NCBI GenBank assembly: GCA_964247055.1
Contig: OZ176054.1
Span: forward strand, 3,472,001-3,536,000
Length of the DNA: 64,000 bases
Reading direction: 5' to 3'
Source: Paragordius varius
Taxonomy: Eukaryota; Animalia; Nematomorpha
The notes beneath the pieces are model-generated. The model had not been told where the DNA came from, made no database searches, and saw only the letters and a program-made list of their open reading frames with translations. This document shows positions 1-64,000 of the stretch, piece by piece (position 1 is the stretch's first letter; each line of letters starts with the position of its first letter). The position numbers and the translations under genes are program-made.

Positions 1-1726
1 ATAGATTAAAATAAAAATTGCATTAAGATAAATAGTTAGTTTTACAACATAAATAACATAGCCTGTCCATAAAATTATATGTAACATTTATGGATAAATG
101 AGATGCAGCATGGTTGAAATTAACAAACGTCTTTACGAGGCAGAAGCTTTTACAAATGCCTTAACAAATTGTTATGGAGCAATAGAAAAAGTGGAAATAT
201 TATTCAGGAGCTAATCCCTAAAACAGTAATATAAATATATATTTATTGTATATAACAATAAAAAATTCATTTTTTTCTCAAACATATATTGGAAAAGCGC
301 TTTGACGGCCCAAATCAATGTCGACGCACACGACAGCCTGGTTTCTAATCTTAATGCCTACATCCTGGGAAGGTTCATAGAAAAGAACTATAACTTGCCA
401 TCAGTGATGGGTTTCCAAAACGAAAAATAATATGCTATAAATATAAAAAAGATAAGTAAATATATACAAAATTAAATAATTAATTCAGCAAGCCAAATTT
501 AATCATCATATCAGACTCGTCATAACTTTTCATCACAAAATAATTTATATTACCTTCAAATTTTCCGAATAAGGCACATCTATTATAAAAAGAAATTAGT
601 AAAATGAATTAAAAAAATATAGATCAGACAAATGCCTCAATTTCATCATAAATATATATGGGGTAGAATCTCATCACACAAGTATGTAAAAAATTACTTT
701 AGAAAGGAGGAGGAAACTTACAATGAATGAAATGAAAATTATAATATCATATGATTAAAAAATATTTTTAAATATAAATAAATCTGTACCATCACAAATT
801 ATTTAATTAGAATTAAATATTTAAATATATATATTGCATTATAATATATAATAAAAATAGTACAGCGCTAAGAATCGGAAGCTAGTATTGAATTTAGGTG
901 CATGGATATTTTAATATTAGTTGATTACGATTATAAATTAATTTTACTGTAAATTTTTGAAAAATGTTTAATTCATTTTTAATTTTACAAACCTATGGGT
1001 AATTTTGGTCTTTTGAACTTGTAAAATTAATTAAACTGTGCACAAAATAGGGATATGAGATTTATTCCGATGAAATTATAAATTCTGATAGGTAAAGGTA
1101 TGAGGTCTTGCTTTTGACTCTTACGGGAGATAAAAAGTTGTTACACTTTTATTATAACTGCTTATACATGTGCAGAAAATAAATAACCTGATAAAATATA
1201 TATACTCTGATAGGAAAATGTATTAGGATTTTATCTCGCATTCGGTTTTGGCCCTTACAAGTGATTATAGGAAAGTATTTACAATTTTTTAGTAAGTGTT
1301 CCATATCTTAAAATGGCTGATTTTGAGCATATTTTTTAAATCAAATTTTTTTTGTAAAAGCTAGTGGCTTCATTCCAAAAATATCATCAAAACATATCAT
1401 GAACTACTTATAAGAAGATAATAATCAAAATTTTAATTTTTAGATGTGGGGTCCGAAAGTAATTTTTTTCGCTCCACAATAGTTCTCTTAAAATAAATAA
1501 AATGCCAGGACGTGATAAAATTTTAAATATATGCTAAATGTATATATCAACTAAATATTTTAAAAATTGCATACTTTTCAAAATTAGTAGTTAGTAAATT
1601 TCGTATTTCGTACTATTAGGCATGATAAAATGTTATCAAAACGTTTATAAAGCACTCTTTTAATATTAGATTATACTAAAAAGTTGCTGCAGAATTTTTT
1701 AACACTCCATTACCCTAAATGATAGT

Positions 1727-2130
1727 TTATACTCAGAGCGATTCGGAATTGAATATCTTAGAAAATGTTTAAGTTATCAGATTGAATTTTAATTTAGGCT
1801 TTTAGGCGCATTATACAAATTTTTTTTACAAAAATATTTGAAAAATCTTTATCTCAAACTTTTTGCCGCCATTTTTTTCTCGAAATTTTTTTGAATCACT
1901 AATGCAAGTGGCAAAGCTTTCAGGCATTTAGCAGCAATTTAATATATTTAGATTCTTATATCAGCTGATCGTTTTAATGGTTTGGAGCTCTCCCAATTTT
2001 ACAATCTAGAATAGAAGAAACAAAACTATATTCTAAGCTTTTTTATCTAAAACATGACACCATTGTTGGATAATTAAATTTTACTAAAATATTTAAAATT
2101 TAGTTTACAAAATTTAGCTATGGGATAACT
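1727..2130. repeat. Dispersed repeat family B (core copy), probably an old non-autonomous transposon
   Basis: The motif TATA(A/C)C(C/T)CAGAGCGATT..GAATAT..TTAGCCTTTTAGGCGCAT..CTCAAACTTTTT(T)GCCGCC recurs at ~1727, ~21400, ~26840 and ~62815. Related blocks lie inverted at ~31900-32250 and ~53000-54300. Ends and class not determined. Confidence 0.6.
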
Positions 2131-3663
2131 ATCCCAATATGTATACAAGGACAAAAAGGTGAAAAGGTAATGAAGTGTTAAAGGTTCATTTGCTAAAAAA
2201 ATTTGGTGATTTTTCTGAAAAAACGTATTGATTTAACATAAATTTTAAGATGAAGGGATAATTTAATCAAAATTGTGAGGTGATAATGTTGTGCATCATT
2301 GAAATAGACAATATAAAGCTTTTCTATACCATTTCGATCTTGCTTCAGCCAAATTTACAATATGCTTTCTATAACCTTTTAGGCGTATGATCCAAAAACT
2401 TTGAAACATAAAATTTCTAAAAACCTAGTCTAAAGTTTTTGCCGTTTTTTCTTTTGGATCTTAAATCAGTAATATAACAGACAAACAAATTATAATTTAA
2501 AAATGTAAATAAATAATTTGGAAAGCTATTAATTTCACCTGCATATTAGATATCAGCTGTTTCCTTCAATGATGTTTTAGACCGTTCAAATTTAACCAAA
2601 AGTTTAAAAATTATAGAAAATATAAATCATTATACCTTATATAGTAGATCTAAGTTCGATAATTATTTACCAAAAAAACTTATAAAACAATAGTTATTTA
2701 CGAGTGGTGAAAAACTACCCAAAATGTTATCGTCCACAAAAAATGGTATTGAAGTGTTAACAGTACAATGTAATTATTTAACACAAACAAATGTTATAAT
2801 CAAAAGAGATGCTAGAAATGTTTAGCGTCATCAAATTACACAGTGATATAAAATATCCTGATGAAATACATATATTAGATGGGTGTATGAAGATTTTTAT
2901 GGTGATTTTGGTCATGGGCCCAACGAAACCCATTGATGTTAGGAAATTCATATTATTTTTTACTAATTTAATATCGTAGCAAACGATATAAAACAAAATT
3001 AAACCATAATTAAATAAATTTTCATGTTGTAAGATGGGAAAAAGTTGTAATTTGAACCATTTGCTGTTTTTTACCACGCTAGCTAGTGTATTGTTAATTG
3101 TTTAAAAATTATGTGAATCTAACAACATTATTTAAATACTGTAATATTTAATATAGATCCATATTGAACTAACGCAGAAGTTGCCTATTGTTAGATAATT
3201 TTTTTGGTCAGAGCTAAATGCTTAATGCCAAAAAATTATGTAAACAGCAATACATTATTTTTATGATATTTATTTTAAGGTGTAGGCTCCCAAAGTCTCA
3301 GTTTTTTCCCCTCAATGACCCAGTTCTCTATAAATGACGCAAAATAATTTACAAAATTTTCTTGAAGCATATTCCTTTCTTGGATGATTCAAACGGATTT
3401 AATTATAATAGGTAATTTTAGTAAAATAATTTATATTTGACCATTTAAAGACGAATGGATTCGTTAATTAAGGTTTCGAAGCATAGGAATGTTCAGCCTC
3501 ATCGAACGATAAATAAAAATTGTTTTTAATATTTAAAGCATTTTTATACCGTTTCCAGCATGTCTCAAAATAGTAAGAGGGCTTCAACGAAGTCTTGCTT
3601 AATATTATACTCTTAACAAAGCATCAATTTTTGAATAATATTTTTTGATGCCATAATTTAGAA

Positions 3664-3920
3664 CAGGGGTGTCCAGCAAGCGGCCCTTCAAAATATTTTC
3701 GCAGCAGGTGAGAAATTTCAAACATCAAATTTTACAAAGTATAAGTAAAATTAATTTTGTAAAACAAATTTCTTTAATAATTTTCGAATTTCGGCAAATT
3801 TTACACTCATGTTTGAAATTTATGTAATATTTGTTGATTTCCATATTTTTACGAATGAGGTCCGTCGAATTTTATTATCCAAAAATGCGGTCATCGAAGC
3901 TATCGTGTTGGACACCCCTG
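3664..3920. mobile_element. hAT (Charlie-like) MITE, 257 bp
   Basis: Terminal inverted repeats CAGGGGTGTCCAGCA / TGTTGGACACCCCTG with a subterminal GCGGCCC. Flanking 8-mers atttagaa / aactagaa (6/8 identical) resemble the NTCTAGAN target of Charlie elements. Confidence 0.8.
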
Positions 3921-5369
3921 AACTAGAATGAATTAAAAAAAATTTATTGCGATCGGTATTTTAGTTTTATTTTAGAAATCTAGCCCATGTTAGACGGGGG
4001 CAGAAAGCCCACATCTGCAATTCAAAAATAAAAATTGTATATTGGAAAATACGGTATATTATATATTTATTTGATATTTTTTGGAACAAAGCATTTGGTT
4101 TTTGCCACTAAAAATTATTTGGAATGCGCTATAATATAACGATTTTATGATATCAAGATATTTCGGCAAAAGTACAAATAAAGTTCTTATTAGTAAGCCC
4201 CATAACCTCCATAAGAATCCTGATAAATTTATCTTTATGCATATATTCATCAATTTTTTTATGCTCCCTGATTTTGTAGGCATATATGTAATATTTGTGG
4301 CTCATTCTAAAAATTGTATAATTAAATATCCAAAATATGGATGGAATTTATTAAGCGACATCATATTTTTTTTATTTATGCTTTGTTTTTAGCATCGGAC
4401 TATATAGGATGCGGGAGCCAAATAAAAAACTGCGAATTCAACCATTTTTTTCTTTTCTCTGAGTTATTATTGCTCAATGCCACGGTGCACACAAAGAATA
4501 TTCTAATTAAATATATATTAAAACAAATGCATTAAGATTCTTGTGCTGCTTTTGGTCTTGTTAGGAGTTAACAAAGTTGTTTGCCCTTACTGGATCGAAA
4601 GTCGCCCAAAATAGCGCTCATTTATCTGTAATATATTTTTTGTAAGGAAAAACAGCCATATATGAACAACAATGGCAAAAAATGAGCCAAACAGCTGATT
4701 CTCAATCTTTTGGCTTAGATGCTTAATTTGTTGAAAATAATTTAAATTAATAGTAAAAACACTCGTATGTTCAATAATTTATAATTTTTTAGGAAGCTGT
4801 TTTAAGTGTTTCCATAATTTTGTCATCTTCGTAAAATAATCGCTAAGCTTTGGCCAATTAAAATAAAATTCAAGCTAAAACTTACATCATAGCTATTAAC
4901 TTGTCGGACAGGCACACCTTGGAAAATTTTTCTTGTTCTAAAGCCTCAAAATTGAAAAGCTTAGCAAATATATATATAACCTCATTATCAGAAAATAGTA
5001 TATAAATATTTAAGTTATGCCATTCTTGAGTTATGATGCATAATAATTATATCGAGATTAAACTTAACATTGGAAAAAAATATACACAAAATTGACCTTC
5101 GATAACTCCAATTTATAAATTTTGACCAAAGCTTTTGTCATAAAAATGAAAACCTTTAACATCAAAATCCCGAGTTTCTTTAGAAAAAAATTTTCGAGCC
5201 ACATTGGAATTATCCATTTAAAGACAGTGGCAGTATCTAATGTTCAAGAAATTTCAGTGGTTAAAATTAATAATTACCGAACGAACTTTAGTTGTAAATA
5301 AAAAAAATGGAAATTATATTTTTAGGTTCAGACATGGAGATTCTTTCTCTTTTGGATCTAACCTATTAA

Positions 5370-7308
5370 CACTTCGATTCAAATAGGGGTATCTAAATAC
5401 CCCAGACCTTTTTCAAATTAGTATTCTTAAATAACTAACCAATAGAATTGCCCTAATTTAAATTTATGCTTCTATCTTTATAAAAATTATATAATTAAAC
5501 CAAAATAACTTAATGAAATTTAGTTTTGAAAAAAAAATCTCATCTCGAATCGGTTAACGCCAGAATTATTTTTGAATTTTTTTACCAGATTACATATTAT
5601 TTTAATTGCACAATCCCACCTCCTGTAAACATATCATAAGTATTTTCCGTTACGAAGCATAACAGAGATTATAATGTGGATAACTCCTCATCTTCTAAGT
5701 GAGGTATAAAATTATTTTATTTAGATTTTAATATAATGGAAAATCTAGCAATCCAATATAATTCGTTTTACCCCAGGCTCAAATCAATTATCCAGGACCT
5801 AACAACATTTAATTCTATTATAATCTATGACGTAAAAAATTTATGAAATTCGGAAAACTAGATTAATTTGAACATAGAAGAATTTGATGCCTTTTTAACT
5901 ATATTATCTATATACAAATTTAGGTATCTTGGTTGCTATGGGCTTGCGCAAATCATACATGGTCCCTTAAATAATCTTTTTAGGCTTTAGAACGGTTTGC
6001 AATAATATTAATGTGCCAAAAAGGTATATATACTTATATATTCTACAAGGTGCTATTTGCGTCGAAGATCTGTTTACAAAAAATCTGTAATATTTTGCCA
6101 AGCATGTCAACAGAAAAACAATCATTTATTGCGATCCTCTTAAATTGTTTGCACAAACTATGAAAATAATCTAAATAAATTATTTGGAAATAATATTTTA
6201 TTATACTATATTTATCTATGCTAAATCGGAATCCGTTGTGATTATTCATTGAACAACTCTAAATACTCACCAAAATTAACGGGCCGAATACAATATATTT
6301 TATCTATGGCCACAATATAATGCCGATAATTATTACATATATTGAGCATAACATATAACAATTATTATTAACCAATTTTGACAAATCTGATTATCATAAC
6401 AGGCCAATTTAACGTCATACCTTTATGTGTTTTAAATTAATTTTTATTTTAATGTGCCTTGATGCAAGTTAAGACAAAACAAGATCGCTTTAAAAAATAA
6501 AATATTTGGATCAAAGTTAACGAAATACTTATTAAACCAGATAAATTTTGAAGGGTTAAAAAATGAGAAATTAGCAATATTTTTTTAACAATCACAAAAA
6601 AATAATCTCATAATTGGCATTAAAATAGAGGTGCCGGGGCCGCGATAAGTTTGATTGATCTAATAATAAATAATTAACTTCTAGAAGGCAAAAAGCAAGT
6701 TTTGATTTATTTTGAGATTGAATAAATAAAAATACATAATTAGATATAAAGCATTCGGTACAACTATTCTGGGAGATCAAGATTTATATAAATTTTGATG
6801 ACCTGTTGACAAAACCCTCTTGGTGTATATGATTCTGTTTCTTTCATGATATTAATAATATTTTATAGTAAAACTAAATGTAAAATTTACTTCAGAAAGT
6901 ACGTGGAATGTGTTCTATTTATGCAAATCTCTTTACAAAATTTATAAGACTTATTTTATAGTTGCTTATCGAGATTCAATAACTGTCCAATATCTTACAT
7001 AAGGATATTCAAGTATATGTCTTTATAAGCCTATAAATTACAAAACTTGCTTTTAAAGATATTTTCTTTCTGTTATGGCGATGCTTAACATATATAATAG
7101 ATATTTGTAAATCGATTGTCTGAAACATGTAGAGACTTGAATTATAATGTAACTGTTGTATTTAGTTAATAGGCATTAATAAATATAAAATAAGCGATAG
7201 AACTTAACAACAATAGGTGTTTAAAATTATTTGCTTTACAAAGACCTGGGGTATCCAACTACCCCAATTTGAATCGAAGGACTAAAATGAATGTGTTGAA
7301 TCCAAGTG
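5370..7308 (+). mobile_element. Decayed piggyBac-like element (~1.94 kb) with family-A ends and transposase remnants
   Basis: TTAA|CACTTCGATTC left end at 5370 and CAAGTG|TTAA right end at 7308. Interrupted internal peptides resemble piggyBac DDE transposase: LGILVAMGL (~5920), MSTEKQSFIAILLNCLH (~6105-6160) and CRGRDKF (~6635). Many stops and frameshifts. Confidence 0.55.
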
Positions 7309-7769
7309 TTAAAAACTATCTCAAATTTCACTTCAAATAATCGCGTTTTGGAGCTGTCTAAATTTTAGACTCTAGAAAACTGTAAATAATAAAAACATTT
7401 ACTAATAATGTGAACAATGCTTGATAATTGAATCTTAACTAAAATATTCAAAAATGCAGTTTATTTACAAAATTTAGAACTCTCTTAAAAAAACGAATAA
7501 TTATTTTTCATAATGAAGACGAACGAATATTTTAACACTTGGATGCAACACATTAATTTTAGCCTTCAATTGAAATTGGGGTAGTTGGATACCCCAGGCC
7601 TGATTAAAACTAAATACTTCAAAACTATGGAAGAAATATAATCAAGGGTTTGCACTTATTTGACAATAATGAATAGAAAAAAGAAGTTTATTCAAAAATA
7701 CTCAATATTATTTAAGGTTAAAGCAAAGGTAAAAATTCAGTCATTGACATGTGCCCATAAATGATTTAA

Positions 7770-8346
7770 CACTTCGATTCAAATTAGGGTATCTAAATAC
7801 CCCAGACTAAATTTGAGTTAGGATTTTAAAAAAACTATTGAAGGAAACGGTCCTAATTTAAATTTATGCTTCTATCCTAATATAAATTATATAAATATGC
7901 CAAAATATCTAAATAAAATTTTGTTTTGAAAAAAAAGTTTCATGTCAAACTACTTCGACGCCATTTATTTACAAAATCTTTGCAAAATATCGTTTTCATT
8001 ATATTATAAGAGTAAAATCAAAGCTAAATTTTTATTTAAATTACATTTAACATTGATAGAAATAGAAAAAGCGGTATATTTTATAATATTTTTTAATTTT
8101 ATCATTGCACACATGTCACGTTGACTAAATTTAACCTTTAGGTTTTAGCTTAAAATAAGTAATATCAAGTATTTTTGAATAAAATTTTTTATATATTTCA
8201 GTTTATTAATGTTATACAACTGCAAAATTTTGCCATGGTTTCGATTCCTTCCATATTTTTAAAGCATTTGATTTTAAACAGACCTGGGGTATTTAACTAC
8301 CCCAATTTGAATCGAAGGACTAAAATGAGTGTGTTGTATCCAAGTG
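7770..8346 (+). mobile_element. piggyBac-type MITE, family A (577 bp, full length)
   Basis: TTAA on both sides. Imperfect TIR CACTTCGATTC / GTATCCAAGTG. Subterminal inverted GGGGTA..TACCCC blocks. Same internal sequence as the copies at 9010, 23351, 30018 and 33749. Confidence 0.85.
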
Positions 8347-9009
8347 TTAATTGGAGCGCAGATCATATAATATTTTGCAAAGGTTGTTTTTTTATTAGTT
8401 TATGATATATTTTAGTGATTTTTGGAATGGAGCCATTTTTCGCTAAAAAAATTTTATTTTAATTGTGCGCATTTGCCATTTTCAGATATGGCTCTACACA
8501 AAAGTGTAAATAACTTTCTTAAATCACGGGGCCAAAACAAAAAGCATTATGATAAATATGATATATTTTCCTAATAGAATATGTATATTTCATCAGATTA
8601 TAACTTTATACCCGTCGATTTTGGTCGCCATGTAATAAATATTATATAAATAGGCCAAAATATATAAAAAATTAGTTTTGAAAAAAGTTCTATATCAAAC
8701 TACTTCGACATTACTTTTATTTTAGAATATTTTTGCACTATCGTTTTTTGACTCCTAAAATTAAAGTTAATTTTTATTGAAATCAGAACTTTCATTGATA
8801 TAAACAAAAAAATAGTTAATTTGCATTATATCTAGCTATTGCACATTTTTGTGGATAAATTTTTATTTTCAGGTTTATTCATAAAATAAGTATCAAGTGT
8901 TTTGAAATAAATATTTTATATTTCGATTCATCAATGTTATAGAAGTTCGGCCTTTATTAATTAATTCTATATTTTAAGAAATATTTAATTTTAGGCCTGG
9001 GGTCATTAA

Positions 9010-9121
9010 CACATCGATTCAAATTGGGGTATCTAAATACCCCAGACTATATTTGATTTAGGATTTTTAAAAAATTACTGAAGAAAGCGGTCCTAAATTA
9101 AATTTATGCTTCTATCCTAGT

Positions 9122-9158
<37 letters not shown>

Positions 9159-9422
9159 AATTCAAAGCTAATTTTTTATTTAAGCGGTTTATTTGTACTA
9201 TTTTTTAATTTTACCATTGCACACATGTCACGTTAAATAAAAGTATTTTTGAATAAAATTTTTTATATATTTCGGTTTATTAATGTTATATCAGTGCAAA
9301 ATTTTGCCATGGTTTTGATTCCTCCCATATTTTTTAAAGAATTTAAATTTAAAAAAGGACTGGGGTATTTAACTACCTTAATTTGAATCGAAAGACTAAA
9401 ATGAATGTGTTGTATCAAAGTG
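9010..9422 (+). mobile_element. piggyBac-type MITE, family A (413 bp, internal deletion replaced by (TA)n)
   Basis: TTAA at 9006-9009 and 9423-9426 with both family-A ends. Preceded by an older, more diverged relative at ~8600-9004. Confidence 0.85.
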
Positions 9423-9483
9423 TTAAATAAAAAAGGTGTTAACGGTATGTTTTACTGTATTATGAAAAATATTTAAAATAATA

Positions 9484-9491
9484 GCGGCAAA
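9484..9491 (-). promoter_or_regulatory. E2F-like site (TTTGCCGC) immediately upstream of the POLA2 ATG
   Basis: GCGGCAAA at 9484-9491 matches TTTSSCGC on the minus strand, 3 nt before the start codon. Replication genes are canonical E2F targets. Motif match only. Confidence 0.35.
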
Positions 9492-9494
9492 AAT

Positions 9495-12400
9495 ATGTTG
9501 ATATCCGAGAGTACATTAATACACGAATTTGATGCATTTAATATTAAAATAGACTCACAACCATTAATTGATATGAGTATGTCTATATTTCATTTAGAGT
9601 TATCGCCTTATGTTATAAGTATGAAATATTGGAACAAAGATTCGCCAGTGAATGGTTAGCCTATGCTCTAAATAATAATTTTAACGATAAAATAGATGAA
9701 TCACTCATAATTAAATTTGAAAAAGAGGTTAATTTATCTTCTAAATTAAGATATTGTGTAGGATCAAAAAAAGAGTTCAAAAACCCAAAAAGCAAGCAAG
9801 TCCAAATAAAATATCTCAAAATTTAAATTATAAGGTAAAGTTTTTAATAATTTTAGGAGGTAAAATCATCTACTCCAAATTCCACTTATAAAAAAAATGA
9901 AAAATTATTTAATTCTAATTTCAAAAAAAGATTGTTGTTAGATGAAAGTTTATTACATACAAATTTCCCACCAAAAGATATTGCTTTTACGCAACTCCTT
10001 AATATTAGAACCTTTGATGAGAATTCAACCCTAAAAATATCAAACACTCAGTTTAAACCAATGAATTGTTTTGGCACACTCCGATATATGTATCAAAACT
10101 CTAGAGATGTACTATATGGTAATAAGAATAATTTATTGACCGATTTTTATATTCTATTTTTTTATAAACTAATAGACTTTTAACCAGTACTAACGCTTAC
10201 CTTAGTTTTTTAAAATTAAAAATATGAGATCCGCCTTTTGGTAAACCACACCTTGCAGTCAATTATTCAGATATTGAACTTGTTTCCATAAATGACTATT
10301 AAAAATATTTGCAACAGAAAAAATATATTTATTATCTTTGATTTGGCAACCTCACTTTTTTAAATTTGTTTCAAATAACCCATATGTGCTATATACAATT
10401 AGACACTACTTTAATTTAAAAGAAGTATAGATATTTTAACACACATTATACCCAATAACAAAATACCGTCTCCTAAAAACATTATTTCACGTAATTTATA
10501 TCTTTTAAAAAACTTTTAATCAATCTGGCCTGAATTTATATATGATGGAAAAATTACCATTAATGAAAATTTTTACTAATACTTTCAATAAAAAATTGCA
10601 TTGCTTTTATAAAACCTAATTATTGGATATTTATGTGTTTTTTGTGAAAAATAAAAAATTATTTATCGAGGTATCAACACATATGCAATGTTACTCGAAG
10701 TATACAAATTATTATTTCTCTCATAAAATATATGCATTTAAAAGGGTACACTTATGAATATATGATGCTTATATCTCAAATTTTGCTAAAATTTCATTTA
10801 AACTTTCTTGTTAAAGAGCAAACCATGTTTATCGATCGAATTGGGGCAGAAATTGTCGATAATATAAATAATGAAATTAATGAGGCCATTGGAGACAAAC
10901 AAAACGATAAAGATGATTCAATTAATCCTGAACCATTGGGTATAATTTAAAATAAACAAAATTTATGTATTAAGTCGCCCTATATATCGTACCATTTTAC
11001 GCAATTTATTTAATCCAAATGTTTTATCAAATTTATATTTTTTAATTTTGGTATTAAAATCTGTTTTAATTTTGCAATCACAATTTAGCATGCAAATATT
11101 ATGTCGTTTGTTAAATATGAAATATAATTTGAAATAGTTTGGAACGTTAAAATATATATATATAAATATAAATAATATCTTCTTTATTCATATTTACCCG
11201 TCCAATATCAGGCATAATTAAATTTAATTTAAATTTGGTTGTAGTTAATTATTATTAAAATATTAACAAAAACTCCAAAGTTTATCCAAATATTATTGCA
11301 TTTTAGAAGAATCAATAAATTTACCTTTACAAACAAAGCCATCCCCTTATATGTCGCAAGGCGAACCCATGTTATATTACGGACAAATAATTAACAATTA
11401 TAGCAATAGCGATTTCCGTCACGAAAATTATTTAAACAATTTTAATGAATTATTTTATTATCATCATCATACGGAAAATGGTGGTGTAATAGATAATGAA
11501 CCGAAAAAACCGCTTCAAAATCTGGTAAATACTGATTTTTTTATACAACAGATAAAACATTGTTATTTATTTTACAAATATATGCTAATATACTATTTTC
11601 TATGTTTTTACTTATTTTTTTCTTTGTGTTTAGAATCCAAAACTAACCCCTGAAACTGTGATATTACGATGCACGCATTCCATTTCTAATGGAAGTTTTG
11701 TAAAATTAAATTTATCCAAATTATCGGATTACACTCTTTTCCCAGGGCAGGTTTAAAACAATGGTTTATAATGTAACTTTTTTAAATATGTTTAGTATTT
11801 GAAAGTTTTCTCTGCAATACAGAGGGAAAACACATAAATAATATTCAGTGTAGAGTCTCTTTGTTTTTTTATTAAAAAAATGTAGTGAATATCTTATCAG
11901 ATAACAAAAACAAAGGGGAAAAATTTAAATAACTTTATTATAAATTTCAATTAATGTTCTGTTTTGTTAATGATATAAATGATATAATATTATTTCAATA
12001 AATATATTTAAAGTTTAGCTTTTAATTGTTTTTGGCTTATTATAAAACACGACTTGTTGGCAACACTTAACCTTAAACGATTATAACTCAAAAATAATGA
12101 ATTAAATTGAAAATCGGATAAATGATTATTTGCATCAGCTAATTAGTATATGATTATTATAATTTGGGTCATTGTTTTATAAAGGTGGTATCCATAATAT
12201 TTTTTAAAATTAATTATAAAATAGATTGTCGGCGTTCGAGGATATTTACAAAAGTCAACGAATTCAAAATATTCAGATAATATAGCGCAGAAAAGAATGC
12301 CTGTTTTAAATGTTGAATCGATAATATATCCATCTGTCGCGCCTAAAAGAATATTAGAAAAAGTTAAGGAAAACAGTGTTGATAACATAAACGAAATGTC

Positions 12401-13174
12401 TATTGTACATTCCAATATTTTGGTTATTTGTGGACCTTTTGCCCTAAATGAACAGACACTCCAAATGGCAAATCTCGATGTCATACAGAAAATGCTTTGT
12501 GAATACAAACCAAATCTTTGCGTCTTGGTATAATATATATAGATATATATTTAATAAATAGTACTGTCATATCAAAAAAAATTAGGAATTAAATATTAAT
12601 AATATGTGGCGTTACAAAACATTAATTTATAGGTCATTTATATAAAAAAATTCAAAATGTTAGTTACTCATTAGATTCTTAGGTGTAATGCAAAATTTTA
12701 GTTTTGGTTTTCTCAGCGATCGTATTTTTATAATGGTAATATATCTATTATTTTATTTTAGATTGGACCTTTTATGGATCAAAGAAATCATTTGTTTAAA
12801 GTAAGTTTGGGTAAATTTTATTTAAACTATTTTTCTGCTATCAAGGATTATGACAGATTATTTCACAAAAATTTTATTTTTGTGCTGCATCCCTGGAAAT
12901 TATTATTTTCATAATATTAATAACATTAACTTGTTTGCAATGAATTGTTTAAAATTAGCTTGTAAAACATGAAGAGTTTTTAAATTCTATATTCAACAAA
13001 CTAATTTCCATAGATTTAGAAAGTTTTCACCTAAAAATATGATCTATTTTTTTACGAGTGTGGCTCTTAACAACAAATATTGGCTTAAATTATTTGCTGC
13101 ATAAATATGCATATTTTTTGCCTACTTCTTCCTTTTAACCAATAACATTTATCTTTATTGTAAATGCTATCTGG

Positions 13175-13217
<43 letters not shown>

Positions 13218-15216
13218 AAAAAACTAGCAATATATTACATACACTTATACTATATTTATTATAGAATTTTCCATTCAGTATGAGTGACGAGATATTTAAT
13301 GAAGTCGAAACGTATTTATCCAATGATCAACGATCTGACTACGGAGAAGCATTTAATATGTCACAAATTGTTGAATGGATATTTGTTAATGGTTTTCTCA
13401 AAGCCCTTGTAAACATGATTCATTCCAATAATTTAGATGTTCGTTTTGCCATTATGGCTACTAACAAAGATGTATTTAATCCGTTTTGCATATACCCTAC
13501 GCCAGAGTTTAACCTTTCTCCAACTGCATATGAAAAGATGCCAGAAGTAAGCTTTAATGAGATAGTAAGGGGAAAATAGAGATGCGCTTTGATATGTATA
13601 CAGTAATTTATTAAAATAAAGCGTAAAATCCAAAAAAGTCTTTCTATAAACATCACATTTTTAAAACTTTGTTTTATTTTTAAAATTTAATATATTGTTT
13701 TGGGTCCAAAAATAAGGATATCTTATGTTTGACAATCTTATAAAAAATGTCATTTTCTTAAAAAATATTTTAGGTTTTTACTTTTGGGATTGTCCTTATT
13801 ATTTTAATATTTACCGTAAATATTTATAAATATATTTCATTCAGAAGCATATTATAAAATTTCATTCAAATGGTAGTTTTTAATTTGATCTAAAGAGCTT
13901 ATAGAACATATAATTAAAAACTATTTTATATACAATAAAATATAGTCAAATAATATCTTCTAAAATTAAATATATTAAGTCACCTATCAATAATAAAGCC
14001 GCTCACTTTTTTAATAAAACTAATTGTTTTTTATCATTCCGATTTTTTGTAATCTTTGCTCAAATAATAGTTTTCTATTTAATTAAGTTCTAATTATTTT
14101 AATGGAGAATTGTGTATAAGTGTCGAGCGACAGAAAGACTGATTAATCTAAAAAATCCATATTTGTTTAATACAAATCTAATATTGTTTTAGAAAGTTTT
14201 TTAATATTTTTCATTACATACACATAATTTGAATTTTTGGCATAGATATCATTTATTCCCGATCCTTGCGTGTTGGAAATTAATGGATGTACTATTGGCC
14301 TAACATCTATGGACACGTTATTTCAAATGAGCTCAGAGGAAATGTAATTATTTGTTACATGTAATTTTGCATTTCTAACAAATACAAAATATTTTTTTTA
14401 TAATTTAGTAAAACTAATTTTGTCTCCGATATAACGGATATAAACTGTAATAAAAAAATATTTAAAAAACATTCATATGTATATTTTTTATTTATAATGG
14501 GTGTTATATCGTTTTGTTAGTTTATTTTATTTTTTTTATTTTAATACTTTTTATCATATTTTTCAACGTTTACCCATATCAATAATATTGTGTTAATATT
14601 ATCTAATTAACAATCAAGTAATAAAACTTAAAATGTCATATGTAGATGTAAAGACTCATCGGATAGGATGGGTAGATTAGCCAGACATATAGTAGGACAA
14701 AAAAGGTATTTACATTAAATTTAAGTTTTTGCTACCTAATAATTTATGTGTTTATATTTTTAAACACTTTATATTTATTTTTTTGGTCTAGCTTTTATCC
14801 ATTGTACTTCCCATCAAACCCTGACACTCACATTGATTATGGGCTCTTTTACAAGTATGCCGTATGGAATGAGTGTCCAGATATACTTGTTTTTCCGTCA
14901 GATTTGAAGCATTTTATAAAGGTTTACTGTTAAATTTATTAATGTTTTTACCTAATTTTTTTAACCTAATAATATTTATTAGTTGAACATTAAACCACTG
15001 TATCGTCGTGATAACACCATATCTACTAATAATAATTTCTGAGTTTTATTCCTCTATAATTTACATAATTTGTAGGAGATAGAGGAAGCAGTTTATGTGG
15101 TGAACCCAGGTCGTTTCTCAAAGACGAGTAATGGAACCTTTTTACACATGTGCGTTGCAAAAAACGAAAATACCGCTGAAAAAATACTCTGCAATTTATC
15201 CATATTTAAATATTAA
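9495..15216 (+). CDS. POLA2: DNA polymerase alpha subunit B (14 exons inferred)
   Basis: Inferred exons: 9495-9576, 9600-9727, 9751-9834, 9857-10118, 10817-10939, 11307-11524, 11634-11750, 12225-12527, 12762-12800, 13265-13546, 14246-14343, 14646-14705, 14792-14921, 15076-15216. All introns are GT-AG and phase-compatible. Diagnostic peptides: DYTLFPGQ, ILVICGPF, IGPFMD, FIPDPCVLEINGCTIGLTSMD, SDRMGRLARHIVGQKSFYPLYFP, CPDILVFPSDLKHFIK, VVNPGRFSK. Confidence 0.93.
13177..13215. repeat. (TA)n microsatellite in a POLA2 intron
   Basis: Perfect TA run. Similar runs occur at ~9128, ~23951, ~43123, ~43846 and ~50117. Confidence 0.9.
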
Positions 15217-18200
15217 TAAATTATACACCAAAAATAGTTATATTAATTATTCAATTTTCATTGAATTTTTTTAATCTAGGTAAATTTTCATACATAACAA
15301 TTGATCTTAAGTATACTGATTTTGGTGTACTTAATGTGATTTAGCGTTTTGAAAAGTTTAACATTTTATTACAATTTCTATCTTTTTCTCTTTCATGACG
15401 TATTATTTTAGGAAAATTCCCTTTTTCTCCATTAATGACTGTTCTCTTTTATGTGGCAATTAATTGATTTATTTTATAAACCAACTACCAGCTGGAACAA
15501 AATGAACAAAATTAGCTAAAAATTTTTACAAATGATTTAAGCAAACAAAGATAATATTGGTACCCATAGAAGTATCTTGCTACCACAAAGATAAGAAGAG
15601 TTTTTTGTAAAAAAAATACCGAATATGTTAATTTATTAGATGTTGAAAGTTTAACTTTTAAATTCTAGTTCATCATGATATCCATTATTTAGATCTCATT
15701 TATAAGAACTTGATCTGTGCTAAACTTCACAACTCAAAAGCTACATATTCCTTGTTGTAAATACGGAATCTTCTGTTAACAATATAAACAAAAGCTAAAC
15801 TATATAATGTAAAACGCAATGAAATTACATTTAATATTATTAATTTTGTCTTTTTTATAAATATAATCCTTAATAAGCTTGAGAATGGTTAATTTTAAAA
15901 TCCACATAAAAAATAATGATCGTAATCTTTTAAGTTGTAAAAATTAATTTTGCGATGATTAATTTTCATTTATATTCTTGTTTTAACCATAATTTGTGTT
16001 GTTCAACCGTTGACAAAGGTTCATTTAATAGATGTCATGTAAAGAGAATGGAACGTCAGATAATTAATAGTGTTATAATTTTATTATTAGAATTAAGTTT
16101 GTATATGGAAAGGGGGGGGAGCGCAAAAAGATACCAATACAGTTAAAAATCTTGATAATATCTTTAAATACGGGTAATGAAATTTATATAAATAACTTGA
16201 AGTAACAGGTGCATACTTTAATTTCAACTATTCTGACACCTTTGTTTTAATAATGTAGAATTTGGCTATTTTCAAAAAAATGTAGGCTTTGTTTTAGGTT
16301 TTCATAATAAAGCACAGAGTGCGTAAGGAGCATGAGGTTCATCGCACCATTCCTTAAAAAGATTTTTTCAAACAAAAACTAATAAATAGTGTTTTAACAG
16401 AAATTTCCTGAAAAACGAAGATGATTTTCAGATTCAATGGTCATTTATATTTCATTGATAGTTTCCGCACTTTAGCTTAGCTATTGGGTTCAACCTCACT
16501 CGAGGGGGTAGGTCCAAAAGCAATGATTACTTGAGACATATTAAAGAAAAACCTGTAAGCCCTGTCACCAATTCCTACATAATTCATTTATGGCGCACAG
16601 ACGAGATTATAAATTTTAGACCCAGCCTCCTTATAAATAAGAAAAAACATTGTTGCTAAAAAATAGTAATAAGAAAAACAACTGCTTATACCCGATTTAC
16701 AAAAAGAGCCCTGCCATTTCATTTAAATAAAATATTGGTTTAGTTTATATGTTTTGGCTTCATTATTTTAATTTTTGCTGTATTTTGTATTAGTATCTAC
16801 TATATCATATCTAGTATATGATAACTAATATTTTAAACATTCTAATTTAATTCAAATGCCGTATGTAATATATTGTTGGGTAGCTAGCTCTATTTGTATC
16901 ATAAACTTTACAATAGCTGTATGTATCTTCTTCGCCCAATGCATGCGTTTGTCCCTTACAATTTTGGCACAAATGGGGTGTAAGGTATATTAACATTTGA
17001 AACCCAATATTCAATCGAATCAAAATTTTATATCGTAAAACGAATTAAAATCATTATCAGTATTGTAAAAATGATTTTTTATAATTAATAAAAAAAGAAA
17101 ATTTTTCCAAATTAAGTTATAGACACATATTATTTAATTGATTATCAACATTACATTCGAAATAATTTTTGATGAAATAAATATTAGTTAATAGTGAAGT
17201 AACCTTTGGCTTTTAATAAACGAAAATTTGATATTTTACAATATTAATTTTCAAGAATCCAATTTTTTTGCGGTCACGTAATTGATATATTTAACATATA
17301 TTTATATGCCTATTCTTAAATATTAGCAGAGTTTTTTTATAAATTTATCCTCTTTTGTATCCATCCAATGAATAGATTAATTAGCCAAAATTTATCAGAT
17401 TAAAATTTATAGCATTAACAAAGGTTTGAATTAAATATAAAGCCTAATTATACATAAATTGTTTCCAAAAAAATTTTATCCATATTTTTAAATCTGTCAA
17501 GTGTGCCCTACACCACACTTGCAAAATCTTTAAGTATTACCTTATATGATTTTTATCACCTTCGAATCAAGTTCTGCTTGACTTAAGTCGTGTAATGTTA
17601 AATTTTTTTTATCATATGAAAACAAGCCATGACTTGTAAAACTTGCAAGTCAAGTCAAAAAAAATTTTCTATCACCCGACCCCATGTCAAATAAATTATA
17701 ATATTATATCATTCAAAAGAGTAATAAAAATTTTATAAAATACATAGTAATATGTTTACATCGATGGTTAATATAGAAAATAGGAATCGAACCCGCAAAG
17801 CGATAACGTTTTTTTAACACTAATTGATGAAAACCTAAACTTTGTGGCTAATTTTTATTTTTGAGTTTATCCAAAAAAATTATATTACAAAGTTTTTTTG
17901 AAAAGGATTATGTTGCCAAGTTCACTACAAAAAAAATTATATAATTAAATTTTAACCTACACAATTTAACCGTAGTTTATTTCGTTTAAAGGGGTGCAAA
18001 ACTACCCCAACATATGTAGAAAACACTGTAGCTTGTTAAATTTAAATTATTTTTTTAAATTTTCGTACCAAAAGGGTCGCTGAGGAGCAGGCCGGGGGTG
18101 CGTGGACGCTTAAAATAACAAAAAGTTATATTTATAATTGTAATTTTTGTTTTAAATAATTAATCCGAAATTTGTAAAGTGAGAGAATATATATGAGTTT

Positions 18201-18351
18201 TATCAATACACTATATAAGAGCTTATTTATGCCTTTGAATATCTTTTAAATGTTCTTTTTTATTGTGAAATTGCGTAAAATGTAAATTTTTGGTCACATG
18301 GAAGTCCTTTATTAGTTTGTAAACTTCCACATCACCTGAAAATCTTCAAAC

Positions 18352-19090
18352 ATGGGTGTTGATATGAGGCATAATAAATTACGGAAAACTGGAAGAAAAA
18401 CTCCTAAAACTGATAATCCTTACATTGTTTTGCTCTTTAAGGTTGATTTTATTCTTAAATATAGCTTTACAAATATATGGCATCAAAAACTAATTCGAAG
18501 TTTAATCAAATTATTTTAAAACGTCTAATGATGAGCCGTAGCAATAGACCCCCTATTTCTTTAGCAAGAGTGGTAAATTATTAACATGCCTACTAAAATA
18601 TATATGCAACAATTTTTTTAATTATGTTTTATTTTAGGTTCGAAAATCTAAAGGTAAGGAAGATAAATTAATAGTCGTTGTTGGTAAGATTACCGATGAT
18701 AAGCGCATATATAAAATTCCCCAGCTTAAGGTAATTTGTGTTTAGAATTGTAGGTTTGTTCTCTATCGATATCTAAAAATGCAAGAAAAAGATTAGTAGA
18801 CGCAGGTGGTGAGTATTTTACCCTTGATCAATTACCACTTAAAGCACCGCTTGGACAAAATACTATATTATTGCAAGGTATTGTACTCACATATCCATTA
18901 ATAATTTTTTTTAAAAATAAATTAAAATAAAAATTTTTGAATAGGTCCACGTAAAGCCAGAGAAGTGTATAGACATTTTGGTTTAGCCCCTGGTGTACCT
19001 CATAGCCACACTAAACCGTATGTCCGTTCAAACGGTCGAAAGTTTGAGCGTGCTCGTGGCCGAAGGAAGAATTGTGGTTACAAATGTTAG
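18352..19090 (+). CDS. RPL18: 60S ribosomal protein L18 (eL18), 5 exons
   Basis: Exons 18352-18441, 18465-18572, 18638-18730, 18754-18877, 18945-19090. Product [12 protein letters not shown]...[18 protein letters not shown]...[41 protein letters not shown]. Introns are 23, 65, 23 and 67 nt. Confidence 0.97.
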
Positions 19091-19429
19091 TTTAATAAAC
19101 CATCTTTTTGCGAAACAAAATAAATGTTTACATTTGTCTAATTATCTTTATAACTATACTGTAGACAAGTGATATTTTATATTTTTAAAGAATATTAATT
19201 TCGCAACTACAAACGCAATAGATGAATGAAATGTTAAATTTTATTAAGGAAATAATGGAATTTAGAATCAATTAATTTTTTGAAATAGCAAAATGAATTT
19301 TATTTGCAAATAAGATGACGCGCTCATGTATTAAAATACTTTTTCCACTTAAATTTTAGTACTATAAGGAAACATTAACTTTTATAATAATCGTATTTAA
19401 AAAAAATTTACCCTTTGCTTTAACACAAA

Positions 19430-19810
19430 AATTACAGTGGACCGCCTAACCCATATTGACCACGATTGCTGGACAATGCATACGCCATTATCGGGATGAT
19501 TCTTTTTAAAAAATATTTTTAATTGAGAGCTCTATAATAACCGACAAACATTTTGGAATGAGTGTTTAACTTTGCGATTATAATTAAAAAAAATTATTCC
19601 CTTGTTAAATTCAAGAAAGCAGATGATGATCACAGGATGAGCTAATTAGTTTAAAAGCGCTGTCTCTAAAGCTTATTATGAGTCAGGGTGATATTAAAGG
19701 AGTCCATTAAAGCGATTAAAATACTTAACAAATCAACTCACCCATAACCTAAAAGGTTCTTAACGTTATCGAGCTACTGTGGGTTACTTCTTTATAAAAA
19801 TTACCAGCAT
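19430..19810 (+). pseudogene. Possible highly decayed Ty3/gypsy reverse transcriptase fragment
   Basis: Interrupted peptides IAGQCIRHYRDD (YxDD-like) and IKAIKILNKSTHP*PKRFLTLSSYCG resemble the RT core and thumb. Weak. Confidence 0.3.
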
Positions 19811-20546
19811 TAATATAAACAGAAAAGATGCTTTATCTTGCATTATTTTTATATATAGTTAATGCACATAAATTTTTACATGCAGGTTTTTCCAAACAAA
19901 TAATTATTATCAAAGTTTTTATAAATCTTTTTTATTTCGGTGCTTTAATGTTATATATGCATTTGCTTTCAATTTGTTCCATATTTTTAGTAATATTTGA
20001 TTGTAAACAAACCGGGGGTCCCCAAAAACCTCAATTTAAATCGGAGAACTGAATGAATATGTCCTTAGTGTTTAATAATTTTGCCGTGGTTATAGTATAT
20101 TATTCCAGTAATTTTGTTTAAATGGATTATTATATAAAGTTAGCATTAGAGATTAAAATCGCTTTGTTCCGGTTCCTAATCATCTTTATCTGGTAATCCT
20201 AAGTTTTATCTATATAAGCCGAATGAAAAAATAACCGAAATTAATTGAATAAACTTTTTTCTAATAGATATTCAAAAATTAAAATTTAATCTAATAAGAT
20301 TAATTATAGAATATTATAAAAGAAGGTGTTTTCAGAAAGTCTATTAATCTAAAATTAATTTGCAAATGATGTTTTTAAATAATATTATTATAAAATAAAA
20401 AGACACCAGAAAATACTTTAGGATAATAGAATATAATTAACAGCGTTATCAATCAACCGAAACATTAATATCAAAATTATAACACAGTGAATTTGGGAAA
20501 TAATTATATTATTTATCATATCGAAATAATTTATTATCCATAGTAG

Positions 20547-22177
20547 TTAATTATTAATAGAATCCGCACTTTTTCCACGGGCTAATTTTGTAAAATCTAT
20601 TATTTTATTTGATGGATATTTCTCCATAAATCGTGGTATTTCTTTGTTCAATAGTTCATAAAGATCTGTATTGTCATGACTGTACTTCCAACACCCGTTA
20701 ACATAATCAAATCGTTTTGGGCCACTGTAAAATTATAAACGATAAAATTTAAATAGAACAAATAGTATGGTTTAAAAAATATATTCTCACAATATCCTTA
20801 ATTTAATGCAAAAAAAATTTCAGTATATTGAATATGGCTATCAAATATTAACCTTACTGGCGACGATAGCCAAATTTGCTGATTCGGGGTTTGTTTGTTA
20901 ATGACATATGTCCCTTTTTTACCCGGCAAATTTACGGTTAAAACTCCATCCTAAATATGCAAAAGTTATTGAATTAATATAAACTATCATTATAAATTCT
21001 TTTAACATGATAAAATTCAGGATTCAGATTCTAATTAATTTTTTAAAATATACTTTTATTCATAATTAAAACTTATCTATCCATCTAACATATCAATAAA
21101 ATAAACATTTTTGTCTTAATTAAATATATTGTATGTTTTGACACAAAAAAGTTAAAAAGACCAATTGTTATTAAAAAATCGTAATTATAGAGATTGTTGA
21201 TTATCCACATTGATTTATAATATATTTATTTTGCTTCAAAATAAACAAAATCTACAATTTTTTGCTCACATTATTTTGACTTATTGGTATTCTCGATCAT
21301 TCATAAAAAAAATTTAATATGATTAATAATTATTGTCAAAGCAGAGTTTTCAATCAACAAATGTTAATTTTAATTAACACCGGAACTTTGGGGGAAGTTT
21401 TATAACCCAGAACGATTTGAAATTCGAATATATTAAAAAATATTAAAGGTATTGGCTCGAATTAAAAAATATGCTTTCTTTAGCCTTTTGGGCGCATTTT
21501 TTTGTAAAAGTAAGATCGTAAAAAATCTTCTCAAACTTTTTCGCCGTCAGCAAAAATGATGTTTAACTCAATCGTGTTTTTAAGCTCCAATTTTAGAGTC
21601 TAGTAATAACAAAACTTTTTTAATACAGGAAAACAATGTTTGTTATGAAATAACTTACAAAAAATATTTATTTAGCTCTGATATTCGAAATTATACCAAT
21701 AGGTCATTGCGGACAAAAAAAGAATATGAAGTGTCTAAATTTCCGATTGCGAAAATAAAAAAAAGACAAAAATTCCCTAATTATGTAAATATATATATAT
21801 ATACATTTTAAAATAGTGAAAAAAAATAATTATAATTTTAAACGAAGAGGTGTATGTTAAAACTAAATAAACTAAAATATTAAATATGTTTGATGGATTC
21901 ATTTTCGAAAAAATTACCGTATAGGTAACATCGTATGAGGAATCACAAAATTCCTCAAATGATTCAAAGTATTCAGCTAAGGCAAGCAAAGTGTCTTCCG
22001 AAATATTTTGAAAACTACATAGAAAAAATTATACTTGATAATCTCAGGCCTTTTATCAAATGTCGCATTATATGCTTTATCGCAATTATTATCTTGTAAT
22101 TTGTAAAGTCTTGGTGGTTGTGTGTGGAATGCGTTAAATTTTTTAAATTTATAAATATATAATCTTAAAAATTGCAT
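20547..22177 (-). CDS. FXN: Frataxin, mitochondrial (171 aa, 4 exons)
   Basis: Minus-strand exons 22177-22035, 22014-21918, 20950-20853, 20724-20547. Peptides [60 protein letters not shown]. The basic N-terminus fits a mitochondrial presequence; exon 1 is less certain than the rest. Confidence 0.92.
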
Positions 22178-23350
22178 TCAAGCTTTCTATTTATAATTTC
22201 GGCTAATCTAAAACAAGAATAATACTTTTTAATGCTGAAAAATATTCTTCAGAATCATTTTTTATGTATATATTCAAATTAATTGGATTAAAATAGGAAA
22301 CCATAAAATATTATCGCAATTTACTTTTGAAGTTTTTAACTCGCTGGCTAGAATAATAAGTTCTTTATCGCTGTAATTGACAAAAAAAGTTTTATTTAGC
22401 GTCATATGTTAAACATTTATTAAATATCACATGTAAATAGAGGGTCCAATTAAGTTTGATTAATTACATTAGATTTCGCATTTTCTGATATTTACTATCA
22501 TTTTAATAGTAAATCTGAATACTATCATTTCACCTAAGAATTTTTAATTTGATTTTTTTATGCGTCCTCTTTATCAAAATTTTACTAAAAAATTATTTTT
22601 GAAAATATACAACAAATGCCCATTTAATAAAAAATTTTAAAATGCATTCTAATATATCTTAATTGGATAGTTAATATTGAACATAGGAAGCGACATACCC
22701 GCGAAGCGAGAACGTTTTTCTTAATTTATATATTTTTAAACTGTCCAAAAAAGATAACACAGGAAAGTTTTTTTGATTAAAAAGTTATTGCTTTTATACC
22801 ATTCAAAACAGCCATTGTGTTTTTCGATTTTTAAAAAATTACCATCTCATATTAATTTATTTTCTTTGGAGGCTTATAATTAAAATTTTAATATTTTTAA
22901 GGATTATGTATTAAATTTAGGTATATTTATGCATTCCAATATCCACTAGGTAAAATAATTTTGGTGATAATTATTTTTAAAAAGCAAACCAAAAGCTTTT
23001 CAAGATTTTTGTTTTATTTTTCCCCTAATGTCCTAATAATTATGTAAAATAATTTATATGATTTTTAAATTAGTTTGTCTGTGAAAATTTTTGTCTCATT
23101 TAAGGGTTAAAATTTTTACCATATAAACTCAAAAAACTTTTACATTAAATTGATTTGAATGACAAACTACGGTTCGAAAGATACAGTTTTTCGCGCTCTT
23201 TCGAATGATATAAAATACATAGATAGCTCTTTTGAGCTTTTAATTTGGAAAATTTCAATTAATATGTTAAATCGGGGTCAAAAATTATCACCTAATAGAA
23301 TCTTAGGTGTTATACCAATTTTTTTCAGATATACAATTTATCTATTTTAA

Positions 23351-23930
23351 CACTTGGATACATCACATTCATTTTAGTCTTTTGATTCAAATTGGGTTAG
23401 TTGAATACCCCAAACCTGTTCAATTTTTAAATTCTTTTAAAAAATATAGAAGAAATCGAAACCATGGCAAATTTTTGTACTTATATAACATTAATAAACC
23501 GAAATATATAAAAAAATTTATTCAAAAATACTTGATATTACTTATTTTAAGCTAAAACATAAAAAGTAAAAATTTGGTTAAAGTGACATGTGTGCAAAGG
23601 TAAAATTGAAAAATATTACAAAATAAACCGCTTTTTCTATTTCTTTCAATGTTAGATGTATTTTAAATAAAAAATTAGATTTAATTTTACCCTTAAAATT
23701 AAATGAAGACGATATTTTCCAAATATCTTGTAATATAAAAATGGCGTCGAAGTTGTTTGACATGAAGCTTATTTTTCAAAACAAATTTTATTCAGATATT
23801 TTGGGATATTTATATAATTTTTATTAGGATCGAAGCATAAATTTAAATTGGGACCGTTTCCTTCAGTAGTTTTTTAAAAATTCTAACTCAAATTTAGTCT
23901 GGGGTATTTAGATACCCCAATTTGAATCGA
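23351..23930 (-). mobile_element. piggyBac-type MITE, family A, inverted, one end clipped
   Basis: TTAA|CACTTGGATAC at 23347-23361 followed by the reverse complement of the 7770 copy. The last ~8 nt of the other TIR are missing. Confidence 0.8.
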
Positions 23931-23946
23931 GTCAAAGAAAGTCAAA

Positions 23947-23981
<35 letters not shown>

Positions 23982-24429
23982 CATTAAGTATTACCAGATA
24001 TTATAATAGAGAAAATTGTTATTAGTTAATAACCGCAAAAAGGCAAAAATAACGTCCAATAACCTTTCTCCTTACTGTATTGGTACCTGTCAATAATTAA
24101 ATAAAAACTAGCATTGTTTATACTGTAAAAGCATATATTAATAAGTGTTATCGCGCAATCTCGCAATTTTTGTGTGTATAACCCATTTTAACATGCTTGA
24201 TTTAAAAATATTGGGGCCTTTTCTAACAACTAAAATAAATATTGTTCACAACATTTTAAGAATATTTTTGGATTCGAGAATCCAGTATATCTTATAACGC
24301 ACGCTTATATTGCAATTATTCGATATAAGGGCAAGCACAAATGTTTAAATATTTGTTAATATGGTGACTGACCACCTTGGTTGCATCTATATTATAACCA
24401 AAAATATATTATATATTTCGTATTTTTCC

Positions 24430-26225
24430 ATACTATCAATGTCAAATTTAATCATTATTTCTGCAAAAGGACCTGATATTCATTGCAGTTTTTAGCTGTC
24501 AATAGTTTAAAATAGGATATTGTTACAAATTTCAAACTGGAAGTACTTAAAATGGGAATACTACGATTAAATCTCCATATCGTCGGGTTAAGTAGATTAA
24601 ACAAATAGGCAAAGGTATTCTAGATATGGGTTTTTAATTTACTACTCAGGTAATGGCTTATTCAATGTAAACGGTGTCGCATTTTTAATCCCAAAATCTG
24701 CTACCAAGTTAAGCCGAATAAATGAATAAAAACCCGGATTTTAACCATAAAATTTAACACAACAAATCCCCAACCCTAATACAAATATATCTACCCAATT
24801 GGTTAAGTACTGAATAAAATATTATTTTATACGAAAGTGAGTGAAGTTAAAAAAGTATTTCCATATATGCTTTTATTTATAGGAGTTATATTTAATTATT
24901 AATACTAGATTATAACCTGCAGTCAGACTGTTTAATCAATGAGGCAGGTAATCTCCTCCACTTCTGGATCGAAAACAATTTGTCTATGGCAATTTTTTAG
25001 ATTGCATAAAAAATGTTTTTGCTCTTAAACATCTACAAATTTAAGAAAAATCAAAATAGATAAATTTATTGGTCAATTAAAAGATATATTTTAAGAATTT
25101 CACTGGAGATGCCTGGTCGCCAGGTTGAGAGAGAGTATGCCAGCAAACGTCAAATTTTCGAAAAAAATACCAGAAAAAATAATCAATCCGGTCCAATTCA
25201 TCAGATATTTAAAAGGAATTTGCGATATCCCTGCATTAAAAATTTAAAACTTGGAAACCCACAGATATTGAAATACAATGGCTAGCTTTTCCATACAATG
25301 TAAAAGACACAAGCCATTTATCTTGTAATAAAATCATTCTAGGCACAGTCACATCTTTCCTGACGAAGAACCTCCACTCTCTTAGGCGAGATTACTTAAT
25401 TAATCTCAATAGGTAAATTTATACAATAAAAATAAAATTAACGAAATCTGCAAAAACATAGGATTATAATTGAAAAAAAAGGATACAATAACTCCTTTCA
25501 CGGTAATATTTAATTAAAAAATGAAAAACCACAACATGTATTGTAGCATCTTCATAAAAGCGGGCCAAATCACTAATTTTTAAGTCATTAAAGGAGAATG
25601 TTGTTTATCAAAAAAATATATTCAAATCTGACCCAGCATATTAATATAAAGAATGAACCCAGTATTCTAACAGGAGAAGTAAAACGGTTATCAACTTGTT
25701 TATCGTAAAAAAATCACTCTATGTCATAATATTATTGGAAGTATCCAAACTAATTCCTTTTGACAACAGTCCCAACTCAGATACCTTATTTATTAGAATC
25801 GCGTATGGCCTTATACGGTGACCCAATCATTTTTTACCTCTATAGGTAGATCGCTATAAACAATCAACTTTCAAAGACTATTAAAATATTCAATTTAAAC
25901 TTTCCAATAGTCTAAATCCGAAATTCATTAATCACATGCTGGCATTTATATCGGCAAATCTACGCATAACCACCTCTAAGGTGGATTTTAGAAAATTTAA
26001 AGGTTAAAAAACCGCTCTGACGAATATTCACAAGATTTTGATAACATTATATGTGGCAAATTTATAGGATATACTTAAATTTTACAATCCGCATCATATA
26101 ATATAATTGATACTAACTGTACTCTACACAAGAAGCCTCCATTAAAACTTCTTTAGGGGATACTGAATAGTCCCATATAAAAAGGGTAGGACAGGGCTCT
26201 ATTCCACCCCAAGTTTTTTATTATA
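24430..26225 (+). mobile_element. Decayed RTE-clade (BovB-like) LINE: endonuclease plus RT remnants
   Basis: KLEVLKMGILRLNLHIVGLS..YYSGNGLFNVNGVAFLIPK (APE domain, ~24530-24700). DFRK, EYSQDFD and VGQGSIPPQVFYY (RT motifs, ~25980-26225). Many stops; cut by a MITE at 26226. Confidence 0.75.
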
Positions 26226-26544
26226 CCATTTACAGTCCAAATTCACCCTTGACCAATTAAAATTTACCCTTGAACAATTCAAATTCACCCTCGAACAATT
26301 CAAACTCAGCCTAAAGTAAATTATGTGTTTTTTTAAATTAAAAATTACCTAAATTTTTTATATTTTTTAAAAAAAATGAAATTTTGTTTAAAATTAATAT
26401 AATACTGAAAAAATAATAAACTATTCCATTAAAATATATTTCATATTAATGATGAGTTATATTAGAAAACGCATAATTTATTTTTAGGGTGAATTATTGT
26501 TCGAATGTCAATTTGAATTGAAGGGTAAATTTTAATGTAAATGG
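26226..26544. mobile_element. TA-flanked MITE, family C, with 21-bp subterminal repeats
   Basis: TA|CCATTTACA ... TGTAAATGG with tandem AAATTCACCCT(T/C)GAACAATTC units. Relatives at 42822, 46472, 54589 and 56443. Confidence 0.75.
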
Positions 26545-27281
26545 TGTATATATATATAATGAGAATATTTAACACACATCATTTTATACAACAATTCTTT
26601 GGATCATGCCACCGAATTAACTATAAACCTTCTGATAATTAAATCCACGCGGCAGAATATAGCAAAGTTACAAGATATGATAGAAACTCTGCCATTAAAT
26701 GTTAATGTGTAAATAATATCTTAACAAAAATGAAACTATACTCCAATAAAACAGTCGAGGTCGTAAAATACCAGTAATTAGGAATTAATAATAAATGGAG
26801 AGATCCTCAATGAGATTAACACTTTATGATTTTGGGGTAGTTTTATACCCCAGGGCCAGTTAAAATTTAAATATTGGGCCAAATTTAATATGCTTTCTTA
26901 AGCCTTTTAGGCGCATGATTTAAAAAAATTTGTTAAAAATGTAAAATGGTAATAAATTATTATCTTAAATTTTTCGCCGCCATTCTTTTCCTTAAATTTT
27001 ATCGCAAAAAAACAGCTATAATGTTTATTATGGTTTAAAAAAGAATTACTTACAAAAGCTTTCAAATTTAATTCCGCCACCAACTTTTTGATACTTATCG
27101 ATTTAATATCAGCTGAATCGTGTTTTAGAGTTTTCTGAATTCGGTACAATAATGAACTTTTCATTTTTCGAACACGATGATCATTTGGGGTTATTTTCTC
27201 CAGAACTTAACAGAAAACTATTATTTTGAAAGTTATTTGCTGTACTAGACAAAAAATATTTCACAGTTTTTAACTTTAAGA

Positions 27282-28760
27282 CAGTGGTACTCACCAAAAA
27301 AATTTGACGGATAAATAAAATATATTTTTTTTTTCGAGGGCCATCCTTATAATGGCAAATATTCCATAGCTATTTGACACATATGCACATATTTATACTC
27401 TAAATCAGCACAATGAATTTTTTGCGGATCGCATGTAAATCCATCTAAAAATCGTTTTTCACCATTTAATTTAAAAAATTAGAATATTTTGATAAATTTT
27501 GATATTAGCCAATAATTTTTGACAAATTTGGTTTTACTTTATGACAGGCCAATCTTAATACGCCGTCCATATGATCATCGGTTAAGCGATTTCTGAATGT
27601 ATTCTTGACATACTTTATTTTTGATGCCGTCTCACACGTGAAAGTGGAGGGAACAGTTAGGATAACTTGAGTACATTTTTTTTATTTTTTTAATCATTTG
27701 GCACATCTTGCCAAAACTCTACATATCTTTCTTCTCTACGATTCTTCTTGAATATAGCCTCCAAATCGGAATCATTTTTTAAATCTACATATTTTTTAAT
27801 GATATGTTCCTGGTCAAAACCAAAATGCTCAAGTTTCTTAATTTTAGATATATCCATGTGCCATGGATTTTCAAGTTTTATCATTTTTAATATTTCTTAC
27901 TATTTTATGTTACAGTAGCGTATGGAGTAAAAGATTGTTAGTGCAAAAAAGAATAAAAAAAAATTTTTTTTTAAAAAAAACAAGGGGACATTATACATAT
28001 GTGTATTTACAACTAGGATTGTTTTTTTAAAAAAAACATTTTTTTATTCTATTTTGCACTAACAATCTTTTACTCCATACGCTACTGTAAATGATTGTCT
28101 ATTAAATTGATCTCCGCGTAAGTACATAGTTTCTTCATAAATTGTTTTAAATGTTGGGAAATATAGGAGTGTTTTATTTATAAAATCTTGTTTATATTTT
28201 ATTAATTTTTCTTCAATAGCAAATATTTGATTAGCAAATTGGGTTATTATTTTGCCCCCCTGAAGACCTGTATTAAAAATACTAAGTTTATAAGTAATGT
28301 CGTGAAGGTAGGCTAATAAAACCCACCATTTGTCACTCTTAATTTATTCGTCTCTATTATCTTTATTAAATAATAGAATTTCATGTCTTAAAACAAAAAA
28401 TCTATTTAATACTTTTCTAAGGAGCCATCTCACAGCGGTGTACAAAAGAATATCATCAAACTCACTGTGGATATTTTTCAGAGGTTTTAGAATTTACGGA
28501 GGTTGAATTCTCTGCCACGGATGTGGTTAACTATATCCACAACCGTTTTAATTATCAAATTGAGGAATTCATCTTTTGCACGCGAACCAAATTTTGCTGA
28601 TGAATAAAGCAGTGAAAAGATTAAATATTTTGATGTCTTTCAATATTGTATTTTTTATTATTCTGTTGTCCTTACATATAAGGCAGGTAACAACATTTTT
28701 ATTTAACACGACAAAAAAATTTTCTTTCCATTCTTTTTAAAGGGGCGATTTTCATCGGAT
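27282..28760 (-). mobile_element. hAT (Charlie/SPIN-like) transposase pseudogene with one terminus
   Basis: Minus-strand peptides DDILLYTAVRWLLRKVLNRFFVLRHEI, LAYLHDITYKLSIFNTGLQG, EFWQDVP and STFTCET..KNTFRNRLTDDHMDGVLR match hAT catalytic and dimerisation motifs. Terminus CAGTGGTACTCACC at 27282; a similar terminus lies inverted at ~61057. Stops present. Confidence 0.85.
27913..28087. mobile_element. Tc1/mariner-type MITE (175 bp) inserted in the hAT transposase
   Basis: TA target duplication and a perfect 36-bp TIR CAGTAGCGTATGGAGTAAAAGATTGTTAGTGCAAAA. Confidence 0.9.
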
Positions 28761-28879
28761 AATTTACATTTTTTAGCATTAGATTTAATCCTTTGAATTT
28801 ATGTTCATATATTATGTAAATATTTTCAAAAAATAGGAATATAAAGTCAATTTGCTATAAAAAACAGGTCGAAATTTAA

Positions 28880-31290
28880 TGATGTTGATTATGGAATTCA
28901 TATATTTATAAAAATGGAAAATTCTCGGTTTGTGATCTGTTTCCAGAAAATGAGTAGACCCATATAAATCCAAATGTCGAAAAAATATATCATTAATGAA
29001 TGCCCCGACAATAGCTTAGCCTGGGCCCACCCCGTGTAAAAGACGGTTTTTTTGAAATCTCCACAAAAATCGTGGCGTTGAGACAATTTTCCGGAAAACG
29101 TTTTGAACCATTTGATTTCAAATATAATTTACTTATTTTTGATTGCGCCGAACATAGTCGGTTCGCTTTTTTAATTTAGGCCTTCTATTTACCCGCTCCT
29201 CTCGTAAAAGGCCATTTTTTCAACAATAACTAATTTTTTGAATCTATTTCTCGACCAGGGTATGAGACCGTATAAATTCCATGAAGATTCCAGGTAATCT
29301 TTGTTAAAAGGCAAAAATTTTAGTCATTCGTTTTTTTATATTCGCTGCTGGGTAAGGAGATACCCGCTAAAAACTGCCCCGTCATATGGAAATAGGGTGC
29401 CTTTGGGGCTAAATTTCAGAAAACCTATCAGACCACATGATTTTAATCCGTGCTTAAAAAATTACACGTGAAAAGGCAAAAATTCAGGTTGTGTGGTGTT
29501 AAAATTAGCTGTTAATTAGGCCCTTCACGCCCTGAATAATGCGCCACCATGGAATGATTTTTTACTTTGAGGCAATTTTTCCAAAAACGAATGAGAGCAT
29601 ATTGGATCAATCATCATTCCAGGTATTCTCCTTAAAAAGGCAAAAAAAATTAATCAAGCGCTTTATTGTATCAGCCTCTGGGGAGGAAGCTACCCGCCTA
29701 AAACTACGCCACCATATCGAAATTGAGTTGTTTTGGAGTTAATTATCAGAAAACTTATCAGGCCACATAAGTTTAATAAGGGCCAGAAATATTAACCGTA
29801 AAAAATTTAAGTCTCCTATAAAGGCAAAATTTTTATCGAACGTCTTTTTATTGTCTGGGTGGAGGGCTTCACCTCTGCAACAGCGCCACCATATCGATAC
29901 AGCGTGACTATGGAGAATTTTAGAAAACTTATCAGGCCATTTGAGCTCAATAAGGGCTTGAAATATTACCCACAAAAAGCAAAAATTTAATAGTGGTTTC
30001 ATTAAATTACCTTTTAACACTTCGATTCGAATTGGGGTATTTAAACCCAGGCTATATTTGAGTTTATGTTTTTAAAAAAACAACTGAAAGAAACGGACCC
30101 AATTTAAATTTATGCTTCTATCCCAATAAAAATTATATAAATAAGCCAAAATATCTAAATAAAATTAAGTTTTGTAAAAAAAGTTTCATATCGCCATTTT
30201 TATTTTACAAATTTTTTTCAAAATATCATGTTTATTTAATTTTAAAGCTAAAATTAAGGCTAATTTTTATTTAAATCACATCTAACATTAATATAAACAG
30301 AAAAGTGGATTATTTTTATTTTAGCTAAGGCACACATGTCATGTTGACTAAATATTTACCTGGAGTTTACCTTAAAATAATTAATATCAATTTTTTGAAT
30401 AAACTTTTTTACATATTATGTTATAGAGCAAATTTTTGCCATGGTTTCAATTCATTCTATATTTTTTAGATAATGAATTTTAAAGAGGCCTGGGGTATCC
30501 AACTACCTTAATTTGAATCGAAGGACTGAAAATGTGTTGTATTCGAATGTTAATTAGGCCCTTGCCTTAGAAAATGCGCCATCATAGAATGACTTTTTTA
30601 AGCAATTTTCCAAAAACCCACGAGAGCAAATGGAATCAATCATGATTCCTGGTATTACCCGAATTATGGCAGAAATTTTAATTTAGCGTTTATTTGTTTC
30701 GCCCCTGGTTAGGGGGCTACCCGCATTAAACTACGTCACCATATCACGGTCTGCCTGAGCCAAATTTCAGAAAACCTATGAGACTAATAAACATATGGAA
30801 TCCATGATAATTCCAGATATTCCCCATATGAAAGCAAAAATTTTGCCTAACGCTTTTTTATGCCTGCCCCTGGGTAAGGAGCTACCCCCAAAAAACTGCG
30901 CCACTATATAAAATTGCGTTGTTTTGGAGCTAGTTTACAAAAAATTTATGAGGCCATATAAGTTTATTAAAAACTTGAACTATTACCCGTAACTAGGTAA
31001 AAATTAAGATCAGGCGTTTTTTTCTAGTCTTTAATCTGGGGACTTTATGCACTAAAAATACGCCATCATATCACGATTATTTAGTGTTAAGATATTAATT
31101 TGAACAACCCAGGATACGATGGTAAGAGGAATCCAAATATTTTCCCTATAAAGAAAAAAATTTAACTCAGCGCCTTTTCCTTATAGGTCTATGTGTAAGG
31201 GCCTACCGGGTTTTAAACTAAGACGCCATACAAAAATGGCGTGGTTTTAGAGAATTTCAGTAAACTTAAGAAGCCATATGAGTTAGGTTA
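28880..31290. repeat. Composite repeat D: ~400-bp head plus an array of diverged ~170-bp units
   Basis: Unit core AAAGGCAAAAATTT..CTGGGTAAGGAGCTACCCGC..AAAACTACGCCACCATATCGAAAT..GAAAAC(C/T)TATCAGGCCA appears about 8-9 times. Interrupted by the MITE at 30018-30549. Confidence 0.7.
30018..30549 (+). mobile_element. piggyBac-type MITE, family A, nested in repeat D
   Basis: TTAA at 30014-30017 and 30550-30553 with both family-A ends. Confidence 0.85.
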
Positions 31291-32744
31291 AACACATTTC
31301 TAGAGAATTTTTATAATATCATTCTTTTCATATTACCAGAAATGATTTACTTATATCCCTTGATCCCAGCTGTGTGAACATTTCAAAATAAAACTTTTAA
31401 CCATGATTCCGCAAAACGAAAATTTAAAATAAATCCAATGATAGTAGTTGAATATTAACTTTAATAAGGGACAGTTTAAATATGGTCAATTTCGAGTAAA
31501 CAATATTTGAGTCTATGCGAAACCCGTAAAAAATTAAAGGCATTTTTTTTAATATGTTTTTTATTATTTTTTTATCTCCGTTACCTCTAATTATTGGAAA
31601 TTATTAAAAATAATTATCGGTGCAGGATAGCAATGAAAAGAACATGTATATGCAAGTTTGGGTAAAAGGCTTGCTAAAATAAAAAGGAATGCAATAAAAT
31701 CAAAATAGAAAAAAATAGAATACAGAAACAACGTGTGCCATAATTATAATATCATAATGCAGGAAAATTTTTCTACATTTTAAACTGGGTAAAAAATAAA
31801 AATTGGCAAAATTAAATCTAAAGAAAAATAATTTAATATTATTAAAAAACACGAAAATTCGTTCATGTTTATTTTAAAAATTCATCAATAAAAAAATAAT
31901 TAAAGTAATATGGCCATAGGGCAATTAAGCTTTTAACTGCTTTAAGATCTCAAAATCAAATGGCTCCAAAACACGAGAACGATCATCTGATATTGCTGCT
32001 CAATTAAATTTATAAACTTTCCAAAGTTAAATATTTATATTTTTTAACCATTATGTACAATTATAAGCGTGTTGCATACACACATTATAAAAAATGGCAT
32101 TGAAAAATATTTTCACCTTTTTTAACAATTCTTCCGTACCTAGCGTCTAAAAAGCTAAAGAAAGCATTTAAAATCGGCCCAATGCTAAATAATATTCTCA
32201 AATATATTCAAATTTTAAATGGCCTTGAGGTATAAAATACCCCATAAATAGCGTTCAACCAGCGCGTAGAATTCTTTAAAAATACTTAAATACTGTTACA
32301 AAAAATTGCTATTTTAAAAAATAGGGTATTTTCAGTTCCAACCTGCGCTTCAAGTAGGACCATTAAAAAAAATATACATAAAATTCAAAACATCAAATGG
32401 GCCGATATGGTCTATACGAGCTTATAGAAAAGATAAACAAACCCATGCAGGGCTCTCAAAACTTTTTTCGAAAATGACTTTGGATGATCTCCTATCAATT
32501 GATTCATAAGGGCCGAAACCTTTTTTTTCATACATATCTATGTTATTTGCATATATTATATAATAAGCATTTAAAGAAATATATTTTTATAGATATCAAT
32601 TGGGTTTAGAGCATTTAGTACAAAAATATTTTTTGAAATAAATATATTTATTTTGTTACATTGTAAACGCACGTTTTCAAAGTGACTTCCTATTTACGAT
32701 CAATTAACTATTCATATTTGGTCTTACGTAATTTGCATCGCAAT

Positions 32745-33487
32745 ATGGTAAATCCCAAAGTATTCTTTGATATTGCTGCGGATGGTCAACCTCTTGGAAG
32801 AGTTGTTATGGAAGTATATATTAAATATTAGATGCATTGAGTAGAGCTGGCTAATAATTTATATATTAATCAGTGTCATACACATGCTATATTAACTTAA
32901 TTATTTCGCTAACCTTATAATGTATTTATCGTTTAATGTTTGATAGTTATAATTTTGACATATTTTTAGTTGAACAGTGATATTGTACCAAAAACTGCCG
33001 AAAATTTTAGAGCTCTTTGCACTGGTGAAAAGGGATTCGGTTATAAAGGTTCTACATTTCATCGCGTTATTCCCAATTTTATGTGTCAAGGCGGTGATTT
33101 TACCAATCATAACGGAACCGGAGGAAAATCTATCTATGGCGAGAAATTTCCTGATGAAAATTTTACCCTAAAGCATACGGGGCCTGGTATGTATACTTTT
33201 GTTTTAACAATTAATCCATAATATATTTTTGTTAATTAATATTGTATTCATATATTTTATTTATAAAAATGTATTTAGGTATTTTGTCTATGGCTAATTC
33301 GGGCAAAGATACGAACGGTTCTCAGTTTTTTATTTGCACAGCTAAAACCAGTTGGTTAGATGGAAAACATGTGGTTTTCGGAAAAGTTGCAGAGGGTATG
33401 GATGTTATCAAGAAAGTCGAAGGATTTGGTTCACAAAGTGGGAAAACATCCAAGAAAATTACTATCAACGATTGTGGGCAACTATAA
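32745..33487 (+). CDS. PPIA: Peptidyl-prolyl cis-trans isomerase, cyclophilin A type (164 aa)
   Basis: Exons 32745-32813, 32970-33186, 33279-33487. [67 protein letters not shown]...[11 protein letters not shown]. Introns are 156 and 92 nt. Confidence 0.97.
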
Positions 33488-33748
33488 AAATTTATGGTGC
33501 CAACATTTTGCATTCTTTATCTATTATACATATATTCTGCTTTTTTGTATTCATAGTTTTTTTCCCAATTTCTGATAGTTTTTTACATTAAATATATTAC
33601 GTTTTCTCAGACTATGTAATGTGATAAGTATTTTGTAAAGCCATTCTAGTAAATTCATTTATTTTATACATATTGTTCATATTCAGCTTAAGTGCTCTTT
33701 TAATAAAAAATAAACATAAATTTATTTAAATAAGACAAACATGATTAA

Positions 33749-34359
33749 CACCTGGATACAAGACAATCATTTTAGTCCTTTGATTTAAATTGGGGTATAG
33801 TTAAATACCCCAGGCCTGTTAAAATAAAAGTCTGGGGTATCTAAACACCCTAAACTAAATTTGACTTAGGTTTTTTTAAAAACTAATGAAGGAAACGCTC
33901 CTAATTTAAATTTATGCTTCTATCCTAATAATAATTAAATAAATATGCCAAAATATCTAAATAAAATTTTGTTTTGAAAAAAAGTTCCATGAAACTACTT
34001 AGACGCTATTTTTATTTTAAAAAATTTTGCAAAATATCGTCTTCATTTAATTTTAAGGGTATAATTAGAGCTGATTTTTTATTTAAATTATATCTAACAT
34101 TGATAGAAATAGAAAAAGTGGCTTATTTTATTTTTCAATTTTACTATTGCACACGTGTCACGTTAAATTTTATATAAGTAATATCAAGTATTTTCAATAA
34201 ATTTTATATATTTCGGTTTATTAATGTTATATAAGTCAAAATTTTGCCATGATTTCGATTCCTTCCATATTTTCAAAGAATTTTATTTTAAACAGGCCTC
34301 CGGTATTCAACTACCCCAATTTGAATCAAGGACTAAAATGAGTCTGTTGTATCCAGGTG
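33749..34359 (+). mobile_element. Rearranged family-A MITE carrying two right ends
   Basis: TTAA|CACCTGGATAC at 33749 (inverted right end) and GTATCCAGGTG|TTAA at 34359. The body matches the 7770 copy from ~33830 onward. Confidence 0.8.
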
Positions 34360-34479
34360 TTAATCATGTTTGTCTTATTTAAATATATTTATGTTTATTT
34401 TTTATTAAAAGAGCACTTAAGCTGGCTTTTAGATCATGTATTTTTTTAACGTAATTATTAGAATTAATGTGCTGTCTTT

Positions 34480-35050
34480 TTCCGTAATGAGTACGATCAG
34501 TGCAGTTGTTTGATTTTTTTGACATTGCTATTAATGCGCCCAGGTATATTATAATGTTATAGCGGGCGTTATTCCCATTTTGTAAATTCTTTTGGTAAAT
34601 TTGATATTTTTTGATTAATCATATTTTCGGATATTGGCCCATCCTGTCTATATAGGTTATGACATCCTTCCGATCACTGTCTAATATACTTTTTAAGAGA
34701 AAGGATATTAAAACTTTAAATTTGTCTCCATATAATAACGAGTAGTTTAATAAGTATTTGTGCCGATTTCGCTTAGGGATGTTCATGTAAAAATAAATTG
34801 TTGTTTCCTTTTTTAACTCAACATTTGTCTATATGTGTTTAGTATTTTTACTTATAACATGAGTTTTTAATAAAACAAACAAGGATTATAATTCATACCG
34901 TTTTTGATCATCCTTCTGAGAATATTTCTATGTTTCTAATTTACTATATTTTCTGGGTTATATGGTTTCCATTCCAGGGTTTTTGCCCTTAAAAAGAGTG
35001 TCATTCAATTTTTTTATAGTTTCATATTTTAAATACAAATTATATTATAA
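34480..35050 (-). pseudogene. Possible decayed piggyBac transposase fragment
   Basis: Minus-strand fragments LFKGK, SDRKDV and HYNIPGRIN occur in the order expected for piggyBac motifs (FKGR, WxDKKDV, YNxxMGGVD). Many stops. Confidence 0.35.
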
Positions 35051-37176
35051 TTATTTTGATATTATAGATAATAGCTGCAAAACTGTAAACATGTGTCCAC
35101 AAACGTTATTTATCATACTTTTTTCTGGAAAGCCCAAACATATATATCTAACGGTTTAAATAAAATAAAACATAAGCACTTCGATTAAATTGGAGTAACT
35201 AGCGACCATATTTAAATTGATATTTTAAAACTACTGATGGACACCGTATTAATTTAAATTTAGGCTTCTATCCCACTAAAAATTATATAAATAAAGGCAA
35301 AATATCTTAACAAATTAGTTTTAAAAAAGCTCCATATAAAACAAATTGGTTCTTGGTATACTTAAATGTTATGAGATTTATATAAATGTCACATAAAAAC
35401 GTCAACTGTTGGCTAGCCGAATCAATGCAATAATGATCAAAATCGCACAAAAACAAACTAAATTATTTTGGAACCGCAATTCCAGTTCCTATACGGTTTT
35501 AGGATGGTTTATCAGTATTTTTGGTTCCTAGGTGGTTTTCTAAAAAACTTGTAGTTTTCGTTTCGACCCCTGTTAAAAATATAAATTAAAGAAATTTTTT
35601 AAAACCGTTTTTATCGTATTTTATTTTTTGGTCCCGAATGTCATAAATTTATATTTTAATCTCATAACCAAATCAGAAAATCAGATTATTAAATATAAGT
35701 ATTCAATCAATCATTAATACATCATTAAACTTTAGTTAAGGATGAGCGCATGTATACAAAAGTGTTTAATTTATGTGATATATCTGTTTTACACATGCGC
35801 TTATTCACATTTTTATGTGAATATTCACGTGTATTTATTCCTTTTCTCATAAACAATACAATGTATAAATATATGAATACCAATAAAATCTTAAAAAATA
35901 TTGTGATATACCACAATTACCAATTGTATATGCAATTTTATTTTTTTTTGACAAAAAAATTATTTTTTACCTGATATTCCTCCTTCCATTCAAGGAAAAA
36001 AGGTGATCAATAATATTTAAAATTTTGTAACTATATAATGATTAAATCAGATTTTACTTATTACATATATACATTGTACATGTAAACAATTATTTTTTAA
36101 TAGCCATACACATCACATACTAACATAACCTATTAGACATTCTAAATTGTTCTGTTTACTTGTATCATTGTAACACATTAACAACCCTTAACATCTGATC
36201 TTATTCCAATAATGATTTTTATATAGCTAATTTTTTTCATAACCAGTCTTTTGGGTATATCTATTTTTTCCCAAATCAGCCTATATAATCTAGTTGTTGA
36301 CACTAATATAATGTTTTAATATATGGCCCCTGCTAACTAGGTGGCTAACCAATAATGAGGTAATATTTATCGGAAAATCTTTTTTTTTATGTTGAAATAG
36401 AAATGGGATTAAATTTTTGAAAATTTTTCTATTATCTTTTATATCCAACCAACTTTTATACGTTATTTATGCCAATTTGTTATATTATGTATTATAGCAC
36501 ATTGCAAATACGACACTTTAGCCCTCTTTTTTTATTTCATTCTCCATTATATATATGATGGCGACAATTTGAGTTTGGTCCAAAAAAATAATTTGTAATG
36601 CGCACGCATATTTTTAATGTATATAAAAATATTTATTTTTGTTTGTGAAATTTTCCATTTGAATTAACAAAATATATAATATGAAATTCATTCTGTGAAA
36701 GTAAGTGATAATTATATTATAATTTTGCTAGAAAAAAGTTTAAATTTTTGACGACTTTAATCCATTTAATTATACATTTTTAATTTTTTCCGTCAATCTA
36801 TATTTCACATGTATAGTTTACAAAATAATGTGGATGTTTTAAAATTTTAAATAACTTTTAAAGATCATTTATTGATTCGTTTTAGAGATGTAGTTATAGG
36901 AAGATATTGAATTACGCTTTAAAATTATTATAATTTGTTTTTATACATCCGTTATTTATTCTTATATTATTGTTTTACAACTAGAAAATAATCCCGTCCA
37001 TACTGCAAATAAAATGCTTCCGTTTTAGCATTATCATATAACATAATAATATAAAAGGCCAATCGATTTTCTAAACGAAACATATGCTATTTTGCTCGAT
37101 TAAAAATTTATAATCTCATAAAAAACGATTTCTACATTAAAACTTTGAACCTAACTGTAAATAAAACCCTTCTATT

Positions 37177-40100
37177 ATGGCGACTATGAATTGTTGCTTG
37201 GTAGCCGGACCAACCGGTTGTATGGATTACGATTTTTCATTCCGATTGAAGCGGTCATTTGAGATCAACAATCCTAAGTTTGGTAGTAGAATTGAGGCAT
37301 CCCTACCCAATAAAACAGAACAAAACGAGAAAAATCCAACAGTAAAAAGCTTAAGAAAGAAACGTGTTGAGAAACAGCCTACCATATCCCCCAATAATAT
37401 CACAGGTATGGAGGAAACAACACAACCACTCACCGATAAGGATAAAAACACATCTTTACCTACAAAGCGGAATACAGTTAAAAGATCTAATTCCCATGCA
37501 GACTTAAAATGGAGGAAGTCGGAATTAAATGCAACGGATAAAGGTTCATACCTCGGAACACATTGTGAATGGTTACCATTAGCCACTTCTTTGGACGAAT
37601 CAATGTTTGTTAATTTACTCAATTCTGCCATAAACAATGAATGTACAACAAAACCATCATGCGGTAACAAACCCATTTTAAACCTAATTGCTCAAAAATT
37701 GGATTATTATGCAATAATTGAAGAAGAATGTGAAAAATTGCAATTGTTAACTCTTTCCCCTCTGTCTCATAAACCGACGAAAAAATTGGAAACGGTTAAT
37801 ACAAATCATCCAGCAATAAAATCCCTAACTAATCCGTTATCCGAAAATAGAGAAAAAAATATATCTGATAACGTAACAACTTATACCACCTGTGCCATAA
37901 ATAATATACTTCATGAAATTTCTAATACAGATGCCAAACCGGTACCAAGAATACTTAAATCATGCCTTGCCAAATCTAAAAACAAGCCTTTACCATTGCC
38001 TAACCCCGATAAAGGTACATTGTAATTAAAAAATATCAAAAACAGTCTAAAATACTTTTTAAACTTAATAAAACAAACTGTGATACCATATTTACACCAG
38101 AAAACGGTTAACATTACATCACATACGCTAAATACAAAATATTGGTGAAAACTAAAATATACGTATATTAAAAATAAAAAAATTATAATTTATGAAAAAA
38201 GGGGTCAATAATTTGAAATGGGGATAATAAGAAATTTTATTTTTATAGTAAATAGTTAAAATGATGTGATCTTTTGTATTGTAATGATTTAAAACAGCAA
38301 AAAAATATTTAATGGTTTGCAGCTATACTCTCCCGGATAATACTTCTAATTCAAATAAATATTTAATACAGGCAAAATCACAGTTGTAAAAATGGCCAAG
38401 ATTATTTTTATAAGGTAATCATTATTCGGGCTAAATGTGAGTTAACATTACACTCATTATTTTGTTATAAAAATTTTTCAACAAGTTTATAAATGGTCCT
38501 TGTTAATTCATATATGCCAAAATAATTATTTTTCTTCTGTAAAATTATTATCTAAAAATACAGTAAATTTGGACATTTTAATTACATTTATGGCATAACT
38601 TGTAAGATGGCTAAAATTAATGGATTTTGCAAAAATATTATTTAAAAATGTTATTAATAAATGTTCCTTAGATTTTTATGATTTGGAAATCGTTATTATA
38701 TTTATTATCTTACCTTACAGATGATGATGACAAGAATATAACAGGTTTGGCCTTCCAATTAGCTGACAACAGCAAACCAAATGAAGAAAGACCCATAGTA
38801 ATTGTAAACGATCCCTCACTCGATGATGCCAATGTTTTGACCCGTTCAGCATCTGATTCCAATCTCAATGACGCCCCAGATAACAGTACTTTGAGTGCCC
38901 TAAATTATGAACGTAGACCCCGATCAATATTACACATGAATAATTTGGAGTTGATTGAGGCGTCAGAGAATGATAGGAAAAAGAAAAGGGTCATTTTTGC
39001 AGATGATGTCGGTCAAAATTTGTATTCAATCAAGATCATGGCTGAAGCTTCGGAAAATCCGCCTGAATTCCTCTTCTCTCAAGTGTCCCATGAAAAAATA
39101 TTGGCTGAGATACATCGAACTAGCTCAGATAATCACAGAGGTCAAACACCATCTACTACAATCACAGGTGGTAACTTTCTTGAAATGGGTACAACGGGCA
39201 AGATAACAAACAAGGACAATATGTTTGAAACCTTTGCTAACAAAGGCCTTGACACCTTAAATAAAGTGTTTCGAATATCTGGTTTTCCTTCGACTAATGA
39301 TAACAATATAGGTGCTAATAAGAGTTCAACGACCACAATCAGCCAAAATTCCTGCTTGGATGCAAGAGAAAAGATCTGCCGTTGGTTACCTGAATTCCCA
39401 ATGCCCATAGTTAATTACCAAAAATATCGAGAAAAACTTGAGAATAATTGGATTGGGCTTGAAACTATTCACATTGTTTATTCTGACTCAATGTATAACA
39501 CGACGAATCGTGTGTCAGACTACAATATGGTAGGACGGGTTAGGGTCAAAAACATTGCTTATGAAAAACAAGTCTTTGCTCGAGTAACGTATGATGGCTG
39601 GAAAAATTTTACTGACATACCTTGTTTATTTGCACCACCAACGAATTCTCTTGGTCCAACAACAACATCAGCTTCAAGCAAGAATTTTGCCCTGCTTTAC
39701 GATGAGTTTGTTTTTGAAATTAGATTAGCTACTCCGACAGCCACCAAAGTGCCTACATCAAACGCAACTAATGATGTTTCTAACCAAGCATCACCGTATT
39801 CTATCGAATTTGCTTTATGTCTAAGGTATAAAATTATCTAAGAGTTAAACATTATAATGTAACAGAGAAATACCTTTTGGGGTTAACAATAGCATAAATA
39901 TTATCATCCAAATTATTTTTATAAGTTGACCTCTTTTTTACCTTTTGCAACTTTTCATAGTATAATATTTTTTACCTAAATAGGCTAAATATTATTATTT
40001 TAAAATATTGCGCTGATTTAAAAAGGTTTTATGCCGACCAAAGTTTGTAGCTGTTCTTTTAATTTATTACGTTTTTTGTGGTTTTTCCCTATTATACAAA

Positions 40101-40697
40101 AAAACATTTTCAAGTTTCAGTTTGGGATTTTTCTTAAATCCTGGTCACATGTTTAAATCAACCTATAAAAAAGCAACATATCACCATATACTATAATTGG
40201 CCAATACCAGAAAATCGCGTTTTCCTGCTGCTAATATTTACATAATAAAAGGTTGACCTATCATCATAAACATGACTTATTTTAAGTTTAACTCATAATT
40301 ACCGGAAATGCCATCTCTTCGAAAAGCATGCCATTTAAACGTTCATATTTTTGATATCCATAATAAATTTTGAATAAAATAAATGTTTTCCTTTTATACC
40401 CTTAATAGTAACTAAAAAATTGAAACTCACAAATTTCATCATAATATTAACTTTTCGAAATTTTTAATGTGAACGCAAAACAGATGTCAAGATTCCGAAC
40501 GCTGGGACAATAATAACGGTGCAAATTACAAAATTAGTCTTCTTTCTGTAACTGATACGGTGCATAGTGATGAAAGACAAACTAGGATGCAGACTAACAC
40601 AACTATATATGGGAATGAACAATCGAATAGGGAGGACAGCAACAGTATTCGCACAATATCAAACAAAAATAATTTTGAATCTAATGCCTTCTTCTAG
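37177..40697 (+). CDS. PPP1R3: Protein phosphatase 1 glycogen-targeting regulatory subunit (CBM21 domain), ~718 aa
   Basis: Exons 37177-38014, 38721-39825, 40484-40697 are phase-compatible. RVxF motif KKKRVIFAD; CBM21 peptides GRVRVKNIAYEKQVFARVTYDGW, IEFALCLR and ERWDNNNGANYKI. Paralog not assignable. Confidence 0.92.
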
Positions 40698-42139
40698 TGT
40701 AGTGTTTGAATATAATATATTTACATGTGATTATGATACAGTTATCATAGCATAAGAGATGGCTGGCTAGTATCATCAATCTATACAAATTGATATGTGC
40801 GTAAACCTACAATCGGATACCCAATGCAATATTATATATATTTTATCGCAATTTACAATTAATTTATTTTTTTTTAAATTGAAAATTAGCTAATTTTGAC
40901 GGTTTATTAATCCATTCATCATCTTTAATTATGGTTTCATCAGTATTTTTTAACAAAGCAAAAATTTGTGTATTAACTAATATATGGTTGTATTCTATAA
41001 TATATGTATATATATCACATTTTAGAATCAAATTCAAAGTGCACGAATATATGGAAATTTTAATCCATTTTTATATGTAAAATATAATGGTTGCTCATTA
41101 TTAAATTCTTAATAAAATGTATGGTACCATGTTTTTTTTAATTACATTGTTGATGTTGGCACTTTTTAACTGACACCGGTTTCGATAGGCATGAAACTAC
41201 TCTGTTTTTTTAAATAGCGGTTGCGGTTTTATACGCTAAAATAGATAGTTCCTACATTTTTTGATCTCTATGATTTACAGTTAAGATAATTGTATAATAA
41301 AAATTTAAATTGTTAATTTTATTTTAGGACAACAAATAATTTTTTAAATATAATATTATTCGTCTGCCGATTGGAGATGTGGGAAATATATACCATGAAT
41401 GAAAAACAGTTAGTTGAATTTCTATAATCATAAAACTGATACAATTTAATTTCTCTTAAAAGATTTACAACCTAATATTTAAGACAACCACTGCTAAATG
41501 CAAAATCAATAAACATTCCTACATATATTTTTTTATTATTTTTAACATATTTTGTTTGGCATTATTTGCTAATTTATTTGATACAAAAATAACAATTTGG
41601 CTTTTATACGGATTTTTAATGGGCAAGTTAGTTAAAAACTTAAAAAAGCGCTTAAAACCAACCATGTTTCTCCATAATTTAAAGATTTACATGGGTTATG
41701 AAATTTTGTGAATCACCCAAATATATTTAATATTATATCTATTAAATAAGTTTAAAATACTCTTAACGGGTTAATTACATAATAAAATAGGAAATTAAAG
41801 TCGACATTTTAAAAATTTATTTTGTTAATATTTTATATAACAGTACACCCTTATAATCACCACGATCGTGAAAATACATGTAAAATTTTTACATGGAAAA
41901 GTAGCAGAAAAATAATTAAATTTTTGTGAGGTATATGCAAATTTTAGCGGTATTGTGTAAAAAAACCAGTTTTTAAAGGCAAAAAGTAAGTGAAAATTAT
42001 ATTTTAATTAAATGGAGCTTTATTTTAGGAAATTTGTTGGAGGGCTATATACTGTATACTTAAGGATGGAAAATTTTATTAGAATGAGCTTAAGGAAACT
42101 AGTAATTCATTAATATATGATTTATTGAATAATCGTTAA

Positions 42140-43119
42140 TTACAATTATAAAATCAAATTTAATCTTCACAATGATAAGTTTGATTTTGGTAAATGACCT
42201 AAAAAATATATGAAAAATGTATATATTTTTTTTTAATTATCCAAATTATTTGACAATACCTGATATATGAGATATTTTTGATGGACAAGTTTTTCGTTAT
42301 TTTGATCGTTGTGGATTTGAGAGCCAAAACTGTTAATAAAGGCTACAATTTTTTCAAAATTGGTCTTTTGATGTTGAAGTATTTGATTACAAGTATCTAT
42401 GATATAAAATATAGCAAAAACCATTTTATAGTCTTTGTAGATCAATATTATAATTTAACCATTTTTTATTAATATTTTTAAGTTACTATCAAAATACTAA
42501 TGACCTATAAATTTAAATTAATAGGTATCTTTTAAGGAGAAAAAATACGATCTGGCATAAAAACTTTATAAGATACTAACTTTTGATTTAATTTACCTGA
42601 TATGTTCAAAGTAGCCATATCATCTACTGAAAATGAAGCTGTTATAATGGTTTCTTGATTTTTTGATATTGATTCACAAAGGTTCATACAGTTTTGTATA
42701 CAACTTTGAAGTATAAAGTAAAGTTGGCTTGATGAAAATTTCAACAAATTCTCCATTTCATAATTTCGATTGACAATTTTATCAACTTCACAGAATATGG
42801 AGTTTGGAGACTATATATATACCATTTAAAATTACCCTTAAATAATTCAAATTCACCCTTGAACAATTCAAATTCACCCTCGAACAATTCAAATTTACCC
42901 TCAAATAAAATATATTTTTTTTAAGATTAAAAAATACCTATATTTTTATATATTTTTAAATAATAAAAATTTTGTTTAAATTAAAATAGTACTGAAAAAA
43001 TAATAAACTATGTCATAAAGATGTATTTCATATTAATAATGAGTTATATTTGTTCGAAAATACATAATTTATTTTTAGGGTAGATTGAATTGTTCAAGGG
43101 TGAATTTAACTGTAAATAG

Positions 43120-43150
<31 letters not shown>

Positions 43151-43837
43151 GCAGATAATTTTAACTTTATAGAAATTTACTTAATTTAACATTCATATAT
43201 AAATAAAATCAACAAGTTGAATCACACACATTATGACGAAAGGTAAATTTATAATTAATTTTTATATCATGAATACTTTTAATAGTATAGGTTGATCGTA
43301 ACAATTTTTAATGCCTTACTTTTCAAGATAAGATTATTATATTCGTTATAATATAAAATAATCGGAACCACAGTTTTATAACCATTTAAAATCGGTTTTA
43401 ATTTTCAAAATATCAGTTTTTTTGAAAAAACGATATAATTTTTCAATAAATCAACAGTATAATATATTTTTCTTACAATACTTAATTATTTTTTGGAAAA
43501 TACATATAAATGTTTCCCAAGAAATTGTAAAATAAATTTGTGAAATTGAAATACCTATTGTGGCTATTAAAAAAATTATGTATAAACCTTCACATCGTTG
43601 TCACTTTCATTGATAACATATCTTTCTGATAGAAATATCACACAAGTCAGGAATGTTTGACAAACTTCCTACCATCATAAATAAAATTAAGATCATTTAA
43701 AAAAAGATCGATCGTATGGTTATAACCTAGCTTACTTTTTAAAAAAAATTAAACTGAAATCTATAAATTTAAAAATTACTTCCGTAAGCATATCTAACCC
43801 ATGTAACCATACTCGCAACTCACGCAAAAATTCTTCT

Positions 43838-43883
<46 letters not shown>

Positions 43884-46800
43884 CATTATATATATATATA
43901 TATTTGATATACATTATACAATTTAATGGTTGCTTATTTCACACTATAGTATGCAACACAGTAGTATATGGAAAAAACAACAAAATAATGCATTTTTCGA
44001 TATAACCTACTAAATTATAAATTTGGTTAACAATATGTATCCCCATTTCTTATACCGTAATCAATCCAAGAAACCTCTAAGACTATTAATTTTACCTTTT
44101 ATGTTTTTTATTATATTTATATTTGTTGAATTGACATTTTAATTAATGTAAATGCAATACATATGATCAAAATAAAACATTTTAACGCAAAAAACAAAAG
44201 TTTGTAGTTTTTATAAAAACTATTAGGATATGATGAAATATTTAATTGAAATAATAAAAGTACCTTGCATTTCCATTTTCTCAGGTGAAAGTAAAGGAAT
44301 TTGGTCACTATAATGTATTTGCCAGCTCTCAAAGGTATCAATTACGCTCTATTTAATGTTAAATTAACAATTAATTATCTTTAAATAATCTTAATATAGA
44401 AACACAAATTTTAATATATATATATATATATATTAATGTTAAAAATGTATATTCTCTTTATAAAAACTATAAAAAAAATATGTTTTTTTTTAAAGACATT
44501 ACTATTAAATTTATTATAATTTTAGGGTAGATCGCTAAATTACTTATTTTTGGACCAAGAACATAGAATCACAAATGTTCATAATTATGTGTTAGGAGGA
44601 GGGATAAAATATATAAATTAACACCATTTTTTCAATTAATAACCGTACAATTTAAAAAAAAAAGTAACTAGAAATCTTTAATTTTTATAAGAGACATATA
44701 ATTAGGGGTGTCAAACATAAGGGATTCAGGGTTTACACATTACCTCAATAAATTTACTATATTAATTGTAAAGAACAAAGACTTTCTAAAATCTGAATGC
44801 AAACTTTAAAATTATAATTTTTTTTTCATGGTTGATTTTGAGTTATAGAAATCTTATTTATTTTTTATAACACGTTAAAATAATAAAAATAATAAAATAA
44901 TACATAAAGATATGTTTAAAAATAACAAAAAAAAATTAAAATTTTCTTTTTAACATTGGCGGTCTCAAAATGCCCAAAAATTAGTGACTTTTTGGATAGG
45001 CAGGTATATTTAATTTAAACGATTTAAACAAAAAACGTCGCGCCTTATTTAAAAATTGGGAAGTGGATTCATGATGATCTACGTGAGCTAATTAACTTTG
45101 TAAATTTAAAAAAAGTGATTTGAGGGGACCGACCGACCTTGTATTAAAACTTACCATGTATAATTGGTAAAATTTGTATTCATTGATGATTAAACCAAAT
45201 TCTGTGGACATTTCATTGTTGGTTGTTTTCTGGAATTAATTTATAAATTATTAATAAAAACATTTTAGCAAAAAAAACAATCAAAAATAAATAAATAAAT
45301 AAAATTACTGCCAAAAAATCTGTGATTAATGGATTATTGCTGATTTCATTCAATAATTTGCGGGATTCGTCAATCTTTTCGTTGCCTAAAACAAAATAAC
45401 TTTTGAATAATAATTACAAACTACCAAAAAATAAATTTTTCCAGAGGTTGATTATTATATTTATTGAATCTACCATAGCTACATGGTTAATTAAGATTCG
45501 ATCCTTTTTTTAATTATCAAAATTATATTTTAAAATAAATATTTTATAGTCTTTTCTAAATATTCAACATCAACATGATATCTAACACAAAATTACTAAT
45601 TAATCCCCGGATGACATTATTACAAATGTGAAAAAATAAGGCTTCCAAAGATAAAATATAATCGTTGCTCATTTCTTGGGTTAACTCAGTTTTTTGCCCA
45701 AATTGTGATATGATGCACGAAATAATAATCAACATCCATTCAATCATTTCAACCTATGTTAAAAAATATCAAATGTTATCAAAAAATGTGTCAGAACAAA
45801 AAGTGTGAAAGATTTATAGTATCTAAAATATTTTAACTTAAAGTTATAAAAAGGTGATATATAAAAGAATTCATTAATATATATATATCAACAGAATATT
45901 TTATTGTCCCGATAATTTTAGTTTAATTATGATTATTAAAAATCATCCTAACAAAATCGTTTTGGCTTGTTTTTCAATTATTCGTGAAAACAATTGTTTA
46001 TTATTTTCAGATAACCAGAGAAAAATGCAACAATTTGAAACAATATTATCATTCTTAACCAAAAAATATATAAACTTCAATTTTAATCAAAGGATGTATT
46101 TTAAAATATATAATAAACATAAATAACCCAGATATAGATAATTTAAAAATAAACATTCAAACTCACATCAAATGTTAATTTAACATTCGTGTTTTCATCT
46201 TTGTACGATGATAAGCCAGCATTTATTGCTATTTCGTCTCTTTTAATCCACCATTCTTGAACAAACAAACTCCAATAAGTATTTGTTGAGTTGATGTTTG
46301 AAGTTGAATTAAATACAGGAGGAGTTATTAATAGATGTGTGACAAGAGAGGTAGTCTCGTTGGTTTCTAAATATCATGTAAAGGTTTAATGTAAATCATT
46401 AAATGATAGAAGGTGTCTTACATTTGTAAATTTTTAACTATTTAAATTTAAAATTAAAAATGTTTTATATACCATAGTATAAATTCACCCTTGAACAATT
46501 CTAATTCACCCTCAAACAATTCCAATTCATTCTAAAATAAATTATGTGTTTTTTAAGATAAAAATTACCTTTATTTTATAATATTTTTAAAATATAAATT
46601 CTGTTTATAATATAATGCTGAAAAAATATAAACTATCTTGTGAAAATATATTTCATGGTAAAGATGAGTTATAATATCCTGAAAACACATTATTTATTTT
46701 TTGGGTGAATTTTAACTATTCTAACGTAAATTAAAATTAAAAATGTTTACCTATTGTTTATATAAAATAATTTTAAAAATGACCTAATATAATTATAATT

Positions 46801-49800
46801 TTAATACTTGGCACATACTTTTATGTATGCAAAACGATAATATTTATATATAAACTAAACACAAAACATTTACCGGTTTATTTAGTATAAAATTTACTAA
46901 ATTTTTATAACATAATATCAAATAAATATTTTATCAACAATTAACCTTTAGGTTTTAATCGCAATTCATGTGAATTTGCTAAAAATATCTTTTCTGCCAA
47001 CTTTAATTTATCCATTTTTTGTGCCGGGGTTGGTAATACTTGTTTCACTATTACTTCATGGATGGCCGTATCTAATTAGAGTGAGAGGTAAAATATATAG
47101 GGATATTTTCGCAAAAATATAATTCAGTTTTTTTTATTGAAAAGAAATATATAATTAATTAATATCTGGAGAAAAAATATTAATTTTACCAATAAAAAAT
47201 GAGACAAGCCTATTCCATTGATAGGTGGGCGGAAGCAATGTCACATATTCAAAAAACAACTCATGTTCGTTGCAATACAAAAGATTCTACATTGCAAAAA
47301 ATTGTGGAGTATATTAAAAATTGAAATTAAAAAATTAAATTTAAAAAACAAAAAGACTAATATATTTTTATAATTTATCCAACCATAGATTTAAACACTG
47401 ATATTTATTTGAATATAATCTATTGTTTTGGATGGCAAAATAAAGTATAGACATGTAAATTGGCAACACCTAAAAAATGTATCAGTCCCAATTTTACTCA
47501 TATGTGTCATACAGATACAAAATCATGGTAAGAAAGGCTGTTTTTGGGAAAAAATTTTTTTACTAATTTAAAATTTATACAGTATAGGCGTATTTGTAAT
47601 GCTTAAAATAAGAAAAAAACTCAAATATTTTGATAAATAAGAATTATATATATAATTGACTGTCAAATATTTTTATAAGCTTTTCCTTATTTTTTCGACT
47701 AGGATTATTAGAGTTGTTTAAAATAGGGTGGTATAGACTTTCAACTCTATATTTAGCAGCAGTAATCTTAATCTAATTAGCTAATATATCTATATGTATG
47801 TTAAAAATATCATTCACTTAAAACAATCTTTTTGATATTGCGGTTCTATTCTATGTATAAAAATATATTTTTCTTATCATTTATACTTTTACCGTTATAA
47901 AACTCTCAAGTTTATAAACCTTAACATAAGAATCTAGTATGGAAAAAATGCAGTATTCATATTCCACATCTTGTAAAACAGTCCTAATTTTGTAAATGTT
48001 GCGATTACTCTTTGTAGGTGAATTCAATCTGTCATCTATTATAAAATAATTAATGTGGAAGAAAATATATTTATGGTGCTTATTTTTTATAACAAAAGTT
48101 AAAATTATAAGAAATAACCATATTCAATATTACCTATCGTTTTGGCTTACACAAAAGCATTAAAGATATAACTTGATTGTAACAACTCAATTATATATTT
48201 CACGAGAAACATTTAAATTATATAGAAAAAATCAAAATTTAAACAAGTAGACTACTGTCTTTGCATAAAATTGTGTCAATTTTTACTTTTTTTTCTAAAT
48301 ACATTTTTAATTTTTACTGAAACCTAAGTTTTTACCTGTGAGGCTATTAGTAGAATCTACATCTATATCAACAAGCATTTGTTGATCTATTTCTTGCCAA
48401 AAATTACCTAAGCTCAAGGTTAAATGCACCAAAAACCGATTAATGTGCAATAAGGGAAGATTTAAACTTTTGATTCTATGAGTTTCAATCAGAGCATCTG
48501 ATGTATGTTGTTGTTTCGCATGGCAGGTTAAATTAGTTTTACTATTATCATTGTTATATAATCCCAGGGTAGAATTTATATCACTGCACGTATTACGAAT
48601 AAATTGTAACAAACCTAATCTCATATATAATAGAGTATGGAAATATTATTAAAACATGGGGGCATATATTGCGTAATTACCCCGAATTTTGCCTATAAAA
48701 GTTTCCAAAAATCAACAGAGATGTATAAAAATAAGACATATAATATAATAAAATTTTTAATTCTTTTAAGTTTATTGTCAATAATTACTGGATACAATTA
48801 GATTTAATATAAATTTTTTTCAAATGATACAACCAAATGATATAATAATACCATTTAAAGATATTAAGGGTTAATGTAAGATCTAAGTACATAAATATTT
48901 TTACATAAAAATCAACAGAATAAAAAAACTACTTACCAGTTAAATCATTTAACATAAGAAGTTTGATAATGTGTTTTAGAATGGCTTCATTAACTTGGTA
49001 CAATTTACGAATTTGGTTTTGCAGACTTTTTCTTTCCATAACAAATAAGGTATTTGTTTGATAGGTAATATTTGTGTCATCAGATAGGGAAAATGCCACA
49101 TCAAATCGTGTTGAAAGAGGAGTAATATGCAATGCTTTTTCCACACTTTCAAAAATGTCCTCCAAATTATTTCTAATAAAAGAATATAAAAGATTAAAAA
49201 TAGTAATCAATACACATTTTTTCGTCTTAAAAGAAACAAAAATTTTAATTTTACAAACAACAATTATTCATTCAAAGACAAGTTAAACCCAAAAATTCAT
49301 CATTTTTTATTTAGAATCAATTTTTGCGTAATATCAGTCTTTGTATTATGTGATTGTCTGCAATAAAATGTTAATATCGTTTAAGTATTATGTAGATAAA
49401 AGAAAATTGTTTTTAAATCTATGAAGTTTGATGTAATCTTTTCCCCCTTTCTATTAGCGTCTAATCTTCTCAATGATAATATAAAAATATTCGGGTATGT
49501 AAAAATAAACAGGCACAAAAAACAACTCTATCACCGAAACCAGATAAAGAGTTACAATTATAATTGGATGCAATTCAATATTAAATTAAATATTTATTGA
49601 AGCTATTTAGTTTGATCAAGTCTACGTAGAAGAGAATTATAATTTAGATATAATTGAATGAATTTTTGAAAGTGCCATTTGGATTAGTACAACAAGTAAT
49701 CTTTATCAAACGTAAAAGCTTAAAAATATAAAGTATAATTCATTCAATTAGAGTTGAATTATGATTTTTAAAATAAAACAATATCCAAATATGGTGTTAT

Positions 49801-50114
49801 TTTAATAAATAAGTAATTTAATTTTCCATAGCCAATATTTTAATCTGTACTTGTATTAAAATTTAAGATTCTATCAAAGTCATATATAAAATATGTAAAA
49901 ATAATTGTTATGTAAATTGATTTTTACATTTGATTCCAGTATTCATTTGGTAGCTCAGTAGCCGATAAACAGTATTTGTCATCGGTATTATTTCCATTTC
50001 CAAAATTAACTAAATGATCATATTTTGAAGGATTCTGTTTTAAAATAGCTTCAGTTTGAATGTCGACAAGTGTCTAGGTTGAAATATATCAAATTATCAA
50101 TTAATTTGTTTTAG

Positions 50115-50145
<31 letters not shown>

Positions 50146-52577
50146 CTAAAAGGCCCTAATTTTAATTTATAAACTTTAATGATGCAAAAATATAAATAAA
50201 TTTCCTCATTTTATCAAACATTAATTATTATATATTTTTTTAAGGCGCAGTATATATTTACAATAGAATAGCCTTATGAATTTTCACGTAAGATAAAATC
50301 AACATAGAATAATTGATTAATTATGAGCAATTAAGGAAAACGTTCAGTTCAAACATTAACATATAAAACTATTTTTGTAATGAAAAAAAAGGAATTAAAA
50401 AAAGTAAAAACCTTCATATGAACCCATAATAGATCCCACCAAGAATCACACGTGATAATTGGTAATATAGCTTTTGTATTACCACATAAAGCACCGTATA
50501 CAGCAATTTCATAGGGATTTATAAGGGTTTGATATTGAATCTTTATAAATATTTGGTTTAAAATGAAAATATAATATAGGATCGGAGAGTTTTTTAATTG
50601 GGAAGCATTAACCCATATAATTTACATTAAAAAAGAAAATTTATAACGCCAAAAATAAAATAATGTTAAAGACCTTATGTTACATTATATATAGAATTGA
50701 TTAGGTTGTTTACTAATTTTGCAACTCAAAAAGATAAATTTAAATTAAAAAAAGTAATAATGTGGTTGTTCTTATTAAAAAAATATTATTATTATATTTT
50801 CATGATATTAATGATTTTACATCATTTATATCTACATAGATCAAATATTTTTACGCATTATAAAAATAGTTTACATCTCTTTGATAATCTCCATACATGC
50901 GCCAACATATATTTTTCCATAAAATGCGATTTATGTTGCCTTCACGAAAGCCAAGATTTTCTGTTATAAATTCATTTAAAATTATAACTATAATTAATTT
51001 AAAAAAAAATTATCAGAAAAAGGATTAAAAAAACAAACCGTTATCGCTAACTATTTCATCATTTGATTCATATTCATAATGATAAAGTTTATACCCCTGT
51101 AAAGAGTTATAACGCCAATCTTGACCAGTTCGTTTGCATATTTCCAATATCTAAGTGAATTAATTTAATAACTTCAATCAGGTTAGGTTTGGGTTTAATT
51201 TAATTAGAACCCTAATTTTATCCGCTAATAAAAGTAACCAGTCAAAAAAGATCACGTTTTATGAAAAAAGATGTAAAAGTTGTATTATAACACAATTTGG
51301 CTTATGATTATTATAATTAATATAATGAAAACCAATTTAATGGGTAGTTAATTTGATTTCGACTACTTTATACATAAAAATTTTGTGGTATTAAGCAATT
51401 ATAGTTCGAACCTGTATGACTGCATTTATAAGTCATAATTTTAATTTTTTGGTACTAGAACACTAAACCCGTGAAATGTAATTAATATATTGATTTATAT
51501 GACTGTGATTAAAATGTTATCAAATATATTTATTAATGAAAGACGTTCAATAATATATTATTTTTCAAATTTATAAATTATTACTTTATCCATCTTTCCA
51601 GACCGTATACAGCCAAATATGCACTTTAGTAATTTTTCTTCATATTCCTACAAGACATATAGAAAAAAATTAAGTTTAATGATGAAATTTATACCGCTAA
51701 AAATTAAAAAATAATGAAATTTTTTTACCAATTTTTTTCTTTAGTGAAAAGAAACTATCTATAATCACTAAAAGTAAATTACCCTATCAATCGGCGAAAT
51801 GGATCTCTTTTGTCTTGTGCATGCATCGGGATCCTATTAACAAATTGTTATAATGTTATGGCCCTTTAAAATAGTTTTTGAAATTTTGATGTTTTTATTA
51901 AATTATTTTTGTATGCTTTACATAAAAAAATTGTATTATATGATATAAAAATTAATACTTACGAAAAAGATAATTAGCGTACTGTTTTGAGCAGCGTTTT
52001 TAACGATGTTCTTTGTGTTATCACTAGAGTGAAAAAAAAATTATTTACATTTTTATAATTTATTTTATTAAAAAGCAGATATACAGAAAAGTATAGGGCA
52101 TATTGAACAAAGTATGCAATTCACCATCTATATCAAGATCGTTACATTCCTCGAGCCAGGATAAAAACTTTACATTTTCCCTGAAACTGACATTATTTTC
52201 GATCGCATTTAATATAATGCGCTTGGGGGAAAACATTTTTGAATCAAGATTGTGAGGGAAATTTGAATATTTTAACTTTGAAAGGGTTAAATTTTGTAGA
52301 AGCAACCAAAATTTTGATTCAAAGCTCAAAAACTTTTTTTCTAGTTCAAGTTCTTGAATAAGACTAAAGAATGGTATTCATATATATAATATACTTATAA
52401 TTGTGAGCATTATCACGAATATTTTTTATTAAAATATCTAAAGTTTCCGAGCATATCTAAAATTTAGTAATATTTTACTAATTGATATTCATTTAAAATT
52501 TCGGATATAGAGGTATTAAAATTTTGCTGATAATTTAATACATTTTTAAATGCTAAAAATGTGCTCGGACTGTCCAT
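42140..52577 (-). CDS. NUP107: Nuclear pore complex protein Nup107 (>20 exons)
   Basis: Minus-strand exons in correct Nup107 order: SFESKFWLL..FLSWLEE (~52100-52330), DPDACTRQKRSISPIDR (~51785-51833), LLKCIFGCIRSGKMDK (~51600), CKRTGQDWR..LQGYKLYH (~51100), EGNINRILWKNICWRM (~50900), YEIAVYGALCGNTKAILP..WWDLLWVHMK (~50450), ELPNEYWNQINNLEDIFE, INRFLVHL, IEWML, DTFESW, VWLHGLDMLT. The start and the last exon are uncertain. Confidence 0.9.
42822..43119. mobile_element. Family C MITE in a NUP107 intron
   Basis: TA|CCATTT...TGTAAATAG|TA with 21-bp AAATTCACCCT(T/C)GAACAATTC repeats. Colinear with the 26226 copy. Confidence 0.75.
46472..46735. mobile_element. Family C MITE (degenerate) in a NUP107 intron
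   Basis: Colinear with the 26226 and 42822 copies; ends eroded. Confidence 0.65.
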
Positions 52578-54588
52578 GCTTTTAGATGAATGTATTGTCA
52601 CAATCCTTATTACATAGTACCAATATAAAAAACACAAGTCCACAAAAATATAACCTGTTGAAATATATATATTATAGGAAAATGTATCAAGATTATCATG
52701 GTTATTTGGTTTTGGCCCATATGAGTGATATAAAAAAGTTAATTGCACTTTTTTGTAAATTGGTCTGTATCAGAAAATGGCAAAATTTACGCACAATTTT
52801 TTAAATATTTTTTTTAGTAAAGGCTAAATAACTCATTCCAATACAAATATTATAAACTCCCAATAAAAAGCAAAACAATATTAAAAATAATGAATTTTTT
52901 GATATAAGCTTCAAAAGTCTCATCCTAAAATAAGTTAGTTCTTAAATAAACACAAAACGCCGGGATTGCGCTATAAAATTTTAAATATATGCTAATTTTG
53001 ACATAAAAAAATATTTCTTAAAAATGTATATTTTTCAAAAATTTAATTTTGAGCAAAATATTGTTAGACTACATAATAGTTTGAGGGATGTGGAAACGGC
53101 ATAAAAACGATTTAAGATATAATAAAAACACTTTTTCCAAGATGAAGAAAACATTTTTCCTTATAAATTCGATTAATATATTCGTTCGCTTCTAATTTCT
53201 GCTTAATATAAATTGCCTTTTCTATAAAAAATCAGAAAAATTTTGAAATAACCAACTTAAAATCAGGAGCAATAGAAACAACATCTAATTATATAAAGAG
53301 AGTGTTTTCATAATATCTAAAAGCGTTATACCGTTTTATGCCCAAAAATAGAATTAAGCAGGCTTCAACATAATTTTACTAAAAATTGTATTTTTCTGAA
53401 TATATGAATTTAATAAATAAATTTTTGTGATCAAAATTTAGTGTATATTTAAAAGTTAAATAGCGCAATCCCGACATTTTTGATTTATTCAGGTGAACTA
53501 GCCCATTTTTAAAGAGCGAAAAAATTTAGGAATTTCGGAGCTTACATCTAAAAATCATTTTTTAAAAAAATTGTTTAGCTTTTTAAAGGAGTTTTTGAAA
53601 TATTTTAATATTGGAATAAAGCATTTATATTGCAACAAAAAATATTAATTAAAAGAAATGGCGCAATTTTTATTTTCAGATATGCAACACTTAAAAAAGT
53701 GTAAATACTTTTTTTACTAGTAATGTCCAAAACTAAAAGTACCTTGATAATCTTGATACATGTTCATATCAGAAAATATAATTTTCGGGTTTTTTATATC
53801 CCCTGATTCCGGACGCAGTATAATTTATATGAGTCGATGTTATTTTTAGAATCCTTAATATGAACGAAATTGGGAACAAAAATATCCTAGTAAATATACA
53901 TATATATATATATGTACAGTGAAAAAAAATAATTTATATAAGGTTGCTATGAAAGGTTTTCAGTATTAAAATGAACGGATAAGAATAGTAACTATTATAC
54001 AATCTAGAAAGAAACAAGATTTACATAATGATTAGATGCGAGTTATTAATGTTTTATACCGTTTTTTTTAATATGTGCACGTTTGGGTAACTGCTCTATA
54101 TCAGAAAATGGCAAGATCTGCCTAAGTCATATAAATTTATTGTTAAGCCAAATATATTCTGAAAAATATCACTAAGTCAACTACATATAAAAAGCAAAGC
54201 AATATTTTTATAAAACTTAAATTTTAGATGTGGGTTCCGAAAGTGTAAACTTTTCGGAGGTTTTCTAAAAGGGCAAGTTCTGTTAAAATAAAGGAGAAAA
54301 GACCAAAATTGCGCACAAATATTTTTAATATGTGCTAAATATTGACATCAAAAAAATTTTTTCGAAAAAATGGATATGTTTTAAAATTTATACCAATATT
54401 TTGGACTGACTTTTATGCTATTTGAAGCATAATAATGGAAACCGTTTAAAATATTAAGCCATTAGTATATAATTTGATATTGCTGCATATTTTATTACAC
54501 CGAATTGTAACTCAAACGTTTGTTTTTAAATTTAGGAATATTAAAAAAACAGTTTATTGACATAAGAGTGAAAATGAACCAATATATA

Positions 54589-55169
54589 CCATTTGCACTT
54601 CAAGAGTGTCCTAGAACACTTCAAGTTGGTCCTTGAACAATTCAAGTGCGTCCCAAGTTGGTCCTTGAACACTTCAAGTTGGCCTATTTTCTATTATTTA
54701 ACATCAATTTTAAATCGATATCAACTTTTAATATTTAAGAAACCTTATATCTTTATTAATTTCTTAAAATAATTTTGGATATTTTTAAGATTTTAACATG
54801 AAATTAAAAAATATATGAGTTTTCTGGGTTATTAATTAAAAAAAATTTTTGAGTAAAAACATTTAAAAGTCAATAATTTTGTTCAATTGAAAAAAAATAG
54901 TTTGAAACAAAAAAGTGATTTTTAAATAAAATTTTATTTTTAAATGAATAAATATATAATAATTAAAGAAAATTAGATTAATAAATAATTAAATAAAGAA
55001 AATGCAAAAATTATGGTTAAATCAAAATTTATAAATTTTAAGGACCACCTTGAAGTGTTCAAGGACCAACTTGAAATGTTCAAGGACCAACTTGAACTGT
55101 TCCAGGACCAACTTGAATTGTTCAAGGACCAACTTGAAGTGTTCAAGGACACTCTTGAAGTGCAAATGG
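54589..55169. mobile_element. Family C-related MITE (581 bp) with long TIRs and 21-bp subterminal repeats
   Basis: TA|CCATTTGCACTTCAAGAGTGTCC ... GGACACTCTTGAAGTGCAAATGG|TA. The inverted repeat extends ~58 bp with one mismatch, and TTCAAGTTGGTCCTTGAACA(C/A) units are tandem at both ends. Confidence 0.9.
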
Positions 55170-56442
55170 TATATTGATCAAATTTAGTCAAGAATGGTGA
55201 GCATCATTATTATTATAAAAAAGTGCATTTATAGTATTTTTTAGATGTCTTATTCCGTTTTCATCATGGGTCAAAATAGCAGGAAGTACGCTTCGACAAA
55301 ACTTTGCAATTAATGTTCTAAACATAGTATGCATTTTTTAAAAAAATGTTTTTCAGATGCCATAATTTGGCATAAAAAGTTATCGGAAATATCGGCATTA
55401 TAGAGTGGCCAAAAATGCGGGACTTTGGGACCCCACATTTAAAAGTATTATAAAAATATTGATTGCGTTTTTAATATTTAACCATCAAAAAATTGATTTA
55501 ACAAATGTCATATTACTACAAAAATTAAATAACATCTTATATCACTGAGCCCAAAACCAAAAGAACCATAAGACTGGTACATTTACCAATCAAAAAATAT
55601 ATATTCCATCAAGATATTTTTATATCTATCGATTTTGAACGCAGAGTTATGATAAAAATAGGGAAAGTATAAAATTAATATTTGAAATTTTATCCAAAAT
55701 ATATCCAGATCTTAATAATATTATTTCATTTGGACCTTTTAATATTATGGAAACATATGTGGGGTGTTTTTGTCCCAGACAATAAAACTTTTTAAGATAG
55801 GGATTTTACAATTTTATAAATTTTTTGATCCGCCTAAAATACCATATCTTGAATATTTTTTAGGTTATTTATTTAATATCATTCTGGGGTTGAAAGCCAT
55901 CCAGGAAATTGATATTATGCAACTTTTGTTAAAATCACATTAGTCATCGCATAATTTATCCCTTTTTTTTCAGCATAATACATACTTGCACAGTAACTCA
56001 TATTTCCCAATTTAGTCATTAATTAAAGACTTATTTTAGCGGTTTCGATAATATAGTAATTTTTTCAAAAACCTATGTTAAAAATATGTTAATGCAATCT
56101 CCAGGTTATCTATCAAGTATTTTTATTGCGCTTCTATCTTTATATGCTATATATATCATAACACATCAACCCCTGATACATATCCTAAATATTAAAAATT
56201 ATGTTATCCTAAATTACGAATTTGAACCGATATATTTGATCATTATTAATTTTGATCCGCATTTTTGCTTATATAGCATCATGATATGCAAGTTTTCTAA
56301 ATATCAAGTTTATATAAAAATAATATTTATTAAATGAACCATACAAATATAAATTGTGTCTTTAAGTTACGAATCGGAATGTTACAATAATTGTACCTCC
56401 ACCCAATGGCTAAATAATTATCAAATATGTATATTAAGTATA

Positions 56443-56737
56443 CCATTTACACCTCAAATCCGCCCCCGAACAATTCGAATTCAGTTTAAACAGTTCCACC
56501 CTCAAATATTTTCAATATTTATCCTTAATCATTTCAAATTTATCATCCTAATAAAGAATCTATTGGGCTAATTGAACTCGTCAATGACAGGAAATATTTC
56601 TTTATGGCATAGTTTATCATTTTTTTCTTTATTATGTAAATTTAAGCAAATTTTTATTTTTGGAAATAATAAAATATAGATAATTTAAACCAATATATTT
56701 AGAGAGGTGTTCGAGGGCGAATTTGAAGTGTAAATGG
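56443..56737. mobile_element. Family C-related MITE (diverged)
   Basis: TA|CCATTTACAC(C/T)TCAAAT(C/T)CGCCC termini in inverted orientation. Confidence 0.7.
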
Positions 56738-57239
56738 TATATATATATATATATAAGATTTTTCTCCAATCAAAATGTAAAATAGTATTTTTTGATGGAA
56801 TATACTTGTATTGCTACAGGTGTTATCGCTCCTCCATTTTGATTATTTATAGTAAATAACCAACCTTAAAATAGAAAAAATAAAATGATTTCTAGAGGTA
56901 ATAAAAACAAGGAATAAAATAGTTTTACTGCGTTAGGAGATTTATATTTTGTAAAATCAAAAATAGCTTTTGATTCCGTTTTCTAAAAGCAAATTTCGTT
57001 AATCTTTTTCAAATGACATTTTGAAGCTTTTGTAAAATATTAATAATAATTTAGTAAAGGTAAATGCTGGTCAAAAGTAATTATTTTATAAAATTTGTAC
57101 GTTTTTAGCCTTATATCCTTTTACCGGTTAGCTCAAGCGGTGTTTTTTCTTCTAATATAAATCAATTTTAATCAATATCCGTAAAATTTACAATATAGAA
57201 GTTTTTTGTTATATTAAATATCACAAGTAATATTATCAA

Positions 57240-58480
57240 CTGTAATCTATATATTTATAAAAATGGAAAATGCTGGTTTTGTGATCTGTTTCCGGAAAAC
57301 CGGTAGACCCATTCAAATCCAAATATCGAAAATTATAATCATTAAGGAATGCCCCGACAATAGCTTCGCCCTTTTTTTGAATTAGGCCCCCAGTTCGGGG
57401 CCACCCCGTGTAAAAAACGGGTTTTTTTGAAAACAGACGTCCACAAAAATCGTGTCTTTGAGACAATTTTTCCGAAAACGTGTTGGACCATTCAATTTAA
57501 AATATAATTTTTGTTTACTTATTTTCGATTGCGCTGAACATAGTCGGCTCGCTTTTTTAATTTAGGCCCACTTTTTACCAGCTCCCCCCGTAAAATGCCA
57601 CTTTTTCAAAAAAAGTCCACAAATATAATTTTTTGTTTCTATTTTTCGCTCAAGGTATGAGGCCGTAAAAATCAATAAGGATTCCACGTATTCCCTGTTA
57701 AAAGGCAAAAATTTTAGTCTAGCGTTTCTTTGATGATAGCTGCTGGGTAAGGAGCTACCCGCGAAAAACTGACCCGTCATATCGAAATAGCGTGCTTTCG
57801 GGGTTAAAAACTATTAAGCCATATGAGTTGAATAGCTGCTTAAAGTATTACCCGTAAAAAGTCAAAAGTCGAGCGGATTTTTTGAATTAGCCGTTAAATA
57901 GGCCCTTTACTCCCTTAAAAAATGCGCTATCATTGAACTATTATTAAATTTTGTAAGAATTATATTATGCGGCAGGCAGTTTTAAAATGATTCACATAGT
58001 CTCATAAGTTTTCTGAAATTTGGCTCCAAAGGCATGCTGTATCGATATGATGGCGCTGTAGGCGGGTACGACCCACTACCCAGTGGTCATATAAAAATGT
58101 AGTTAGATACAAAATTTTTGCCTTTATACCTGGAATCAACGTTTACATTCAAATCCAAATATCGCAAAAATATAATCATTAATGAATGACTCGACAATAG
58201 CTTCGCCCTTTTTTTGAATCAGGCCCCCAGTTCGGGGCCACCCCGTGTAAAAAACGGTTTTTTGAAAACAAAAGTCCACAAAAATCGTGTCTTTGAGACA
58301 ATTTTCTCGAAAACGTGTTGGAACATTCAATTTTAAATATGATATTTCTTCCAGACATAGTTAGCTCGCTTTTTTAATTTAGGCCCTCTTTTTACCCGCT
58401 CCCCCCGTAAAATGCCATTTTTTTCAAAAAAACAAAGTCCACAAAAATACTTTTTTGAATCCATTTTTCCCCCAAGTAAA
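57240..58480. repeat. Second locus of repeat D with a local duplication and an inverted unit
   Basis: 57240-57930 is colinear with 28900-29560. One ~170-bp unit is inverted at ~57990-58135, and ~57312-57640 is repeated at ~58145-58480. Confidence 0.75.
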
Positions 58481-58669
58481 CAATATATTAGTATATGAAT
58501 GCACCGTTTTAAAATTCCTATGAGATCATATTTATTAAATAATGTTTTCGAAATAATCCACATGGCTGCTAGCAGCACGAGATTTACGTTAGTTTAATTT
58601 ATAAAAATTAAAGAGACAATAGAAATTTTAAATTACAAATAAATGAATAAATAAATAATTAAATATATT

Positions 58670-61600
58670 TACCAAAATATGTGCCCTGAGCTCTGACTGG
58701 TTCACTATTTTTCGTAATAGTAACCATAGTTCCCATGATTGTAGCGTTCCCTCCAGGCCCAGTTGTTAGATATTGATCGGCATATATAACACCTAATTTA
58801 AGCGTTTTCTTCATATATACATATTCTTTTATTAAAATATAATCGCATAGCATCGCTTTTAAAATTTTTTATTCCTTACTTGATTTTAATGAAAAAGCTA
58901 ATGATTGAAATAATAGCTTAATATTCAAGAGTATCTACAACGTTAAAAATTATGACAGAATAATTGTATGTAAAAGGAAAATATTTTAACAGATATTTTG
59001 TTTATCCGTTGAGTTCAGTGGCACTCACAAAACTCGTGGGCCGCATGCGGCTTTAGTTATTAATAGCCCAATTATTTGTTCTATTTTCGGATAATTTTCT
59101 ATTTATGTGGTAAATTATGATATCAGTAAAAAATATTTTGAAGAAAAAAGCATCCTTTGTGTCAAAAAATTTAATTTTTAGCAAAATTTTCATGAACCGT
59201 ATTTTATGGTATTATTTCGAGCACGGTGAAACGGTATAAAAACGGTATATGATAGTATAAATAACCTTTTTTATATATTCGATGATGCTGAACATTTCCA
59301 TCATCTCAGAATTTTGATATGTTTGTTCGTCCTCAATTTTAGATAGATAAACAATGTTTTTTTTTAAATGTAACTAAAACTAGGACGAACAAATGAATCA
59401 AGGTGGTAGAAGTTATGATTGTTTTTTTAGAAAATGAGTTTTTCCATACCCGTTTCCACTATTAAATACCATGAAATAGGGTAATTAAAAATTTTCCAAA
59501 AAATATTTTTTTTAACAGAGTGTGCATTTTTTCAAAAAATATTTTTTTATATGTCCTAATCTATGAATATCCTAAAAATTTTTTATCAATAAATCCTGGC
59601 CTTTTCGCATTAATTTGCAAAATGGCCCGTTTTGGAGCCCATGTCTAAAAATTAAAATATTATAAAAGTAATGATGTATCTTTTTAAATATGGTAATGAT
59701 ATATATCAGGGCTTGAAACCGGAACTGAAACCACATGGAACCGGAACCCGGTTCCTGGGATTTTAACAAGAACCGGTTCCATTGGGATGGAACCAACCCG
59801 GTTCCGGTCCCAATTATTTAAATTTGATTGTACCACTACATATTACATACTTCAAACTTTAAACCTAAAACAAGGCGCCTAATATTATATTAGCGATACT
59901 CTCTGAATTTTGGGCGATTCGGCTGTTCTAAAAAAAGTGATTCATCAGTCGAGTTTGTTCATAATACATATGTTCCAATATATAGATCTCCGTTGAAAGG
60001 AGTTTTTAACCCTTAATTTATTTTCAGACCTAACAGTTTGACCAGCGAATTGATTGGTACATTTGTTTAAAGTAAGATTTTTTTGGATGCCATACTTTAT
60101 TTAACTCTCAATTTATACCTTTGTGCTTATACATTTTCCTATTATACTTTTTAATTTTTTTCATTTATTATGCTACGCTAATTTCTTTTACTATACATTT
60201 GGCAATTTTATTTGATTTATAATTGTTAATATCTTGGTTTTATTATAATAATAAATTTGTAAATTATTTTATCAAAAGTCAGGAACCGAAAATGGAACGG
60301 TTCTAAATGTAAAGAACCGGTTCCGGACCGCAAAATTTTTAAAGAACCAACGCGGTTCCAGTTCCGCTTTTTTATATATTTATGATTTTTTGGGAATGAA
60401 GCATGAGCTTTCAGTAAAAATATATGTAGCATGGTAGCCATTTTTTACCCCCGATTTTGTGCAATGTATAATTAAATGAATTTATGAGACATTCCTGGTT
60501 TTTATTTCCGAAATTTATTTTTACAATAAGGCACATGAATGTGCCAAATATTAAGTTACTTGTGCAATTAAGCTTTGATCATGCAACATCTTGTTAAATT
60601 TCAATAAGAGTTCAATTTAAAAAATATATTCAAAGAAAATCACAAAGAAGAAATATATTATGATTTTTGGTACGATGTGCCAATTATATAAAAATGCATT
60701 CGTTGTCCCAACTGTTCCTCCAACTCATGAACTATGATAAATAAGCATATCAGATGCCCTTATGGCCGAAACATTAAAACTATCCCGTCATGATGTTAAA
60801 GATTGATAAAAATTATAGTTTAATATTAAAATATGTCCATCTAAGGGATTGTAAAATTTTATATCAAAATATTATTTTTTGAAACTAAATGGCACAAGAG
60901 AATTATAGCTGTGATTTATCTGCGACCCGCAACAAATTTCGGTTTACTGATTTAGAGTATAAATATCTGCATTTGTTTGAATAAGATATATGGTCAACAG
61001 CCCTTGAGACAAAAATTTTTTATTCGGCTCATCAAATTTTTTTGGTGAGTACTACTGATCTAGGTTAAAGTGCAAAGAGTCTAACTTTAATAATGGACCA
61101 ATAAAACTTAGGCTTGAACAGACCCAGGAGTGATTAATATTAGGAAAACAAATATATAATATGAATTCCAAATTATAATTAGAGATTTAGTATTCCAGAT
61201 TATTATACGTATACAGAGTTATTAAAATAAGTTATTTTAGAAGTGTATTTTAATGATTTTTAACTACATACGAAAGTTTCCAGAGAGTATAACTTCCACA
61301 TCGCATATTTCAGTTGTTATATTTTTGGCAACAGTGATGTTACCGATTGGATTCGCTAAATTAATAATGAAAAATAATTTAGTTACTTTTATCATAAAGA
61401 TAACGCGTAAAAGTGAATATTTAGAATCAATCTATAAATATTTTCTTAACTTTAAGAGTTAACCAACCTCTAACAAATGTAAAAGTTCTGCTCCTCAAAG
61501 CTTGTTGATACTGAGGACCATTAAAAAATGGAGCATTTAGAATACAATTTTGCAGGAGTTTCCGTCCAAATGTCAATAATCCTAATTTCGGCTCATCGTA

Positions 61601-62145
61601 TGAAGTGAAATCTATAAAAATAATATTTTGAATTTGGTAAAACATAAAAAACCAATGTTATATTTATTTGATATCATAAACACATTGTGTCCACAAAAAA
61701 TATTATGATGAACTGAATATATTCTTGATTGGAAAATGTAAAGCAAAAAAAACTTAAATTAAAATTTTAAAGCCGAAATTTTAAACTAAAAGAGTTTTAG
61801 CATATCATCTTGGAATTTTGTAAAACTTTTAGGTAAAAATAAATATAATGGCTTCTAACAAGAAAAAAAAATAGAAAAATTCAAACTTAAAAACCCAAAT
61901 TTACATTACCTACTTAAACATAGTTAATTTTAGAGTTTCAAATTTAAAATTTGATTGAATTGCATACATTTGACTTTGTGTGGATCGCTATCCGTGTGGC
62001 TCAAACCATGGCCAATATTTTCATCATAACGGGCACATGAATCTGTTGAATCCTCTTTTCTGAATGAAAATATAGAGTTTGCAAAATAAATCCATGTTAA
62101 AATCAAATAAAAAATATTCAATTTGATTGATGTGGATAATTGCAT
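58670..62145 (-). CDS. Probable multi-exon gene for an uncharacterised secreted or surface protein
   Basis: Signal-peptide-like start MQLSTSIKLNIFYLILTWIYFANSIFS. Phase-compatible GT-AG exons at ~62145-61970, ~61612-61470, ~61355-61270 and ~58858-58670; the middle exons (~60440-60730) and the 3' end are unresolved. Confidence 0.5.
59707..60370. mobile_element. hAT-like element remnant with GGAACC/GGTTCC subterminal repeats
   Basis: Starts CAGGGCTTGAAACCGGAAC. GGAACC/GGTTCC clusters at 59715-59810 and 60280-60365. The matching right TIR was not found. Confidence 0.55.
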
Positions 62146-63020
62146 TTTTTGGATTTTTGTCGTCAAAAAATATGTAAGATTAAATAAGAAAATGAAATTT
62201 TAACACTAAAACCTGGTTTAAATTTTTTTTCCATAGGCAAACTTGAGTTTTCCTATATCGCATAATCAATCGTATTATATTACTGACAAAAAGGAAGTGT
62301 TTGGAATGTATGTCGTGTACAGTTTATCACATATAATTTAATAATGATTTGAATTAACAATATAAATAATACAAAAAAATTTACTAAAATATATATTTTT
62401 TTATCAATTTCATTATTTTTACAAAATCTGTAGTTAATAAAACCTAAATTAGGTCTATAAATTTATTTATCCAAATAGCCAAACCATTTTATTTGACATA
62501 TATTTTATTGAAAACAAGTTAAAGATGTTCCGCTAAAATAAATAAGGTGTTTGGCACGCGGCCCTCAGTATGTGCGGTCGCGAAAAATTTGGAATCCATA
62601 ATACTAGTAATTTCAAAATAAGTCTATCCGATTATCGAATGGAAAAAAATTGCTATATTTTGCTTAAATTAAACAGTTTTATGTGTAATATATAATAAAT
62701 TAATTTTAGTAACACAAACAAGCCATTTAATTAAATTAGAATCACAAAAAGAGAATTATGAATGTACAAATAAATTACTTTTCCAGGTCTCTTTTGAATT
62801 ATTAACACTTCATTAGGGTTTTGTATAACCCAGAGCGATTTAAAATTGAATATCTTAAAAAGTTTTTGAGATATTAACCCGAATGCAAAAATATGTTTTC
62901 ATTAGCCTTTTAAGCGCATTGTACAAAATATTTTTTAAAAAAAAAACGTAAAAAAAATCATCATCTCAAACTTTTTTGCCACCATTTTTTTATAATTTTT
63001 TTTAAAATCGCTAACAGGCA

Positions 63021-63295
63021 CAGAGGTGTAGTTTGCATTTCTGGCGCCCGATGCATAAATCTGTGATGGCGCCCCTCTGCCCCTCCATGCGACCCCTTGC
63101 ATTTTAAAAAAATTCAAATTCAAACCGAGGTGATGACCATTCATAAATGCGTGATTTTTATGTTTTATTTAAAATAATAACTTTTAAATACCTATTTTTT
63201 TAAAATAAAAATAAAATTTTTATAAAATCTGGCTCCCTTTCAACTATGGCGCCCGGTGCATCTGCCTCCCTTTCCCGCCTCTAGCTACGCCTCTG
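63021..63295. mobile_element. hAT MITE (275 bp) with a perfect 8-bp TSD, inserted in repeat family B
   Basis: TSD AACAGGCA on both sides. TIR CAGAGGTGTAGTT / AGCTACGCCTCTG with subterminal GGCGCCC at both ends. Confidence 0.92.
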
Positions 63296-64000
63296 AACAG
63301 GCAAATAAATGTACATTATGGTAGAAAATGTAAGTAATTAACTTTAGAAAGCTGTCAGGCTACATTTTTCCATCAAAAACTTGATATATTTTGATTTTAA
63401 CATCAGCTGTTATTTGAATCGTGTTTTGAAACTGTCCCAATTTTAGATTCTAGAAGTCACAAAATTAAAAAATATAAGCTTTTTTATCTAATACTTATAA
63501 ATTTTTAATAATTAATTTAACTAAAATAACTTTCAAACTACAGTTTATTTACAAAGTTGAGCATTGGGATACAAAATTACCACAAAAGGTAAACTAGGAT
63601 AAAAATAAGGTAAGGAAGTGTTAACAAAACTGTTATCGATTATCTTTGTCAAATTTTTTAACTTAGGAAATATGATTATAAGCATTATTATCAGGCATTA
63701 TTTATCGACCAGTCGAAAATCCATATAGATTTTAAGCTTTTAAATTAAATATTTTTTTATATAGACACACCAACTTATTTAAAACTTGATTTTCATATAA
63801 TATTTATTATATTTCCGATATTATATATATATATATTACGAATAAAAGCTGCGTTAACCCCGTAAGGAATTGTACACTTTTTTGAAAAATCAGAGAAATA
63901 ATTATATTTGCATTGAATTCTAAAATATACATGGCTAATTTTACGCGTCAAACCCCTGTAAAAGTTAAACATTTTAGCCAACAAAATCTTTTTAGTCGTT

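What the first reader, a model, noticed from the sequence alone, without database searches (positions are those of the whole stretch)
18442..18753. Two 23-nt spliceosomal introns in RPL18: anchor evidence for an animal micro-intron class
Introns 18442-18464 (GTTGATTTTATTCTTAAATATAG) and 18731-18753 (GTAATTTGTGTTTAGAATTGTAG) are each 23 nt. That is not a multiple of 3, and they fall exactly between conserved eL18 blocks (LLFK|LYKY and PQLK|VCSL), so only their removal gives full-length L18. From recall, these junctions and the 108- and 124-nt exons match human RPL18, which would mean ancestral introns shrank rather than new ones arising. Introns this short are established in Paramecium, Stentor, nucleomorphs and dicyemids but lie well below the usual metazoan minimum. 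Here they occur in a repeat-rich, non-compact genome.
Basis: partly seen in the sequence, partly recalled or inferred. Interest (0 to 1): 0.9.

Follow-up and report, generated by a model that had tools for sequence, protein, structure and literature searches.

The report
Two 23-base introns in RPL18
The ribosomal protein gene RPL18 of this AT-rich animal genome is interrupted by two introns of only 23 bases that sit exactly where lizards, sea stars, scorpions and lamp shells have introns of hundreds to thousands of bases, so ancient introns shrank in place to near the physical minimum; RNA proof of the cutting is still missing.

Summary
Observation confirmed; interpretation supported except that I obtained no RNA. 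A five-exon eL18 gene lies at 18352-19090 (+), with exons of 90/108/93/124/146 nt and GT-AG introns of 23, 65, 23 and 67 nt.

- **Junctions.** The exon pieces tile eL18 without loss or gain at either 23-mer: residues 30|31 and 99|100 in standard numbering. Keeping either 23-mer shifts the frame into stops.
- **Ancestry.** Exact gene maps of amphioxus, Lingula, Asterias, Centruroides and Anolis all give exons 3/87/108/99/124/70/76. All four introns here therefore sit at pan-bilaterian positions and phases, and the two 23-mers replace introns of 446-12982 and 260-2222 nt.
- **DNA support.** DNA contigs from four public runs (three samples, two studies) contain both 23-mers with no length change. 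This rules out an assembly artefact.
- **Selection.** Nine of the 11 exonic SNPs are synonymous in the spliced frame (p=0.001). The 23-mers carry SNPs at intron-like density.
- **Missing.** I found no RNA run, no hairworm orthologue and no public protein for this gene.

The scan has noted the same 22-28 nt intron class many times elsewhere in this genome (said to be a hairworm), and POLA2 in this window has three more. No paper in the library links such introns to Nematomorpha.

The parts
18352..18441 (+). RPL18/eL18 exon 1 (90 nt, residues 1-30; equals ancestral exons 3+87 fused)
18442..18464 (+). micro-intron 1, 23 nt, GT..AG, phase 0, after residue 30
   Evidence: Present in DNA contigs of X1 (two haplotypes), X2 and X3, with SNPs at 18445 and 18455 but no indel. 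Orthologous introns are 88-12982 nt in six other animals.
18465..18572 (+). exon 2 (108 nt, residues 31-66), same length as in five other bilaterians
18573..18637 (+). intron 2, 65 nt, GT..AG, phase 0, ancestral position after residue 66
   Evidence: Contigs of X2 and X3 run into unlike sequence inside it.
18638..18730 (+). exon 3 (93 nt; ancestral 99 nt minus two codons near its start)
18731..18753 (+). micro-intron 3, 23 nt, GT..AG, phase 0, after residue 97 (= 99 in standard numbering)
   Evidence: Present in DNA contigs of X1, X3 and X4, with SNPs at 18740 and 18745 but no indel. Orthologous introns are 260-2222 nt.
18754..18877 (+). exon 4 (124 nt), same length as in five other bilaterians
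18878..18944 (+). intron 4, 67 nt, GT..AG, phase 1, ancestral position after residue 140 (standard numbering); holds a low-complexity repeat
18945..19090 (+). exon 5 (146 nt = ancestral 70+76 fused) with stop TAG at 19088-19090
19094..19099 (+). AATAAA, likely polyadenylation signal, starting 4 nt after the stop
   Evidence: read from sequence; function inferred
9577..9856 (+). Same class in the neighbouring POLA2 gene: micro-introns 9577-9599 (23), 9728-9750 (23) and 9835-9856 (22)
   Evidence: Their removal opens one frame across 9495-10130. Exon 9602-9727 hits Pol_alpha_B_N with E 5e-7.

Best explanation
The two 23-nt segments are genuine U2-type GT-AG spliceosomal introns of a functional, single-locus eL18 gene. 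They descend from two introns that were already at these codons in the bilaterian ancestor and have shrunk in place to 23 nt. The other two retained ancestral introns stand at 65 and 67 nt, and two further ancestral introns (after residue 1 and after residue 163) were lost.

The inferred working is as follows. The spliceosome of this animal recognises the intron as one unit. The 5' site is G|GT(A/T)(A/T/G), and the branch adenosine probably lies about 6-7 nt before the 3' AG. All five micro-introns in the window have an A at position 16, and most also at 17. The 3' sites are TAG, AAG or GAG.

Because 22-23 nt is not a multiple of three, an unspliced transcript runs into a premature stop, so errors would be caught by mRNA surveillance.

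Shown here: the anatomy, the orthology of positions, presence in DNA, and purifying selection in the spliced frame. Inferred: the act of splicing, the branch point and the surveillance step.
For: - **Gene model.** 561-nt CDS, 186 aa, and frame breaks if either 23-mer is kept.
- **Homology junctions.** They are exact on PDB eL18 chains and on Pfam PF17135.
- **Gene maps.** Exact protein-to-genome maps of Branchiostoma, Lingula, Asterias, Centruroides and Anolis all give introns after residues 1, 30, 66, 99, 140 and 163 in phases 0, 0, 0, 0, 1, 2. The nematode Teladorsagia has introns after residues 1, 30, 99 and 140. The window's four introns match in position and phase.
- **DNA contigs.** Contigs of four runs (three samples, two studies) are colinear with the window through both 23-mers, with no joints and no indels there.
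- **SNPs from those contigs.** Eleven are exonic: 9 synonymous plus I78V and D113E. That compares with an expected 32% synonymous, binomial p=0.001. Nine of the 11 sit at third codon positions of the spliced frame, in exons on both sides of each 23-mer.
- **SNP density.** Exons 2.0%, the 23-mers 8.7% (4 in 46 nt), the 65/67-nt introns 7.6%. Exon versus 23-mer gives Fisher p=0.02, and 23-mer versus long intron is not different.
- **Splice sites in variant haplotypes.** GT, AG and the length of 23 are kept.
- **Same class nearby.** POLA2 in this window has three more introns of 22-23 nt.
Against: - No RNA evidence. Every run that holds the locus behaves as DNA. The RNA runs filed under the same species label hold none of the gene's words.
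- No spliced junction was found in JGI metagenome or metatranscriptome contigs.
- No protein more than 65% identical to the spliced product turned up in the public collection.
- The extended 5' sites (GTTGAT, GTAATT) are weak matches to the usual GTAAGT. The branch point is only guessed from shared A positions in an A-rich sequence.
- One X3 contig shares only 18438-18467 and then diverges. This is unexplained.
Confidence: 0.85

Rival explanations
1. The locus is a decaying or unexpressed RPL18 copy that happens to carry two 23-nt insertions. The working gene lies elsewhere.
For: No RNA was seen. One X3 contig branches off right after micro-intron 1, which could hint at a second copy.
Against: The 'insertions' lie exactly at two ancestral intron positions, with GT..AG ends. 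Nine of 11 exonic SNPs are synonymous in the spliced frame, and the two replacements are conservative. There is no stop or frameshift inside any exon. The two haplotypes stand at equal depth, as for a single heterozygous locus.
Confidence: 0.04
2. The 23-mers are assembly or sequencing errors (spurious indels).
For: None found.
Against: Independent contigs from X1/X2, X3 and X4 (three samples, two studies) contain them at full length, some with their own SNPs.
Confidence: 0.01
3. The segments are removed from DNA rather than RNA, by programmed elimination of short internal sequences as in ciliate IES excision. Somatic cells would then carry an uninterrupted gene.
For: The length range resembles ciliate IESs. 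The tissue of origin of the DNA runs is unknown.
Against: No contig in four DNA runs lacks them, and no joints were reported. The ends are GT..AG, not TA..TA. The positions are those of spliceosomal introns in six other animals.
Confidence: 0.03
4. The 23-mers stay in the mRNA and are bypassed in translation, or are cut out by a non-spliceosomal nuclease as with the 26-nt XBP1/HAC1 intron.
For: The size is close to the XBP1 intron (my own knowledge).
Against: GT-AG ends and ancestral spliceosomal positions. A housekeeping ribosomal protein gene is an unlikely target. Five such segments occur in two unrelated genes of one window. I did not test for paired IRE1-type stem-loops.
Confidence: 0.01

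Closest known systems
Dicyemid mesozoan micro-introns (Dicyema: median 27 bp, two thirds under 30 bp; Ogino 2010 as cited in PMC6543705; PMC6736024)
   Same: Animal GT-AG introns under 30 nt that sit in a conserved exon/intron structure, meaning ancestral introns shortened in place. The Dicyema genome also has many repeats (49%).
   Different: In Dicyema nearly all introns are tiny and the genome is 67.5 Mb with about 5,000 genes. Here 23-nt introns alternate with 65-67-nt ones inside one gene, and kilobase introns are reported elsewhere in the genome (earlier notes, not tested here). The lineage is said to be Ecdysozoa (hairworm) rather than Spiralia. Lengths in this window fall in a very narrow 22-23 nt band.
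Orthonectid Intoshia linei short introns (median 57 bp, PMC6543705)
   Same: A parasitic animal with shortened introns. The 65-67-nt introns here resemble that size class.
   Different: [quoted passage not shown] No discrete class near 23 nt is described.
Ciliate and nucleomorph tiny introns
   Same: Spliceosomal introns near a physical minimum, with a narrow length distribution. Lengths that are not multiples of three give premature stops on retention.
   Different: Those are protists or reduced endosymbiont genomes. Stentor and Paramecium lack a second class of ordinary long introns.
Canonical bilaterian RPL18 gene (exons 3/87/108/99/124/70/76)
   Same: All four introns of the window gene are at canonical positions and phases. 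The 108- and 124-nt exons are unchanged.
   Different: Introns after residue 1 and after residue 163 are lost. Exon 3 is two codons shorter. Intron lengths are 23/65/23/67 nt against 113-12982 nt.

Membership tests
eL18 / RPL18 (Pfam PF17135) | Significant match to the family profile over its full length | tested here: met
   Exons 2, 4 and 5 each score 51-67 bits against a cut-off of 28. All five exons hit eL18 chains in the PDB. The pieces tile positions 1-188.
U2-type GT-AG spliceosomal intron | GT at the 5' end and AG at the 3' end | tested here: met
   Both 23-mers. The dinucleotides are kept in the variant haplotypes.
U2-type GT-AG spliceosomal intron | Position and phase orthologous to accepted spliceosomal introns in other species | tested here: met
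   Six outgroup genes mapped exactly.
U2-type GT-AG spliceosomal intron | Branch-point adenosine and pyrimidine-rich tract upstream of the 3' site | tested here: inconclusive
   All five micro-introns of the window have an A at position 16, and most also at 17, with T-rich sequence around it. In a 26% GC genome this is weak evidence.
U2-type GT-AG spliceosomal intron | Absent from mature mRNA | not testable with these tools
   No RNA run holds the locus. The single read-laying run showed DNA only.
Ultra-short intron class (dicyemid / ciliate type) | Length under 30 nt with a narrow distribution | tested here: met
   Five cases in this window: 23, 23, 22, 23 and 23 nt. The sample is small.
Ultra-short intron class (dicyemid / ciliate type) | Retention gives a frameshift or premature stop (length not a multiple of three) | tested here: met
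   for all five.
Ultra-short intron class (dicyemid / ciliate type) | Genome-wide prevalence as a distinct peak in the intron length histogram | not tested
   Only earlier scan notes on other windows speak to this. I made no histogram.

The most novel reading that the evidence does not exclude
An ordinary, free-standing animal phylum (hairworms) with a large, AT-rich, repeat-bearing genome runs two discrete splicing size classes side by side. One is a tightly ruled 22-23-nt class and the other a class of 65 nt or more, both at ancient intron positions.

This would be an independent origin of sub-30-nt splicing in animals. Because standard gene finders and aligners skip such introns, it could also account for part of the low universal-gene (BUSCO) completeness reported for hairworm genomes.
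Probability: 0.6. Interest if true: 0.75.

Novelty: new member of a known kind. Interest (0 to 1): 0.68.

Why it matters
Introns of 23 nt are far below what animal spliceosomes are thought to tolerate outside dicyemids. RPL18 is about the cleanest possible anchor for such a class. It is highly expressed and universally conserved, and its exon structure is now shown to be identical from lizard to lamp shell. The tiny introns can therefore be dated as shrunken ancestral introns rather than new insertions.

One gene carrying 23-, 65-, 23- and 67-nt introns gives a natural test bed for how a spliceosome handles two size classes.

There is also a practical consequence. Aligners and gene predictors with minimum intron settings of 30-40 nt will break such genes. 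I could not find a correct protein for this gene in a 15-billion-protein collection. Gene-loss claims for this phylum should therefore be rechecked with short-intron-aware settings.

Tried and rejected
- **RNA evidence.** Both sequencing-run runs returned only runs that turned out to be colinear DNA. They also listed five small 'RNA?' runs under the same species label that hold none of the gene's words.
- **Junction search.** Two spliced-junction patterns of 38 nt found nothing in JGI metagenome contigs.
- **Hairworm orthologue or own spliced protein.** The spliced protein has no reference and I did not type it. I tried to tile the five exon pieces onto scaffold eL18 proteins with MAFFT instead. 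Most attempts misaligned (A2, A3, A5-A9). A4 and A10 were usable.
  - The A4 profile search returned mainly vertebrates.
  - The A10 profile search returned mainly nematodes and arthropods.
  - Nothing in either list is more than 65% identical to the window protein.
- **Exon-5 fragment search.** The best hits were 83-87% identical. P0362 led to contigs of an unrelated animal in ENA metagenome assemblies. That animal has no intron at residue 99. P0363 had no DNA available.
- **Exact look-ups.** Four ORFs of the window are not in the collection.
- **Synteny.** RPL18 is head-to-head with a DAGK_cat gene in amphioxus and Lingula. The window gave no tblastn hit to it.
- **Latimeria.** Its eL18 was not on record.
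- **Left out.** The exact look-up of the 186-aa spliced product in the look-up of encoding contigs or the listing of cluster members, because the string has no reference.

Full report
**What is there.**
Reading 17800-19600 and assembling exons in a script gives a five-exon gene on the + strand. The exons are 18352-18441, 18465-18572, 18638-18730, 18754-18877 and 18945-19090. The CDS is 561 nt, the product is 186 aa, and the stop is TAG. AATAAA starts 4 nt after the stop.

The four interruptions are 23, 65, 23 and 67 nt long. All start GT and end AG, and their phases are 0, 0, 0 and 1.

**Is removal required?**
Each exon piece was searched separately against PDB sequences.
- Exon 1 covers residues 1-30 of human-type eL18.
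- Exon 2 covers residues 31-65/66.
- Exon 3 ends at residue 99.
- Exon 4 starts at residue 100.

Pfam PF17135 agrees: exon 2 matches profile positions 31-66, exon 4 matches 100-140, and exon 5 matches 142-187. In alignment A4 the five pieces tile full-length eL18 edge to edge.

Keeping the first 23-mer shifts the frame and ends in a stop 25 codons later. Keeping the second meets an in-frame TAG inside the 23-mer. An internal AG in the second 23-mer would give a 15-nt intron and the wrong frame, so only the 23-nt removal works.

**Are the positions ancestral?**
I fetched annotated eL18 loci with the look-up of encoding contigs. I then solved the exact exon chain that reproduces each protein.
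- Branchiostoma belcheri, Lingula anatina, Asterias rubens, Centruroides vittatus and Anolis sagrei all have exons of 3/87/108/99/124/70/76 nt.
- Their introns lie after residues 1, 30, 66, 99, 140 and 163, in phases 0, 0, 0, 0, 1 and 2.
- The nematode Teladorsagia keeps introns after residues 1, 30, 99 and 140.

The window gene reads 90 (=3+87) / 108 / 93 (=99 minus two codons) / 124 / 146 (=70+76). All four of its introns therefore sit at pan-bilaterian positions and phases, and two ancestral introns were lost.

Among the five species with the canonical structure, the intron after residue 30 is 446-12982 nt and the one after residue 99 is 260-2222 nt. In the nematode they are 88 and 2002 nt. 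Here both are 23 nt.

Human DNA was not examined. The lizard stands in for vertebrates.

**Artefact or pseudogene?**
The single read-laying run covered 18100-19300 in runs X1, X2, X3 and X4. It showed contigs colinear with the genome through introns and flanks at even depth, with no joints. I therefore take all four runs to be DNA. They cover three samples and two studies.
- Micro-intron 1 is spanned by two haplotype contigs of X1, two of X2 and two contigs of X3.
- Micro-intron 3 is spanned by contigs of X1, X3 and X4.
- No indel is reported in either 23-mer.

This removes the assembly-error explanation.

The variant haplotypes carry SNPs at 18445 and 18455 (micro-intron 1) and at 18740 and 18745 (micro-intron 3). 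GT, AG and the length of 23 are unchanged.

Of the 11 exonic SNPs, 9 are synonymous in the spliced frame. The other two are I78V and D113E. Given the transition bias, the expected synonymous share is 32%, which gives a binomial p of 0.001. Nine of the 11 fall on third codon positions of the spliced frame, in exons both before and after each 23-mer. They would not do so if the 23-mers were read through.

SNP density is 2.0% in exons, 8.7% in the 23-mers and 7.6% in the 65/67-nt introns. The gene is therefore under purifying selection in exactly the frame that splicing of the 23-mers creates, and the 23-mers evolve like introns.

By contrast, contigs of X2 and X3 run into unlike sequence inside the 65-nt intron. 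X3 does the same 24 nt upstream of the ATG. This suggests that structural variation is tolerated there but not in the 23-mers.

**What I could not get.**
There is no RNA. The 'RNA?' runs filed under the same species label hold none of the gene's 31-mers. Junction patterns are absent from JGI contigs.

The profile and fragment protein searches returned nothing more than 65% identical over the full length, and no own-species fragment. Four ORFs of the window are not in the collection.

I therefore found neither a hairworm orthologue nor any public gene call for this gene. The exact look-up of the 186-aa product was left out because it has no reference.

**Context.**
POLA2 starts at 9495 in the same window. 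Removing 9577-9599 (23 nt), 9728-9750 (23 nt) and 9835-9856 (22 nt) opens a single frame to 10130. Its second exon hits Pol_alpha_B_N.

The five micro-introns share G|GT at the 5' end, an A at position 16 (most also at 17), and TAG, AAG or GAG at the 3' end. A branch point about 6-7 nt before the AG is my inference only.

Earlier notes of this scan report the same 22-28-nt class in many other windows of this genome. They call the organism a hairworm related to Gordionus. One note says RNA showed such introns being removed in another gene, which I did not verify.

I did not test the taxon myself. The window's 22-32% GC is in line with the 26.9% GC and 64% repeats published for Gordionus montsenyensis (10.1101/2023.06.26.546503). 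That paper never mentions introns and reports 71.6% BUSCO completeness.

**Comparison with the known.**
Dicyemids have a median intron of 27 bp in a conserved exon/intron structure (PMC6543705). The mean is 38 bp in a 67.5-Mb genome with 49% repeats (PMC6736024). The orthonectid Intoshia has a median of 57 bp.

No paper in the library combines Nematomorpha with short, tiny or ultra-short introns.

The present case works like the dicyemid one, in that ancestral introns shortened in place. It differs in lineage, in mixing 23-nt with 65-67-nt introns inside one gene, and in its very narrow length band.

**Verdict.**
I rate it a new member of a known kind. The same class has already been found by this scan on other DNA of this genome.

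What this locus adds:
- exact six-species orthology of the intron positions;
- population-genetic support for the spliced frame;
- exclusion of assembly error.

Noticed in passing
window 9495-10130 (+), and about 14748-14933: POLA2 starts with three micro-introns of 23, 23 and 22 nt. An ORF near 14748-14933 looks like the POLA2 C-terminal region (from memory, not tested), so the gene would span about 5.6 kb and mix tiny and larger introns.
   Followed up: partly
window 18573-18637 and upstream of 18328: Contigs of runs X2 and X3 leave the window sequence inside the 65-nt intron (at 18611/18615). X3 also leaves it 24 nt upstream of the ATG. This suggests structural polymorphism in the longer intron and in the promoter region, while the 23-mers are invariant in length.
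   Followed up: no
window 18438-18467: One 192-nt contig of run X3 shares only these 30 letters (micro-intron 1 plus 4+3 flanking nt) and then diverges. It may be a second copy or a divergent allele in 'organism B'.
   Followed up: no
window 18901-18933: A low-complexity A/T element inside intron 4 gives loose ends in all four runs, so it is repeated elsewhere in the genome.
   Followed up: no
L001:1-830 and L002:1-1401: In amphioxus and Lingula, RPL18 lies head-to-head with a DAGK_cat (sphingosine-kinase-like) gene, a possible ancient microsynteny. The window gave no tblastn trace of it.
   Followed up: partly
L007-L010 (ENA metagenome assemblies): An unidentified animal (34% GC; genes with SOCS box and Nup85) has an eL18 gene with no intron at residue 99 and short introns (about 47 nt at residue 140). 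Its neighbouring genes are called as strings of small ORFs with tiny gaps, which suggests another short-intron animal hidden in metagenomes.
   Followed up: partly
window 26238-26312, 42829-42905, 55040-55162: Short tandem arrays with 21-nt units. The first two share the same unit (CAAATTCACCC...), so they probably belong to one dispersed repeat family.
   Followed up: no
window 38678-39841 (+): A 387-aa open frame whose C-terminal part looks like a CBM21 / PPP1R3-type glycogen-targeting domain (from memory, not tested). It is unusually long for an exon in this window.
   Followed up: no
runs X7-X11: RNA runs filed under the same species label as the DNA runs hold none of the 31-mers of this highly expressed gene. 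This hints at a label or species mismatch among public hairworm data.
   Followed up: no
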